The position numbers and the translations under genes are program-made. This document shows, piece after piece, positions 1 through 64,000 of a stretch of DNA of 64,000 bases (positions are counted from its first letter, which is position 1; the number at the start of each line of letters is the position of its first letter). The stretch comes from Lachnospiraceae bacterium UBA4260 (GTDB lineage Bacteria > Bacillota > Clostridia > Lachnospirales > Lachnospiraceae): the NCBI GenBank assembly GCA_002395235.1, contig DGWK01000008.1, positions 34,174 to 98,173 on the forward strand. Reading direction: 5' to 3'. A model generated the notes under the pieces. The model did no database searches and was not told the DNA's origin. It saw only the letters and a list, made by a program, of their open reading frames with translations.

Positions 1-1267
1 TCCTTTCCCTTATTCGGCCGACACTGTTCGCCGTATAGAAAACACTCTCCAGCGCCTCTTTTTCCTCCCTCGTGATGGCATAGTCTCCCATCAGCTCTCT
101 CAGAAAATCCAGATGCGCCTCCGAATCCACCGGCCGCGCTCTCACAGCCCGCCTGTAGGCTTCTGTCTTTTCGCTCAGTCCCTGTTCTTCCTGCGCATTC
201 CTAATCAGCATTCGATACTCCCTCTCGCCCGCCTCCGCCGATGATGCGGCCAGCATTCCGGAACAGACCAGAAAGATCACAGCCGAGGCAATCAGAAGTG
301 TGAATTTTCTCCACATTGTGTCTGCATGGACAACCCCTGCACTTGTTCCGTCTGCTCTCTCACACATTCTTATGACGTTGTAGAGTGCTTTCTCCAACTC
401 CGTGCAGGACGAGTACCGCATGGACGGGGCGACACTGCAGCAGCGGAGCAATGTTTTGGCCATATAAGAGAAGCTGCGGGGGGCCCGCCCTCCTGCGGTC
501 GCACCACCGAACTCTTCAAGCGGCCTGAGCCCGGTTTCGAGGGGCGGCCGGCCGGTGATCATATGGTGCAGCACTGCGCCGATCCCATAAATGTCCGTTC
601 TCTCATCGGACTGCTCCCACCCGCCGTACTGCTCCGGCGCCGCATATCCCTCGGTGCCCAGCCGGCTGGTGTCCTTCCCGGCGCCTTCCCTGTATTTTCT
701 GACTGCGCCAAAATCCACCACAACCAAGGCTCCATCCGAACGAACCAAAATATTGGCCGGCTTGAGGTCGCGATAGATCATGGGCGGATTCATCCGGTGA
801 AGCCTTCCCAGAATGGCACACAGCTGCACGCCTGCTTCCGCCGCTTCGCGGATGCTGAATTGTTTCCCTTCCTCCAGGATCTGTTGCAGCGACCGCCCTT
901 CCACATATTCCATAACAAAGCCTGCAAAGTCTCCGCTTTCATCACTTACGCACTCAATAAAGGTTGGGATTCCCTTTCCGTGAATTCGTTCCTCGAAGCT
1001 GTTTTTCCCTGCACCGCTGCCGGCTTGCTTCTGCGAGTTCCTGCCAAGTAACTCCAGAACTGCGGCTTCTGCCCGCAATTGTTCTGCAGCTTCTTGCAGG
1101 TCTTCCGGCTTACTGCTGTCATCCCTGCGCAGAATCTTCATCGCATAATTCTTCCTGTCTGCCCTGTCGGCCACTAAATAGACGATACTTGTACCGCCGC
1201 GACCAAGCTCCCGGAGAATCTCAAATTGATCCACAGATCTCCGATTCTCATTAGCATTTTTATTCAA
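1..1267 (-). CDS. Hanks-type Ser/Thr protein kinase with a downstream TM segment (3' end runs off the window; absent from the ORF track)
   Basis: Hand translation of the minus strand from TTG at 1267 (RBS GAGGAG upstream) gives LGRGGTSIVYLV (Gly loop), YAMKIL (catalytic Lys), YRDLKPANI (catalytic loop), VVDFG, GTEGYAAPEQY and TDIYGIG. A hydrophobic stretch WRKFTLLIASAVIFLVCSGML follows. The frame is open towards position 1. Confidence 0.9.
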   Translation of the reverse strand, partial: MNKNANENRRSVDQFEILRELGRGGTSIVYLVADRADRKNYAMKILRRDDSSKPEDLQEAAEQLRAEAAVLELLGRNSQKQAGSGAGKNSFEERIHGKGIPTFIECVSDESGDFAGFVMEYVEGRSLQQILEEGKQFSIREAAEAGVQLCAILGRLHRMNPPMIYRDLKPANILVRSDGALVVVDFGAVRKYREGAGKDTSRLGTEGYAAPEQYGGWEQSDERTDIYGIGAVLHHMITGRPPLETGLRPLEEFGGATAGGRAPRSFSYMAKTLLRCCSVAPSMRYSSCTELEKALYNVIRMCERADGTSAGVVHADTMWRKFTLLIASAVIFLVCSGMLAASSAEAGEREYRMLIRNAQEEQGLSEKTEAYRRAVRARPVDSEAHLDFLRELMGDYAITREEKEALESVFYTANSVGRIRER

Positions 1268-1501
1268 TTGCTTACTCCTCGAATTAGTCCGCGAACAGCG
1301 GAATGAACAGAAGCTGCGGATCAGATTCTGCAGCTTCTGAAGAAGCCCGTTCCCTGAAAACAATCAGGGCCGGGCATCAGACGTCGGTCTCCGTTGGATA
1401 CCGGCGAGATAGATTTATTATTGAATAGATAACCATTGAAAGTCAAGGCTGGATTTGGAGCGCGATCCGTGCGCAGGACTGGAATGGCAGTGCAGATCAC
1501 C

Positions 1502-2695
1502 TCACCCGCGCAACATCAACTGCATCCCGACATCAAAGGCCCTCCCCTCAACGCACTCGCTGAGCCAATACGCCATCGTCACATCGTCCTGCGTCCGCAG
1601 CGTAAATTCCGGCTGGCGGACCGCCGTGTGGATCGTGCCGCCCTTGTACATGGAGAGCGGCCTGTGCCACTCGTGAATAAAGAAGGAAAACTCCGGACTC
1701 AGCTTTCGAAGCTCTGCAATCATTTTCTGCATCTGCCGGTAGTAGTCCTCCTGGATCTGCGTATCCGTGTTGTAGACCTTGTTGGTCATGTCGTTGTAAA
1801 ACGCGCTCAGAAGATAGTCCGTCACCGAGCCCGAATACAAATACCGAAACCGGCTGGCCTGGCGCCTGCAGACGCCGCGATACCATTCAAGGGTCAGATT
1901 TTTGCCGCCCACGTCCTTCCACAATTCCTCCCTTGCATTCCAGACGTCTCGCAGCGTGTGCTTCCAGTTTTTGTACAAGAGCTGGGCGCTGTCCGAGAAG
2001 AGTGTCACATCGCGGCAGGCCGGATAGAATTCGCCGACGATCTGCTCCGCGAGAGCGGGCACAGCGAAGGCCCCTGCACTCTCCCCTGCGATCAGAAGCT
2101 TTTCTGCGGTGGGAAAGAGTTTCTTGCCGTATCGCATCGCCGCCATGAAGTTCTCATATCCGTGAAAATAGAGAACGGCCTCATCTCCCTTTTTTGCCGA
2201 GCCGTCTTCGCTGTCCTCGAGAACATGGTAGATAAACCGGTTGTTTCCCACGTGCATATCGCCGGTCGCATAGGTAATGATCACAAAATTCCAGTCGTCA
2301 AAGGGATTATCGCCCCCGTTTTTCGTGATGCCGACATTGATGTTCATGACCTGCGTAAAGAGCCGGAGATTATTCCAATAATAGTTGGGAAGCCACGCCG
2401 CGACGCTCCCGCCGTTAACGGGCCGGGCCGCCATGTATTCGTTGATGGCGATGCCTCCGCCCGAGAAAAAGACGCAGAGCTTATCCGTCGTTCCCTTCCT
2501 CACATAAATATGATAGTCGGATCCGTCGGCGCACTTTCCTTCCGGAATCGGCACTTTGTACCACACTTTCGCGGCGGGCTCGCCCACCAGAATGGGAGCT
2601 TCCTGCCCCAGCTCATAAATTCCTTTGGAAATAGATTCCTCGACCAGGTTTCCGATCCGGACCATCCAGTTCTTTTTGTTTTTTCCGTTTTCCAT
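1502..2695 (-). CDS. Pectin acetylesterase (PAE/Notum)-like alpha/beta hydrolase
   Basis: GKCADGSDY..Y.RKG, VFFSGGG, YATGDMHVGN and nucleophile motif GESAG. Start trimmed to ATG 2695 (MENGKNKK) because the ORF-track extension overlaps the upstream gene. Confidence 0.75.
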   Translation of the reverse strand: MENGKNKKNWMVRIGNLVEESISKGIYELGQEAPILVGEPAAKVWYKVPIPEGKCADGSDYHIYVRKGTTDKLCVFFSGGGIAINEYMAARPVNGGSVAAWLPNYYWNNLRLFTQVMNINVGITKNGGDNPFDDWNFVIITYATGDMHVGNNRFIYHVLEDSEDGSAKKGDEAVLYFHGYENFMAAMRYGKKLFPTAEKLLIAGESAGAFAVPALAEQIVGEFYPACRDVTLFSDSAQLLYKNWKHTLRDVWNAREELWKDVGGKNLTLEWYRGVCRRQASRFRYLYSGSVTDYLLSAFYNDMTNKVYNTDTQIQEDYYRQMQKMIAELRKLSPEFSFFIHEWHRPLSMYKGGTIHTAVRQPEFTLRTQDDVTMAYWLSECVEGRAFDVGMQLMLRG

Positions 2696-2706
2696 AAACA
2701 ATCCTG

Positions 2707-3366
2707 TTAAAGGTTGAATAGCTTCTGTACCGCGCTCCTGAGATCCCTGAAGCGGAAGATCACGGCTGCGCAGGCCTCGATTAGCAAAAGCGCCATGCTC
2801 GCCACAGCCGGGAATTTGACGGGATTCATATTCGTCAGTACCGGAATGATCTGCAGCATGGACAGCAACATCGTCACAAAAATATATATAATATACTCTT
2901 CCAGCCTCAGTTTCGCACCCCGGCCCACCGCGATCGTAACAAAGACCAGCAGGACAAATCCGATCGGAAGCACAAAAGCCACGGACCAGCCGTGCCAGCC
3001 TGTCAATGCATCTGTCAAAAGACAGACCGCCATGGCAAGATACGTCTCGACTGTCAATGTTTTGATCAGGTTGTTGCGATAGTATATGCCTACCATCAGA
3101 TCCCCCCAGGCGATCAGCGCGCCCAGGATCGCAAACGGAACCCACGGCAGATCAAAGTTGCAGAGGAGCTCCAGGGCCAGCATTATGATAATGAAAGTCA
3201 GCAGGCAGAAGGTCGCCACTTTCACTACTGACATGTGCGTAAACCTGTTTCTCTGCAGGACTGGAAAGGCGCCCGGCTCGGGATCCCCGGTCAGCCTGCC
3301 GCCGCACAGCGGGCACTCGGTCTTGTCGCCCTTGATACTGATCCTGCATTTGGAACAATACTGCAT
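2707..3366 (-). CDS. Membrane protein with N-terminal zinc ribbon (DUF6320-like)
   Basis: N-terminal CxxC...CPLC followed by about 5-6 hydrophobic helices; directly downstream of the acyltransferase gene (shares base 3366). Confidence 0.7.
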   Translation of the reverse strand: MQYCSKCRISIKGDKTECPLCGGRLTGDPEPGAFPVLQRNRFTHMSVVKVATFCLLTFIIIMLALELLCNFDLPWVPFAILGALIAWGDLMVGIYYRNNLIKTLTVETYLAMAVCLLTDALTGWHGWSVAFVLPIGFVLLVFVTIAVGRGAKLRLEEYIIYIFVTMLLSMLQIIPVLTNMNPVKFPAVASMALLLIEACAAVIFRFRDLRSAVQKLFNL

Positions 3367-4676
3367 TACGGCGCCTCCTTTCCGGCTGGATCCGCCTCAG
3401 CATGCGCAGCCGGCACAGCCCGGTCAAAGTCATTGCTCTCCAGCACGACCTCGATCCCCATATCCACCATCTCCCGGAAAAAGTCCCGGATGACCGGCTG
3501 CTGGATAAAAGCGGAGGCGACGCCGAATACCAGCGCGTCTTTGAAAGAGCACAGGCAGACCTGCACCGAGGGCGCTGCCATAAAGCAGCTGAACTTCTGA
3601 ATATAAGGTTCCATCTCCTCAGGAACCGAGATCTTTCCCACATTTGAGATCGTTCCGGTGATTCCCCGCTGCGTCTTTGCGTTGATCGCCGAAATGACCA
3701 GATTTTTAATCGGAAGCGGCACTACTTTGACCGCGATGTTGTGCTCCAAAGCCGCGTAGGAATTCATCGTCAGTTCGATCTGGTCCAGCCGCAGCTGTTT
3801 GCTGAAGGATTCCCGCACGACTGTGATGATGCTCTCAAGCGTCCCGTCGTACAGGGCCGGATCGAAGACCACGTTGATGACGCCGAAGAAATTGCGCGCC
3901 GTCTCGGAAGGAAAATAGTTGCGCAGGTTCACCGGAACGCTCAGCACAATGGGGAGCTTCCTGTCGCGCACTGACATCTCCCCGAGCGCCGCCTTGATGA
4001 ACAGCGCTGTGCTCAGCTCCGCCACCGTCGCGCCGCGCTCCCTTGCCGCAGCAAGAAAGGAGGCCACGGAGACAGTTCCCTCCAGAAGGTGATTCTGCAG
4101 GTTCTCGTCCCGATCTCCGCGCAGATGATAAGCCCTGGCCGGAGTCGAATTCTGCCCCTCGGGTTTTCGCTTCTCTTTTTTGTAATACTTGCCGAAGGCG
4201 TCGTCCTGCCGGTCGCTCCCCGCCGCCCTGCTGACGGCCATCTGCAGCTGCTCCACCCCGTAACGGACCCGGATATACTCCGTCAGGATCGCCTTGAGAA
4301 ATTCAAAGGCCCCTGTCCCGTCCGTCAAAACATGGAACATCTCCAGGTTGATCCGCCGCCCGTAATAGTTGACCCGATAGAGCAGGTCTCTGCGCCCCTC
4401 TCTGTAGATCGTATCCAGTGCGGGCAGATTGTCCGGCGTCACTTCCACGTCCAGACCACTCTGGTCGAGATAGTACCAGAACATCCCTTCTTTCAAAATA
4501 CTGCTGAAATGAGGAAACTCCCTCGCCGCGGATGTCACGGCGCCCTGCAGGATCTCCGGGTCCACCTCTTCCTTCAGCTCACAGGTGATTCTGAAAACTC
4601 TCGAGTCGGAGCCGCCTGTCGTGGAGGGCACTATTTTGGCGGCGTTATCCAGTTGATACCATTTTGTCTGTGCCAC
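3366..4676 (-). CDS. CoA-dependent acyltransferase (alcohol acetyltransferase / CAT-condensation fold)
   Basis: W..LDNAAK N-terminus, catalytic HxxxDG (FHVLTDGTG), PVNLRNYFPSETARNFF. Likely GTG start at 4676 with RBS AGAGGAG. Confidence 0.8.
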   Translation of the reverse strand: MAQTKWYQLDNAAKIVPSTTGGSDSRVFRITCELKEEVDPEILQGAVTSAAREFPHFSSILKEGMFWYYLDQSGLDVEVTPDNLPALDTIYREGRRDLLYRVNYYGRRINLEMFHVLTDGTGAFEFLKAILTEYIRVRYGVEQLQMAVSRAAGSDRQDDAFGKYYKKEKRKPEGQNSTPARAYHLRGDRDENLQNHLLEGTVSVASFLAAARERGATVAELSTALFIKAALGEMSVRDRKLPIVLSVPVNLRNYFPSETARNFFGVINVVFDPALYDGTLESIITVVRESFSKQLRLDQIELTMNSYAALEHNIAVKVVPLPIKNLVISAINAKTQRGITGTISNVGKISVPEEMEPYIQKFSCFMAAPSVQVCLCSFKDALVFGVASAFIQQPVIRDFFREMVDMGIEVVLESNDFDRAVPAAHAEADPAGKEAP

Positions 4677-4765
4677 TTTTCTACTCCTCTGTTGCCCTAT
4701 CTGCCGGAAAACTCCGCCGGAGGGCTCTCGGCGTCTTGTCCGCTGAGAGATCACACATGCGTCAC

Positions 4766-5374
4766 TTACTTGCCGAGGAAACGGAAAGGCTCCTCGTCCA
4801 CAAGGAAATGCATGAGCTGATAGGCGCACATGATGGCCACTTTCTCTTCCTTGAGGATCCTGCGCACTTCGTCGCGGTCCGCCAGGACGATCTCGATATT
4901 CTCGCTGGCCTCCATGAAGCGGTCGCTGATCTCGCCGTCCGTGTACCCGTAAACGGTCGCGCAGGACTCATCAGTGAGACCCACAGTCGTGAAGCGGGGT
5001 TCCTCGAACATGGGATCCACATCCAGGGGCGTCAGCTTCAGGCCGGTCTCCTCGTGCATCTCCCGGATGGCCGCCTCGCGGTAGTCCTCCCCTTTCTCCA
5101 CAAGTCCCGCCGGGAACTCGTAGACATAGTCGCCTATGCAGAAGCGATACTGGCGGATCAGCACGACTTTGTCGCGCGCCGGCCCGTAGATGCTGTAAAT
5201 GATCACGCCGTCCGGATGATTTTCCCCGGTACGGATCTTGAGCTCGCTCTCGTTTTTGGCGCGGGAAGCGACGTAGTAATGGGACTGTCTGCCGTTCTTG
5301 TGCGTGACGTCCAGGTCGTAGAGATTGACAAATTTGTTGTTTGTTTTCTGTGTAATCTTGTCAATGGATACCAT
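4766..5374 (-). CDS. NUDIX hydrolase (ADP-ribose pyrophosphatase-like)
   Basis: Complete Nudix box GLVEKGEDYREAAIREMHEETGL; LIRQYRF..G.YVYEFPAG. Confidence 0.9.
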   Translation of the reverse strand: MVSIDKITQKTNNKFVNLYDLDVTHKNGRQSHYYVASRAKNESELKIRTGENHPDGVIIYSIYGPARDKVVLIRQYRFCIGDYVYEFPAGLVEKGEDYREAAIREMHEETGLKLTPLDVDPMFEEPRFTTVGLTDESCATVYGYTDGEISDRFMEASENIEIVLADRDEVRRILKEEKVAIMCAYQLMHFLVDEEPFRFLGK

Positions 5375-5481
5375 CGTGTTGTCCTCCTGATTTATTGAAG
5401 TACATGGCTCGCGGGACGAGCCGCGCAGCCGTGCACCTTACCTTCAAAACTCGCGGGGCGAGCCGCCGCGCCGCGTGCGCC

Positions 5482-7629
5482 TTAACTCTGAAGCAGCCCC
5501 GTCAGCTCTCCGTTTGACAGAATGCTCAGCCTCCTGGTCGCCCTTGAAACTGCCGTGTACAGCCTGTGTCTCGCCAGAAGATCGTCCGGATACATCTTCG
5601 CGTCCGCATCCGGCAGGATCACGCCGTCAAATTCGAGTCCTTTCACCAGATCGAGGGTGATCAGAAAAGTCCCTTTCCCCGGCAGCGCCTGGTTGCGGCT
5701 GATTATCTGCGGCGCCTTGTCGCCCAGAAGTTCCCTGATCTTCTCAAGGCTCCCCCTGTTTCCGCAGATGATGGCCGTGAGCCCTTCTTCCTCCTCCGCG
5801 GCATTAATGAGCGCCTTCAGTCTCCGCAGATAGTCATCGCTGTCCGCGCAGCCCATTTTCACCGGCGCCGTGCCCGGTCTCTGCACCGAAGCCGTATTGA
5901 TCCGCTTCTCCCGCGGCAGAAGTCCCGTGAAGATCTCCGTGATCTCCGGCGACGACCTGTAGCTCGTGAGCAGCGGCAGTTCCACCGCTTCGCGGCCCTC
6001 TTCGCCGAACAGTTCCCGGATCTTTTCAAAGGACACCGTCCCCGGCCGGATCGCCTGGAACTCGTCTCCCAGCATCATAAACTTCGCTCTGTCAAAATAT
6101 CGCCGCAGCACCATGAGCTGAGCCGCCGTGTAGTCCTGCACCTCGTCGATCATGACGTATTTCACGTTTTTGTCACCCATTCCGGTCAGCAATATTTTGA
6201 GCCAGATCCATTCCGCGCTGCTCAGCTTCTTTCTCTTCGTGAGCCTCTTGCCGATCTTCTCTATATCAAGAAACGAAAAATGCTCGATCGCACTGAAAGC
6301 GCCGCCGAATTCGTTCCTGATCCGGTTCTGCTCCCGCATGCCGGGCTCGTCCGTCTCCGCGTAAGGGTCCGTGCTGTTGAAAGCTGCGCCTGCCTGCTCT
6401 CCGGCGCCTCCCAGGTCTCCCATGCCGGCTTCTCCGCGGCCGCCGCGCTTTTCGTTTTCATCCCGCTCCATCCTGCGGATCTTGACCCGGGCGATCTCCG
6501 ACAGCCGGTCAGCGAGAATGTGAAGAAGCCGGACGCCGGTCTCGATCTCTGAAAGGCTGTCCGCGACTTTCGCGATCTCTCTGCGGCTGAGGACGCATCT
6601 GCCCTTCTGCATGATGGGCCTGAAATCCTCCTCCTCGAGGCGGAGAGACTTCAGGTTTTTCTCTATTTTGCGCAGATCCGATTCCTTTGCAGGCTCGAAG
6701 GGGCCCTTGTCGGGCGCCTTGGCGATGTGGACAAAGTCCCTCCAGGTGATGGTCCTGGGATTCTCCTCGCCCAGATCCGGCAGCACCTGGTCGATATACT
6801 GGCGGAACACCGGATTGATGGTCAGCAGATAGACCTGCTCCGGCCGCAGGTTCTCCCTCTGCCGGTAGAACAGATAGGCGATCCTCTGCAGCAGGACGGA
6901 CGTCTTGCCGCTTCCCGCGATTCCATTGACCAGGAGCACAGGGACATCGCTGCAGCGAATAACCGCGTTCTGCTCCTTCTGGATCGTCGCGGTGATCGCC
7001 TTCATCTTGTCCGTTCGGTGGCTGGCCAGCGACTGCAGAAGCAGCGGGTCCTCGATCGCCACCTGCGTGTCAAAAAAGGAATACAGCCTGTCCTCTTCCA
7101 GGTTATACTGCCTGCGCAGCTGCAGGTCCACGTCCACGCGCCTGCCCTCGACCATGTAGAAAGTCCTGCCATTGTCCTGGTTGTAATAGGTCTCCGCGAT
7201 CGGCGAGCGCCAGTCGATCACGAGATGCTCGAAGGCGTTCTCCGACACTCCCGCGCTTCCAATGTAGTAGTCCTCCGGCTCTTCTTCCGGGTCAAACTGC
7301 AGCGTCACTCTGGCAAAATAGGGCGCCTTCAGCAGTCTTTTGACCCTGCCCAGCTTCTCTTTCGCCGCGTCCTGTTCGATATTGTACTGGTCAATGGAGT
7401 GGCTCATCGCCTCAAACTCGATATAAGTCTCCATGGAGTCCGTATCGCTGTCAAAATTCAGCGACAGGTTGCTCCTTATATCCTTCTTCTCCTGCGCGGC
7501 CTTCTCCGAGATCGACTTGATCCTCTCCTCCAGCTCGCTCTCCATCACGCGCAGCCTGCCGTGCGTCTGCGTCAGGTGGGCCTGCTCCTCTTCAAATATC
7601 TTCTTCTGAATTTTATCCTGTTCGTTCAC
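5482..7629 (-). CDS. helD: HelD-like SF1 (UvrD-related) helicase/ATPase, RNA polymerase recycling factor
   Basis: PYFARV, VIDWRSPIAETYY, MKAITATIQKEQNAVIR, Walker A GIAGSGKT, Walker B MIDEVQD, KGLEFD, LYTAVSRA. Confidence 0.8.
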   Translation of the reverse strand: MNEQDKIQKKIFEEEQAHLTQTHGRLRVMESELEERIKSISEKAAQEKKDIRSNLSLNFDSDTDSMETYIEFEAMSHSIDQYNIEQDAAKEKLGRVKRLLKAPYFARVTLQFDPEEEPEDYYIGSAGVSENAFEHLVIDWRSPIAETYYNQDNGRTFYMVEGRRVDVDLQLRRQYNLEEDRLYSFFDTQVAIEDPLLLQSLASHRTDKMKAITATIQKEQNAVIRCSDVPVLLVNGIAGSGKTSVLLQRIAYLFYRQRENLRPEQVYLLTINPVFRQYIDQVLPDLGEENPRTITWRDFVHIAKAPDKGPFEPAKESDLRKIEKNLKSLRLEEEDFRPIMQKGRCVLSRREIAKVADSLSEIETGVRLLHILADRLSEIARVKIRRMERDENEKRGGRGEAGMGDLGGAGEQAGAAFNSTDPYAETDEPGMREQNRIRNEFGGAFSAIEHFSFLDIEKIGKRLTKRKKLSSAEWIWLKILLTGMGDKNVKYVMIDEVQDYTAAQLMVLRRYFDRAKFMMLGDEFQAIRPGTVSFEKIRELFGEEGREAVELPLLTSYRSSPEITEIFTGLLPREKRINTASVQRPGTAPVKMGCADSDDYLRRLKALINAAEEEEGLTAIICGNRGSLEKIRELLGDKAPQIISRNQALPGKGTFLITLDLVKGLEFDGVILPDADAKMYPDDLLARHRLYTAVSRATRRLSILSNGELTGLLQS

Positions 7630-7851
7630 GCGTCACTCCGTTTTTCTTGTGGGCGCCTTTTCAGCGGCGGAGAGCCGTGTCTGAAAGGCTGGTACATAAT
7701 ATTTAAGTATACATCTTCCGGCAAAAATAAGAAAGATTGCGGTGCGCATCTGTACCGCGCTTCGTTCTGGATATATAATACTTTCATTGAATGCAGAAGC
7801 AATATGTTCAGATTTAAGGACTGTCCCATTCAGCCGCAAAGGAGTTCTTCC

Positions 7852-9057
7852 ATGCCCCAGTACAAAATCGATCCCGACCTCAGACAGCCTGCCTACCTGC
7901 AGCTCTATAACCAGATCCGCAATGACATCACAAGCGGAATCTGTCCCTACCACAGCAAGCTCCCTTCCAAAAGATTCCTGGCCTCGGAGACCGGCACAAG
8001 CGTGATCACGGTCGAGCACGCCTACGACCTCCTTGCTGACGAAGGCTACATCGAGTCCCGCCAGCGCAGCGGGTACTATGTCATCTACAAAGAAAATGAG
8101 TTGTTTCCTGTCGCCCCCTCCACCGGAGACGTTGGCCCGGCGATCCTTGGCTCCGCAACGGGCGGACTACGTCCTGCGAGCGGCAGCTCGGCGCCTGCCG
8201 GCGCCTCTGCAGCCGACGACGGCGCCCTCTCCGACCTCCATGAGATCACCGATATTCCCATCCGAGGGCCTATCGTCACCCCGGAGCAGGAACAGTTTCC
8301 CTTCAACATTCTCGCCCGAAAAGCCCGCAAAGTCCTGTCCGAATACGGCGAATCCCTTTTGGAGCGCTCGCCCAACAGCGGAACTGTCCTCCTTCGCGAG
8401 GCGATCGCCCGGTATCTGGCCCGCAGCCGCAGAATAAATGTCAGCCCCGATCAGATCATCATCGGCTCCGGTTCCGAATACCTCTACAACCTGATCGTCC
8501 AGATCCTCGGCCGCGAGCGCACTTTTGCTCTGGAGGATCCCTCCTACGAGAAGATCCGGCTCGTCTACGAGGCCAGCGGCGTGCACTGCGAGCTCCTGCC
8601 CATGGACCGCGAAGGCGTTCGCCTCAGCGCCCTGCGATGCTCGAAGGCGACCGTCCTGCACGTCACGCCCTTCAACAGCTATCCCAGTGGCATCACTGCC
8701 ACGGCTTCCAGGCGCGCAGGCTATATCAAATGGGCCTCATCCAAAGACAGATTTATCATCGAAGACGACTTTGACTCCGAGTTCTCCATGTCCACCAAGG
8801 CGGAGGATACCCTCTTCTCCCTCGAGCCGCAGCGAAGCGTAATCTACATGAATACCTTCACGCGCACCATCTCGCCGGCGGTCCGTGTCGGCTACATGGT
8901 CCTTCCGGCCGAGCAGTGTGCTGCCATGTTAGAGAAGATCTCCATCTACTCCTGCACCGTTCCCGTCTTCACCCAGCACCTCTTGGCAGAGCTGATCGAC
9001 AGCGGCGACTTCGAGCGTCACATCAACCGCGTGCGGCGCCGCAGGCGTCGAGTGTGA
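7852..9057 (+). CDS. MocR/GabR-family regulator (GntR wHTH + PLP aminotransferase-like domain)
   Basis: AYLQLYNQIRNDI...KLPSKRFLA...SVITVEHAYDLLADEGYIESRQRSGYYV, then IIEDDFDSEF and RVGYMVLP. ATG 7852 follows RBS AAGGAG; the ORF-track upstream extension is antisense to helD. Confidence 0.85.
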   Translation: MPQYKIDPDLRQPAYLQLYNQIRNDITSGICPYHSKLPSKRFLASETGTSVITVEHAYDLLADEGYIESRQRSGYYVIYKENELFPVAPSTGDVGPAILGSATGGLRPASGSSAPAGASAADDGALSDLHEITDIPIRGPIVTPEQEQFPFNILARKARKVLSEYGESLLERSPNSGTVLLREAIARYLARSRRINVSPDQIIIGSGSEYLYNLIVQILGRERTFALEDPSYEKIRLVYEASGVHCELLPMDREGVRLSALRCSKATVLHVTPFNSYPSGITATASRRAGYIKWASSKDRFIIEDDFDSEFSMSTKAEDTLFSLEPQRSVIYMNTFTRTISPAVRVGYMVLPAEQCAAMLEKISIYSCTVPVFTQHLLAELIDSGDFERHINRVRRRRRRV

Positions 9058-9124
9058 CAGGGGGACGTATCAAGTGACACATTTTTTATAAAAAAACGTG
9101 TCAGCGGACACGTCCCCCTGACAC
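9052..9124. repeat. REP-like hairpin (outer arms gtgt(ga)cagggggacgt / acgtccccctgacac, inner arms tgacac..gtgtca)
   Basis: Read directly between the convergent MocR and DUF2828 genes; contains one copy of the 25-bp repeat that recurs inverted at 11020-11044. Confidence 0.7.
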
Positions 9125-9163
9125 AAAAAAACCGGGACCGTGAGTACGGCCCCTTCGTCCGAC

Positions 9164-10666
9164 TCACGCCCGGATCATTTGATATCGCTCGCTGCCGAGC
9201 ACGCGGAGCATGTGCTCCATCGGCGTAATATTCCCGTTATAACTGTGCTCCATTCCACATGTCGAGGCCCCGCTCGACAAAGCTGTTCCCAGCGTATCCG
9301 CCCTAACCGGCGTCTGCATCTGCCAGCTGTTCACATTGTGGAACACAATGGCAGGCATCTGATAACCGTTCATTTCAAACTGCTCTTTGGCGTTATCATA
9401 CACTGTGCTGTTCGCGTCATGCACGCACCAGTTAAATTCCATATCCGAAAAAATATAGATCACCGACGGCAGTTCTTTCTGCTTCACGTTGAATTTCACC
9501 GCGGTTTGCAGGATCAGGTCAAAAACAGCTTCCAGATTCGTGCTTCCGCCCCACGGCAGTGTACTGATATACCTCAGTTTGTCGCGCAGGTTCGCGCCTT
9601 TGATTTCAACAAGGTGCGGCGTGCTCTCGAAGGTGATCAGGCGATTGTGGAAATATCCCCTGCACCTTTCCGCGCAGTACAGTCCCATCGACTGCGAGAT
9701 CAAAGCGGGCACCAGCGACCCCCTGCCACAATACATGGAGCCCGATGTATCAACAACGCTGATGGCATTCGCGTCAGCCACTGCTCCCGGCAGATGTTTC
9801 CACAGCAGTTCTAACGTCTCCTGCCCCTCGGGATTCGCCGAGAACTCAAAATAGTACTTGGAAAAGAAAGGCCTCAGCACTTCATACGGAAACAGCGTGC
9901 CCGCATGGATCTTCTTTTCCCCCGCGCCCACGCCGGTCAGGAACTCCTCATAGCGTTTCCCGTCCTGACGCTTGAACGCCTTGCGATACTTCAGCATCGC
10001 CTGCGCCGGCACAGCCTCGTAATTGACCTTGTCCGGCTGCTTTTTCGTCAGCTGGCACTCCGTCAGTCCGATGCGCGCCCGGAGCGCCGTCACCCGCCGC
10101 CGATACTCTTTTTTGTCCATCTCCAGTGCGCTCATCAGTCTCTGTGCATTCCTGCGTGTGCGCGGGCTGGAAGTGTTATCCGAAGGCATCCACTTTGCCA
10201 AAAGAGAGATGTGCGCATTTTCTTCTCCCCCCTTCCGGCGTTTCAGCGCATCCTCATCTTCTTCCAGCTGCTTCCTGATCATCCGGACCATCTCTGTCTG
10301 GGCCGGTGTATCCAGAAGACAAAGCAGATCGTCCCATCTTCCAAATTCAGCTATGTAAGGTACATTCTTTGCGGCAGATTCCGGCCAGACGATTGCCACG
10401 TGCCGCAGCAGTGTGCGAAAAAGCTTTCGCTCGCCCATACCGCCTCGAATATCGCGCAGATAAAAGAGCAGCTTCATCGCAAGATCCGGTTTCTCAATGT
10501 ACGCTCGTTCAAAGAGCTTAATCTGCTCCTCACGGCTGCGATACCGCATTCCGCCTGCCACGGCAAAGAAGTCCAGACATGCATCGCCGCTGCTTCCATG
10601 CGTTTTGGCTCCATTGAGCGTAAGTGTATAATCGGCTTCTTCTGCCAGCTCGTCCCAATAGTTCAT
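9164..10666 (-). CDS. DUF2828-family protein (TROVE/Ro60-like helical domain + C-terminal vWA)
   Basis: T.NGAKTH.SSGDACLDFFA, LLFYLRDIRGGMGERKLFR, FGRWDDL, LAKWMPS, vWA MIDAS VVDTSGSM, WGGSTNLEAVFDLIL, IFSDMEFN. Confidence 0.85.
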   Translation of the reverse strand: MNYWDELAEEADYTLTLNGAKTHGSSGDACLDFFAVAGGMRYRSREEQIKLFERAYIEKPDLAMKLLFYLRDIRGGMGERKLFRTLLRHVAIVWPESAAKNVPYIAEFGRWDDLLCLLDTPAQTEMVRMIRKQLEEDEDALKRRKGGEENAHISLLAKWMPSDNTSSPRTRRNAQRLMSALEMDKKEYRRRVTALRARIGLTECQLTKKQPDKVNYEAVPAQAMLKYRKAFKRQDGKRYEEFLTGVGAGEKKIHAGTLFPYEVLRPFFSKYYFEFSANPEGQETLELLWKHLPGAVADANAISVVDTSGSMYCGRGSLVPALISQSMGLYCAERCRGYFHNRLITFESTPHLVEIKGANLRDKLRYISTLPWGGSTNLEAVFDLILQTAVKFNVKQKELPSVIYIFSDMEFNWCVHDANSTVYDNAKEQFEMNGYQMPAIVFHNVNSWQMQTPVRADTLGTALSSGASTCGMEHSYNGNITPMEHMLRVLGSERYQMIRA

Positions 10667-11019
10667 CCGGTATCCTCTCTGTTTCGGAATATTTTGGCAG
10701 AGAATGGATCCCGTCGCCCGGACGCTGTACCGCTTGCAAATCCTTCTCTTGCACAGTGGTTTTTCCTCTGACAGCGCTGCTGTATGCGCCTTTATCCGGC
10801 CGGTAAACCTTTGTTCACCATCAAGCCTGTTCTCTGCCTGGCTTCTTTCTCAGAACTTTATTGTTCCCTGTCGATGATCTTATGATAGCAGAGACAATGA
10901 CCGGTTTCCCTAAACCTGTCGTTTAAGTTTGATAAGGCCGGCTTGCCGGCTACAGATTCAATGCTGCTGTCAGCGCCATAACAGCATGTCTAATTCGACG
11001 CCCCTTTGTCACAAATATC

Positions 11020-11044
11020 AAAATGTGTCACTTGATACGTCCCC
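11020..11044. repeat. Inverted copy of the 25-bp repeat at 9061-9085
   Basis: aaaatgtgtcacttgatacgtcccc is the exact reverse complement of ggggacgtatcaagtgacacatttt. Confidence 0.85.
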
Positions 11045-11107
11045 TTGACACAGATTTTATGATATGATTAGCATCGATATTTCGTAACTGACAGAAAGGA
11101 ACTGAGC

Positions 11108-12046
11108 ATGAGCAAAACAAAAGTATACATAGACGGACAGAGCGGCACTACCGGCCTCCAGATCTTTGACAGGATCGGATCCAGAGACGACCTGGAACTG
11201 ATGCGCATCGACGAGGACAAGCGCCACGACAACGAAGAGCGCCGCAAATTCCTCAATGCAGCCGACATCGTCTTTTTGTGTCTGCCTGACGCAGGCGCCA
11301 TCGAGGCCGTCTCCCTGATCGACAACCCGAATGTCCGCGTTATCGACGCTTCCACCGCGCACCGCACTGCTGACGGCTGGACCTACGGCTTTCCGGAGCT
11401 CTCCGCGGACCAGCGCGCCGCCATCGCCTCCAGCCACAGGGTCGCCAATCCCGGCTGCCACGCAACCGGCTTCATCTCCTGCGCGGCTCCCCTGATCCGC
11501 ATGGGCGTCGTCCCGGCCTCCTATCCGCTCACCTGCTTCTCCCTGACCGGCTACTCCGGCGGCGGCAAGAAGATGATCGCGAACTACGAGTCCCCCGACA
11601 AGGCGCAGTCCCTGTTCGCGCCCGGTATCTACGGCCTGACTCTGAAGCACAAGCACATCCCTGAGATGTCAAAAGTCTGCGGCCTCGAAACTCCTCCCGT
11701 TTTCCTTCCTGTTGTCGACGACTACTACAAGGGAATGGCGACTACCATCATGCTCCACAACCGCCTGTTGCCCAGCACTCCCACCGCGCAGGACATCTGC
11801 GAAAAGCTGCAGGACTACTACAAAGACGCACACTTCGTGAGCGTCATGCCCTTCGGCACAAGCGGCACAACACTTTACGCCAATGAACTCGCCGGCACAA
11901 ACCACCTCAAAATAGTGGTCTGCGGCCACGAAGACCAGACCAGCGTCACCGCCCTCTTCGACAACCTTGGCAAAGGCGCCTCCGGCGCCGCCGTCCAGAA
12001 CATGAACATCATGCTGGGCATCGATGAGGCGACAGGGTTGGAGTGA
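11108..12046 (+). CDS. argC: N-acetyl-gamma-glutamyl-phosphate reductase (short type)
   Basis: VYIDGQSGTTGLQI, IDASTAHRT, VANPGCHATG, DNLGKGASGAAVQNMNIM. Confidence 0.95.
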   Translation: MSKTKVYIDGQSGTTGLQIFDRIGSRDDLELMRIDEDKRHDNEERRKFLNAADIVFLCLPDAGAIEAVSLIDNPNVRVIDASTAHRTADGWTYGFPELSADQRAAIASSHRVANPGCHATGFISCAAPLIRMGVVPASYPLTCFSLTGYSGGGKKMIANYESPDKAQSLFAPGIYGLTLKHKHIPEMSKVCGLETPPVFLPVVDDYYKGMATTIMLHNRLLPSTPTAQDICEKLQDYYKDAHFVSVMPFGTSGTTLYANELAGTNHLKIVVCGHEDQTSVTALFDNLGKGASGAAVQNMNIMLGIDEATGLE

Positions 12047-12101
12047 TTTGTTGGGGGATTTGCAGGCCGGGCATGAATAGATTGTTGCGAGCGGATTGAT
12101 G

Positions 12102-12422
12102 ACCAACGAAAGCCAACTTTTTTCTTATTTCGTCGGACTATGCATAGCTTGTGCCGACTTCGGTGACCGACGAAAGTCGGCTTTCTTCTCATTTCGTCGG
12201 ACTATGCATAGCTTGTGCCGTGTTGTTCTGGCCTGGGGTCACCGACGAAAGTCGGCTTTTTTCTTATTTCGTCGGACTATGTATAGCTTGTGCCGACTTC
12301 GGCGTCCGACGAAAGCCGGCTTTCTTCTCATTTCGTCGGACTATGCATAGCTTGTGCCGACTTCGGCGTCCGACGAAAGCCGGCTTTCTTCTCATTTCGT
12401 CGGACTGTGCATGGCTTGTGCC
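12102..12422. repeat. Tandem array of five ~64-bp units, each with an internal palindrome (ccgacgaaa...tttcgtcgg)
   Basis: Units start at about 12102, 12166, 12241, 12306 and 12370; the 12306-to-12370 spacing is exactly 64 bp. Intergenic between convergent argC and lon. Confidence 0.9.
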
Positions 12423-12535
12423 ACTAGACGGCTACTCCAAGTGCCGCCATACCGTCAGAATCACAATAGAACACCCCAGTAACGACCAAACGGGGCAGCC
12501 ACATTTATCCAATGTGACTGCCCCGTATAACATCA

Positions 12536-14962
12536 TCAATCTATCTTCTCTTCACTTCCATCCAGAATTCCTGTCTTCTCAAGCACTTCCGTGACATCGC
12601 TGACCGGGATAATTGTAAGCTTGTCCCTGACCTCCTGCGGCACTTCGTCCAGATCATCCTCATTTTCCTTAGGGATAAATACTGTCTGAATTCCTGCCCT
12701 TGAAGCCGCCATCAGCTTCTCGGGAAGTCCTCCGATCGGAGTGACTACGCCGCGAAGGGAAACTTCGCCCGTCATGGCGATCGTCGGCGCCACCGCTCTG
12801 TCAGAAACAAGTGAAGCGAGAGCCGTCGTCATCGTGATACCTGCAGAAGGGCCATCCTTGGGCACTGCACCTTCCGGCACGTGGATATGCAAGTCGTTCT
12901 CCTCGAAGAGAGAAGCCTTATCCGGGAACATCGACTTCACAAGGCTCACCGCGATCTGCACGGATTCCTTCATGACATCGCCCAACTGTCCGGTAACGGT
13001 AAATTTGCCGCTGCCCTTGGTAAACAAAGTCTCAATGAAAAGGATTTCTCCGCCTGCAGCGGTCCAGGCAAGTCCTGTCACAATGCCGGGCTTCTTTTCT
13101 GCCAGAACGCGGTCATGCCTGACCGGCTTTGCATCGAGCATCTCGCGCAAATCTTCTTCCTTCACAACGATGGGTTCCATCTTCACTACGGCCGTCTCCG
13201 CAAGCGGCGCCGTGGCGGTCTCCGTCAACGGTTCCGCGGCAGCCCCGTCAGCCGCGCCCGCCGAAGCAACCGCCCCAGCCATCTTCGCCGCCTCCACCGC
13301 AGCCGCACCAAACCGCTTGGAAACCTCCACCGCCGCCGACCTGCACAGCGTATCCAGCCGCTTACGCAGACCGCGCACGCCGGATTCCATCGTGTAATTG
13401 TCGATGATCTTGCGGATGATGTCGTCCGAGATCACAATCTGCTCCTCGGTCACGCCCATGGCCTTCATGGCCTTGGGAAGGAGGTGCCTGCGCGCGATCT
13501 GGAATTTATCAGAGGCCGTGTATCCGTTGAAGCGGATCACTTCCATTCGGTTGAGCAGCGGCTCGGGGATCGTATCCACCGAGTTGGCCGTACAGATGAA
13601 CATGACATTGCTGAGGTCATAAGGAACATTCATGTAGTGATCCGTGAAAGTGCTGTTCTGCTCCGGATCGAGAACCTCCAGCAGTGCGGCGGCCGGATCT
13701 CCGTTGTAGGAGACGCCCAGCTTGTCCACCTCGTCCAGCACCATGACCGGATTGGAGACGCCGCTCTTCTTGATGCCGTCCATGATCCTGCCCGGCATAG
13801 CCCCGATGTAAGTTCTGCGGTGGCCGCGGATATCCGCCTCATCGCGCACGCCGCCCAGGCTCACGCGCACATATTCTCTGTGAAGGGCTTTGGCGATACT
13901 TTGCCCGATGCTTGTCTTGCCGGTGCCCGGTGCGCCGACGAATAGCAGGATCGAGCCTGCCTGCTCCTTCTTGAGATTCATGACGGCGATCTGCTGGATG
14001 ATGCGCTGCTTGACTTTGCCCAGTCCGAAGTGGTCCTCCTCGAGCACCGCCTCCGCCTCCGACAGGTCGATGTCCTGCTGCGGCTCCGTCTTCCAGGAAA
14101 GTCCCGTGACAAAATCCAGATAGTCGTAAAGCATTCCCGCTTCCGTCCCGCCGTTGTTCTCCTGTTTGAGCCGGTTCAGGACCTTGAGCGCTTCTCCTTT
14201 GGCGGTCTCGTTCATGCCCGCCTCTTCGATCTTGAGCTCGAACTTGCGGATGTCCGACACCTTCTCGGGGTGCATCTCGTCCAGCTCGCGCTGCAGAAGC
14301 TCCATCTGCTTCTTGATCGCGTTCTCTCTGTAGATCTTCTGGTAATCCTCCTGCTGCGCGCTGGCAGCCTTGGTGGTCACCTTGGAGACCTCCATGAACT
14401 CGTAGACCGCCTTCTCGAGAAGCTCAAACCGCTTCTTGTGGCTGTCCTGTGCCAAAATATCGTATTTTTCCTCGGCACTCATCTTGAACCAGATGGACAT
14501 GGCGACAGCCACTTCATTGATCGAGTGGAACTGATTGAGATAGCCCATGGCCTGTTCGCCCCACTCAAAGCCCTGCCAGCTCTCCTTCAGGTCCTCTTTG
14601 AGACGCTCGAAATGTGCCTTCTCCACGCCTTCGTCCAGATCCTCGATCTCCTCACAGCGCGAGATCGTCAGCTCGATCGTGTGGTCCGGGTTGATCCCGA
14701 TCGTGTCGAGATGGACCCTGCCCGTTGTGCGGATCTCCACATATCCTTCCGGGTTCACTTCGTTCACATAGCCCGTCACGCCGATGGGGAAGAAACTCTC
14801 CTCGGTCATATCCTTGCGGTGCTCCTCTTTTTTGCACGATAAGAGCACGACCCGGTCGTTGACCTGCGCGTAACGGCGCGCCAGGTGCCTGTACTGGTCC
14901 GACTTCAGATAGACGTTGGCGTCCGGCACCAGCAAAAGATTGTATATAGGAATTACTACCAT
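12536..14962 (-). CDS. lon: ATP-dependent Lon protease
   Basis: Walker A GAPGTGKT, RGHRRTYIGAMPGRI, LDEVDK, catalytic PKDGPSAG Ser and KLMAA Lys. Confidence 0.97.
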   Translation of the reverse strand: MVVIPIYNLLLVPDANVYLKSDQYRHLARRYAQVNDRVVLLSCKKEEHRKDMTEESFFPIGVTGYVNEVNPEGYVEIRTTGRVHLDTIGINPDHTIELTISRCEEIEDLDEGVEKAHFERLKEDLKESWQGFEWGEQAMGYLNQFHSINEVAVAMSIWFKMSAEEKYDILAQDSHKKRFELLEKAVYEFMEVSKVTTKAASAQQEDYQKIYRENAIKKQMELLQRELDEMHPEKVSDIRKFELKIEEAGMNETAKGEALKVLNRLKQENNGGTEAGMLYDYLDFVTGLSWKTEPQQDIDLSEAEAVLEEDHFGLGKVKQRIIQQIAVMNLKKEQAGSILLFVGAPGTGKTSIGQSIAKALHREYVRVSLGGVRDEADIRGHRRTYIGAMPGRIMDGIKKSGVSNPVMVLDEVDKLGVSYNGDPAAALLEVLDPEQNSTFTDHYMNVPYDLSNVMFICTANSVDTIPEPLLNRMEVIRFNGYTASDKFQIARRHLLPKAMKAMGVTEEQIVISDDIIRKIIDNYTMESGVRGLRKRLDTLCRSAAVEVSKRFGAAAVEAAKMAGAVASAGAADGAAAEPLTETATAPLAETAVVKMEPIVVKEEDLREMLDAKPVRHDRVLAEKKPGIVTGLAWTAAGGEILFIETLFTKGSGKFTVTGQLGDVMKESVQIAVSLVKSMFPDKASLFEENDLHIHVPEGAVPKDGPSAGITMTTALASLVSDRAVAPTIAMTGEVSLRGVVTPIGGLPEKLMAASRAGIQTVFIPKENEDDLDEVPQEVRDKLTIIPVSDVTEVLEKTGILDGSEEKID

Positions 14963-14986
14963 TTCTTATTAAATCCTCCTTTGTTG

Positions 14987-15013
14987 TCAGCACTCTTTGT
15001 TGTTGAGTGCTAA
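14987..15013 (-). promoter_or_regulatory. CIRCE element (HrcA operator) upstream of lon
   Basis: Minus strand reads TTAGCACTC-aacaacaaa-GAGTGCTGA, one mismatch from the consensus TTAGCACTC-N9-GAGTGCTAA, about 25 bp upstream of the lon start. Confidence 0.85.
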
Positions 15014-15053
15014 TTCCAGGGTAAAAAATTTGGCTTCACCGGGAAGCCGTTCC

Positions 15054-15112
15054 TTGACACTTGTCAATGTTTTGATATGATAGATAGTAGCATCGGCCTT
15101 GACAGTTGTCAA
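15054..15112. promoter_or_regulatory. Two TTGACA-N2-TGTCAA palindromes, probable TetR operators
   Basis: ttgacacttgtcaa (15054-15067) and ttgacagttgtcaa (15099-15112) lie between divergent lon and tetR. Confidence 0.65.
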
Positions 15113-15160
15113 GGTTGTTCATATTCTTTTTAGAATTACGTGATTGACAGAGGATATACC

Positions 15161-15703
15161 ATGTACGAAGGATGCAACAAGACTGCCATCGCCTCGCAGG
15201 CCGCGATCGCCGAAGCGCTCATAGAATTAATGAAGGATAAGCCCTATTCCCGCATCAGCGTGAGCGAGATCTGCAAGCGCGCCGGCGTCTCCCGCCAGAC
15301 CTTCTACTCTCTCTTTGCCTCCAAGGACAATGTCATCTCCTTCATTCTCGAGCGAAAATACTGCTTCCGCCCGCAGGACCACGAGTGCTGCCGTTCCTCC
15401 ATGACACTGGAGGACATTTGCCGCGCCTACAGCCAGTACATTACGGAGCGCAGAGATATGATCGTCCTCCTCGTCCGCAACGACATCCTCTACCTGCTGC
15501 AGGACAGTCTTTACAGCTCCTTCATTGAGTGCGAAGATTACTTACCCGGCTACCCCGCCCAGGACCGGGTCTATGCCGCTGATTTTCTTGCCGGCGGCCT
15601 CACGGGGATCGCGCGCAATTACGCACGCCCGGGCACAGTCACCTCGCAGCAGCATCTCGAGGAGATCCTTTACTCACTTTTCAGCGGTTCTTTCTTTCAT
15701 TAA
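15161..15703 (+). CDS. TetR/AcrR-family transcriptional regulator
   Basis: AIAEALIELMKDKPYSRISVSEICKRAGVSRQTFYSLFASKD helix-turn-helix. Confidence 0.9.
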   Translation: MYEGCNKTAIASQAAIAEALIELMKDKPYSRISVSEICKRAGVSRQTFYSLFASKDNVISFILERKYCFRPQDHECCRSSMTLEDICRAYSQYITERRDMIVLLVRNDILYLLQDSLYSSFIECEDYLPGYPAQDRVYAADFLAGGLTGIARNYARPGTVTSQQHLEEILYSLFSGSFFH

Positions 15704-15718
15704 AGGAGATACATTTTT

Positions 15719-16591
15719 ATGAACACAAATATACAGATCGACCCTGTAAAAGACGGCAAAAGACTGCTCATGGTCTGTGTCGCAGCCTTGATCATGGCGC
15801 TGAACATCCGGACCCTCGTCCACACAGGCGGCCTGATCCCCGGCGGCGCTACAGGCATGACGATCCTGATCCAACGGCTGGCGAAACTCCTGCTCTCGGT
15901 CGACCTCCCCTATACGCCGGTCAACCTTCTGCTCAACGCGGTCCCGGTCTATATCGGATTCCGCTTTATCGGGAAGAAGTTCACCCTGCTTTCCCTCGTC
16001 ATGATCATGCTCTCCGGCTTTCTCACCGACCTGATCCCAGCCTACACGCTGACCCAGGACATTCTCCTGATCAGTATTTTCGGCGGTATCGTCAACGGTT
16101 TCGCGATCAGTCTGTGCCTTCGGGCGGACGCCACCAGCGGCGGCACGGATTTTATCGCGATCTACCTCTCACAGATGCACGGCGTGGAATCCTGGAACCT
16201 GATCCTCGGATTCAATGCGGTGCTGCTCCTGATCGGCGGTTACTTTTTTGGCCCGGATAAGGCGCTCTATTCCATCATCTTTCAGTACGCCTCCACGCAG
16301 GTCCTGCATCTGATGCACAGAAACTACCAGAAAGTGACCTTCCTCATCGTCACCGACAAACCGGAGCAGATCTGCGCCGGGATCCATGACATGACCCACC
16401 ACGGCGCCACGATCTTTCACGGGGAGGGCGGTTACGGGCACAACCGGCGCAACCTGGTCTACTCCGTGATCAGCGGGAGCGATGTGCGGGGGATCAAGAA
16501 AGGCGTCCGCGAGATCGATCCTGCCGCTTTCGTCAACACCTTCAGTTCCGGAGAGATCATGGGCAACTTCTATATGCAGCCAAAAGATTGA
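15719..16591 (+). CDS. YitT-family membrane protein (DUF2179 C-terminus)
   Basis: GLIPGGATG, ADATSGGTDFIAIYL, multiple TMs, C-terminal HGATIF.GEGGY...IDPAAFV. Confidence 0.9.
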   Translation: MNTNIQIDPVKDGKRLLMVCVAALIMALNIRTLVHTGGLIPGGATGMTILIQRLAKLLLSVDLPYTPVNLLLNAVPVYIGFRFIGKKFTLLSLVMIMLSGFLTDLIPAYTLTQDILLISIFGGIVNGFAISLCLRADATSGGTDFIAIYLSQMHGVESWNLILGFNAVLLLIGGYFFGPDKALYSIIFQYASTQVLHLMHRNYQKVTFLIVTDKPEQICAGIHDMTHHGATIFHGEGGYGHNRRNLVYSVISGSDVRGIKKGVREIDPAAFVNTFSSGEIMGNFYMQPKD

Positions 16592-16641
16592 CGGCGCCGG
16601 CCTTCAATTTCTCACCTGACTTATATACTTTATCAGAAACC

Positions 16642-16680
16642 GGCCGTTCGCAATGCCTGCACTGCGAACGGCCTTTCTTG
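16642..16680 (+). terminator. Rho-independent terminator after the YitT gene
   Basis: ggccgttcgca / tgcgaacggcc stem followed by tttcttgtt. Confidence 0.65.
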
Positions 16681-16890
16681 TTGCATAATCCGTCGCAATT
16701 GTTTAGTCATTTTCAACAACTTTCGTATTCTACTATTCCCCACTTTATAAAATTTTTCCAAAAAAATTGGTTCCAGTCATTTACGGACACGTCGAAATAG
16801 CATACAATAGACTTAGATTTTTGTGGCAATGTTTACGCACGCACGTTGCCTCGAAATAACCACTGAAACTACAAATAAGGGAGGTTCTCT

Positions 16891-18018
16891 ATGAAGCAAA
16901 TTGAAATGTTAGCTATGATCCTGGCCGGTGGCCGGGGAAGCCGCCTGCTCGACCTTACCAACCACGTAGCAAAGCCGGCTGTCGCTTACGGCGGCAAATA
17001 CCGCATCGTCGATTTCCCGCTCAGCAACTGCGCGAACAGCGGCGTTGACGTAGTAGGTGTTCTGACGCAGTACGAGTCCGTGCTTCTCAACAGCTATGTT
17101 GCGAAGGGCGGTCTGTGGGGACTTGACACCAAGGACAGCGGTGTTTTCGTTCTTACACCCCGTGAAAAGGCTGACGCAGGCCTCGATGTATACCGCGGAA
17201 CAGCTGATGCTATTTCCCAGAATATCGATTTCATCGACACCTACAATCCGCAGTACCTTCTGGTTCTTTCGGGCGACCACATCTACAAGATGAACTATGA
17301 CAAGATGCTCGACTTCCACAAGGCACAGGGCGCAGCAGCTACCATTGCAGTTATGCCCGTTTCCATGAAGGAAGCATCCCGTTTCGGTATCATGATCACC
17401 GACGAGAACGACAGGATCATCGATTTCGAAGAAAAGCCCGCACATCCCCGCAGCACTCTCGCTTCCATGGGTATTTATATCTTTGATTGGCCCAAACTCC
17501 GTGAGATCCTGGTCAAGGATATGGTAGATCCCAACTCCGCACATGATTTCGGCAAGACCATCATTCCGGAACTGATGAACAACGGCGAGAAGCTCGTTGC
17601 CTTCAAGTTCGAAGGATACTGGAAGGATGTCGGAACCATCGACTCTCTGTGGGAAGCCAACATGGACCTTCTCGATGAGAATTGCGACCTCAACCTCGAC
17701 GATCCCACATGGAAGATCTATACCGAGGATGCGGTTGCTCTTCCCGCCTATATCGGCCCCAACGCTTCCATCGACCGCGCTTACATCACACAGGGCACGA
17801 GCATTGACGGAACCATCAAGAACTCCGTTATCTTCACCGGTGCCAAGGTAGGAAAGGGCGCACAGATCATCGATTCCGTCCTGATGCCCGGCGTATGTGT
17901 CGGAGATGGCGCAGTGATTACCCGCGCACTGGTTGCGGACGATGTCAAGATCAGTGCAGGCGCAGTGGTTGGCAGCGCAGACAGTGAATCGATCACGCTG
18001 CAGGCCAGCGATATTTAA
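16891..18018 (+). CDS. glgC: Glucose-1-phosphate adenylyltransferase, catalytic subunit
   Basis: [57 protein letters not shown]. Confidence 0.97.
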
Positions 18019-18032
18019 GGGGGTGCACAATA

Positions 18033-19142
18033 ATGGCTAAAGCTTTTGGTATTATCACTTCATCTGCAGAGCACAAGGTTGAAGGTCTTCAGGATTATCG
18101 TCCGATCGGCAGCTTCACCTTCCTGGGAAGATATCGTGTCATCGACTTCCCCATCTCGAACCTGAGCAACAGCGGCATTATCAACCAGCAGGTTTATATT
18201 GCCAGCAAGGCCCGCTCCATGATCGCACACATCGGAACCGGCCGTCACTACAACATCAACTCCAAGCGCGGAAGACTGCAGCTTCTTCCTCCCACAGAGG
18301 AGAAGGTGAATGATATCTACAACACCAACATCCGGGCTATGTACGATAACCTTGAGTACATCAAGAGACAGTCCCAGGAGTACGTTGTGATCGCTCCCAG
18401 CTGCATGGTCTTCAAGCAGGACTATGACGCCCTCCTTCAGGGCCACGCCGCTTCCGGCGCTGACATCACGGCTCTGTATCACACCGTTCATCATGCAAGG
18501 AACGGCTATGAGACCTGCCACATCTTCGATGTCGTCGACGGCAAGGTCAATGCGATCCGCCGCAACCACGGCGATGAGGACGTTCGCGCGATCTCCATGG
18601 AGTCCTTCGTCATGAAGAAATCCCTGCTGATCAAACTGATCAACGAGGCAAGAGCGATCTCCTCCATGTACAACCTCTCCGACGTCATCAACGCCAAGAT
18701 TGGCGATCTCGATGTCCGTGCGGTTGAACACTTCGGTTATTTCGGACCGATCACCAGCCTCAAGAGCTACTATGACGCCAACAAGCAGCTTCTGGATCCT
18801 GCAAAGGCAGCTGAGCTCTTCACACCCGACTGGCCGATCTACACAAGGACCAACGACTCCTGCCCCACTCAGTATTATGAGGAAGCTGAGGTCAAGAACT
18901 CCCTCATCTCCAACGGCTGTGAGATCCGCGGAACTGTCGAGGATTCCGTCATCGCACGCGGCGTTGTGATCGGCAAGGGCAGCGTTATCAAGGGCTGCTA
19001 CGTTGCAGCTTACACAAAAATCGGCGAGAATGTCACTCTCGAGAACCAGGTCGTTGACAAGTACGTCACCATCAATCACGAGAACACGATCGTCGCAAGC
19101 GCAGAGAATCCCGGATACATCAAGTACATGGATAATCTGTAA
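18033..19142 (+). CDS. glgD: Glucose-1-phosphate adenylyltransferase, GlgD subunit
   Basis: RPIGSFTFLGRYRVIDFPISNLSNSGI, NDSCPTQY, SLISNGCEI; immediately follows glgC. Confidence 0.92.
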   Translation: MAKAFGIITSSAEHKVEGLQDYRPIGSFTFLGRYRVIDFPISNLSNSGIINQQVYIASKARSMIAHIGTGRHYNINSKRGRLQLLPPTEEKVNDIYNTNIRAMYDNLEYIKRQSQEYVVIAPSCMVFKQDYDALLQGHAASGADITALYHTVHHARNGYETCHIFDVVDGKVNAIRRNHGDEDVRAISMESFVMKKSLLIKLINEARAISSMYNLSDVINAKIGDLDVRAVEHFGYFGPITSLKSYYDANKQLLDPAKAAELFTPDWPIYTRTNDSCPTQYYEEAEVKNSLISNGCEIRGTVEDSVIARGVVIGKGSVIKGCYVAAYTKIGENVTLENQVVDKYVTINHENTIVASAENPGYIKYMDNL

Positions 19143-19214
19143 TTGTCAGTAACCACGGCCCGGCTGAACATAGTCGGGCCGCTGTTAACCACTTACATCA
19201 AGGAGGATATAAAA

Positions 19215-20078
19215 ATGTTAGTATCTGCAAAAGAAATGACTGCTGCTGCAAGAGCCGGTCACTATGCCATCGGCGCTTTCAACCTCAACAACCTTGAGTG
19301 GACAAAGGCTGTTCTGAAGGCTGCTCAGGAGTGCAACGCACCCGTGATTGTACAGTGCTCTGAAGGCGCAGGCAAGTACATGGCCGGTTACAAGACCGTT
19401 GCCGATATGGTTAACGACGTGATCGCATCCCAGGGCATCACCGTTCCCGTAGCGCTTCACCTTGACCACGGCTCATACGAAGGGTGCCTCAAGTGCATCG
19501 ACGCCGGTTTCTCCAGCATCATGTTCGACGGCTCTCATTTCTCCATCGAAGAGAACATCGCTAAGACCAAAGAGCTGGTAGCTCTTGCTCACGAGCACGG
19601 CATGTCCATCGAGGCAGAAGTCGGCGGCATCGGCGGCGAAGAAGACGGCGTTGTCTCTCAGGGCGAGTGCGCAGATCCCGACGAGTGCAAGATGATCGCT
19701 GATCTCGGCGTAGATTTCCTTGCCTGCGGTATCGGCAACATCCACGGCAAATATCCCGCAAACTGGGCAGGCCTTCGTTTCGACGTCCTTGAGGCCATCA
19801 AGGAGAAGGTAGGCGACATGCCTCTCGTTCTTCACGGCGGTTCCGGTATCCCCACCGAGATGATCCAGAAGGCCATCAAACTTGGCGTTTCCAAGGTCAA
19901 CGTCAACACTGAGTGCCAGATCGCATTCGCAGAGGCAACCAGAAAATACATCGAAGAGGGCAAGGACCTTCAGGGCAAGGGCTTCGATCCTCGTAAGCTT
20001 CTCGCTCCCGGCGCACAGGCAATCACAGACTGCGTCAAAGAGAAGATCATCATCTTCGGTTCCGATAACAAGGCTTGA
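19215..20078 (+). CDS. fba: Class II fructose-1,6-bisphosphate aldolase
   Basis: YAIGAFNLNNLEW, VALHLDHG, MFDGSH, IGNIHGKY, LVLHGGSG; RBS AGGAGG before ATG 19215. Confidence 0.95.
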   Translation: MLVSAKEMTAAARAGHYAIGAFNLNNLEWTKAVLKAAQECNAPVIVQCSEGAGKYMAGYKTVADMVNDVIASQGITVPVALHLDHGSYEGCLKCIDAGFSSIMFDGSHFSIEENIAKTKELVALAHEHGMSIEAEVGGIGGEEDGVVSQGECADPDECKMIADLGVDFLACGIGNIHGKYPANWAGLRFDVLEAIKEKVGDMPLVLHGGSGIPTEMIQKAIKLGVSKVNVNTECQIAFAEATRKYIEEGKDLQGKGFDPRKLLAPGAQAITDCVKEKIIIFGSDNKA

Positions 20079-20128
20079 AGCTGATTTTCAGCCAAACGAT
20101 TATTGGCCAATTAATAGTGGAATAATAT

Positions 20129-20168
20129 CAGGAGGCTGTCACCGGTCGGTGACAGCCTCCTGTTTGTT
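20129..20168 (+). terminator. Rho-independent terminator after fba
   Basis: caggaggctgtcacc / ggtgacagcctcctg perfect stem followed by tttgttt. Confidence 0.85.
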
Positions 20169-20213
20169 TGCGGCAATGCCCGGCATGCGGCCGTTTATTT
20201 TCAGCGGTGCACG

Positions 20214-20537
20214 CTAAGCGGGCCGTTTCATCGCTTCTTCACGAGCAGCGTAAGGTTCTGAACTCTGAATACCATCCCTTGTAAACGGAAAGACCTCCTG
20301 GTCTTCATAGACCAGGAGGTCTTCCATTCTCACCCCCAGGATCCTGGAGAGAGCCAGGAGGTTATCAACAGTCGGCAGGCATTCACCATGCTGCCATTTA
20401 TAAATGGCCTGCGGGTACTCAAACCCAAAGTAGGTCTGGAGGTCCCGCACGCTAAGGCCGGCTTTCCGGCGGCATCTTTCGATGTTGCTGCCGGTGCCTT
20501 TGAGATTGATTACAGGGAAATAGACCATTTTTGCCAT
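20214..20537 (-). CDS. XRE/Cro-family helix-turn-helix regulator
   Basis: TGSNIERCRRKAGLSVRDLQTYFGFEYPQAIYKWQHGECLPTVDNLLALSRIL. Confidence 0.85.
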   Translation of the reverse strand: MAKMVYFPVINLKGTGSNIERCRRKAGLSVRDLQTYFGFEYPQAIYKWQHGECLPTVDNLLALSRILGVRMEDLLVYEDQEVFPFTRDGIQSSEPYAAREEAMKRPA

Positions 20538-20733
20538 ACTTTCCTCCTCTCTTGTACAGGCCTTGCTGTGCGTGCCATAGAAGTGGCGACACTATTCTTT
20601 TTTAACAACACCAACTATAGCACTTATCTTTTTGACTGTCTTTAAACCTGTAGTATAAAGGCGCCGCTGCTCCTCCGTGTCGGAAGATTGTCTCCCAGCC
20701 GGAAAGATGCGCCGCCGTGCGTACATGATGCAA

Positions 20734-20773
20734 ACGCCGCAGTCCCCAAGACAAACGCTCGGGACCGCGGCGT
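20734..20773 (-). terminator. Probable terminator hairpin downstream of the AAA/FtsH-like gene
   Basis: acgccgcagtccc / gggaccgcggcgt stem about 40 bp past the stop at 20816. Confidence 0.5.
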
Positions 20774-20815
20774 ATTATGCAGCATAATTACAATATAACC
20801 CTTTCGCTTATTCTC

Positions 20816-23800
20816 TCAACTGTTCAGAATCTCCATGATCTCTTCGCCTGTGAGGTGATTCTCTGCCAGCAGTTTCGCCGAGAGCTTCTCCACCTTGTCC
20901 TTTCCCTCTTCGATCATCCTGACCGTACCCGCCATCTCCTCCTGCAACAGGTTGTTGATCCTGAGCAGGTAATCTGAAGCCAGCGGCGTCTCCAGGATCA
21001 TTTTGAAGGGAAGTGCGATCATCTGGCCGCTCATCATGCCGTAGTCACACAGAAGGCTGCTGGCGTATCTGGTGGCGCTCTGAAGGTCGCTGGACGCTCC
21101 GGTGTTGAGGGACGCCTCCTTGCCGAAGAATACCTCTTCTGCAGCTCTGCCGCCCAACGCGCAGCGGATCTTCCAGATCAGCTCTTCCTTGGTTAAATTG
21201 GGCTTCTTCTCGCTGTTCTCGTGGGCCATGTAGCCGCCGAAATCGCCTCTCGACTCAATCGTGACATAGGAAGGCCTCTCCCCGGAGAGCCAGGCAATAT
21301 AGGCGTGCCCGGACTCATGGACGGATACCGACCTGTAATAGGCCTCGCTCCACTCTCTCTTTTCGCCGTAATTGAACTCTTCCAGTGCTGTCAGAAGATC
21401 GTCCCCGGTCGGCCGGCGGCCGTCATTGTCCGCGTTTCTGACCGCGAGGTCTATCACGTTCTGAAGGATCGCAAGGCTGGTTCCCGGCGTTCTGGTCGCG
21501 ATATTATGAATGACATCCTTGCTGATCTCTTCGAATCTCTTTTTCTCTGTGAGAATTCTCAGATACTTTTCTCTCTCCTCCTCGTTGGGGAGGTCGACGA
21601 GAATTCGGTTGTCGAACCTGCGGACAAGGGCCGGATCCAGCGACATGGGCCTTCCCTGTGACGGCTCTATATTGTAGTTGGTCGCCGCAAGCACAAATAC
21701 AGGATTGTTGAGATCCACCGTAAAACCGTCCATCTCCGTGAGCAGCGCATTCAGCGCGGACTCGGTGTGAGATTCTCCCGTCCTTGTCTTGCCGATCGCG
21801 TCGATCTCGTCAATAAAGATGATCGCCGGCGCATACTTTCTGGCTCTGTTAAAGATCGCGCGGATATTTGCCTCACTCTGTCCCACCCATTTGCTGAGGA
21901 ATGCTGTGGCATTTGTCTGAATGAAGGATACGTTGGATTCTCCTGCCATTGCTCTCGCCAGCATGGTCTTGCCGGTTCCGGGCGGTCCGTACAGGAGCAC
22001 GCCTTTGGGCGCCTTGCGGCCTTCCCTGACATACTTTCTGGGATTTGTCAAAAATCGAATGAAGGTCTTCAGCTCTTTTTTGGCATTTTCAGCGCCGATC
22101 ACGTCGTCAAATCGCTCCTTGGGCCGGGCTGCATCCGACAGAACCGTTGAAGCACTCTCCGCATCAATCGCCTGTTTCTTCTTAAAGCCATGATACCTGA
22201 TGACCAGTGTCCCGTCCGAGACGACCTGCGCAGTATTGTAGTCCAGCACATAGCCGTGCTTGGAGAACTCTCTGCTCTGGCGGTCAAGGAACACCGAATC
22301 GGACAGCTTCCTGACGGACTCCCGCACTGTCTCCTCGTCGTTATCCACAATAGAGATCACGCCTTCCGCTCCTCTTTGGATAAAGAGGCCAATGTCTGTC
22401 TCCTGGTACTTTTCTCCTGCTTCGATCAGGTAGATCGGAATATTCGTTCCTTCTTCCACGACCGCGCCGAAAGCATCCAGGCCAAAAGAGTGGTAGTCAT
22501 CCAGGCTTATGCCGCCTGTGCCGTCCATTTCAAGGCCCTTCTTAAGATCGATCAGAATGAGAGCGAGCCCCATGCTGACCATCTCTCTTACCTGCGCGAT
22601 ACTGTCAAAGAAATGAACCGTATATTTCTCCTCCGGCAGTTTAAAGGAAGGACGGTCCTCCTCTCGGCAGACTACGCCGATCTCCAGCTTCTCCGGATTC
22701 TCAAAAAGCCTTCTGATCTCCTCAGGAACATCTTCCATGTCCATGCCGAGTTCAAATCTCAGATCACTTACGTCCTCCATCAGATCCGGATGACTTTCGA
22801 GCTGTCTGGAAAGTTCAAAGAGCTCATTCTTTATGAAATTATCGCCCTGCTTTGTGGCGATCCTGGCATCCATTGATGCGCCGTGATGGAACATGAACAG
22901 CGAAGAGAGCCTTTCGTCCATGGATACTTTATAGCCGTAAGTCTCCTCGACCTGCGCTGCCGTCCTGGCGAATTTCTCCTCAACGATGGAGACCATCGCG
23001 CGGCTGCCCAGATGGTTGAACATGATCACATTTCCGGCCGCGATCCTGGAGCAGATCGCTTCAGGGAATACCTTCTCCCCTGTCGTCGGGTTTGTCTCAT
23101 TTTTCAGAGCGCTCAGGATCACCGATTTCGGAGTGGAAGAAATCGTTCCGTAATTGCCCTCGTAGATACTGCGGCAGGCATTGGAAGTAAAGATAATGAT
23201 CGCCTGATCGAATTTCGTCTTTGTCTTTTTGAAGACGTTATCACAGCTGGCCTGGTCCAGGATCTGCAAAAAGATCTGGATCGTATTCCGGCTCGCCTTC
23301 TCAATCTCGTCAAAGATGAGCAGACATCTGGGGTTCTCGTCCACGAACTTGACCAGTTTCCCCTCATTGGCCGGGCTTCCGTTGTTGTAGAGCGCCGATA
23401 CGCCGATCAGCCCTTCATGGGCCTGGAAAGAGGAATACTCGCTCATATTGAAGGTTTCGTAAGGAAGTCCCATACTGTCCGCTGCGGTCTCAGCGAGCAG
23501 CGTCTTTCCGACGCCGGGAGGACCCACGAACAGGAAGGATGCCTTGGGCGTCTTGCGCTTTTCTTTATTGTCAAGGACCACGCCCTGGTAAACGCCCTGT
23601 ACAAACTCCGTGACAGGTCCCTGCTGGCTCTTAACAGTCTCCAGAAGATCCATTCGGAGCTTTCTGCAGGTCTCGGCGAGCTTTACGAACTTCTCTTTTT
23701 TCTCCTCCGGCGTCTCTTCCTTCTTCTCGAAGGTAAAGGAACCTGTCTGTTCTTCCTTCGGCGCCTCCGGGGCGGGCTGCGCAGACTGTGCGCTCCTGTC

Positions 23801-24346
23801 CGCCTCTTTCTTCGCAGGCTCACCCGCCTCTGCTTTCGCAGCTTCTGCCGCAGGTGCATCCTGCTTTTCCTTCTCCTCTTTCTCAGCCTTCGCCTTTGCT
23901 ATGAGTTCTTCCCGGATCTTATCCGTCGACTCCTTCAGCCGATCAGAAAGAGCGAATACATCATTGATCGAATTTCCCGTCGCAAATGCGGCCAGGATAT
24001 CGTCATTTTCTCTGTAGTAACCCGTCAAAATATCGTACGAAGAAGGCAGATCGACAACTTCTATGTCCTTTATGTCCCCGTTCAGCCACAGTGTTTCGAT
24101 ATAGCTGAACAAAAGAGGCATCCCGGTCTTGATCAGCTTCGTGTCCAGTCTCTTTTCTCCGAAAAAACGGACCGCATTCTTCCAGTCTTCCGACGGATCC
24201 TCCGGGCAGACGATCCCGCGCATTGTCTCATCCATTTCGACGAAGCTGGAATATCCGTAGTAAAGATGATAGGCTGTGATCGCACCGTCGCGAAACGAAT
24301 TCTTGCCGGCTAAGGACAAAGCCGCCTTTAATACATTGTTGTTCAC
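20816..24346 (-). CDS. Soluble fusion of ClpA/B-type AAA+, receiver-like domain, FtsH-type AAA+ and M41 zinc peptidase
   Basis: AAA 1: GPPGVGKT, LLIFDEIEKA. Middle: ALILIDL...IPIYLI...GAEGVI (CheY-like pattern). AAA 2: RFDDVIGAENAKKEL, GVLLYGPPGTGKT, IFIDEIDAIG, LDPALVRRFD. Peptidase: HESGH and ALGGRAAEEVFFG. No TM helix seen. Confidence 0.85.
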   Translation of the reverse strand: MNNNVLKAALSLAGKNSFRDGAITAYHLYYGYSSFVEMDETMRGIVCPEDPSEDWKNAVRFFGEKRLDTKLIKTGMPLLFSYIETLWLNGDIKDIEVVDLPSSYDILTGYYRENDDILAAFATGNSINDVFALSDRLKESTDKIREELIAKAKAEKEEKEKQDAPAAEAAKAEAGEPAKKEADRSAQSAQPAPEAPKEEQTGSFTFEKKEETPEEKKEKFVKLAETCRKLRMDLLETVKSQQGPVTEFVQGVYQGVVLDNKEKRKTPKASFLFVGPPGVGKTLLAETAADSMGLPYETFNMSEYSSFQAHEGLIGVSALYNNGSPANEGKLVKFVDENPRCLLIFDEIEKASRNTIQIFLQILDQASCDNVFKKTKTKFDQAIIIFTSNACRSIYEGNYGTISSTPKSVILSALKNETNPTTGEKVFPEAICSRIAAGNVIMFNHLGSRAMVSIVEEKFARTAAQVEETYGYKVSMDERLSSLFMFHHGASMDARIATKQGDNFIKNELFELSRQLESHPDLMEDVSDLRFELGMDMEDVPEEIRRLFENPEKLEIGVVCREEDRPSFKLPEEKYTVHFFDSIAQVREMVSMGLALILIDLKKGLEMDGTGGISLDDYHSFGLDAFGAVVEEGTNIPIYLIEAGEKYQETDIGLFIQRGAEGVISIVDNDEETVRESVRKLSDSVFLDRQSREFSKHGYVLDYNTAQVVSDGTLVIRYHGFKKKQAIDAESASTVLSDAARPKERFDDVIGAENAKKELKTFIRFLTNPRKYVREGRKAPKGVLLYGPPGTGKTMLARAMAGESNVSFIQTNATAFLSKWVGQSEANIRAIFNRARKYAPAIIFIDEIDAIGKTRTGESHTESALNALLTEMDGFTVDLNNPVFVLAATNYNIEPSQGRPMSLDPALVRRFDNRILVDLPNEEEREKYLRILTEKKRFEEISKDVIHNIATRTPGTSLAILQNVIDLAVRNADNDGRRPTGDDLLTALEEFNYGEKREWSEAYYRSVSVHESGHAYIAWLSGERPSYVTIESRGDFGGYMAHENSEKKPNLTKEELIWKIRCALGGRAAEEVFFGKEASLNTGASSDLQSATRYASSLLCDYGMMSGQMIALPFKMILETPLASDYLLRINNLLQEEMAGTVRMIEEGKDKVEKLSAKLLAENHLTGEEIMEILNS

Positions 24347-24502
24347 TGAATATCTCCCTTATTTCAAGCAAGGCTCTCAACGCGAGCCGCCGCGCCGCGC
24401 GCCGCCGGCACGCAGTGGGTAAACATACAGCAGCCGAACCACTCTGAGGATCCGGCTGCTGTGATTATCTGTTCTATATCAACTACCGATCAGACCGGCT
24501 TG

Positions 24503-24910
24503 TCACATGTACAGAGATCTCATGAACTCGGGATAAGCGTCATCACAGATCAGCAGCATTCTGTACATAAGGCCGAAGGTCTCATCGCCGCAGGTGCTGG
24601 GCTCAACAACCGCGTCGTCTGCCAGTGTCACTGTCATGTCATTCTCGTCGACATAGAATTTTACCCAGCTGTATTTCTTGTTCATCTGGGAGCAGAGTCT
24701 GAGAATGTTATTCATCTTGTCATCCGGAACTCTGATATAATTGAAGGACCTGAGGTGAACTTCATTTCTTTCTTCCTCAATGTGAATGTAAAGGTCGATC
24801 TTCTGCGCATTCTTGCCGCTGAATCCGGTCTTGATCAATGTTCCGTCCGGGGTTGCCTGATAGTGCCAGCCCTTAGAATCCATGTACTTACAAATCATTT
24901 CACAAAGCAT
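24503..24910 (-). CDS. YbjN-like protein (type III chaperone-like fold)
   Basis: Size 135 aa; pattern ILRLCSQMNKKYSWVKFYVDEND. Confidence 0.7.
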   Translation of the reverse strand: MLCEMICKYMDSKGWHYQATPDGTLIKTGFSGKNAQKIDLYIHIEEERNEVHLRSFNYIRVPDDKMNNILRLCSQMNKKYSWVKFYVDENDMTVTLADDAVVEPSTCGDETFGLMYRMLLICDDAYPEFMRSLYM

Positions 24911-25106
24911 CCTTAACTCCTTTCTGACTGTAAAACAGACAGTGACCTTTTTTACGCTTATTAGATTATACTAAATATTCAGCAACTTGAACAGATAATT
25001 AAACTGAAAGATTAAGTAATTGTGCATTTCATTCATAAAGAAAGCACGAACTATCCGATTATTCCTTTATATCGGACTTTAAGATTCAGAGAATGCTCAG
25101 CCGCCC

Positions 25107-26138
25107 TCACCACTGATAAGAGTTCTTTGCCGAAACAGGATATTCCGCCGTGTCCCAGACCCTGGACTGCTCCATATAATCATCTGAGACCAGCAGGAAC
25201 TGCTCTCTGTCTCCTCCGCCGTCGTTCCAGCAGGCGTCCATGTGATACCAGGCCCCGTCATACTTGACCATGTTCCAGGCGTGTCCGCCCCCCGGCGTAT
25301 CTCCCCAGATGTTTATGCAGTCAACGCCGTATTCATTCAGCAGAAGCTCACACGCTCTCGCGTATCCCTCGCAAACAGCACTGTGTTCTCTGAAAAGGCC
25401 ATATGCAGTGTGTGACTGGGGCGAATATCCTTCCAACACTCCGGGGTATTTCGAAAGATCCTGCGGCGGATACTCGTTATTGTCACACAGATAATCGTTG
25501 ACGGCCACGATGATCTCAAGATCTGATTTTCCTTTAAGATTCAGCTCACTCAGTGCGTCTTTCACAAGCTGCCGGGTCTCCTGCTTGATGCGCACAAGCT
25601 CAGAGACCGGAAGATCATATTCCAACACCAGCGTCCCCGAGTTTCCCGAGCTTGCCATACCATAGGTTCTTACGCATATACCGTCAATGGAATCCTTGCG
25701 CATTGCCCTGTCCAGAACTTTCAGGTAGATATCAAAGTCAAAAGTATAGCCGTTTACTAGCGTATACTGCGCCGTTGTCTTTGTCTCATCCATCATCCAG
25801 GCAAGGATTTTCTCGAGATCCTCATCCGAGCCGATCGTATCGTTCCCCGTCGTATCGAGCTGATCATCCTCGTCGGTCTGGTCTATAATAACCTGCGCTT
25901 CATCTTCCTCGATCGGCTCAGGCTGCTTGCGCATAGCGGAATAGGAGTCAATCAGTTCCTGCAGCATCTTGGCCGAATTGCCCGGCAGCTCATATTCGAC
26001 CTCTTCTTTCCCGTCCGCATAGCTGTCCGAGCCTGCCTGCAGCATATCAGACGGATTCTGGTCATTTCCTCCACAGCCGGCGAGCAGTGCAAGGCAGGAT
26101 AATACCACAAGAATTACTGACCATATTCTTTTTTTCAC
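25107..26138 (-). CDS. Lipoprotein with transglutaminase-like (Cys-His-Asp) domain
   Basis: Signal peptide with lipobox LLAG|C; AVCEGYA, GHAWNMV, MDACWND. Confidence 0.85.
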   Translation of the reverse strand: MKKRIWSVILVVLSCLALLAGCGGNDQNPSDMLQAGSDSYADGKEEVEYELPGNSAKMLQELIDSYSAMRKQPEPIEEDEAQVIIDQTDEDDQLDTTGNDTIGSDEDLEKILAWMMDETKTTAQYTLVNGYTFDFDIYLKVLDRAMRKDSIDGICVRTYGMASSGNSGTLVLEYDLPVSELVRIKQETRQLVKDALSELNLKGKSDLEIIVAVNDYLCDNNEYPPQDLSKYPGVLEGYSPQSHTAYGLFREHSAVCEGYARACELLLNEYGVDCINIWGDTPGGGHAWNMVKYDGAWYHMDACWNDGGGDREQFLLVSDDYMEQSRVWDTAEYPVSAKNSYQW

Positions 26139-26159
26139 AGCTTACCCTTCCTTTCCGGT

Positions 26160-29100
26160 CTATTTCTTTCCTTCGACCATCAATTTGAACGCTTCGAACG
26201 GATTTACATGGCTGCCTTCGCTTTCCAGAGTCTTCATATATTCTTTGAATGCCTTGAATCCTTCCCCGTATTCGTCTTTTCTCGCCATGAGTTCCTCTTC
26301 CATAGCATCTGCATAATCCGACTCGCCGAAATCGCGCATGGCACTTACTTCCACATAGCTGGCATGACCTTCCATGGCCACGAGGCCTCCACCCGGTCCG
26401 AGCTTATTCAGCTTCTTCAAGCCAATCTCCTCAAACTGCCAGTAATGCGTCAGCTCGTGGATCAGTGTCGACTGCACTGTGTTTCTAGGGCCGCGCGCCT
26501 CAATCCACAGCGCCTTCTTTCTGCCTCTGTCCTTGCGTTCACAGAAACCGAGCACTCTATCGTAAGGGCTGCCCTTCCCTATTCTCTTACGAATCGCTTC
26601 CGCGCTCGCGAATCGAAGATGCAGATTCTTCGGACGTCTGACTCCGTAGTGATAATACATATTATTTACTACCGTCTCATATAGCTGCCGGATCTCATCC
26701 TCCTGCCGGATCATCTGATTTTCACAGTCTCTGCAGATGCGGCGTCCGTCGTGCATCTCCTTCCAGAACACTGTCGGTTTACCGCAAAAAGAGCATCTAA
26801 TCCCGCCGGGGATATCGGGGGCCGTGGCAAAGCCTTCAGATTCCTCAAGCTTGGGCAGAAAGCTTTCACAGAATGATTCCAGCTCTGCAGAGGCGAAGAA
26901 CGCGGGCAAGGTATCCAATCCCAGATGCAGGAAACCGCCTTCTGTTTTTCCTGCCGGATCTGATGAAGCAAACCGCCTGTTATACCATTTCAGATAGTTG
27001 TCTACGATTCGGAACACTTTTATCCTGTTTTGATACAGACTTGAGATCATTCCCAATTCGATAGCGCTGTATTCAACAATATACAGCGATATTTTTTCCT
27101 CATCAGTGGAACTGTCTGCGATCTCTTCCATTTTTCCCGGACGGATGAAGGGGACTATACTATGGATCTTCTCCTCCGCTGACGCAGCGGCCGTGTCTTT
27201 AAAGAGTTTCGTCCAGTAATCATCTGACGCGTCAAATCGGGTGATGACAAACAGGTTCATATAACTGTCCGGGAACAGCGTTTTGAACAACTCCTGCATC
27301 ATGAACGCCAGAAGAAGGACCATTTGTTCTGCTTTATCTCCGGCCACCCTGCATGGGATCCGAATCTCCAGCATCTGAATGCTGTTCTTAACCTCTACGA
27401 GATCATTTCCTTCTTTTCCGTAGCGGTCATAAACTCTGCTGAGGGACATGCCCGCCTCAGCACCAAGATTGATTCCCCTGTCACTGCTCCAATAACCTTT
27501 GATAATTCGTTTGACATTGTTTGCCAGGTAGACGTTAAAATCAAGTACATCGTAATCCACACAATGATCAACGATCTGTCTGTTTCCGATTTCAAATTCA
27601 CTCGACTGATAATAGCTTTTGTGGCTTTCGGAAGCTACGTTTTCCGTGTAGACGATTCCATCCTCGATATTGAGTACATTGCGGAGAACACCTTTGATAG
27701 AGACAACCTGGTCTCGCAGGAAATAATTCATTACGTTATCTCGCAGTACAGGGATCTCTTCCACAGTCTCAGATGCCTTATGGTTCAGCTTAACAAACGA
27801 AGTCTGCCTGACCAGCTCCTTTTTAATCGCCTCGTTAATGAGGGTGATCGTCACCTGTCTCTCATATTCGTCAGTTGCCGCATTAAAGACAGTTTCTTCG
27901 CTGAAGTGGAAATGCTCATAGATATTATGATTTCTCTTTTTATCTTTGAGCACACTATTTAAAGCTACCCGGAGCAGATTGCCTATTCCTTTATAGTCCC
28001 AACCGTATTCTCTGCTTCTCTCCATGACATCTTTTTCCAGCATACCTGTATTGGCCATCTGCAGAAGAAGTGCCTGGAAGCGGCTGTGGTCGAGGTTGGA
28101 ACGCCAGCCGATCAAAGGCGCATAGTCGTTTTCTCTCCGGATCAGTTCTTCAATATTTTCAGCAAAATAATCTCTTAAAAGATACTGAGGCGAAACGATG
28201 TGGATCAGGGTACCTTTTTTTCCTCCGTATTTTAACCAGTTCCACAGTGTATTATACAGATTGAAATGATCATCATACAGAATGATCATATCCAGGTTTT
28301 CTTTCTCCAGGATATCTGAATAGTCATTGATCCGGATCCACTGAGAATAATCAGTATCTCTTCTTAAAAACCGGCGTATTTCCCTCTGATTGGCGCTCAA
28401 TGCCTTTCTATATGTCAAAAGAGGTTTGCTCTCTCCTGCATATACATGGACAGAAGGAAATTCCACGCCGACCGCGATCAGGGCTAACGTCATAGAAACG
28501 CCAATGTATTCCGAAAGGTCGCCGCCTATCCCCAATCGCCTCTGCGTTCTGTAATACCCCTCTTCGGCCCAGGCCATCACATAAGTTTCCACCTGATTGC
28601 CGACGTTCTTAAATGGGGTGATATCTTTACCGATGTAAGTTCCGAAACTTGCTTCCAGCGTCGGACTCTCCACTTCAGATACCAGCACATACTGATACTC
28701 TTTCTCAAACTCCTTCGAAATTCTCGAAAATTCGGAGAAGATCATTTCTTTGTGAATATTGCTGTATGCGCTGAATGTGACGGCTCTGTCGATCACTATC
28801 ATCTTCAGATTTTTGAAAAAGTCTTTTCTTTTGGCCAGCAGTTTGTAGCTGACAAGATCCTGAAAACCTATGACAAGAATATGGATCGTCTCATTGTTAG
28901 CAGCTTTGTCGCGGCCGCCCACGCTCCACATACACGTAACTCTATTGATTCGTTCAAGTCTCTCATCGACAATCCTTTGAAGTTCAACCGCACGCTCGTT
29001 GTCCATGCAGAGGATCAAAAAAGTGTCCCCTTCCGTGCAATAATAATTCATATACGCGCACAGATAAGTCAGGATCTCACCCTGCAGATAATCTCTGATA

Positions 29101-30116
29101 CTCACGGAAGAATCATTAAGAAGTTCTACAAGGACATTATTGTACTCTTTGTTCGTTCGAACCCCGGCTTCTCTGAGCTGATTGCTGATGATCTCCAGTA
29201 CATGAGGCTTTTTGCACGCTTCCTGCTGCGAGTTGGTAACGCCGTTATATTTCAGCCCGCTGCTCTGCATACTGACCATTCGAGGCTCATAGGACTTTAA
29301 TAATACTTTTGTTCCTCCAAAATATGCTAAATAGAGATTAAAAAGGTTTTTCAGCTGCCCTCTGAGCTCCATATCTATGTCGTCACTTTGAAATGAATTT
29401 CCGCCTAAATTCATATTGTGCTCAAGGAAGAACTGGATCTGTTCAAACAGGAGGAATCCTGCTGAAGGCAGCATATACCATCCCCATGTGATCTTCCTTG
29501 TCATCTCAGCCAAAGGTTTGTCTGCACCGATCACGATGATACTGACTCCGACAACCTCTATAACACCCAGAAGGATAAAAGCATTCTTCATACTGCGGAT
29601 CCAGTGGTACCAGACGCTGCCTTTCGCGTTGACCTCGTATTCATATCCGCCTTCAGCTTCCGTATACGCAAGATCTGACAAGAGCCACGGAAAATGAACC
29701 AGCTTTTCTGTGAACGTGCCGTCCTTTACACTGATAAAACTTCTGTTGCGAAAAAGCAGCCGAATAATACCGAGCACCAAATCCGCAAGCAGAATGAAAA
29801 ACAGATTCATCAATATGATCAGGAGCAGCATATAGATCAGCTCATAATTTCGCTCAGGCGTCATCGTGTTAAAAAAGCCGGTCAGAAAAGAATTACTGAT
29901 CACACGGTCAAGTCCTTGAAGAATGTAAGGAAGCATGAGCCGGTTTCCCGACAACAAGATCAGTACGGCAAGTACAACGATCAGTCTGCAGTGCAGATAT
30001 CTTTCATTGATATCGTATTTTATAAATTGGATCGGAATATGCGCCACTATCAGAGCACCTGTACATATCAGCAGAAAAAGCAGATAATGTGCAAGCATCA
30101 TAATCAATTCATTCAT
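26160..30116 (-). CDS. Multi-TM protein with degenerate SF2 (DEAD/DEAH-like) helicase core, Cys4 Zn finger and HExxH (DA1-like) metallopeptidase
   Basis: N-terminal hydrophobic helices; motif remnants FLILCMDNERAVEL (Ia), ILVIGFQDL (Ib), LKMIVIDRA (II), no GKT; C-terminal CSFC...CRDC then STLIHELTHYWQ...EGHASY. Confidence 0.6.
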   Translation of the reverse strand: MNELIMMLAHYLLFLLICTGALIVAHIPIQFIKYDINERYLHCRLIVVLAVLILLSGNRLMLPYILQGLDRVISNSFLTGFFNTMTPERNYELIYMLLLIILMNLFFILLADLVLGIIRLLFRNRSFISVKDGTFTEKLVHFPWLLSDLAYTEAEGGYEYEVNAKGSVWYHWIRSMKNAFILLGVIEVVGVSIIVIGADKPLAEMTRKITWGWYMLPSAGFLLFEQIQFFLEHNMNLGGNSFQSDDIDMELRGQLKNLFNLYLAYFGGTKVLLKSYEPRMVSMQSSGLKYNGVTNSQQEACKKPHVLEIISNQLREAGVRTNKEYNNVLVELLNDSSVSIRDYLQGEILTYLCAYMNYYCTEGDTFLILCMDNERAVELQRIVDERLERINRVTCMWSVGGRDKAANNETIHILVIGFQDLVSYKLLAKRKDFFKNLKMIVIDRAVTFSAYSNIHKEMIFSEFSRISKEFEKEYQYVLVSEVESPTLEASFGTYIGKDITPFKNVGNQVETYVMAWAEEGYYRTQRRLGIGGDLSEYIGVSMTLALIAVGVEFPSVHVYAGESKPLLTYRKALSANQREIRRFLRRDTDYSQWIRINDYSDILEKENLDMIILYDDHFNLYNTLWNWLKYGGKKGTLIHIVSPQYLLRDYFAENIEELIRRENDYAPLIGWRSNLDHSRFQALLLQMANTGMLEKDVMERSREYGWDYKGIGNLLRVALNSVLKDKKRNHNIYEHFHFSEETVFNAATDEYERQVTITLINEAIKKELVRQTSFVKLNHKASETVEEIPVLRDNVMNYFLRDQVVSIKGVLRNVLNIEDGIVYTENVASESHKSYYQSSEFEIGNRQIVDHCVDYDVLDFNVYLANNVKRIIKGYWSSDRGINLGAEAGMSLSRVYDRYGKEGNDLVEVKNSIQMLEIRIPCRVAGDKAEQMVLLLAFMMQELFKTLFPDSYMNLFVITRFDASDDYWTKLFKDTAAASAEEKIHSIVPFIRPGKMEEIADSSTDEEKISLYIVEYSAIELGMISSLYQNRIKVFRIVDNYLKWYNRRFASSDPAGKTEGGFLHLGLDTLPAFFASAELESFCESFLPKLEESEGFATAPDIPGGIRCSFCGKPTVFWKEMHDGRRICRDCENQMIRQEDEIRQLYETVVNNMYYHYGVRRPKNLHLRFASAEAIRKRIGKGSPYDRVLGFCERKDRGRKKALWIEARGPRNTVQSTLIHELTHYWQFEEIGLKKLNKLGPGGGLVAMEGHASYVEVSAMRDFGESDYADAMEEELMARKDEYGEGFKAFKEYMKTLESEGSHVNPFEAFKLMVEGKK

Positions 30117-32182
30117 TCGCTTCCTCCGTTGATTTGTTGAGGCCAGTAAAAAGGATTTTCAATTACGCCGTAATTATAATCCAGTTCAATATCCGATGCG
30201 CTGTATCTACTGCCGATCGAATACCCCCTGATTCTGTCATTATAGAGAAGACTGAAGAAAGAGCATTTCTGAAGGTGTCTTCCGATTGCTTCTTTATGCC
30301 ACAAAAACTTCCTGTTCTCCTCAGTGCTATGAGTCCTCATATCTTCCAGATCCTGGAGATAATGATTCATGACATCAATAGCATTAATATTATTCATATA
30401 CTCTTCGAAATTGCGGGCTATCTCGTTATATCCCCTTGTAAATTTAATCAAATCTTTTTTCAACTGCTTCGTAGATTCTGCCATTCTTGCTCTGTAATAG
30501 ATGCCGGGCGCGCCCCATGCAAAGACCATTAACAGCGTGGCTGCGGCAGCACTTAAGCCGGCTCCTGCCAGATTCCACATATCACTGAAGAGGCTTTCCT
30601 GCAGCAGCAGATGGGAAAGCAGGACAAATCCGCCGGCCGTCAGAAATAGCAGGATGAAGTTTGCTAATCGTATCTGATCCCGCCTTTTTCTGTAGTAATG
30701 TATCTCCTTACTGCAAGTTCGGATGGCAAGATCCACATACAGCTGATCATCGTACGTTACATGAGGTATCATTTTCTGTCTTTTCAGATCTTCCAGCAGC
30801 TCTTCCTTTCTCCGATTTACTTTGCGGATCACCTCATCAATCTGGTCTGTGTCGTAAATCCTGTTGTCCGTTTTCTCCTTAGCCCTTTTGTCATTTCTTT
30901 GACGTATTTCGCTCTTATACAATGAGCTGAGTGTTTCCGAGAATTTTTCCAGGGAAACTTCCAGCCTTCCAAGCAGCTCTTTTAATTGCTTCTCCACGTC
31001 ATCCCAGGATTTTTCACTGTTTAGCGTGTGTACGCTTCTCTCGTACTCTTCCAATATTCCGGCGATCTTTTTCTCGTATTCGGTCCCGTCAAATTCACAC
31101 AGAAATCTCGCCGGTTCTTCAACGTTAAATTTCAGGCTTTCCTCAGCATTTGTATACCTGCCTGCCATTTCTCTCTGGCGGCTGCTCATTCTCTCTTCAT
31201 ACAGCATCATCATATTGCCGTATTTTTTCCAGATTACTTCATCATCTTTGGCATTTTTCCAGTTTTCCCTGGCTTTCTGTTTCAAAGTCGAATTTATATC
31301 ATTCTCATCTTTGCCGTCTGTGTTTCCGGCCAGCCCCGTAGTTATATAATCTACAATTCCCAGCAGTGCAAGCCTGTGTTCCGCAGTGTCGCTGCTGATC
31401 TTTTTTGTGAATACACTGAACGCGCTAACCGTTTCACTGGTGAATGCTACCAGATTGTGGATGTTATTAAATCGGGCAACTCTGTTTCTTTGTTCCTCAG
31501 ACAGGTTGTCTTTTTTCTTTGGCGATGGCGGCGGCGGCGGTTCCTTCCTGCTTTCTTCATATAATTTGTTGGTTGTATACCACTCGTAAAAATCATTCAA
31601 AAACTGGATTGTGACCGCGTCCTTCTTTTCGATCGATGCTCTCTTCATATTCTCGATGATCTCTCTCTCAGAAGGCAAGGTACCCGCTTCCCCCCAGTCA
31701 ACCCCCAAATACTCCATCAGGGCAGGAAGATCAAAAGTATGGTCTTCTATCTCATCGCCGATTCGTTTTTCATCGAGTGTATTCTCAACGTCATATAGTA
31801 ATATGACAGTAACGTTCTTATCCACTCTGTCTTTTGTCTTAATAAAGACTTTGGCGTTCTGCATACAGTAGTGAATTTTGAGCAGTCTGTAAAGAACGGT
31901 TTCTTTCCACGGCACATCTTTTTTGTATCTCTGCCGTACCCCGAAGATCAGTCTGTAATCACGAATCATATGAGAAGATTGGCCGATATAATTCTTGATC
32001 TTATATAACGCATTCTGAATGCTTCTGTTTTCGGGAGTCCCGCCGCCCTTCCCTGCGGTGTCATTAAAGCTTGCTTCCACAACATAAAACTTGTGATCAT
32101 TCTGCAGTTTATAAAAGAACATCTCGAAAGTCGACATGTTCAGGCATTCGTCCACGTTGATATAGAAATTAAACTCATTCAA
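30113..32182 (-). CDS. Hypothetical protein: N-terminal alpha/beta region, coiled coils, two TM helices near the C-terminus
   Basis: Long open frame overlapping the next gene by 4 bp; likely TTG start at 32182 after RBS GGAGG (ORF track starts at 32227); TMs LANFILLFLTAGGFVLLSHLLL and LAGAGLSAAAATLLMVFAW. Confidence 0.75.
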   Translation of the reverse strand: MNEFNFYINVDECLNMSTFEMFFYKLQNDHKFYVVEASFNDTAGKGGGTPENRSIQNALYKIKNYIGQSSHMIRDYRLIFGVRQRYKKDVPWKETVLYRLLKIHYCMQNAKVFIKTKDRVDKNVTVILLYDVENTLDEKRIGDEIEDHTFDLPALMEYLGVDWGEAGTLPSEREIIENMKRASIEKKDAVTIQFLNDFYEWYTTNKLYEESRKEPPPPPSPKKKDNLSEEQRNRVARFNNIHNLVAFTSETVSAFSVFTKKISSDTAEHRLALLGIVDYITTGLAGNTDGKDENDINSTLKQKARENWKNAKDDEVIWKKYGNMMMLYEERMSSRQREMAGRYTNAEESLKFNVEEPARFLCEFDGTEYEKKIAGILEEYERSVHTLNSEKSWDDVEKQLKELLGRLEVSLEKFSETLSSLYKSEIRQRNDKRAKEKTDNRIYDTDQIDEVIRKVNRRKEELLEDLKRQKMIPHVTYDDQLYVDLAIRTCSKEIHYYRKRRDQIRLANFILLFLTAGGFVLLSHLLLQESLFSDMWNLAGAGLSAAAATLLMVFAWGAPGIYYRARMAESTKQLKKDLIKFTRGYNEIARNFEEYMNNINAIDVMNHYLQDLEDMRTHSTEENRKFLWHKEAIGRHLQKCSFFSLLYNDRIRGYSIGSRYSASDIELDYNYGVIENPFYWPQQINGGSE

Positions 32183-32278
32183 GAGACTTTCCCTCCGTTC
32201 TATTGAACTCTCTGCAGAAGATGACAAGGCTGCTCTGCCTTACTGGCAGGCAGCCTGTCATAAAACTCCCTTGTTCGA

Positions 32279-35200
32279 TCAATAGGTAATGCTGATTTCC
32301 TTAAGCCGGTTCATATGCATCCGGATCTTCTTTTCAATTGGATCCAGAGCTGCACCGCTCGCCTCTTTTTTGCCGGTATTACTGGCTTTATACATGCGAT
32401 CGAGCGCTTCCTTATATATATCATCAGCAGCTGTATACTTGTCTGGAAACAGATTTTGCAGGTACTCTGTCAATGTCAGCTGGATTCCTTCAAACAGATG
32501 GTCCCAGCTTCTTTCTTTCATTCGCTCGTCCCGGATCATCGATTCAAGAATATCAAGAATATTACTGTCATCACTCTCCGGTATTTCCTGAATGAGATCC
32601 TTGAGCAGAGACAATTCATTGATCATGTCGTCCGGTCTCAACATTCCCATACTATTGCGTTCCTTCTCGTTATCATCTTCTGCGCGCTCTAATATGTTGT
32701 CTACCAGAAGCCTGTTGTTGCGAAGCGCCTTATAAAGATCCACATACCCCGAACGGATGAGAAGTCCCTTTTCGCGCACAGGAGTCCTGTATTTCTTTAT
32801 GTTTATATACTGCCACTTGTCTCCGCTGGTGATCCCGGGTACTTCTTCTCTAATGAATACATCCATCCCCATTGCGTAAAAGAATGCTTTTCTGATCATT
32901 CTGTCGCGGAAGAATCTCTCCGTTTTGGTCAATTCCGGAAGGAAACCGTCTTCGTGCCAGAACTGATCCAAATGCGGTGTCACAACAGTCTTGTAGGCGT
33001 CTTCTCCATATACGATCGGATCGAGCCCGATATTTGCAATTCTCTCTCTATAGAGCTCTGCAAACTCTGAGTCATAAGCATATTTTGACAATTGCTCAAC
33101 AGTATATTTGTGTTTGACTTTCATGCAGATGATCTCATATTTAGAGAAACTGTCATTTACCAGAACCGCAGGAATCATATAATCCGTCGCTTGTGTCTTT
33201 TCTGCTATTCGGTCTTCCGTTACCGCTTTGTTGAATTCTCCACCGCTCTGCTCGCCCGCTGCCGGGTTCATGGCAATATAAACATTTTCCGATGTGTTTT
33301 CATTGCTGTTCACGGAAATCATGGGGGCAGCCTCTGACATTGCCAGTTCAATTAGTTTTTTCTCGTAATCCAGACGATCTTTGTTAAAGCTCTCGGAATA
33401 CTCAGAGTATCCCTCAAGTTTCATCTGCTTCACGATCGCCTCTTTGATCGAGATATTAACAGTCTTGTCTCCCTCCACATCAACATAATCATAGATTTTC
33501 TTAAGGATCGCCGAATCAAATAAAGAAGCAATGTCTTCTTTAACGCGAATCCTTGTTTTTTTCCTCATCTCCGGCGAAACTTCAACATTTGTATCATTGT
33601 CAAAAAGGATTGTAGCCTGACGGAACAGCCCCAGGAAGACTCCTTCCTTGGCTTCTTCCGGTACCTGGAAATCAGAATACTTTGAAAAATCGCCGAAGGA
33701 CTGCTTAAATGCATCCGGACTTCCATACACAATGTGGATACCATAGGGGTTCTCAATGAAACTGTTTTCAAGATTATTCAGTTTTTCGTTATTTCCTTCG
33801 ATCCGGACTTCAATAGTCTGGAAGAAATCCTCATAATTTTTGGCGAGCTGGTCAAATCTCCGGCGCAAAGCTCTGTAAGTAGCGGTCTTGATCTGATTAG
33901 TACCGTAACTCTTAATATCTTCAATTCTCTGGTTATAGTATTTCTTATAATCTTCAACAACTTCACTGATTGCCTTCGAAGAAGGGAAAATGAAGAAACT
34001 CTTTTTGTTGTTTGCTTCATTGAGCATATAATGCGCTGTTTGAACACCTTTCTTTTCCGTATCAAAGTCCGTGTTCTCAAATCCCTTAATTGAAGACTGC
34101 GTTATCACATCCGGCAGCTTCGAGATTTTCTTATCCAGTTCCATAACCATTTTATAGCACAGATATCTGGCCACTACAGGATGCGTTTTCCCTATAAAAT
34201 TGTACACGCTCAAGGGGGATCCCTTACCCATCATCATTGTCTCATAGGATTCCGGAAATACCTCGTTAGCGATTTGATATCGACAGCTCTCTACATGATT
34301 GATCATAGCCTGGGCATAATTGTTGATCGCCTCGGTCCTTTCTGTGAACTGTTCAGATGCGACTTTATATTCTTTTATATTCTCATCGCTGAACCCGCAC
34401 TGTTTTTCCTTGGCTTGAAGCTGCGTCGTATCCAGGATCTCCTCAATTCGCGAATCGATTTTTTTCAGAAAACTTGTAACTTTGCTTCTCGGAGCCTTCG
34501 TGCTGTCGTTGTCTATAATAAAGGCCTCATTCTTGAGGGCGCCAAGCCTCCTTCCTTCTTTTCCGTCTGTCTCTGTTTCGAACTTACTGGTATAAACCTC
34601 CATGGTCTTGGGGATCTTCACAGAAGGATCTGATTTCTGCCTGCTCCTTGCGTCCCGCTTTTCCAATTCGCACAGCTTATCCAATAAGATCCATTCGTCG
34701 TTGACGATCTTTTTGCAGAAACGAAGAGTTATATATTCTTTAATCTGTTTATAGGGATATCTCAATAGGCAAAGCCCTGCGGATGAATAGCGATTCATCC
34801 CGGCGCACTGAATATCCAGAAGCGTTTCGTTATTCGCCGAGCTTGCTGCTGAGTCATAGACAGGCGTGAACAGCAATGTGTAAACAATAGCGGCAACCTG
34901 TTCCTTTATTGTTTCGAGGCTGGCCTCTCCCGTCGTTCCCTCGTTGTCGATTCCTTCTACAAGGTAAAATGAATCATAGGGAATCGTAGCTCCCTCATCA
35001 ATCATTCCCTTTATCTTTACCTGGACTTCCTCTCCTGTAATATTTTCACCGATCTTGAACTTTTTATATTTCCTTGTCAGAGTCTCCTTACCGATCTCAT
35101 ATTCCCTTTTCCAGTTTTTGCTATCGTAAAACTCAAATTCCAGGGTCTCAGTGTCGGATTCTTTTTCGGCCTGTGTCAGATACAGTGCATTCAGTTCTTT

Positions 35201-35827
35201 CAGGCATGCATATGCGTTGATCTTAACCGCGTCTCTGTTGATCTTTGAAGGATTGACGTTTTTGGTAATATCAGGTCCGACGAACATTCCCCTGATCTGA
35301 ATTTTGACTCCGGGCATGTTTTTTTTCATATAATCCCTGATATAGTAAGGGATCTGAAGAAATGACCCGGCACCGGTTCCTCCGGTGATCGATCCTGCAA
35401 TGAAAACATTAAATCTCTCGATACTTGTGTTTCCTGAATGTCTCAGTATTCGACTAATCTCGTTTTCCAAAATCAGAAGCGGATTGTGATCACTGAGTAC
35501 AGAAGCTGCCAGTACAAGACGCGCGATCGCGCGGATCTGTCCGGCTCCTTCAGAGAGCCCGCGCGTATTGATAAATTTGTTCGCAGGAAACCAATCAATT
35601 GCATTCAAAGCATTATTATTCAGCACTGACTTTACAATTCCCGTATCCCCGATCCAAATTTTTTGAACATTTTCAAGCTTATTCAGATCTCCCAGATCCG
35701 TGTCAATGGCAACAGCCCCCACGAAACTCTTTTGGGATTCAGGAAGCTTCCCCATTACTTTATCAACTATAGACCCTCCGATCCCTCCAAGTCCGACCAG
35801 CAGTACAGGTACATTTTTGGCTATCAT
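32279..35827 (-). CDS. Tubulin/FtsZ-like GTPase (Tubulin_2-type) with very long helical C-terminal extension
   Basis: VLLVGLGGIGGSIV (T1), AIDTD, GAGQIRAIAR (T3), GSITGGTGAG (T4 signature loop), NAYACLKELN, YSSAGLCLLRYP. Confidence 0.85.
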   Translation of the reverse strand: MIAKNVPVLLVGLGGIGGSIVDKVMGKLPESQKSFVGAVAIDTDLGDLNKLENVQKIWIGDTGIVKSVLNNNALNAIDWFPANKFINTRGLSEGAGQIRAIARLVLAASVLSDHNPLLILENEISRILRHSGNTSIERFNVFIAGSITGGTGAGSFLQIPYYIRDYMKKNMPGVKIQIRGMFVGPDITKNVNPSKINRDAVKINAYACLKELNALYLTQAEKESDTETLEFEFYDSKNWKREYEIGKETLTRKYKKFKIGENITGEEVQVKIKGMIDEGATIPYDSFYLVEGIDNEGTTGEASLETIKEQVAAIVYTLLFTPVYDSAASSANNETLLDIQCAGMNRYSSAGLCLLRYPYKQIKEYITLRFCKKIVNDEWILLDKLCELEKRDARSRQKSDPSVKIPKTMEVYTSKFETETDGKEGRRLGALKNEAFIIDNDSTKAPRSKVTSFLKKIDSRIEEILDTTQLQAKEKQCGFSDENIKEYKVASEQFTERTEAINNYAQAMINHVESCRYQIANEVFPESYETMMMGKGSPLSVYNFIGKTHPVVARYLCYKMVMELDKKISKLPDVITQSSIKGFENTDFDTEKKGVQTAHYMLNEANNKKSFFIFPSSKAISEVVEDYKKYYNQRIEDIKSYGTNQIKTATYRALRRRFDQLAKNYEDFFQTIEVRIEGNNEKLNNLENSFIENPYGIHIVYGSPDAFKQSFGDFSKYSDFQVPEEAKEGVFLGLFRQATILFDNDTNVEVSPEMRKKTRIRVKEDIASLFDSAILKKIYDYVDVEGDKTVNISIKEAIVKQMKLEGYSEYSESFNKDRLDYEKKLIELAMSEAAPMISVNSNENTSENVYIAMNPAAGEQSGGEFNKAVTEDRIAEKTQATDYMIPAVLVNDSFSKYEIICMKVKHKYTVEQLSKYAYDSEFAELYRERIANIGLDPIVYGEDAYKTVVTPHLDQFWHEDGFLPELTKTERFFRDRMIRKAFFYAMGMDVFIREEVPGITSGDKWQYINIKKYRTPVREKGLLIRSGYVDLYKALRNNRLLVDNILERAEDDNEKERNSMGMLRPDDMINELSLLKDLIQEIPESDDSNILDILESMIRDERMKERSWDHLFEGIQLTLTEYLQNLFPDKYTAADDIYKEALDRMYKASNTGKKEASGAALDPIEKKIRMHMNRLKEISITY

Positions 35828-35847
35828 ATATTTTTCCTCCTCATTGA

Positions 35848-38508
35848 TTAATCTATTGCGTAAAGAGTATTATCATCTTTTGCAAAATAGGTCCTTACTC
35901 CGCCCAAAGAAACCGGCTTGGAATGATTATGTCCTTTACCATTGTCCCGTCTTTCGGTCTGTTCCTTGATCTTTTCCAATATCTCTACAAAATCATCGCC
36001 TCTGGCCGTCCCCCAGTAACAGCCGACTTCGTCGGGGTTAAACTGCGGTTGTCCAGTGGTAGAAGGATATATTTTGATTCCTATATACGGTATTCTGTGA
36101 CAGGAGGGACCGGGCCTGATAAATCGCAGCGGGCTTCCCTCACCGTATGGTTTCAGGAACATTGTTCTTGTTTGAGCTGCGATCGGCGACAGTTCGTCGT
36201 CTTCTCCTCTTGCAAATGCATATATGTGCAGTTTCCTGTCTTTCTTGAATTTTGGTTTCCAGAAGATCAGATACAGTATGTAACAAATGGTAAATATTAC
36301 ACAAAGCTCTATGATCAGCGTGATCCAGTCCGACAGCTTTCCCCTGACCTCGACCACAACTTCCTGCTGCGCCGAATTGGCGTCGAGCACCGCGACTGCA
36401 TGGTAATTGCCGGTCGTGATCAGATACGGGAACAGCAGTTTTCTGAAGAAGCCTGTGCGCGGTACTGCGCTGTAGCTTCCGTCATCGTTCTGGACCAGTT
36501 CAATCCTCGCGTTCAGGAATCCGACTCTGTTCAGCAGTAAACCAAAGTCATCTCTCTCCACCGTGACATTTTCTTTGTCCAGCTTCAATTGCCTCGTGCC
36601 TGTAGTCTCGTTCTTCGAGAGCCTTTGAGGATGACCGTCTCCGATACCGTCCCGATCGGCATCTTCATCTCTGACGATCCAGATTACAGGAGCTTTATCA
36701 ACATTTTCCTTTTTATTTAATTCCTTCCTGTAGAAGGATCCCGGGTCATTTTCCGCTTCAAGCGCGTAAACGGAAGGATTGGGGACGTTAAACTCAACAA
36801 TTTCCTGTGCCGTGATGTCCCCCGCCTCATAATCGCAGACAATGGCGTTATCTCCGGATAGGAGCTTTATGTCTCTGTATTCGTTCGAAGGTTTGCTACC
36901 CTCTTCATTTCCGTTGACCTGATACGAAATATTCCAGTTTTCAGCGGCGGACAGCTTTGCCGCGTCGATCGGCTCACCGGTATTCTTGTCAATTGCCTCT
37001 GCATTTACAGTGATCACATCATCCGCTTCAACGCTTCCGAGAAGATTGGTTCCGTCAATATTGTCATATACAATAATGTCCTCAACACTTCCCTTCTGAA
37101 TAATCTTTAAGTGAATACCGGGATCCGGTCTGTATTCCAGAACATCTATGCTGATCGTATTGGAGTGTACCGGTATCATCCCGGGGATCGTCATCTGCCC
37201 CGTAAAGCTGTAAGATCCGTGCTGTATATCGTCCACATTCATCGTAAATCCCGAAGCTGTTTCTGTTCCCTGGTCCCATTTCTCTACGATCCCATAGTCC
37301 GTGCCGGAAGGCAGCAGGCTCTTATCCATCTCCTTGCCTGTAGACGGATCCACCAATGTCATGCGAAGCTCTATATCACTCCCCTCCGTAACCTGGGCGC
37401 CCGTTTTGACTTCGTTTCCGTCTATAAACATTGTAAGGGCAAGAGTAACTGCGGGCTGATACATCAGGACAAGCGATTTCTTGTCAATCGGAGCTGAAAA
37501 CTCTATCGTATACTTTCCTGCGGGAATGACCTGATCCTGATTAGAGATAACGGACACATTTCCGTGTAGATTAGGAGATTCAATATCTTCAAACCCGACA
37601 ATGCGTTCACTCTCCGGTCCAAACACATCTTCCGGCTCAGGACTCTGTACTTTGGCATTATTAAAATCCAGTATCAGTTCATTTCCTTCCGTGTCCTCTG
37701 TTTTTGCAGAAGTCACTTCCGCCTGCGAATTCTGTGTGAAAGCTGAGAGACTGTAGAGAGGAATCCTGGAGCTGACTTCGATCGTCTTCTCGTCCACAAA
37801 TTTGATATCCTTATCGTCATATTTCAGACGGCCTGAGATAGCGTTGGCCACATCATTCAGAGTCTCTACAATGTTATCCGAGTTCACCGATTCGAGTCCG
37901 TTGGCCGAATCCTCCGGTACCTCTTCAGAATTACTGCCGATTCCATAATAGAAGACACGCAGGGGAGATCCGTTGCTCATCGGCTTACCCTTGAGCGCAT
38001 TACACGCTGCTATGATGTCATCGTATTGTGATTCTCTTCTCTGAAAGATGCCATCAGTCATGATCACAAGCCAATATTGTGTAGTGGGATCTGAATCGCT
38101 GATACTCTCCAGTTTTTCCTCCGCCACATCAACAGAATTCAGCGGAGTCAGATTCCAGTTTGTCATTTTTGTTCGAATCTCATCGGCCGCCGCCTGCGGG
38201 TCAGAGATGTCCACCTCCCTCGCTTCCAGCTCAGACATATACGTGATGTAAAATTCGTCCTGAGGATTCATCAGGGCCGCGAATACCTGTGTCGCGTAGT
38301 TGGCCTCAGCCCAGGAATCAAAAAGGGTCCCCTCATTATCCCCGTACATACTGGAAGAATCGTCGAACACCAACGACACGATCTTCTTTGGCGCCTTGAT
38401 CTCTGATCCGCTCCCTCCCTGAGAAGTGGCAGATGCGGGAACAATCGACGCCGCAAATACCGCCACTATTACAGTCAGACACAGAAGTAGTTTTTTCACG
38501 TTTTTCAT
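35848..38508 (-). CDS. Single-pass membrane vWA-domain protein with large extracellular beta-rich region
   Basis: Signal peptide, MIDAS FDDSSSM with VIMTDG, TM WITLIIELCVIFTICYILYLIFW then basic KPKFKK, about 120-aa cytoplasmic tail. Confidence 0.8.
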   Translation of the reverse strand: MKNVKKLLLCLTVIVAVFAASIVPASATSQGGSGSEIKAPKKIVSLVFDDSSSMYGDNEGTLFDSWAEANYATQVFAALMNPQDEFYITYMSELEAREVDISDPQAAADEIRTKMTNWNLTPLNSVDVAEEKLESISDSDPTTQYWLVIMTDGIFQRRESQYDDIIAACNALKGKPMSNGSPLRVFYYGIGSNSEEVPEDSANGLESVNSDNIVETLNDVANAISGRLKYDDKDIKFVDEKTIEVSSRIPLYSLSAFTQNSQAEVTSAKTEDTEGNELILDFNNAKVQSPEPEDVFGPESERIVGFEDIESPNLHGNVSVISNQDQVIPAGKYTIEFSAPIDKKSLVLMYQPAVTLALTMFIDGNEVKTGAQVTEGSDIELRMTLVDPSTGKEMDKSLLPSGTDYGIVEKWDQGTETASGFTMNVDDIQHGSYSFTGQMTIPGMIPVHSNTISIDVLEYRPDPGIHLKIIQKGSVEDIIVYDNIDGTNLLGSVEADDVITVNAEAIDKNTGEPIDAAKLSAAENWNISYQVNGNEEGSKPSNEYRDIKLLSGDNAIVCDYEAGDITAQEIVEFNVPNPSVYALEAENDPGSFYRKELNKKENVDKAPVIWIVRDEDADRDGIGDGHPQRLSKNETTGTRQLKLDKENVTVERDDFGLLLNRVGFLNARIELVQNDDGSYSAVPRTGFFRKLLFPYLITTGNYHAVAVLDANSAQQEVVVEVRGKLSDWITLIIELCVIFTICYILYLIFWKPKFKKDRKLHIYAFARGEDDELSPIAAQTRTMFLKPYGEGSPLRFIRPGPSCHRIPYIGIKIYPSTTGQPQFNPDEVGCYWGTARGDDFVEILEKIKEQTERRDNGKGHNHSKPVSLGGVRTYFAKDDNTLYAID

Positions 38509-38672
38509 CTCGTCCCCCTGTTATATATTGCGCAAGCAATCCATAAATCATCCTCTTATATAATAAACAAATCACACTACTTGTACAAATTATAAATCTA
38601 AATCCTTTGAATATTGTGTAATTTTCTACATAAATCAAATCTTTTTCTGCTTTTTCTTCCGAATTCTCCGTC

Positions 38673-38702
38673 AAAAAAACGGCAGTGTATAACTGCCGTT
38701 TT
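38673..38702 (-). terminator. Terminator of the alpha/beta hydrolase gene; marks the upstream boundary of operon 1
   Basis: Minus strand aaaacggcag-ttataca-ctgccgttttttt. Confidence 0.7.
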
Positions 38703-38740
38703 CCGCGTGCTCATATAGCCCACTCCATGCGTAAAATTGT

Positions 38741-39586
38741 TCAATGCTTCCGCCACTCCTCCAGCCACTCATGCACAAGCGTGACCCACTGCACCGCCGT
38801 CGTGTCCATGATCCTCTTATCGGACCTCGTGCGCCAGTCCGCCAGACTCATGCCGTGCACGTCGCCGGGGAATATATGATATTCCACGGGCTTTCTGGCC
38901 CTGACCAGTTCTGTGGCAAAATAGAGCGAGTTCTCCAGCGGCACCGCATTATCATAGGAGGTGTGCCACATGAAGACGGGAGGCACATCCTTCAGGTCCT
39001 GCTTTTCCAGAGACATCTTTTCCAGCCAGAGCGGGTCGCTTCGCCTTTCTTCTCCCAGCAGATCGTCAAAAGAGCCCCTGTGCGCGTATTCTCCCGAAGT
39101 GATCACAGGATAGCACAGGATCAACCCGTTCGGCCAGATCTGCTCTGCCGCAAGCTGCAGGCCGTTCTCCTCCCGGATCTTCGCAAACCATTCCGTATTC
39201 CAGAAAACTCCAAGAGACGCAGCCAGGTGACCGCCAGCCGAAAATCCAAGGACTGCGATTCGCTCCGGATCGATGCGCATTTCTGCCGCGTGCTCCCTTA
39301 TATAAGCCATCGCTCTCGACAGTTCCAGAAGCGCGGTCGGAAAGACGGCCGGCGCGCAGGAATAGCGCAGGACCGCCGTGTGATAGCCCATGGCGTTAAA
39401 CTGCATCGCGACGATCTCCGCCTCCCTGTCTGAGGTGTGACTGTATCCGCCGCCCGGGCAGACCAGGACCAGCGGCCGCTCCTGCACCGTGAAACTGTCT
39501 GTGACCTCCAGAAAGAAAGTCTCCAGATAGGCGTCTGCGCGGGTCCCCGGGACCCGGATCTCCTCTTTCAAAATATTGTGGATCAT
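38741..39586 (-). CDS. Alpha/beta hydrolase (acetyl/carboxylesterase-like)
   Basis: CPGGGY, GFSAGGHLA, D (SYDNAV) and H (DVHGMS) of the triad. Confidence 0.88.
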   Translation of the reverse strand: MIHNILKEEIRVPGTRADAYLETFFLEVTDSFTVQERPLVLVCPGGGYSHTSDREAEIVAMQFNAMGYHTAVLRYSCAPAVFPTALLELSRAMAYIREHAAEMRIDPERIAVLGFSAGGHLAASLGVFWNTEWFAKIREENGLQLAAEQIWPNGLILCYPVITSGEYAHRGSFDDLLGEERRSDPLWLEKMSLEKQDLKDVPPVFMWHTSYDNAVPLENSLYFATELVRARKPVEYHIFPGDVHGMSLADWRTRSDKRIMDTTAVQWVTLVHEWLEEWRKH

Positions 39587-39734
39587 ACTTCTAACTCCTC
39601 TTGAAATAATACTTTACATATCTGCCGGTTATGTCATAAATTGTTATTATTCAGCCCCCGGAATGCGCAGCATTTGGGATGTGGTGCGCTGAATAGTTAT
39701 GTTGCTTTATGATTTTCAGAAAGGATCACCACAC

Positions 39735-40058
39735 ATGGGATTTTTAGACATACTGTTCAATAAAACCGATATCAACGCCGCCGTCGAAGAATTCAGAAAC
39801 ACACCGGGCGCTTATCTGATCGACGTCAGAACAGGCCCCGAATACGAGGCCGGCCATATCGAGGGAAGCATTAATGTGCCCCTGAACAGCGTTCACTTTA
39901 TCGTCAACCACGTCCGTGACATCGAGGCCCCTGTCTACGTCTACTGCCAGAGCGGCGCGCGCTCGGGCCAGGCCACTTCCATGTTCCGGGAAATGGGCTA
40001 CAAAAATGTCAAGAATATCGGCGGCGTGAACCGCTACAAAGGGAAGCTCGTGCGCTGA
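39735..40058 (+). CDS. Rhodanese-like domain protein
   Basis: LIDVRTGPEYEAGHIEGSINVPL, VYCQSGARS. Confidence 0.9.
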   Translation: MGFLDILFNKTDINAAVEEFRNTPGAYLIDVRTGPEYEAGHIEGSINVPLNSVHFIVNHVRDIEAPVYVYCQSGARSGQATSMFREMGYKNVKNIGGVNRYKGKLVR

Positions 40059-40161
40059 AAGAGGCGCACATGTGATGCGACGGCTTTCCTTGTGCCCCGG
40101 TACCAAATGCTGCCGCACGCCTTGCGCTTCCGCGCCGGACAATATTCTCTCACATAGTCCC

Positions 40162-40809
40162 TTATACCGGGCGGTACACCCTCACATAATCCCCCGTGCC
40201 GGCCGCCTCCTCGTCATAATTTCCATACATCATACCCTGCAGGCTCAGGTCGAGGATCTCGTGATAGCCGCATCTCTCCAGGAGGGCTCTGTTTTGGCTC
40301 AGCTTCTCCGTATCCTCGATCGCCTCTCCGTACAGCTCTGCCACCGGCGCCGGCGAGATGCCCACCGCGCGGATCCGGATATTCATCGCGTGATACAGGA
40401 TGCGGTCCAGGTGCATCAGAAGATAGCTGCAGATCCCCCTGTTCCTGAACGGCGGCATCACAAAGACACCCTGCAGATACCCCGAGAATCCCTGTCTGTT
40501 TTGCCACTCTTCTGTCTTGGCGCACAGCTCCTGACATCCGTTAAAAGCTTCCGCCAGCGCGACTTCCTCCCTGCCGATGGGATCCGCCGTGTTCAGGATG
40601 TCCATGCCGCTCGCGTACACCAGGTTCTCATCGTAGAGCTTTCCCCAGAGCTTGGCGCACAGCTCTCCGCGGCACCACACCGTCACGTTGAAATTCATGC
40701 CAAAATAGTCATTGGCCTCATCATTTTCCTTCGGCGTCAGTTCAAGCTGGAAGGAATCGTACTCCATTCTTGTCGAAAACACTTTCAAAGTATAGACTTC
40801 TCTGTTCAT
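40162..40809 (-). CDS. Hypothetical protein, possible GNAT fold
   Basis: LQGVFVMPPFRNRGICSYLL resembles the GNAT acetyl-CoA-binding motif A. Confidence 0.55.
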   Translation of the reverse strand: MNREVYTLKVFSTRMEYDSFQLELTPKENDEANDYFGMNFNVTVWCRGELCAKLWGKLYDENLVYASGMDILNTADPIGREEVALAEAFNGCQELCAKTEEWQNRQGFSGYLQGVFVMPPFRNRGICSYLLMHLDRILYHAMNIRIRAVGISPAPVAELYGEAIEDTEKLSQNRALLERCGYHEILDLSLQGMMYGNYDEEAAGTGDYVRVYRPV

Positions 40810-40990
40810 AGAAATCTCCGTTCAGTTCGTTGCAAGGTTTATTTGTTTTTTGTTTTACAGGGCGATTTGTCTCCTGCCACGCCGCAAAAATGTGCCAATA
40901 TGAGTGCAATATTTAATGTAGAAATTTTCGTAATTAGTGTGTTATAATGCCACGTGATTTACGAATAAAAGCAATAAAGGAGAATGAATC

Positions 40991-42400
40991 TTGGCATCCA
41001 ACACTAATCCCAAAGAAAACAAGATGGGCGTAATGCCGGTCAAAAGACTGATCATCAGCATGGCACTCCCCATGATGATCTCCATGCTCGTGCAGGCCCT
41101 TTACAATGTCGTAGACAGTATCTTCGTGGCAAGGCTCGGAGAAGATGCGCTCTCGGCCGTCACCTATGCATTCCCGCTGCAGAATCTGATGATCGCGGTC
41201 GGCTCCGGTACCGGCGTCGGTATGAACGCCCTGCTCTCCCGTTCTCTTGGAGAAAAGCGGTTCGATAAATCCGACTCCGCCGCCAACATGGGCATTTTTC
41301 TCACGTTCTGCAGTTTCATAGTATTTTTGCTCTTCGCTCTTTTCGGCTCCCACTGGGCCGTAGCCGTTCAGCTGGGCAGCAGCACAAGCGAATCCGCCGC
41401 GCAGATCATCGCGGACGGCCACGCTTACCTGTCGATCGTGACCGGCCTCTCTCTCGGCCTTTTCTTCCAGATGACCTTTGAGAGACTTCTGCAGTCCACC
41501 GGGCGCACGCAGCTGAGCATGATCAGCCAGACCACCGGCGCGGTCATCAACATCATTTTCGACCCGATCATGATCTTCGGCCTTTTCGGTTTCCCCAGGC
41601 TCGGCGTCGCAGGCGCCGCCTATGCCACCGTGCTCGGCCAGAGCGTCGCGGCACTGCTGGGTCTCTACATGAACCTGAAGTTCAACAGCGATATCCATCT
41701 GAGCTGGAAGAGCATCCTTCGTCCGGACCTCGACACGATCAAGCGAATCTATGCCGTCGGCATTCCTTCTATCCTGATGATGTCCATCGGATCCATCATG
41801 ACCTACGGCATGAACATGATCCTGACTGCCTTTTCAACGACAGCAACTGCCGTATTCGGCGTTTACTTTAAGCTCCAGAGCTTCTTCTTCATGCCGGTCT
41901 TTGGTCTCAACAACGGGCTGATCCCTGTTTTGGCCTATAATTACGGTGCGAGAAGAAAGGACCGTATTGACGAGGCCCTGAAGTTCTCCTTCGGCGTTGC
42001 GATCACGATCATGCTCTGCGGAACGCTGATCATGCACCTCTTCCCCGATGTGCTGCTCCGCTTCTTCAATGCGGACGCGGCAATGCTCGAGATCGGCATC
42101 CCGGCGCAGAGGATCATCAGCCTGTGCTTCCCCTTTGCCGCCATCGGCATCATCTCCGGTTCCATCTTCCAGGCCTTCTCACAGAGTATCTACTCTCTGA
42201 TCATCTCGCTCGGAAGACAGCTGGTAGTCCTGCTGCCCGTCGCCTGGCTCCTGTCCAAGACAGGGGATGTCACCAATGTCTGGTGGGCTTTCCCCATCGC
42301 TGAGGGCGTCTCCGTTGTCCTCTCCTTCATCTTCTTCAGAAAGATCTATGGGCAGGTTGTGAAGCCGCTGGAGAAGCCGAAGGAGGAGGCGGGCAGGTGA
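40991..42400 (+). CDS. MATE-family efflux transporter
   Basis: MALPMMISMLVQALYNVVDSIFVARLGEDALSAV, about 12 TMs with internal repeat. Confidence 0.93.
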   Translation: MASNTNPKENKMGVMPVKRLIISMALPMMISMLVQALYNVVDSIFVARLGEDALSAVTYAFPLQNLMIAVGSGTGVGMNALLSRSLGEKRFDKSDSAANMGIFLTFCSFIVFLLFALFGSHWAVAVQLGSSTSESAAQIIADGHAYLSIVTGLSLGLFFQMTFERLLQSTGRTQLSMISQTTGAVINIIFDPIMIFGLFGFPRLGVAGAAYATVLGQSVAALLGLYMNLKFNSDIHLSWKSILRPDLDTIKRIYAVGIPSILMMSIGSIMTYGMNMILTAFSTTATAVFGVYFKLQSFFFMPVFGLNNGLIPVLAYNYGARRKDRIDEALKFSFGVAITIMLCGTLIMHLFPDVLLRFFNADAAMLEIGIPAQRIISLCFPFAAIGIISGSIFQAFSQSIYSLIISLGRQLVVLLPVAWLLSKTGDVTNVWWAFPIAEGVSVVLSFIFFRKIYGQVVKPLEKPKEEAGR

Positions 42401-42519
42401 GAGCGACGTAGGGAGATGCGGGCACGTATGAGTGCCGCGGGAGGAAGCAGGATTTCATGAAGTTCTCCCATAGGGAGGCCGGTTTATAAGATTTCTTCCC
42501 AAGGCTGAAATAATTTCTC

Positions 42520-43320
42520 TCAAGGAATCCTCTCTCCGAGGTCTCCCAACGAAATATAGTTTTCTCCCGACGCTTCTTTTGTCAGAAGATCCAATCTGTG
42601 GACCTGCAGCGCAAAAGGCGGAAGTTCATGACCACAGGACCGGAACATCTCTCCAAAGAGCTGTTCCGGTTTTAAATTGTCTCCGACGCTGCAGCACAGG
42701 CGCATGTAAACCCTGGTCCCGGCGCCGGCAGGCCCGTAAAACGGGCCGTCGCCTGCTTCCGGCGCACCTGATTCCCGCATTGCACTGCTCTGCTGCGCAT
42801 TTATCTGTTCATACCCATCGCGGATCTCCATATCGTAGATCCACTCCTTCATATCGACTTCCCGGGTGCCTTTCTTGGTCTCCTTAATCCAGGGAATACT
42901 TTCCCTGGCACAGAATTCCTCAAGAGCCTTCTTCCAATCCCAGTCCGGCTCGAATCCCTCCCGGAACCATACTTCGTAATCTGCGGCGGCCACGATCGTC
43001 ATCGCCTTCATCTTCTTTCCGCCGTCTACTTCGCGAAAATCCAGGATGTCCAAGCCTTCACACATATATTTCCCCAGCTGCTGCATGGCTTTTTCGGTAG
43101 AGATCGGCTCCTCCAGCTCTATATCCATGTATTCCGCGCTGCTGGTCGGCCCGACGCCCAGCGGCATCGCGAAAGACATGACCATCCTCTGATGCATCCC
43201 CTCGTCATATTTGACCGGGATATCCGTCCGTCTCACAGCCCTCATCAGGTACTTCATGAGCTCAAGGTGTCCTATGAACTTCATGGGTCCGTATTTTGCG
43301 AACTTAACTCTGACTCTCAA
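42520..43320 (-). CDS. Radical SAM-linked protein (TIGR03936/DUF2344-like)
   Basis: RVKFAKYGPMKFIGHLELM, SFAMPLGVG..SSAEYMDI; follows the radical SAM gene. Confidence 0.85.
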   Translation of the reverse strand: MRVRVKFAKYGPMKFIGHLELMKYLMRAVRRTDIPVKYDEGMHQRMVMSFAMPLGVGPTSSAEYMDIELEEPISTEKAMQQLGKYMCEGLDILDFREVDGGKKMKAMTIVAAADYEVWFREGFEPDWDWKKALEEFCARESIPWIKETKKGTREVDMKEWIYDMEIRDGYEQINAQQSSAMRESGAPEAGDGPFYGPAGAGTRVYMRLCCSVGDNLKPEQLFGEMFRSCGHELPPFALQVHRLDLLTKEASGENYISLGDLGERIP

Positions 43321-43774
43321 TGGAATCCTCCACTCTTTATTGTAACTCGCGCGCGGATTCGCAGATGCTTCCTAAAGACATGCCCGTGCGCCGGCAACGC
43401 GCGCTCCTCGCTCCGCGCCGGCAGCCCACACCGACACTCCTGCGCGCCATCAACGCGCGCTCCTCGCTCCGCGCCCCGATTTTAGGCATAACGCTCCATA
43501 TCAAGAAAAACAAATTCCAATGCCTTTGAGAAATTACTGATTTCCGGCCAATTCAGGAAGTCTTTTTCCATAGCTTTAGGCAAGAAAGCTTCCTATGGAC
43601 AATTCATCTTCCAATCTCAGCTCTTAGCACTTGCACTTGAGAAATAATTGGGAGATGAATTTGTCAATCACCGCGTTTATGCCTAATCTGCGCGATGAAA
43701 GCCCCGCGCGCGCCGGCCTCGCCGGCACCGCGCCCCAGAAACACCCCCGCGCGCCCCAGAAACCGACGCGCCCA

Positions 43775-45664
43775 TCATCGCTTACAAATCCCTGCCCCAA
43801 ATCTCGCCGCCCCACACCCCGAGCACTGCTCCTTGCAATTGGGCGTGATGACGCCTTCCTGCGCCCGCTTCCACTCGCGCAGCAAAAAGGCCTTCGTGAC
43901 GCCGATATCGATGAAATCCCAGGGCAGGATCTCGTCCACGGATCTCTCCCGCAGGGCGAAGAAATTCATGTCGACGCCCGTATTCTCACAGGCCTTAAGC
44001 CAGCGGGAATAGTCCCAGGTCTCGATCCAGGCGTCGTACATGGCGCCCAGTCGGTAGGCTTCCAGAATCACCGCCGCGCAGCGCCTGTCGCCGCGCGCCA
44101 GGAATCCTTCCAGGACCGTGCCGTCCGCCTCGTGGTACTTGTACCAGATGCTGCGGCGGTTGAGGACTTCCTGGATGCCGTCATAGACCGTGCCCGCGAA
44201 CTCCAGATACTGCTCGGGCGTGTACATGGGCGCCCACTGAAGCGGCGTGAACGGTTTGGGGACGAAGAAGGATGTGCTCACCGTGATATCGCACCGCCCG
44301 TTTCTCTTCTCCTTGGGCACCTCCTGGAAATAGGCCACGGCGATCTTGTTGGCCAGCTCCGCGATCTCCCGCCTGTCCTGCGGCGTCTCCGTGGGCAGAC
44401 CCAGCATGAAATAGAGCTTGACCTTCTTCCATCCTCCGCGGAAGGCCTCTCGCGCGCCGTGCAGGATCTCCTCCTCCGTGATTCCCTTGTTTATGACGTC
44501 TCTGAGCCTCTGAGAGCCCGCCTCCGGGGCAAAGGTCAGATTCCCCCGCCTTGCGTCCTGAAGCCTCGCCATGACGTCGAGAGAGAAGGAATCGATGCGG
44601 AGCGAAGGCAGCTGCAGCGTTGTGCCGCGCGGCCCGTATGTATCCACAATGTAATTGACCAGTTCCTTGATGCAGGTATAGTCGCTGGAACTGAGAGAGC
44701 TGAGGGTGAAGTCGTCCTGCCCTGTGTTCTCTATGAGCTGGTCCGTGTACGATTTGAGCCTGTCAAAAGACCGCTCCCTGTTAGGCCTGTAGATCATGCC
44801 CGCCTGGCAGAAGCGGCAGCCTCGGATGCAGCCCCTCTGGATCTCGACCACCGCCCGGTCCTGCGTGACCTGAATGAAGGGCACCAGCTGATGCAGCGGA
44901 TAAGGAGCCGTGTCGAGATCCTTCACCGTCTGCTTCAGGATCTTTTCCGGTACTCCCGGAACAGTGGGTGCAAAGGACGCGATCGTTCCGTCCTCTTTGT
45001 AGGTCACCTCGTAGAGAGACGGGACATAGATGCCGGGCACCTGCCTGGCCGCCTCGATCAGGAACTCCCGGCGGCTCCTGCCGGCCGCTTTCATCTCCTT
45101 ATAAAGATCCAGCAGCTGGTCGTAGACGGTCTCCCCTTCTCCGATGTAGAACATGTCGAAGAACTCCGCGATCGGCTCCGGATTGTAGGAACAGGGTCCC
45201 CCGCCGATGACAATCGGTACCGATTCGTCCCTCTCCGAGGCCTTGAGCGGAATCCCGGACAGGTCCAGGATCTGCAGCACATTCGTGTAGCAGAGCTCAA
45301 ACTGCAGCGTGATCCCCAGGAAATCGAAGTCCCGGATCGGATCCTGCGACTCCAATGCAAAAAGCGGGATCCTTCGCTCCCGCAATATTTTGTCCAGGTC
45401 CAGCCAGGGGGAGTACACCCGCTCACACCAGGTGTCCTCCCTGCGGTTGAACATATCGTATAAAATTTGAATTCCAAGGTGGGACATGCCCACCTCATAG
45501 ACGTCCGGGAAGCACATCGCGAAGCGGATCTCTATTTTGTCACGGTCCTTGTAGACCGCGTTCCCCTCGTTGCCGATGTACCGCGCCGGCTTCTGCACGC
45601 TGAGCAGCACGTCGTCGCTAAGTGCCAGCGTTCTCATTTTCCCCGCAGTTCCGTATACTGTCAT
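43775..45664 (-). CDS. B12-binding radical SAM protein (TIGR03960-like)
   Basis: VQKPARYIGNE, FPDVYEVGMSHLG, CxxxCxxC = CIRGCRFCQAG, TFAPEAGSQRLRDVINK. Confidence 0.9.
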   Translation of the reverse strand: MTVYGTAGKMRTLALSDDVLLSVQKPARYIGNEGNAVYKDRDKIEIRFAMCFPDVYEVGMSHLGIQILYDMFNRREDTWCERVYSPWLDLDKILRERRIPLFALESQDPIRDFDFLGITLQFELCYTNVLQILDLSGIPLKASERDESVPIVIGGGPCSYNPEPIAEFFDMFYIGEGETVYDQLLDLYKEMKAAGRSRREFLIEAARQVPGIYVPSLYEVTYKEDGTIASFAPTVPGVPEKILKQTVKDLDTAPYPLHQLVPFIQVTQDRAVVEIQRGCIRGCRFCQAGMIYRPNRERSFDRLKSYTDQLIENTGQDDFTLSSLSSSDYTCIKELVNYIVDTYGPRGTTLQLPSLRIDSFSLDVMARLQDARRGNLTFAPEAGSQRLRDVINKGITEEEILHGAREAFRGGWKKVKLYFMLGLPTETPQDRREIAELANKIAVAYFQEVPKEKRNGRCDITVSTSFFVPKPFTPLQWAPMYTPEQYLEFAGTVYDGIQEVLNRRSIWYKYHEADGTVLEGFLARGDRRCAAVILEAYRLGAMYDAWIETWDYSRWLKACENTGVDMNFFALRERSVDEILPWDFIDIGVTKAFLLREWKRAQEGVITPNCKEQCSGCGAARFGAGICKR

Positions 45665-45685
45665 TGCTTCTCTCTATACTTTCTA

Positions 45686-47551
45686 CTATAAGAATGAAAA
45701 TGCGGACTCGATCCTTCGGATCATATTCATCGCATTCGAACCGTATTCGTCTATGACCGTCTTGCACAGGCCCGGGTCATTTGTGAGAATCGCGTCCACG
45801 TTCAGGCTCACAAGACTCTCCATGGTATCCCTCTCGTTTACCGTCCAGACAAAGACGTGCTTTCCGGCCCGGTGGATCCTCTCGACGTTCTCGTAAGTTG
45901 CGAACGTCTCCTGAATGCTTATGATATCTGCGGCGTCAAGCGATTCTATATCCCCGATCCCGATGGCCGATGTGTAGGCGGTCAGCACGGAAGGATTGAT
46001 CTCGCGAATCTCCTCCAGGGTCTTGTAATCCTGGCTCGTCACATCGCAGTTTGCGATGTAGTCGTTGGCCACAATGATGTCCACCACCTTCTGGGTGATC
46101 CCCTCGTCATGGCCGTTTCGCTTGATCTCGATATTGAGATAGAGCTTGTCCTTTCCGCTTCCGGCCAGTTTTATGACTTCATCCAGCGTGGGGATCTCCG
46201 TCCCGGCGAATGATTCGTCAAAAAATCGCCCGTTGTCTAGGTCCTTGATCTCGTCATAGGTCACTTCCCAGACGTTCTTGTCCACGCCCGTTGTCCGCTT
46301 GAGATTGTCGTCGTGCATCACGATGATCGTGCCGTCCTTAAGCATCTGCACATCCAGCTCCGCCGCCGAAAATCCCTCATCGATGCACTTTTGAAAAGCC
46401 GGCATCGTGTTCTCGGGCGCCGCAGCGGAAAAGCCCCGGTGCGCCATGATCATGGGCGTGCCGTAGTCCGTGTTGAGGATCCACCGAATCTGGGCAAACC
46501 TTCTGGGCACCGAGAAAAAGATGCTGACCGCACAGATTGCAAGAACCAGATACTTGAGGATCGGATAGCGGTGAAAATAGTGCGGCGGATCCGTGTACTC
46601 CAGGATCGGCTCGCCGAGCTGCTCCTTCCTCTTATAGTAGGCGTTCTGAAAGCTCGCCATCATAAGCGGGATCATGACCCACAAGAAAGCGATATAGAAC
46701 AGGATCCCTGTGGGAATCAGCCTTTCGAGCATAAAGATATCAAGGGGCTCCGTCTCTCCGGGCATCACCCACAGCGACAGAAGGTACCAGCCAATCACGA
46801 TCAGCAAGGTGCCCACAGAAAAGATTAAATAGCAGAATATTCCCCAGATCGCTGTGAGGAACAGCACCCTGAAAAAGTACTTACCGCTGATCATGGCGGC
46901 GCTTTTCCTGCAGGCCGTTCCGAAGCTCACGTTGTCCTCTTCCATCATGATCGGGATCGCGAAGAGCCAGCGAACGAAGAAATACATGGCCGCAAAGATG
47001 AGGATCTGATAGGCGATCCCTTCCCACGGGCGTTTTTCGAAGTCCTCCAGAATAAATCCCGGGATTCGAATCACCGAAGTGATGCTGGATATGTCCGCGA
47101 TCGCGGAGGATCCGAAGCGCATGACGAAGATCACATAAGGGATCAGCCCCCAGTTCTCGAGCTTCGCGCGCTCCACACACAGATCAAAGCCCGTAGAGAA
47201 GATCTGCCGCACCGTTTTTTTCTTCCCCCATTTGGACGCCTGCAGTGTATCGTAGATGGCAAACTGCTCGAATGAGGCCGCCGCCACCAGCATCAGGATC
47301 ATGACGAAAAACACGATCCACGAGATCGGATTGCGGACAAAAGTGCCGGCATTATACCAGGCAATGACCTTTGTTTTATTCCCGATCAGCCACAGCCTCT
47401 GCATCCAGGTCATGATAGGAAACAGCACCAGGAAAGTGAGGATCCTGAAGATCACCTCAAAAGCGATCAGGCTCCTGCTGTTCTCCTTCATTAATGCGAA
47501 TGGGCGCAGAACGCCCTTGAGCCAGTTTACTGTTCCTCTGATTATAAACAT
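45686..47551 (-). CDS. Glycerophosphodiester phosphodiesterase with N-terminal membrane domain
   Basis: Multi-TM N-terminal half; AHRGFS..APENTMPAF, ELDVQ, HDDNLKRT, NIEIK, VWTVN. Confidence 0.9.
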   Translation of the reverse strand: MFIIRGTVNWLKGVLRPFALMKENSRSLIAFEVIFRILTFLVLFPIMTWMQRLWLIGNKTKVIAWYNAGTFVRNPISWIVFFVMILMLVAAASFEQFAIYDTLQASKWGKKKTVRQIFSTGFDLCVERAKLENWGLIPYVIFVMRFGSSAIADISSITSVIRIPGFILEDFEKRPWEGIAYQILIFAAMYFFVRWLFAIPIMMEEDNVSFGTACRKSAAMISGKYFFRVLFLTAIWGIFCYLIFSVGTLLIVIGWYLLSLWVMPGETEPLDIFMLERLIPTGILFYIAFLWVMIPLMMASFQNAYYKRKEQLGEPILEYTDPPHYFHRYPILKYLVLAICAVSIFFSVPRRFAQIRWILNTDYGTPMIMAHRGFSAAAPENTMPAFQKCIDEGFSAAELDVQMLKDGTIIVMHDDNLKRTTGVDKNVWEVTYDEIKDLDNGRFFDESFAGTEIPTLDEVIKLAGSGKDKLYLNIEIKRNGHDEGITQKVVDIIVANDYIANCDVTSQDYKTLEEIREINPSVLTAYTSAIGIGDIESLDAADIISIQETFATYENVERIHRAGKHVFVWTVNERDTMESLVSLNVDAILTNDPGLCKTVIDEYGSNAMNMIRRIESAFSFL

Positions 47552-47755
47552 CTGTCTTCCCCCGATTGAATTAAGACAACCTGTGATGTGAAATCTGCAG
47601 AGTGAACCGCTTCGCTACTATGTTAGTTTATCATCGCTTTTCTTTATTGTGAACTCTTCCTTTCCGCGCGTGCGCGGAGAACTTTTCTGTTGCACTTTTT
47701 TCCTCTTTGACGTATCATACACTCGTTATATCAGCGATTTAAAGGAGTAAAGCGC

Positions 47756-48322
47756 ATGAAGCAAGCAGAACCCATTTCAAAAGATCGAGTCCCTTTTAAC
47801 TATAATCTTGTCCTGATCGGCTTTATGGGCGCCGGCAAATCAACGGTTTCCGACTATTTTCACACCCAGTTCGGCATGGAAGTCATCGAGATGGATCAGA
47901 TCATCGCCGAGCGGGAAGACATGAGCATCAGCGATATCTTCGAGACGCGCGGCGAGGAATACTTCCGCGACTGCGAGACCGCCCTTCTCATTGAAATGCA
48001 GGCCCGTAAAAATGTCATCATCTCCTGCGGAGGCGGCGTCCCCATGCGCGAGCGCAACGTCGCCGAGATGAAAAAAAACGGCCGCGTCATCCTGCTGAGC
48101 GTCGAACCTGAAACAGTCCTGACGCGCCTTGAAGATGACCACAGCCGTCCTCTGCTTGAAAACAACAAAAACGTGGACTTCGTCCGCGCCCTGATGGAGA
48201 AGCGCCGCGACAAATACGAGGCGGCCGCAGATATTATTGTGCGCACCGACCACAGAAGTGTTCAGGAGATCTGTGAGGAAATCCTTTCAAAGCTCCGCGC
48301 TATGGATGGGGAGAGCGAGTAA
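47756..48322 (+). CDS. aroK: Shikimate kinase
   Basis: LIGFMGAGKSTV, FETRGEEYFRDCET, SCGGG, RPLL. Confidence 0.92.
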   Translation: MKQAEPISKDRVPFNYNLVLIGFMGAGKSTVSDYFHTQFGMEVIEMDQIIAEREDMSISDIFETRGEEYFRDCETALLIEMQARKNVIISCGGGVPMRERNVAEMKKNGRVILLSVEPETVLTRLEDDHSRPLLENNKNVDFVRALMEKRRDKYEAAADIIVRTDHRSVQEICEEILSKLRAMDGESE

Positions 48323-48384
48323 CGGGCGTATTGTTAACGCCCCCATTGTTAACCAACGGGTTGTTAACCTCCATCGCCCCGAAG

Positions 48385-48438
48385 TTGTTAACCTCATTCA
48401 TCTTTTAGGTTGACAATTCGTTTCTCATCGATTAAGCT
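48385..48438 (+). promoter_or_regulatory. BirA-type biotin operator overlapping the sigma-A promoter of bioY
   Basis: TGTTAAC-N16-GTTGACA (48386-48415) fits the Firmicute BirA consensus TGTtAAC-N14-16-GTTaACA; -35 TTGACA 48410-48415, 17-bp spacer, -10 TAAGCT 48433-48438. Confidence 0.75.
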
Positions 48439-48590
48439 TGCTTATGCGATGTGTTTTTGGCTCCTCAGGTGATTTGACTTCTTGTGTTTTTCGCTCCTTA
48501 AGTGTTTTGCTTATCAGGGGCCAAAAACGCACTGCCTGCAGAGGCGGGAGACTTCCCACCTGAGTAAAAATAGATTGAGAGGTTAATACT

Positions 48591-49163
48591 ATGAAAATGT
48601 CCACACACGATCTTGTTCTCTGCGCGCTCTGCGCGGCCGTAACCTGCGTTCTGGCGCCCCTGTCCGTCCCGCTGGCCGGCGAAGTGCCGATCTCACTGGC
48701 AACTTTCGCCGTTCTGCTCTCGGGAATCCTTCTGGGCGGAAAGCTCGGCGCCCTCAGCCAGCTGATTTACGTGCTTTTGGGCAGCGTCGGAGTTCCCGTA
48801 TTCGCGGGATGGACCGGAGGCCTCGGCATCACGCTCGGCGTCACAGGCGGCTACATCATCGGCTACATCCCCATGGCTTTCGTCGCAGGTCTGCTCTACC
48901 ATCTCTATGGCAGGAATGCTTCCGGAGTCCGCAAATATGTCGTTATGTTTGTCTCCATGGTCCTCGCTACAGCTGTCCTCTATATACTCGGTACTGCCTG
49001 GTTTATGGCACAGACGAAGATGACACTGGGCGCTTCCCTGGCTGCCTGCGTGATTCCATTCCTTCCCGGCGATCTTATTAAGATTGCAGCTGTAATGCTT
49101 GTAGCAGTTCCGATTGAATCTGCTGTAAAAAAGGCAGTCCCTGACAGCAGCGCTGCAGTGTGA
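48591..49163 (+). CDS. bioY: Biotin ECF transporter S component
   Basis: VPISLATFAVLLSGILLG, YVLLGSVGVPVFAG..GG, TGGYIIGYI, IPFLPGDLIK. Confidence 0.93.
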   Translation: MKMSTHDLVLCALCAAVTCVLAPLSVPLAGEVPISLATFAVLLSGILLGGKLGALSQLIYVLLGSVGVPVFAGWTGGLGITLGVTGGYIIGYIPMAFVAGLLYHLYGRNASGVRKYVVMFVSMVLATAVLYILGTAWFMAQTKMTLGASLAACVIPFLPGDLIKIAAVMLVAVPIESAVKKAVPDSSAAV

Positions 49164-49225
49164 CCGGTCAGGACCTCCTTTGAATTCAATAGCATTCAAT
49201 TACGACCTTATCAATTTCAACCTTA

Positions 49226-50287
49226 TCAATGAGGATACAATTCGATATTTTTCGCCCCATATCCGGCGCGGCCGAGCTGGTCTCTCAGACCTCCGGCCGC
49301 GCTTTCTGCTGCCCTTCTGTTGTCCTCCGAGATTTCCCGTGAATAACGGCTGCTTTCAATAATAAAATGTGCCGTCTTTCTCATATACTCATCTGAACCT
49401 TCCGCGATCTTCCGGCAAGTCTCCTCCTGTTCCAGATCTTTCTTTTTCAAAATCTTTTTCCACAGCGAAGGGTCATAGCCGAGCAGGCGCACCATCAGGC
49501 CTTCATAAAATGGCTCTGCAGTATGGGCGCCTTTTTCCGCCCAGTATTGCCTGAGATCAAGCTCCCGCTGTGACCGGCCCGTCTCCCGAAACAGCACATA
49601 CCCCTCAAGCCTGTTCCCGTCCTTCCGAAGCTGTTTTTCAAGTCCATCCGCAATGTAGAGCGGGGCAATCTGTGCCCTCCGGCCTTTCGTGTACATAACT
49701 TCCGGCAGTTCGGACCACAGAAGCAGTTCCTTGACGCACTCGCTTGAAAAGACCTGCGTCTTTTGGCTGCGATCCGTCTCTGACATACCGTTCATGAGTA
49801 AGCGCAGTGCCGACGTCTCACAATACAGGGCCGACGGCCATAATGGTCTCCTTTTTGCGGGTGACATTTTTTGCAGAGATTCAGGCATGGGGATCACGAT
49901 GCCCCCTTCTGTCGTACTTTGAAGAATCAGACTGCAGATCGCGAGGCCCTCTTCATAGCTCCCGGGCATCCTCTGAACCGATGCGGCACTAAGACGCAGA
50001 TATCCTGCAAAATAGTGACATAAAAAGTCGTCCGAAAAATCTCCCCACTCTTTCCCGAGAGCCATCGCTCTTCTCAAGCCGCCAATATTGATACAGAGTT
50101 CTCCGGTCCCCGGCGAATTCTGTCTGAGCCTTGCCGGAGAATCGCTCATTCTCCATTCCGTCCGCAAAAAAAAGAGCCGGTTGTTCTCTTCCGACTCTAT
50201 AGAAAGCATTTGCTCAATTCTGTTGATCAGCGCTTTTTCCTGCGCATTCATCCCTATTCTCACAAAGGTATCGCGGCCTCCGATCAC
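49226..50287 (-). CDS. Hypothetical protein (last gene of operon 2)
   Basis: 353-codon ORF overlapping the upstream gene by 4 bp; no recognisable motif. Confidence 0.6.
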   Translation of the reverse strand: MIGGRDTFVRIGMNAQEKALINRIEQMLSIESEENNRLFFLRTEWRMSDSPARLRQNSPGTGELCINIGGLRRAMALGKEWGDFSDDFLCHYFAGYLRLSAASVQRMPGSYEEGLAICSLILQSTTEGGIVIPMPESLQKMSPAKRRPLWPSALYCETSALRLLMNGMSETDRSQKTQVFSSECVKELLLWSELPEVMYTKGRRAQIAPLYIADGLEKQLRKDGNRLEGYVLFRETGRSQRELDLRQYWAEKGAHTAEPFYEGLMVRLLGYDPSLWKKILKKKDLEQEETCRKIAEGSDEYMRKTAHFIIESSRYSREISEDNRRAAESAAGGLRDQLGRAGYGAKNIELYPH

Positions 50288-51168
50288 GACTGTGCTGCTG
50301 CAAGTCTCAACGTCTCCACTGTCTCAATGATTTCGTCTTCATTTCCGACAGGGAACAGCCTTCTGAATTGTTGTAAATTCTCGTTTCCGATCACAATGAC
50401 GCAGCATGGCGGCCTGTCATTTAACGTCCCTTTAGCAAAGAATCTGCGCAGCCGGCGCACGTTTCTTTCTGCCTTTGCGTAGAGCCTTGGGCTCCTGTGC
50501 TCCCGAAGTTCCGAATCTGTTTCCGATGTGCCGGCGTCACTCTTCTTTACAACTCTTATGCTGATTCCGGCGCTCTGCGTCCAATCGGCCAGTCGCCGCA
50601 GCTTCTCTGTATCTTTCGCATTTTCTATGATAAATACGCTGCTTCCATGCGTGCTGTTTTCCTCAATTACCTGCGCCGCCCTGCTGATCCACTCAACATC
50701 GCGCCTTATCACCGCCTCTTCCGCCTCTTCCGCCAGCTTTTTCCGAAGACTCACAGCATTTTTTTCTTCTCTCTTTTTAATTCTTTTACAGAGTGTGTAT
50801 CGATACTTTCTGATGCGAAGCGCGTTGTATCTCTGCAGCATGATGCAGTAGATATTGGTCAGGACCGCCGCCGACAGTCCCAAATCCGCCAGTGTCCATC
50901 GATACCCTGCTGCCCTTCTAAGCAAAATGAGCATGATCGCCATGACCAGCCCCATCAGATGGATCAGGGCGTTATAGGACAGATACATATAATGTCTCTG
51001 CGCCCCTCTGTAAGATAACTGCTGCAAGTGATAATTGCTGTTTCTGAGAGAATCCTTTCTGTGCCGGATCTTTTCCAGCAGGAAAGTAAAATCCCGAAAC
51101 TTCCGAATTCCCAGGCGTCGATAGAAAGCCAGTTCATATTCATTAATCCGGCTTAAATCCTCTTCCAT
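50284..51168 (-). CDS. Membrane protein with CrtO-like (glycosyl-4,4'-diaponeurosporenoate acyltransferase-like) N-terminal domain
   Basis: FYRRLGIRKF, two TMs, NIYCIMLQRYNALRI pattern. Confidence 0.5.
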   Translation of the reverse strand: MEEDLSRINEYELAFYRRLGIRKFRDFTFLLEKIRHRKDSLRNSNYHLQQLSYRGAQRHYMYLSYNALIHLMGLVMAIMLILLRRAAGYRWTLADLGLSAAVLTNIYCIMLQRYNALRIRKYRYTLCKRIKKREEKNAVSLRKKLAEEAEEAVIRRDVEWISRAAQVIEENSTHGSSVFIIENAKDTEKLRRLADWTQSAGISIRVVKKSDAGTSETDSELREHRSPRLYAKAERNVRRLRRFFAKGTLNDRPPCCVIVIGNENLQQFRRLFPVGNEDEIIETVETLRLAAAQS

Positions 51169-51215
51169 CTGTTCTTCTCCGGCTTTTATTCAAGGCTCGT
51201 CAGAGACTGCCTGCG

Positions 51216-51896
51216 TTATCTGAGCTCAACGAGCTTTTTGACATTATCTTTCTGTACGGCATTCATCGCCGCGTTTACCTGATCAATGGATTTCCCCTGG
51301 TCCCTGTACCAGTCCAGGTTCTGGAAGTACACACGAATCTCGTCCGTCTTGAAATGATACCCATGCCAGGCGTAGACATAGTTGATCGCCATCTGGATCG
51401 GTGTTTCAGGGAGACCTGAGGGCGCCGTGCTGTAGATCGCGTCGATGTCCTCATCCGTGATGCGCCTGTCTATGCACACCATGCAGGCGTCCTCGAAACT
51501 CATGGACTCCTGTGCACTTTCCTGCGTGTTCTCTTCAGGAGTAACCGCGGGAACCGCTTCCGCGGTCTCTTCCTGCGGCTCGTCCTGCTGCGCATCACTG
51601 ACAGATGTGTCTTCCGCTTCCGTTCCGGAGGATTCTGTCTCGTCACCGGAATACGCCTCTTCACCGGCGTCTGCCGATGCGCTTCCCGTCGTCTCTGTTT
51701 TGCCGGATGACGCAGTCTCCCCAAAAGGATTTTTTCCATCTTTGATGAATTTGATGCTGATCATCAGTGCGATCAGGACAACCGCTCCGACAATGACAGC
51801 GACCAGGACGGTCTTCATCTGCTCATCCGGGCCGCTCCCATAGTCACTTCGGTCACTCCAATTCCGATCGTCGGGCTTTTTATCAAACAGTTTCAT
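51216..51896 (-). CDS. Membrane-anchored YARHG-domain protein
   Basis: Single TM, acidic Ser/Thr/Glu-rich linker, C-terminal AINYVYAWHGYHF....YFQNLDWY. Confidence 0.8.
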   Translation of the reverse strand: MKLFDKKPDDRNWSDRSDYGSGPDEQMKTVLVAVIVGAVVLIALMISIKFIKDGKNPFGETASSGKTETTGSASADAGEEAYSGDETESSGTEAEDTSVSDAQQDEPQEETAEAVPAVTPEENTQESAQESMSFEDACMVCIDRRITDEDIDAIYSTAPSGLPETPIQMAINYVYAWHGYHFKTDEIRVYFQNLDWYRDQGKSIDQVNAAMNAVQKDNVKKLVELR

Positions 51897-51910
51897 TTTG
51901 CACTTCTCTT

Positions 51911-52438
51911 TCAGTTCAATATTTGTATAGTACTACAGACATCCAGGCACCATTCCATAAATTCAGGGAAATAGTGATAACAGAGGGCAAGCTGCAGGGG
52001 ATCACTCATAAGGGCAAGCCTCTCCCCGTACGTGATCACAGCCTGCTGCATCTGCGGGGTAAGATCATTTACATCCGTAAACACCTGATCGGTAATAGAA
52101 TCATAAGCGTCATATAGAGCCTGCAGCTGCAACAGATACTGTGCACGATCTGCTATTTTCAGTCCTGTGTCCACGAGCGCCGTAAAATCTTCTGCGAATG
52201 ACAGTTCTGCTTCCGTTCCCGCAGTCTCATAGGCAGATTCCTCGTAAATACATTTATCACCTTCTCTTATGAAGATTCCCTCCGCCCGAATCGCGTCTCT
52301 TTTCTGCGACTCTATGAAGAGAAGCATCGCCGTCCTTTTGTCTTTAAGACTGAACGGGAGGGAGATCTCTCCGACGCCGTAATACTTCTGCATTGGATCC
52401 GAGTGCAAAATATTGCTCAGCATTTCCACACTGTTCAT
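51911..52438 (-). CDS. Hypothetical acidic protein, candidate immunity/inhibitor
   Basis: 175-codon ORF 11 bp downstream of the C39-like gene; the function is inferred from position only. Confidence 0.55.
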   Translation of the reverse strand: MNSVEMLSNILHSDPMQKYYGVGEISLPFSLKDKRTAMLLFIESQKRDAIRAEGIFIREGDKCIYEESAYETAGTEAELSFAEDFTALVDTGLKIADRAQYLLQLQALYDAYDSITDQVFTDVNDLTPQMQQAVITYGERLALMSDPLQLALCYHYFPEFMEWCLDVCSTIQILN

Positions 52439-52449
52439 ATTTTCCCCCT

Positions 52450-53853
52450 TTATCTGATCCTGTTCCTTGTTATGATCGCGGCCGAATTAGGAACCGAATA
52501 AGCCCAGTCCAGCCTCCATTTGGGAATGAATTTCGTCTGCGATCTCTCAAGTCTCCCGTCCGTAAGGACGTCGGGATGTCCGGTATCATTGATATAAAAG
52601 CCCATCACTTCATGCGTGCTCGTGCTTCTTGCCGTACCGACGACAGAAATGGCGTGATTTGCGTTAAGGCCTTTGTGTATATCGTTCAGGAAATAACAAT
52701 TCACACCGAGGATAACGCCTCTTCCTTCTTCAACTGCCTGCGCTATGCTGTCCAGGTCCATCTGGGGCGGGCTTCCAAATATCTGCGCGGCTTTACTGCC
52801 GCTTCCGCTGCCATTTTCATGGACATCATTATCTAATCCGAAATCACGCAATACTCTGCCTATATCTGTCGGAATCATACCGCCGTTCAATTGGGGCCTT
52901 AATATAGATACACGTGGCCTTGAGTAGAGTGATTTCCTGATCCCGTTGACATACTGCACTACTTCCTCTTCCGTTGTCGGCCTTCCGGCAAGAGTGAGAA
53001 TATTGGCGATCTGCGCGAGAGAACAGTCCTCTCCCCATCTCAGGGTATTATGTCCCTGGTTATAAGACAGTTTTCCCAGCCTCTCATCATTGATCCCGAA
53101 TGTCAGGCAGTTTGTGCCTGCCCCTTTCGGACTGCGTACGCCTGAATACAGGGGGTTCTTCGTCATGGGATCATTCATGATCTGCTGCCGGTATCTCTCG
53201 GATCTCTCTTTCTGAATCTGTTCCCGGTATTTCCGCTCCTCTTCGGAGATCTCACCAGGCGAACTGTCTGAGACATCCGTGCTGTCTCCGATCCCCTCCT
53301 GCAGCGTCTCCTTTCCGGCCGCCGAACCAATGCCTTCCATTGCTCCGGACGAGTAGGAACCGCCTTGGCGGCGTCCGCCTGTGCCCTCATCCATACTGAC
53401 CAGAAGCTCATCACGGATATCTTCCGCCTCTGTAATATGTTCCGACAAGGATTCATCCAGCGGTTTCAGATTGCCGGCAAACTTGTTTCCGGAAGCGCCC
53501 TGCAGGCGGCTTCGGTCGCTCTGCCTTTCCTCTGCATACTCCTCCAGCAGATCGACCGTTTCATGTTTTTCCCTGTTGATCTCTTCCAAAGCGGACTCGC
53601 TTTCTCCGACCTGCTCCTGCGCGGACGCAAGCTCCTCTTTGGACTGTTCAAAGGCGTCGTTGGCTGCCACAATATCTCCCTTGGGGCGAAAATCCTCATC
53701 CACCTCCAGGGCGGCAGCCATCTCGTCATACCGGGTGTCTCTTTCGGTCTGCGCAGTCTCCAGGTTCTGTCTGCTCCGGTCCAGCTCATCCCGGATCTCT
53801 TTTCCTCTTTCCAGCTGTTCGTTCGCTTTAGCTGAGATCTCACTGAGTTTCAT
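52450..53853 (-). CDS. Coiled-coil N-terminus + C-terminal papain-like (C39-like) cysteine peptidase domain
   Basis: Start MKLSEISAK at 53853; acidic coiled coil and Gly/Ser linker, then EDCSLAQIANIL (Cys), NHAISVVG (His), YINDTG (Asp). Confidence 0.7.
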   Translation of the reverse strand: MKLSEISAKANEQLERGKEIRDELDRSRQNLETAQTERDTRYDEMAAALEVDEDFRPKGDIVAANDAFEQSKEELASAQEQVGESESALEEINREKHETVDLLEEYAEERQSDRSRLQGASGNKFAGNLKPLDESLSEHITEAEDIRDELLVSMDEGTGGRRQGGSYSSGAMEGIGSAAGKETLQEGIGDSTDVSDSSPGEISEEERKYREQIQKERSERYRQQIMNDPMTKNPLYSGVRSPKGAGTNCLTFGINDERLGKLSYNQGHNTLRWGEDCSLAQIANILTLAGRPTTEEEVVQYVNGIRKSLYSRPRVSILRPQLNGGMIPTDIGRVLRDFGLDNDVHENGSGSGSKAAQIFGSPPQMDLDSIAQAVEEGRGVILGVNCYFLNDIHKGLNANHAISVVGTARSTSTHEVMGFYINDTGHPDVLTDGRLERSQTKFIPKWRLDWAYSVPNSAAIITRNRIR

Positions 53854-53899
53854 AAATCCGCTTTCCCTTAAAGAGTACTCTTCCTGTCCACAGTCGGAC

Positions 53900-54898
53900 T
53901 CAGCCGTTAGTGGTTGAACCGACCACCGTATATCCGACCACAACATAGACTGCGATCTGAAGGATTCCCAGTACCAGTCCGAAGACCCCTTTCACCATGC
54001 CCATGATCATGGAGCTGAGGCACATGATGATCAAGGGCATGAGCAGCACAGGAATATAAAGGATCAAAGTCTCTTTGACTCTTTCCAAAAAACAAATGAT
54101 TATAAGGAATCCGATCGCCGCACCAAGAAGTCCGCCTATTACGGACATATAGGCCATAAATGTCCCGGCGGAGTTGAAGTTACTGATCAGAGACAGGGAC
54201 CCCATAAAAGAAATATTGTTTTCATAAACAGGTTTAAGCAATATACCGCTGATGATTCCGGCCGCTATGTAAACTGCCCACAGGGTCAGTGTCGAATTGC
54301 TGCTTTCCAGCTTACTCCAGTTATCGGTATGAATCTTTATTTCGCCAAGATCACCGATCTTATCCAGATTAAGCCTGTTGCCGGCTGAAACACGTTCAAT
54401 ATAAATGGACTTACTCCCGTCCTTCCCCTGTGGATCCGTTTCAACGAGATCCTTGCCCAGCATTTGAGCTTTTTCGAAGCGCTCCAGTGTCGCCTTCGCA
54501 GAAGCATGACCTGCATCTGCCGCCTTCTTCAGCCAGGTGTCCGCTTCATCAAGGTCTGCTTCGCATCCCTTCCCTGTGCTCAGATTTCTGAACAGCCGGT
54601 ACATGCACTCGGCGTCTCCCTGTTCCGCCCCTCTTCTGTAATACATGGTCGCGTACGCGTCGTTCTGAGGAACGCCGTCTCCATACGCGTAGCACATAGC
54701 CAGCTGTCTTGCCGCTTCCGCGCTGCCATTGTCAAGAGCTGCCTCGAGCTTGCCGATCACTGTATTCATGTCACGGTCCCCGTCCAATCCGCTCTTCATT
54801 CTCAGGGCGCTTTCCAGCAGCTCCTGTCCGGCCGGTCTCCCGGCATTACTCGCATAGTCGGCATAATCCTGATATCCCATATCCATCTCTGCTCCCAT
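53900..54898 (-). CDS. Sel1-like repeat protein with C-terminal TM helices
   Basis: AARQLAMCYAYGDGVPQNDAYATMYYRRGAEQGDAECMYRL...GKGCEADLDEADTWLKKAADAGH; about 4 TMs; start after RBS AGGAG. Confidence 0.85.
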   Translation of the reverse strand: MGAEMDMGYQDYADYASNAGRPAGQELLESALRMKSGLDGDRDMNTVIGKLEAALDNGSAEAARQLAMCYAYGDGVPQNDAYATMYYRRGAEQGDAECMYRLFRNLSTGKGCEADLDEADTWLKKAADAGHASAKATLERFEKAQMLGKDLVETDPQGKDGSKSIYIERVSAGNRLNLDKIGDLGEIKIHTDNWSKLESSNSTLTLWAVYIAAGIISGILLKPVYENNISFMGSLSLISNFNSAGTFMAYMSVIGGLLGAAIGFLIIICFLERVKETLILYIPVLLMPLIIMCLSSMIMGMVKGVFGLVLGILQIAVYVVVGYTVVGSTTNG

Positions 54899-54920
54899 CT
54901 TTACTCTGCTCCTTTCCTGG

Positions 54921-57725
54921 CTACACGTTCCCGTTTTTTGCGCGATCCGAGACTTCCTTCCAATACGCTTTTTCCGCATCCGAGCAAGTCGACAATATTT
55001 TGCGGCGTTCTGCCAGCTTCTCCTCTGTCTCTTTTTTGACTGTATAACCGTATTTTGCGGCGTCTTCTTCAAGCTGTTTGAGCCGTTTTTTGTACTTTAC
55101 AACTTCTTTTGCCACTTTCGTTTTGAAATTAGCCAGGAAACGTCTCTCTTCTTCTCTGTGTCCAAGGGCCCCCGGTGTCTCAAATACCACTGCAAAAGGA
55201 GAATAGTAAGCATATACGGTTATATGTAAGTTCTGTGCGTCATGTATGATTGCGGAATAAGTACGGCTGAGCCTGCTGCGGATATTCTTAAGCTCCTCTT
55301 CATAATAGCTGTAGGAAGAGCTGTCCGGCTCATAATTCTCCATTCTCTTCTCCATGGCCCAATATTGCCGTAAGACATCAAAGAATTTTTTCTTTCTCTC
55401 TTCAATATCATCCCATCTCTTCTGCCAGCCCATCGATGCTATTTCAAGAGAGGCTGCAAGATCTCTGTGATACCCTTCGAGAGAGCCTAGACTCTGCAGG
55501 ATCACCGCGTCGTCCAGATTGCCTTCCTTGGCTTCAAAATAGGGAATCTGAACTTCAAATGGTTTGAGCAGCGGCTCATAGCTGCACAGCGCCTGACCGG
55601 GTGTGAACACCGCCATTTTTTCGAGCTGATCCGGATTGGCCGACATAGTGCCGCCGAGCAGACTCCGGTCATCCTGTGCCGTGATCCTCAGGCCGATCTT
55701 CAGCGAAGTGTTTTTAATGACTTCCGGTGCCATGGCCGTGGGAAGCTGGTCGGCGATCACGATTCCTTCTCCCAGAGCTCTCACCTCGGCGAGCATCTTG
55801 ACGATATATGCAGTCGCCGCTGTCTTTGGATCTGCGTCTTCCCCGCCTTTGGGCTGGGCCACAGGACCGATCAGATTGTGGGCTTCCTCCAGGAACATGA
55901 CATGGCGGGGTTTTCCCCCCAGCGCTTTCTTGTCGTAGTTCTCTACTTTCAGCGTCTCGCGGATCAGGGTCGCTATGAGAAGCGTCATATAATTGGCCGG
56001 ATCCGTGCCGAGAGACTCCAGTTCTACAATTGCCGATCTCTTTATCCACTCTTCCGGCGGCACCGTCGATTTTGGCACATCAAAAATATCGCCCATTTCT
56101 CTTGTCATCAGTGAGCCGATACGGACCTGCAGTGCCGACTTGAGGTTGCTCCTCACTTCCGGAGCATAATCGGACTTGTCAAGTCTCTCTTCGAGCTTTT
56201 TGTACAGCTCGCTCATTGTAGGATATGTCAGGACTCCCCGGTTGACCATATTGTGCGTCCAGTTGTGTTCTCTGTACACATCTTCCACCGAGCGGTCCAG
56301 AAGAAACGGCATGGGCGGCTCCAGATTGAACGCGCCGTCAAAGACGGCGAGAAGATTTCGGATATGCTCTGCCAGTGTCATTCCCTTAGGAAATTCAAAG
56401 GGATTGATATGCAGCGGGAACCTGGTAAAGGCGCTGGGCGAGAACAGTTCCAGGTCTCTCATATCCGGCAGCGTCGTCATGACTCGGTACTCATGCTTGG
56501 CAGGCTCCAGGACCAGGACGGGAATGCCGTGCTTTGCGTGCATCTCATGGATGAGATGCATCATGCTGTTGGTTTTCCCCGAACCGGGAACCCCTGCCAG
56601 AAACGCATGCTTGGAGAGATTCTCAAGGGGAAATTCAATACTGTGCCGCTCCGGATCTGTTCCCAGAACAAGTCCTGTCAACCCAAGGTCCGGGAGTGTC
56701 TCCTTGGGCATCTCAATATTTTCGCCGGAATAAAGGGCAGGAAGAATCCCAAATGGGACCATCTCATCCAGCAGATAGAGCTGGGACAGATAGTTCAGGG
56801 ATTCAGGCGTACCTTCCATCGCCAGATACGGAAAGGGAGTATACCCAATCTGCGAAAAGCTGCAGCCATAAGTCGTCTTTAAGGTATAATCTCCTTCCGA
56901 GAGCGCCTCCGAGGCAGCCGCGTCCAAAATGTAGGAGGCATGTTTGATATCATCTGAGAGCACATGGATATCGCATATGAAATGAGGATTCGCCGACAGA
57001 GATTCCAGCAGATCACAATAGTAATGGAGTGTGCTGTCCGCATTCTCATCTTTTTGCCCCAGTCCCGCTCCGGACGCAGAGACATTGACCTTGGCTTTTG
57101 TCAGCTGGCGAAGCTTGGGGAGGACATAAGAAAGCGTCTCCTCAAGGGTCTGCGCCATGTCGACCGGATAGGCGCTCAGAACATACAGGCAGGGGCGCCC
57201 GATCGCGTCCATGAGTCTGGACATATCATACAGTCTGGCCTCTTCGTTCATCTTCCATTCACTTACTGTATAGTACTTCTCCGTGCTCCCGCGATCCAGC
57301 GGCTTGGACTGCCTTTCTTTGCGTGTAAGGTGTACGTCGTAAGCATAGGTGCGCTCACAATCGGGAAAAGGATAGTATCCCTTCTCGGGTCTGCCTTCTT
57401 TTCTGAGTGTTCCCGCCTCATGAAACGTGTAAAACGGCGCCAGAGGCGATGACAGAATTGTCTCCTTGAGATAGCCCGCCTCCTTTGTATCCATGGTATC
57501 AAAGCGGATTCCGATCCGCAGCCTTTGTCCCTGAATGCGTTCCGGGTCATACTCGTAGAACAGATGAAAGGCGTCTCCCGGCTCCAGAAGTCCCCTGCGG
57601 TTCATCTGTCTCCAGAAAGTGCCGTGATGGGACAGCACGCCGCCGACGCCGCTCTCGTCCAGGCTCGCATACTTGCTGAGTGTCAGATCAGGGACCTCCT
57701 CGAGAATATAATAAGTTGATTCCAT
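54921..57725 (-). CDS. HerA/FtsK/VirB4-superfamily ATPase (DUF87-like), 934 aa
   Basis: KHAFLAGVPGSGKT (Walker A), VMFLEEAHNL (Walker B), MLAEVRALGEGIVIADQLP, VIKNTSLKI; coiled-coil C-terminal tail. Confidence 0.85.
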   Translation of the reverse strand: MESTYYILEEVPDLTLSKYASLDESGVGGVLSHHGTFWRQMNRRGLLEPGDAFHLFYEYDPERIQGQRLRIGIRFDTMDTKEAGYLKETILSSPLAPFYTFHEAGTLRKEGRPEKGYYPFPDCERTYAYDVHLTRKERQSKPLDRGSTEKYYTVSEWKMNEEARLYDMSRLMDAIGRPCLYVLSAYPVDMAQTLEETLSYVLPKLRQLTKAKVNVSASGAGLGQKDENADSTLHYYCDLLESLSANPHFICDIHVLSDDIKHASYILDAAASEALSEGDYTLKTTYGCSFSQIGYTPFPYLAMEGTPESLNYLSQLYLLDEMVPFGILPALYSGENIEMPKETLPDLGLTGLVLGTDPERHSIEFPLENLSKHAFLAGVPGSGKTNSMMHLIHEMHAKHGIPVLVLEPAKHEYRVMTTLPDMRDLELFSPSAFTRFPLHINPFEFPKGMTLAEHIRNLLAVFDGAFNLEPPMPFLLDRSVEDVYREHNWTHNMVNRGVLTYPTMSELYKKLEERLDKSDYAPEVRSNLKSALQVRIGSLMTREMGDIFDVPKSTVPPEEWIKRSAIVELESLGTDPANYMTLLIATLIRETLKVENYDKKALGGKPRHVMFLEEAHNLIGPVAQPKGGEDADPKTAATAYIVKMLAEVRALGEGIVIADQLPTAMAPEVIKNTSLKIGLRITAQDDRSLLGGTMSANPDQLEKMAVFTPGQALCSYEPLLKPFEVQIPYFEAKEGNLDDAVILQSLGSLEGYHRDLAASLEIASMGWQKRWDDIEERKKKFFDVLRQYWAMEKRMENYEPDSSSYSYYEEELKNIRSRLSRTYSAIIHDAQNLHITVYAYYSPFAVVFETPGALGHREEERRFLANFKTKVAKEVVKYKKRLKQLEEDAAKYGYTVKKETEEKLAERRKILSTCSDAEKAYWKEVSDRAKNGNV

Positions 57726-57791
57726 TTTCCTTCCCCCGTCGTCAGTTGATCAAATGTCGCCTCCTGCAGGAAGACTGTCCGCTCAAAAACG

Positions 57792-58274
57792 TCAGCTCTG
57801 GATCTCCGCTAGCAGATCGTTGAATTCCGCCTCTGCTTCCTCGATCGACTCCATGGCCTCTTCCGAAGCCTCTCCGAAGCTGTCCGCCGACTGGTGCGCC
57901 TGGTCGGCCGCTCCCTCCGCACTGGAACCAAATTCCGAGGAGCCGGCAATCTGTTCAAACTGGCTTGCCGCCTGCTCACTCAGTCCCTGCTGCTCCTGTG
58001 CCTCCTCGCTGGCGTCCGATGCTATATCACTGGCGCTGTCCAGAGTTTGTCTTACATTTCCTTCCATATCAGCAGTCGCTTCGCTGATTGAGGAATCGTG
58101 CACATCTTGGATTGCTTCAGTAATATCATCGTCGACGTCAGAAGGCATGCCGTCCAGAATGCTCTTGACATTGGCGATATCATCTGCATTTTCCCGTCCC
58201 AGTTCTCCTGCTTCGGCGTGTCCCTCTTTCGCTTCCTGAACTTTCCCTTGGACACCCTCTAATTTACTTCCCAT
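57792..58274 (-). CDS. Small, very acidic helical protein (160 aa)
   Basis: Asp/Glu/Ala-rich heptad pattern; RBS AAGGAGG; no WxG motif. Confidence 0.75.
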   Translation of the reverse strand: MGSKLEGVQGKVQEAKEGHAEAGELGRENADDIANVKSILDGMPSDVDDDITEAIQDVHDSSISEATADMEGNVRQTLDSASDIASDASEEAQEQQGLSEQAASQFEQIAGSSEFGSSAEGAADQAHQSADSFGEASEEAMESIEEAEAEFNDLLAEIQS

Positions 58275-58315
58275 TTCATCCTCCTTATTGTTGACAATAC
58301 TGCTTTTGGGGTGCT

Positions 58316-59023
58316 TTACTCATAGTCTCTACCGCTGTCTCCCTGTTCCTGCTGATGTCCGGGGCCCTGTGCTTGTTCGATCGTCCTGGCCCAGCCATCA
58401 GCAATCTGCTTCTGATTCTCACAGAATTGTACACCTTTCGCGTAGATTTTTTGTTTAGCTATCGCTATATCCCGGTCCTTATCCACATTTCCCTTGTTTT
58501 TACTCTCACTTTGAATTCGGCCAAAGCGATTGGACGCATTTCTGGCTTTCTCTTTTTCCCTTGCGTACCTCTGCTTGAGGCTCTCAAACATCTCTCTGAG
58601 ATTCTGCAGACGGATTCGCAGCATGTTGAGTTCATTCTGCAGCTGCTGGTACTCTTTTTTTTTCCTTTCCAGCTCCTGTACGTATGCCTGTTTTTTCCTC
58701 TCTGCTGCCTGGTGTCTCTGCTGCGCGGCCAGCATCTGGCTCATAATTGCCTGCCGCATGGCAAAATTCCCGCCGTAGCCGCTCTCGTCGTCCTCATCGT
58801 CGTCCGGTATGGAGGCCAGCTCTGCAGCCAGCCTCCCATATTCTTCTTTCGCCTCTTCGCTCTCTGCCGCTGCAGACTGAATCGCTCTGCGCAGGCTCTC
58901 CATCCGCGCCTGAATCTCTTTTTTTCTGCGAATGGCCTCCTGTGCCTTGGAACTTGCTTCTTTCAGATTCTGCTTGGCGCTGGAAGTGTCGGAATACAGA
59001 TTATCGATCTCATTTCCCGCCAT
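58316..59023 (-). CDS. Coiled-coil protein (235 aa)
   Basis: Continuous heptad-rich sequence with a central acidic loop (PDDDEDDES); 3 bp downstream of the AAA gene. Confidence 0.75.
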   Translation of the reverse strand: MAGNEIDNLYSDTSSAKQNLKEASSKAQEAIRRKKEIQARMESLRRAIQSAAAESEEAKEEYGRLAAELASIPDDDEDDESGYGGNFAMRQAIMSQMLAAQQRHQAAERKKQAYVQELERKKKEYQQLQNELNMLRIRLQNLREMFESLKQRYAREKEKARNASNRFGRIQSESKNKGNVDKDRDIAIAKQKIYAKGVQFCENQKQIADGWARTIEQAQGPGHQQEQGDSGRDYE

Positions 59024-59026
59024 TAC

Positions 59027-60853
59027 CTACTCCTTTTTCTTCGCTATGATCGCTACGCTCTCATCCTCCTGCTGGACAATGTCGAGGATCTCATAGCAGC
59101 TGCCTCTCTCCCATCCTTCATCCGTAATGGCTCTTCCCAGAGGATTGAGCAGATATTTCTCTACAACGTTTCCTATTCCTCTTCCTCCGAAACTCAGATT
59201 CTGGACACTGAGCCCGACAAGACGTTTAAAGGCGTCGGAGTCCTTGTCGAGAATGACACGGATCCCGTTGTTGTCCTTAATCCCGGTGATTATGTTATCC
59301 AGCTGCTTCTGAAGGATCAGCGGTACGGACTCTTTGCGGATGAAATCAAATACAACGAGGTTGTTTCCGATTCGGTTCAGGATCTCCGGCCTTCCCAGCT
59401 CCGAGACGAAGAAGTCTCGGACCGCCTCATTCACCCTCTCCTCGATCACGGAGTAGGGATCCTCGGGGGATACCAGCGCGACCTTTGTTCCGTCCCGCAT
59501 CGTTTTATAAATTCCCTTGTTGCTGGTAAATATGATGATCGTCTCCGTGAAATAAACCGTCTCACCTTTTGAATCAGTCATTCTTCCGTCATCCAGGATC
59601 TGAAGGAACTTGTCCAGGATACTGGGGTGCGCTTTCTCGATCTCATCAAAGAGCAAAATAGAGAACGGATGCTGCTTCACCGCATTGGTCAGCTCACCTC
59701 CGGCGTCGTATCCCACATAGCCGGGAGGCGCTCCGAGGAGCCTTTGGTCGGAGTGCTCGTGCCCGTATTCGCTCATGTCAAAGCGCAGGAGCGTACTCTC
59801 ATCGCCGAAGATGTACCTGGCCATCGCCTTCGCCATCTCCGTTTTTCCGGTTCCGGTAGGTCCGGCAAAAAAGAGAACGCCTTTAGGTCTTCCCGATGAG
59901 TGCTGCAGTCCTGACAGCCCCGCCGCGGAGCGCTTGATCACATCCGCCACCGCGTTGATCGCCGTAGGCTGTCCCTTTACATCCTTGCCCAGTGCCTCAG
60001 AGATTCCGACCAGCTGTTCCTTGCCGAGCCGGCTCCAGGGGTCGTCCTGCTGCCCATAGCGATAGGCATTGATCGCCTTGGGGGCTTCACTGAGCGAGAG
60101 CTGTCTCTCCCCGCACAGTCCCAGAACTCTGTCGAGTTCCATGTAGGTGAAGCCTTCCGTGATACCGACCAGGCGATTTTCCATTTTTTCGAGCTCATCG
60201 GCACTTAGCTTCTCGATGTCCCTGAACTCAAACCGGTGCGCGCGGATCAGTTCCAGGCGCATCTCCCGCTCCGGCTTGTTGATCGTCACCACCTTCACAA
60301 AAGGATTGTTCAAATAGATCCAGGCCGGAAGATCATTGGCCTTCTCGACAATAAAGAAAATAATGTTGTTGATCCAATTTCCGTCCAGGGATGGTGCCTT
60401 GACGGCTTCCTGCGTCGCCAGCAGGAGCGTTGCAAAGTTTTCAATTTCCGAGGCGTCCATCCGATCCGGTCCCGTTGTGAGGAGGGACGCCATATTCAGC
60501 ACGACACTGACGGATTTGTCCGTCTGCTTCACTGCCTCACGCACAGCCTTACAGGCCGCGGCGATCGACACGCCTTCTCTGCCGGATTCCAGTTTGGACA
60601 GCTGGCTGAACTCAGCGGCCTGCTGCGGATCCATGTTGTTGTAGAATCCGTCGACGCGATTATAAAACACGATATTCTGGTATCTCTCTCCGAGCAGAAA
60701 AGTATGCATATATTCGTCCAGATTTGTCAGCATCAGGCCGTAGTCGCCCGAGACATACATCTGAAGATCACTGATGTTTCCTTCAATGACAAACGCCGAC
60801 TTAATGGACCTGTATGTATCTATTTCTTCCCGCCAGCGAGGGTTCTTAAGCAT
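59027..60853 (-). CDS. ClpA/B D2-type AAA+ ATPase with degenerate N-terminal AAA-like domain
   Basis: VKGQPTAI, GVLFFAGPTGTGKTEMAKA, RFDMSEY, LLGAPPGYVGY, LLFDEIEKAHP, GRMTDSKG, RPEILNRI, FGGRGI. Confidence 0.88.
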   Translation of the reverse strand: MLKNPRWREEIDTYRSIKSAFVIEGNISDLQMYVSGDYGLMLTNLDEYMHTFLLGERYQNIVFYNRVDGFYNNMDPQQAAEFSQLSKLESGREGVSIAAACKAVREAVKQTDKSVSVVLNMASLLTTGPDRMDASEIENFATLLLATQEAVKAPSLDGNWINNIIFFIVEKANDLPAWIYLNNPFVKVVTINKPEREMRLELIRAHRFEFRDIEKLSADELEKMENRLVGITEGFTYMELDRVLGLCGERQLSLSEAPKAINAYRYGQQDDPWSRLGKEQLVGISEALGKDVKGQPTAINAVADVIKRSAAGLSGLQHSSGRPKGVLFFAGPTGTGKTEMAKAMARYIFGDESTLLRFDMSEYGHEHSDQRLLGAPPGYVGYDAGGELTNAVKQHPFSILLFDEIEKAHPSILDKFLQILDDGRMTDSKGETVYFTETIIIFTSNKGIYKTMRDGTKVALVSPEDPYSVIEERVNEAVRDFFVSELGRPEILNRIGNNLVVFDFIRKESVPLILQKQLDNIITGIKDNNGIRVILDKDSDAFKRLVGLSVQNLSFGGRGIGNVVEKYLLNPLGRAITDEGWERGSCYEILDIVQQEDESVAIIAKKKE

Positions 60854-60925
60854 ATTCTCCTCCGGGGCTTTAAACTGTACGCCCTATTATGTAAACTTTC
60901 AGTTCCCGCCACGATTACCCTGAGG

Positions 60926-61876
60926 TCAATAGTCGATTTTGAGAGGGATATTATAAATCCACAATATCTCCCCCGGCTCCATCATTCTCGCCCCTTCCAT
61001 GCGGATTCTCTCTCCGCCCGGCCCCGAATAAAAAACGCCGTTCAGACTCTTGTCTTCATTTACCTGCAGTCTCCCGGTCTGCGGGTTGGGACGAACATAG
61101 ACATGTTTCCGGCTGATCATCAGGTTTCCGTCAAACCACCGGCTTCCCAGCCCCTCCCTTCCGATCCAGGCGCCTTCTTCCGGAATCGGAATGCGGTCTC
61201 CGTAGAGATTCAGAAAAAAGGTCGATCCGGAAGACCTCTGCACGCCGATGGGCTGCCCTCCCGGCACTTCTCCGGGGCGATGGACAACCTGTCGTCCGGG
61301 CAGCACTCCGGCGCCTCCGGCTCTCTGTATTCCCGGCAGCACTCCGGTATCTCCGGTTCTCTGTATTCCCGGCTGTACTCCGGTTCCTCCGGGTCTCTGT
61401 ATTCCCGGCTGTACTCCGGTTCCTCCGGGTCTCTGTATTCCCGGCTGTACTCCGACCCCTCCGGGTCTCTGTATTCCTGGCTGTACTCCGGTCCCTCCGG
61501 GTCTCTGCATTCCCGGCAGTACTCCGCTTCCTCCGGGTCTCTGCATCCCCGGTAATGCTCCGGTCCCCGGCTGCCCGGCAGGCACAGACGCGGCTCCGGC
61601 TTCTGCCGCCCGCCTCTGAGCTTCCCGCTGCTCCGCTGCCAGCCTCTGCGCTTCCTCAGCAGCCTGCTGCTCCGTCTCCCGGGCGGCCTGCTGCTCTGCC
61701 TCCTGTGCTGCCTGCTGCTCCTTTATCTTCTGCGCTTCTTCGAGCGAGATGGGAGGGCGGCTGCGGTCGATCGGTGATCCGCAGACCGGACACCTGCTAC
61801 GCGCGATTCCCCCTTCCCTATACTCGATTTCATGGCCTCTTATGCAATAGCTAATCATGATACGGATCTCAGCCAT
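60926..61876 (-). CDS. Zinc ribbon + low-complexity linker + FHA domain protein
   Basis: C.RGH...CPVC; FHA motifs WIGRE, ISRKH, SLNGVF. Confidence 0.85.
   Translation of the reverse strand: MAEIRIMISYCIRGHEIEYREGGIARSRCPVCGSPIDRSRPPISLEEAQKIKEQQAAQEAEQQAARETEQQAAEEAQRLAAEQREAQRRAAEAGAASVPAGQPGTGALPGMQRPGGSGVLPGMQRPGGTGVQPGIQRPGGVGVQPGIQRPGGTGVQPGIQRPGGTGVQPGIQRTGDTGVLPGIQRAGGAGVLPGRQVVHRPGEVPGGQPIGVQRSSGSTFFLNLYGDRIPIPEEGAWIGREGLGSRWFDGNLMISRKHVYVRPNPQTGRLQVNEDKSLNGVFYSGPGGERIRMEGARMMEPGEILWIYNIPLKIDY
61296..61560 (-). repeat. 36-bp coding tandem repeat (12-aa unit GVQPGIQRPGGT, about 7 copies) inside the FHA gene
   Basis: Visible in both the DNA and the translation. Confidence 0.9.
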
Positions 61877-63311
61877 CTTTCATCTCCATTTTTTTCAAAG
61901 CTTTCGCTCCCCGCGCCCTTGCATAGGAGGTGTCTTTGCGAATCTCAATATTTTCTGCATTCGGCGGCTGGAGGGACGTCTGTTCAAAAGTGATTCCGAA
62001 CTCTTCTTCTAACTCCTTTGTGATGGAAGGGAGTATAGAACAGAAGTGTCTTGCTTTCTCGGTAATACTCCTCTTTTCGTCCAGGGACGCGGAGTCTCCC
62101 TTGCTCTTTCCCTGGAACTGCATCTCAAAGGCGCCGGACTGCGCTCTTGTAAAGCGAACGCCTGTCTGCTGATCCATACTGTATTCAATCTGCGTGGAAC
62201 CGTCTTCCCTGACATCCATATCCACAAATTCCAGGTTGTGGCGCTTCATGACCACAGTGATCGCATTGGTCACATACTGGCGCTCTCTTCTCGCTTTGTA
62301 TTCCTCGATCAACTCCTCTGTCTCCGCTCTCATGTCTTCAACCAAATAAGGATCTGACAGATCTTCCTCGGAATACACGGGCTCTATGCCGAGTTTTTTG
62401 GCGATCGAAATATACAGATACAAGTCATCCAGGGCTTTGCCGGATGTTTGTCTGCGCTGCGCCATAAACTCTGCGGCGCGGTCCTCCAGTTCACTGAGCC
62501 TGTGCTGGTTCTTCTGAATATAATAGTTCTGCCGGGCGGGCGCGATCTTCTCCGCCTCCTCCAGCATCTGTGACGCCTCGGATTCATAATAGGCACCCTC
62601 TACGTCCGCCACAAAACGGATCCGCTGCATAAATTTCTGCCAAGGCGTTTTTACTTCTTCTTTTTCGCCGGCTTCCGCGCCTGTGTACAGCGATACGAAT
62701 TCCTCGCTGGTATCTACGGTGCGGAAAGAGTCGGTTTCGATCCTTGCCATGCGCTGATCGATCTGCGCTATGTGCTTTTCTTTTCTTTTATCTCCCGCCA
62801 CTCCCGGAAGGACCGCCAGCACAAAGTCGTTCAGCTCCTGTAAAAGCTGTGTACTGCACCCGAACATCTTCTCAGAGCGGCGGATGGTCTCTGCCATCTC
62901 CAGGATCCTCTGATCTTTGCCAAACTCCCCTTCGAAGGCCTTCAGCGCCCGCTCCATATTCTCCATTTGGGTGCGAACCTCTTTTTCAAGGTTTTCTCTG
63001 GCTCTGGCTTCCTCCTCGATCTGCGTCTTCGCGGCATTTCTCAGAGTCTCTTCGCTGCTTCTGCGCGACTCTTCCTCTCTGATCCTCTCCTCTATAATGC
63101 TCTCGTACTCGGCGCGGTTCTGCTCCGCAAGAGCAATGATCTGCTCCAGCTCTGATTTCTTTTGAGCTTCCTCCTCCTCAGCCTTTTCCCGCCGATAAGA
63201 CTTATATTTCTCTGCCAGCGCCGAAATGCCTGCTGCTGCCAGAGAAACGACACCTACTGTCACAACAATGGGGGCTTCTACTATTGCTATTCCGGAATCT
63301 GCTGCGCTCAT
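61869..63311 (-). CDS. Long coiled-coil protein with hydrophobic N-terminal segment
   Basis: 480 aa; overlaps neighbours by 8 bp and 4 bp; N-terminal IVVTVGVVSLAAAGISAL followed by E/K/R-rich heptads. Confidence 0.75.
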   Translation of the reverse strand: MSAADSGIAIVEAPIVVTVGVVSLAAAGISALAEKYKSYRREKAEEEEAQKKSELEQIIALAEQNRAEYESIIEERIREEESRRSSEETLRNAAKTQIEEEARARENLEKEVRTQMENMERALKAFEGEFGKDQRILEMAETIRRSEKMFGCSTQLLQELNDFVLAVLPGVAGDKRKEKHIAQIDQRMARIETDSFRTVDTSEEFVSLYTGAEAGEKEEVKTPWQKFMQRIRFVADVEGAYYESEASQMLEEAEKIAPARQNYYIQKNQHRLSELEDRAAEFMAQRRQTSGKALDDLYLYISIAKKLGIEPVYSEEDLSDPYLVEDMRAETEELIEEYKARRERQYVTNAITVVMKRHNLEFVDMDVREDGSTQIEYSMDQQTGVRFTRAQSGAFEMQFQGKSKGDSASLDEKRSITEKARHFCSILPSITKELEEEFGITFEQTSLQPPNAENIEIRKDTSYARARGAKALKKMEMKDG

Positions 63312-64000
63312 ATTCCACTCTCCATCATCTGTTTTTCAATCATAGATAACATGCTCCCGTACCGGATAAAGTCCAGCCAAACCCGGAAAGCCTTGGACTC
63401 GTAAAGTTCAGCCACTTCCTGATCAAGCCCCTCGCCGGTTCCCTCGAGATAATCCAGCAGCTCTTCCGGGGAAGTCAGCGTCACCCCGTGCCAGACAAGA
63501 TCAGGTTTTTGCTGAAGGGAGATCTGCAGCTTTTTGACCGCCTCTTCCGGCCTTCTCCTTCCGATCAGCTCAATCTCTGACGCCTTGTCCACCTGCTCCG
63601 GCGTTCCGCCGTTCTGCTTCTCATAAAAACTGATCAGGCGCGCCCTGCAGAAATGGCTGAAAGGATCCCTCAGTCCATAGAGTTCCTGCGCCTCGGTCCT
63701 GTTGACAAAATCTTCCAGCGACTCGTAGTGTTCGCCTCTCCAGTAAAAATCCCTTGAAGGCCGGAGCGTCTGCATGAGCTTGAACAGACCGGCGTTCATA
63801 TCTGACTCCTGCGCATATTGCTGACAATATCGATAATACATTCCGTCAAACTGCCGCACAAAGCCGTCCAGCTTGTGCTGCTCCAGCATAAAGGTCCCGA
63901 ACTTCCAGTCGTCTCCCAGGACCGCTATCAGTTCCGGAATGTCCAATATAAGCTTAGTTCTGTACCGCAGCCCTTTTATAACCGAATGCTCTTTCTCCTC
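63308..64000 (-). CDS. Hypothetical protein, 5'-truncated by the window edge
   Basis: The frame stays open for 18 codons upstream of the ORF-track TTG (63946) to position 64000 (EEKEHSVIKGLRYRTKLI). Internal repeat WRGEHYESLEDF / WHGVTLTSPEEL. Confidence 0.7.
   Translation of the reverse strand, partial: EEKEHSVIKGLRYRTKLILDIPELIAVLGDDWKFGTFMLEQHKLDGFVRQFDGMYYRYCQQYAQESDMNAGLFKLMQTLRPSRDFYWRGEHYESLEDFVNRTEAQELYGLRDPFSHFCRARLISFYEKQNGGTPEQVDKASEIELIGRRRPEEAVKKLQISLQQKPDLVWHGVTLTSPEELLDYLEGTGEGLDQEVAELYESKAFRVWLDFIRYGSMLSMIEKQMMESGI

Follow-up and report, generated by a model that had tools for sequence, protein, structure and literature searches.

A diverged tubulin-family protein, FtsZl1, encoded in a conserved cassette of membrane-associated proteins in a Lachnospiraceae bacterium

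The FtsZl1 family of tubulin-like proteins, which corresponds to Pfam Tubulin_2, was named by Makarova and Koonin (2010), and the relevant part of Additional file 5 of that study lists the gene layout vWA-FtsZl1-B5-B12 for Ruminococcus lactaris. Gene sets of Firmicutes and actinobacteria that combine a tubulin with an extracellular-vWA protein have since been ranked among NTP-dependent conflict systems (Kaur, Burroughs, Iyer and Aravind 2020, eLife 9:e52696). The searchable literature contains no experimental work, whether biochemical, structural or genetic, on any FtsZl1 protein. We analysed an FtsZl1 gene and its surroundings in a 64,000-nucleotide stretch of DNA (the window) from Lachnospiraceae bacterium UBA4260; both the family and the operon type were already catalogued in 2010, and the locus is not new in kind.

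Relative to the entry for R. lactaris in that table, the gene order is identical and the protein sizes are similar in range (732, 1136, 678 and 1418 aa there; 886, 1182, 704 and 1318 aa here). The third protein occupies the 'B5' position and the fourth fits 'B12', an assignment made by position, size and annotation rather than by sequence alignment. The present locus has a separate transglutaminase-like lipoprotein gene, which does not appear in the relevant excerpt of the 2010 table, whereas the 'B13' gene placed there 5' of the R. lactaris vWA gene has no counterpart here. The FtsZl1 proteins of Makarova and Koonin share with ours the N-terminal GTPase, the long helical region, the helical C-terminus and a length of ~1100-1200 aa; a MrfA-like pseudo-helicase core of B12, found here, was not described in that study.

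The open reading frame encoding the FtsZl1 protein, P0001, is a genuine gene (Table 1). Its product has no hydrophobic segment (TM segments=0) and matched the Tubulin_2 profile PF13809 far above the cut-off (E 1.8e-43; 149.6 bits against 27), over residues 9-375 and profile positions 1-355 of 356, a match that recurred in the whole-genome profile scan. The PF00091 Tubulin profile reached 23 bits, under its cut-off of 33; NCBIfam and PADLOC gave zero matches, and a sequence search of PDB chains returned nothing meaningful. With the AF2 model (pLDDT 88.6, pTM 0.78) as query, Foldseek retrieved from the PDB solely members of the tubulin superfamily, CetZ1 first (1.3e-5) and then TubZ, FtsZ and gamma-tubulin, the Foldseek and hhalign similarity being limited to the N-terminal nucleotide-binding half (target-normalised TM-score 0.3-0.49). 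The translation contains the loops GLGGIG (G12-G17, T1), GAGQ (G94-Q97, T3) and GGTGAG (G149-G154, T4), together with D42/T43 in a 'DTD' similar to the 'NTD' of FtsZ T2. Across 110 homologues the glycines of T1, T3 and T4 and D42/T43 were invariant, the motifs G12xGGxG17, G94AGQ97 and S146xTGGTGAG154 were invariant or nearly so, and the T5 residues were likewise invariant. A sequence-only reading of this DNA had placed the 1182-aa protein in the tubulin/FtsZ superfamily on the strength of intact GTP-binding loops; the Tubulin_2 profile match, the tubulin-only Foldseek results and the conservation of the loops bear it out. Taken together, these sequence and model comparisons show P0001 to be an FtsZ-like-1 (Pfam Tubulin_2) protein, a highly diverged GTPase of the tubulin/FtsZ superfamily with a complete nucleotide-binding half, T1-T5.

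P0001 shares the GGTGxG signature, the T1-T5 loops and a Rossmann-like nucleotide-binding half with its best structural matches, FtsZ, CetZ, TubZ and the tubulins. It differs from FtsZ and tubulins in its sub-cut-off PF00091 score, an unrecognisable T7 acidic loop, the absence of FtsZ_C and Tubulin_C, and a 780-residue extension. The genome's bona fide ftsZ lies on contig C13 and its product has FtsZ_C, the T7 sequence NLDFAD and the C-terminal peptide LDIPSFLRQ; P0001, in contrast, was unmatched by PF12327 (FtsZ_C), and its sequence has neither NxDFAD nor the C-terminal tether peptide. No fts or dcw genes were found beside the P0001 gene, whose neighbours encode vWA and membrane proteins. The earlier claims that the gene is not ftsZ, and that it stands outside any division cluster, thus held, and P0001 appears from its sequence to have nothing to do with cell division.

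FtsZl1 is the second of five genes on one strand, separated by gaps of at most 51 bases or overlapping (the vWA-FtsZl1 gap is 20 bases), in the order vWA surface protein, FtsZl1, coiled-coil 2-TM protein, 1318-aa polytopic protein and transglutaminase-like lipoprotein. Topology analysis indicated that FtsZl1 alone of the five products is soluble and that the other four are in or on the membrane. The vWA protein comprises a signal/anchor helix (7-25), an extracellular vWA domain, a beta-rich region, a TM segment (731-749) and a cytoplasmic tail of ~137 aa. It gave no direct Pfam match itself; among 38 orthologues VWA_2 was matched in 16 and VWA in 12, and the complete MIDAS (D49, S51, S53, T121 and D152) was invariant in all. 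The coiled-coil protein had no homologues in Pfam, NCBIfam, PADLOC or the PDB, and profiles of the vWA and coiled-coil families searched against PDB sequences yielded only weak Ig-like or irrelevant matches. In the region 5' of the vWA gene one sigma-70-like match was found (38587-38560), the number of such matches being not above chance.

Table 1. Features of the FtsZl1 locus; positions are those of the window.
Feature	Position	Strand	Basis
FtsZl1/Tubulin_2 family protein P0001, 1182 aa, soluble	32279..35827	-	ORF with ATG start, PF13809, AF2 model
P0001 N-terminal tubulin-like GTPase domain, residues 1-400, including variable insert 221-285	34628..35827	-	loop conservation, hhalign
P0001 C-terminal extension, residues 401-1182	32282..34627	-	model DSSP, regional conservation, NPHLxxxWHE motif
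vWA membrane protein P0002, 886 aa	35848..38508	-	topology, MIDAS conservation, orthologue Pfam matches
Coiled-coil protein P0003, 704 aa, C-terminal TM hairpin 524-542 + 553-571	30113..32227	-	
Polytopic protein P0004, 1318 aa	26160..30116	-	topology, orthologue alignment, AF2 model, Foldseek
Transglutaminase-like lipoprotein P0005, 343 aa, lipobox LLAGC	25107..26138	-	PF01841 E 1.8e-8
AT-rich (34.5% GC) intergenic region 5' of vWA gene, likely operon promoter region	38509..38740	-	
Variable genomic slot, 18.7 kb (soluble AAA-AAA-M41 protease gene, ybjN-like gene and cassette)	20081..38819	.	blastn against contig C74 of G005

The polytopic protein consists of 4-5 N-terminal TM helices, an SF2 helicase fold like that of MrfA/DUF1998, a near-invariant Cys4 site (C1108, C1111, C1128 and C1131) and an HExxH zincin (H1220, E1221, H1224 and E1249); DUF6782 was matched in 26 of 32 orthologues. 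Its AF2 model (pLDDT 82.5) matched MrfA (6znp_A) with E 2e-22 over ~900 aligned columns, so that the likeness to the MrfA/YprA DUF1998 SF2 helicase (PDB 6ZNP) covers the whole-protein fold and the Cys4 zinc domain. Unlike MrfA/YprA, it has a membrane anchor and an extra C-terminal zincin, and motifs I (GxGKT) and II (DExH) are not intact: neither Walker A nor DExH was conserved in the 32 orthologues, the consensus at the P-loop position being D-x-x-x-G-E-F, and the helicase fold is predicted to be ATP-dead. The catalytic triad of the lipoprotein (Cys256-His286-Asp301) was conserved in 21 orthologues, and a transglutaminase of this type is fused to a B12-like protein in three loci (L066, L086 and L090).

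The order vWA, FtsZl1, ~700 aa and ~1300 aa recurs across phyla, with orthologous neighbours, in related loci that include Bacteroidota, Bacilli, Desulfobacterota, Longimicrobium and Cloacimonadota. A vWA gene lies upstream of FtsZl1 in 57 of the 86 loci, the ~1300-aa zincin protein is encoded downstream at a fixed distance in 54, and the transglutaminase-like lipoprotein gene is kept in 29. Within the genus 1 of 25 genomes carries the cassette, and within the class 9-10 of 301. Relatives also occur in isolate genome records (strain-designated and not labelled MAG). The closest relative, G005, has no cassette and a single clostripain-family gene in the slot; by blastn its contig is collinear with the window only at 17960-20080 and 38820-41358. 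The GC content of the slot is 43-48%, compared with ~53%, and a scan of the cassette island found no integrase, transposase, phage or plasmid genes. Taken together, these comparisons show one conserved cassette of five genes, which on sequence grounds are probably co-transcribed and horizontally acquired. Furthermore, four gut and rumen metatranscriptomes contain contigs that span 26-36.6 kb with an identity of at least 95%, in most cases at least 99%, and the 1182-residue gene is expressed, with the proviso that such contigs may include contaminating DNA.

The downstream AAA-AAA-M41 and YbjN genes share the variable slot with the cassette, and were considered as sixth and seventh components. 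One distant locus (L069) has an AAA gene of 36% identity after its cassette. The two genes are nevertheless missing from the other loci, have host-like GC3 and are set apart by AT-rich or hairpin-containing spacers, and were therefore left out of the cassette core.

Our preferred reading, with identity, context and mechanism taken together, is that FtsZl1 would serve as the cytoplasmic scaffold, regulated by GTP, of a complex that spans the envelope, a reading to which we give a probability of roughly 0.6. We infer GTP binding, hydrolysis and assembly by FtsZl1, and all of the protein-protein contacts. In the predicted architecture, the outward-facing vWA/MIDAS protein, with its cytoplasmic tail, would sit in the membrane beside the coiled-coil protein anchored by its TM hairpin; the polytopic protein would present its ATP-dead helicase-like scaffold and zincin protease on the cytoplasmic side, and the transglutaminase-like lipoprotein would act extracellularly. 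GTP binding by FtsZl1 may drive self-assembly or a conformational switch at the inner membrane face, and FtsZl1 would thereby couple the surface vWA protein, as a nucleotide-regulated scaffold, to the membrane-tethered peptidases. Signalling could run outside-in, ligand binding leading to FtsZl1 assembly and protease activation, or inside-out, with FtsZl1 positioning the extracellular enzymes.

Residues ~221-285 of P0001, between the long helix 195-220 and the strand 286-290, are weakly conserved (mean top-residue frequency 0.32 against 0.63 in the core) and modelled at lower confidence (pLDDT 65-76). This is the insertion that had been noticed inside the GTPase region; since the Tubulin_2 profile runs through this segment, the insertion is a family feature. 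Among the best 150 of 1213 representative relatives, most have a length of 1100-1250 aa, and both this length and the internal insert are the norm for FtsZl1. The extension had been described as ~800 aa of helix, which stands in so far as residues ~400-1182 are mainly helical by model DSSP (longest single helix 72 residues, 616-687) and end in a helical bundle; the description needs amending for a conserved alpha/beta domain at ~846-1016, with the motif NPHLxxxWHE at 950-959. Alignment by hhalign of the family profile with the genome's own FtsZ covered residues 6-176 only (T1-T4; 60% probability), and neither T6-H7 and T7 nor the C-terminal activation domain of FtsZ/tubulin could be recognised by sequence and fold comparison. 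No acidic residue of the T7 type was conserved in the alignment of 110 homologues, and in P0001 the loop G343-R346, which follows helix 325-340, reads GMNR; polymerisation-coupled hydrolysis may therefore not occur. Since the T7 loop and the C-terminal domain are unrecognisable, any assembly would probably rely on a non-canonical interface together with the long helical stalk.

The same features leave room for FtsZl1 as a non-polymerising GTP switch, a monomer or dimer formed via the helical stalk that would regulate the B12 protease with no filaments, an account also in keeping with the compact multi-domain particle suggested by the pTM of the full-length model. We regard it as possible, if not favoured: to our knowledge every characterised member of the tubulin/FtsZ superfamily self-assembles, and the conserved N345/R346 loop with helix 325-340, in which N333 is invariant, could provide an alternative longitudinal interface.

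A functional specialisation of the scaffold reading, along the lines of Kaur et al. (2020), would make the cassette an anti-phage or inter-bacterial conflict system, in which detection of an invader by the surface vWA protein, or by the helicase-shaped scaffold, is followed by threshold-like GTP-dependent assembly of FtsZl1, and the zincin and/or the transglutaminase-like peptidase executes an abortive or protective response. We consider this rather unlikely. The classification of tubulin and extracellular-vWA sets by Kaur et al. speaks for it, and the likeness extends to a C-terminal coiled-coil/helical extension of the tubulin, an extracellular-vWA membrane protein and a predicted location near the membrane. 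Those systems, however, are defined by GAP1-N2 and one or two TRAFAC-clade (DO) GTPases with N-terminal zinc ribbons, and have a YtkA-vWA protein and, in the firmicute version, two tubulin genes; the cassette has no GAP1-N2, DO-GTPase or YtkA-vWA protein, a single tubulin, and zincin/pseudo-helicase and transglutaminase-like proteins instead. None of its five proteins matched a P-loop GTPase or GAP1 Pfam family or contains GxxxxGK[ST], and PADLOC-DB 2.0 matched none of them at E up to 0.01. The very patchy distribution and low-GC variable slot agree with a conflict role, the absence of integrases and transposases does not. Helicase folds of the MrfA/DUF1998 type occur in components of known defence systems, DISARM DrmA/B and Druantia DruE, which would fit such a role, but the helicase motifs of the polytopic protein are dead. 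A TIR/ThsB-like gene adjoins the cassette in one related locus (L008). Scanning 105 flanking proteins of 20 loci against PADLOC and Pfam identified a few defence-type matches (2TM effector, SMODS-associated NUDIX, LmuB and MkoA), each family represented by a single protein and some matches generic. The flanks were otherwise heterogeneous, mostly housekeeping and free of integrases, and a defence-island setting was therefore not adopted as evidence.

A bolder form of this idea, which we rate as quite unlikely, takes the cassette for a self-contained envelope-spanning sensor/effector device, which would be the first immune or conflict system based on a tubulin. MIDAS/vWA would capture a ligand (phage, foreign cell surface or toxin) and relay the signal via the cytoplasmic tail, so that FtsZl1 assembles on the membrane in a GTP-dependent manner; this assembly would activate the zincin on its ATP-dead MrfA-like scaffold and the extracellular transglutaminase-like enzyme.

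Makarova and Koonin originally proposed a machine for membrane remodelling or envelope morphogenesis. For the present cassette this would mean that FtsZl1 filaments organise the membrane or deform it, as in vesicles, compartments or local wall remodelling; vWA, B5 and B12 would be the membrane adaptors, and wall or surface proteins the targets of the transglutaminase-like enzyme. Their own argument, the membrane association of every partner, the intact triad of the extracellular enzyme and a GTPase with a long helical stalk, which recalls, purely by analogy, dynamin-like membrane remodellers, are consistent with it. Nevertheless it seems doubtful: no lipid-binding element was identified, a cytoplasmic zincin and pseudo-helicase are unexpected in such a machine, and the rarity and strain-specificity of the cassette are odd for a core morphogenetic function. 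Finally, the view of P0001 as a second FtsZ for division, or as a plasmid or prophage tubulin that segregates DNA like TubZ/PhuZ, has fold-level likeness in its favour but is highly improbable, given the missing FtsZ hallmarks in a genome with its own ftsZ, the membrane proteins encoded next door, an island without TubR-like, centromere, phage or plasmid genes, a viral Foldseek search (BFVD) with nothing under E 1e-3 (best 1.3e-3), and the ~300-480 aa size and plasmid or phage context of TubZ/PhuZ in contrast to 1182 aa in a chromosomal slot.

Of the branches of the tubulin/FtsZ superfamily, FtsZl1/Tubulin_2 is arguably the most divergent; it occurs in many phyla, and public data contain ~1200 of its clusters at the 50% identity level. 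The present locus offers a clean example, with motifs intact in all five proteins, a well-delimited operon and coverage by metatranscriptome contigs. It raises the questions of whether a tubulin fold with no recognisable canonical T7 loop or C-terminal domain can still polymerise, and what purpose a tubulin-vWA-protease membrane machine serves. If the sensor/effector proposal were true, FtsZl1, a branch of the tubulins uncharacterised since 2010, would gain its first function.

The gene under study is, as the sequence-only reading had proposed, a giant tubulin/FtsZ-like open reading frame, with an ATG start and 1182 codons. Its product, FtsZl1 (P0001), matched the Pfam model PF13809 Tubulin_2 with an E-value of 1.8e-43 (149.6 bits against a cut-off of 27) over residues 9-375, spanning positions 1-355 of the 356 in the profile; the classical Tubulin/FtsZ GTPase model PF00091 gave 23 bits, under its cut-off. 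The 'FtsZ-like' proteins that Makarova & Koonin described in 2010 are represented in Pfam by Tubulin_2 (PMC9871819). The three GTP-binding loops recognized by eye are intact (GLGGIG, G12-G17; GAGQ, G94-Q97; GGTGAG, G149-G154), and alignment of 110 full-length homologues revealed that their glycines are invariant or nearly so, as are D42/T43, where 'DTD' mirrors the FtsZ 'NTD' T2 loop, and R99, R103, G180, N204, Y206, E211, E291 and N333. FtsZl1 is thus a tubulin-superfamily protein with intact GTP loops, and it is not the product of ftsZ: in the 2.74-Mb genome of 43 contigs, a single Tubulin_2 gene occurs alongside a separate, normal ftsZ on contig C13, whose product has the motifs GGGTGTG and NLDFAD and, at its C-terminus, the LDIPSFLRQ peptide.

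In the FtsZ-like family, the stretch from T1 to T4 is described as containing family-specific inserts, and T6-H7 and the C-terminal domain as not confidently alignable (PMC2875224). Our alignments and models agree with this description. Profile-profile comparison of the family with the genome's own FtsZ aligned residues 6-176 only, corresponding to T1 to T4. An AlphaFold2 model built from the 110-sequence alignment (mean pLDDT 88.6, pTM 0.78) retrieved tubulin-superfamily structures as all of its 50 best PDB matches, led by CetZ1 (4b46; E 1.3e-5) and followed by TubZ, FtsZ, gamma-tubulin and BtubAB, with target-normalised TM-scores of just 0.3-0.49, indicating that roughly the nucleotide-binding half of the protein matches. 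The insertion noted in the GTPase region lies at residues ~221-285, where conservation is weak and model confidence lower, and is a feature of the family. The ~800-residue extension (401-1182) is mainly helical, as suggested, with single helices of up to 72 residues, but residues ~846-1016 within it form a conserved alpha/beta domain whose NPHLxxxWHE motif is almost invariant. No hydrophobic segment was found in FtsZl1. The reported lack of an FtsZ C-terminal peptide and of a clear NxDFAD T7 loop was borne out: the C-terminus, ...KIRMHMNRLKEISITY, does not correspond to an FtsZ tether peptide, and no T7-type acidic loop was identified in the sequence. The conserved helix 325-340 is followed by a loop with the residues G-M-N-R, in which N345/R346 are a candidate T7 substitute. 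Because neither a canonical T7 loop nor the C-terminal domain is recognizable, the alternative that FtsZl1 is a switch that does not polymerise has to be taken seriously.

The gene was placed outside any division cluster, and its neighbours indeed encode membrane proteins and a lipoprotein; it does not stand alone, being the second of five packed minus-strand genes that form the cassette, and is strictly linked to three membrane proteins and one lipoprotein.

Genes of the cassette and of the adjoining part of the variable slot (positions in the window)
Feature	Position	Strand	Description
vWA membrane protein P0002, 886 aa	35848-38508	-	N-terminal signal or anchor helix, then vWA domain
FtsZl1 (P0001), 1182 aa	32279-35827	-	cassette gene 2
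P0003, 704 aa	30113-32227	-	cytoplasmic helical/coiled-coil protein, TM hairpin 524-571
P0004, 1318 aa	26160-30116	-	4-5 N-terminal TM helices, Cys4 site, zincin
P0005, 343 aa	25107-26138	-	lipoprotein, transglutaminase-like core (PF01841)
YbjN-like gene	24503-24910	-	same variable slot as cassette
Soluble FtsH-like protein, 1176 aa	20816-24346	-	two AAA modules and Peptidase_M41 (HESGH), no TM helix

In P0002 the MIDAS is intact, its residues D49, S51, S53, T121 and D152 being invariant across 38 orthologues, 16 of which match Pfam VWA_2 and 12 VWA; P0002 itself has diverged too far for a direct Pfam vWA match. A beta-rich region follows the vWA domain, then a TM helix (731-749) and a cytoplasmic tail of ~137 residues (750-886), in which P799 and A815 are nearly invariant among the 38 orthologues. 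This tail is a candidate docking site for FtsZl1. P0003 had no detectable homologues in Pfam, NCBIfam, PADLOC or PDB. For P0004, 26 of 32 orthologues match DUF6782, and the AlphaFold2 model of residues 236-1318 (pLDDT 82.5) matched the DUF1998 helicase MrfA (Foldseek 6znp_A; E 2e-22, ~900 columns), with many other SF2 helicases next. The protein is accordingly modelled as a complete MrfA/YprA (DUF1998) helicase fold behind TM helices, followed by an intact HExxH...E zincin (H1220, E1221, H1224, E1249). Since the P-loop position reads D-x-x-x-G-E-F, and neither Walker A nor DExH is conserved, P0004 represents an ATP-dead, helicase-shaped scaffold. Its Cys4 site (C1108, C1111, C1128, C1131) is nearly invariant, and what was annotated in 2010 as a 'Zn finger' in 'B12' is probably this MrfA-type Cys4 domain. 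The P0005 triad Cys256-His286-Asp301 is kept in 21 orthologues.

Metagenome contigs and a set of genomes with one representative per species yielded 86 loci that encode FtsZl1 relatives. Candidate cultivable carriers are Anthropogastromicrobium aceti H6_35, Brotomerdimonas butyrica, Lachnospiraceae bacterium TWA4, Ornithinibacillus halophilus and Ruminococcus lactaris ATCC 29176. A vWA orthologue lies directly upstream of the FtsZl1 relative in 57 of the 86 loci and a P0004 homologue ~5.4 kb downstream in 54; P0003 was recognizable in 27 and a transglutaminase-like protein in 29. Distant loci (Longimicrobium, Bacteroidota, Bacilli, Desulfobacterota and Cloacimonadota) have a third-position gene of ~2 kb and a full-length fourth protein of ~1280-1300 aa, and partner proteins are 27-43% identical pairwise where the tubulin-like proteins are 36% identical. 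Three loci (L066, L086 and L090) encode the P0004-like (B12-like) zincin and the transglutaminase-like protein as single ORFs of 1628-1918 codons, and these fusions support the view that the two peptidase-type domains are functionally connected. All five genes also occur on JAFRFD010000072.1, a goat ileum contig labelled as a Methanobrevibacter sp. MAG, with a 38%-identical tubulin-like protein; either the contig was binned wrongly or the genes passed from bacteria to archaea within the gut.

The cassette lies in a compositionally distinct island, with a GC content of 43-48% versus ~53% in its surroundings and a lower GC3. Of 25 genomes of the genus, one has a full-length copy; at the level of the class, Tubulin_2 occurs in 9-10 of the 301 genomes sampled. 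Collinearity of the closest relative with the window covers 17960-20080 and 38820-41358; in the interval, the 18.7-kb slot (20081-38819) holding the double-AAA/M41 protease gene, the ybjN-like gene and the cassette is replaced by one 869-aa clostripain-family (Peptidase_C11) gene (G005, contig C74, 2546-5155), bordered by class-II aldolase and alpha/beta-hydrolase genes. The slot is strain-variable; no integrase, transposase or other mobility gene and no tRNA is present at the island. Among other genomes sampled from the genus, the ybjN-like gene was found in 0 of 25 and the double-AAA/M41 form in ~3 of 25; in one distant locus (L069), the next gene after the transglutaminase-like one is an AAA gene with 36% identity. 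The AAA/M41 and YbjN-like genes may be facultatively linked to the cassette.

Such patchy distribution and island location point slightly towards a conflict role, the published reading of tubulin and extracellular-vWA sets being that of NTP-dependent conflict systems (Kaur et al. 2020). However, the cassette had no PADLOC matches, and the flanks of 20 related loci were heterogeneous and mostly housekeeping, with isolated defence-type matches; moreover, the systems of Kaur et al. contain GAP1-N2 and dedicated GTPases, whereas the cassette has neither. Downstream of the cassette on one Hadza gut metagenome contig (L008, ~20781-23552) are an RyR-domain protein and a 1081-aa TIR/ThsB-like protein; a TIR gene adjoins the cassette in this one locus, and two loci have RyR-domain proteins among their flanking genes.

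Four independent metatranscriptomes, of gut and rumen origin, gave contigs that lie on the cassette from ~26 to 36.6 kb, all at least 95% and most at least 99% identical, with little or no coverage of the flanks in three of the four runs. The cassette sequence is thus present in RNA libraries, to which DNA carry-over could contribute.

Taken together, the intact MIDAS, zincin and Cys-His-Asp sites and the dead helicase scaffold surround a tubulin-like protein that would most likely act as a nucleotide-regulated cytoplasmic scaffold in an envelope-spanning complex, linking the surface vWA protein with tethered peptidases. The cassette may alternatively serve membrane remodelling, as previously read (Makarova & Koonin 2010).

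The FtsZl1 family and its vWA-FtsZl1-B5-B12 operon type are already known through comparative genomics, and the window locus adds a member; the searchable literature yielded no tests of either. In the accessible portion of Makarova & Koonin 2010 this architecture is on record for Ruminococcus lactaris, whose sequences were compared by description only, so that assignment of P0003 and P0004 to B5 and B12 rests on order, size and annotation. Relative to that portion, two features are additions: the pseudo-helicase core, MrfA-like in fold, of the B12 partner, and a transglutaminase-like component that recurs either as a separate protein or as a fusion. Unsurprising for specialists, the locus provides a well-delimited entry point, with RNA-library coverage, into an uncharacterised tubulin branch.
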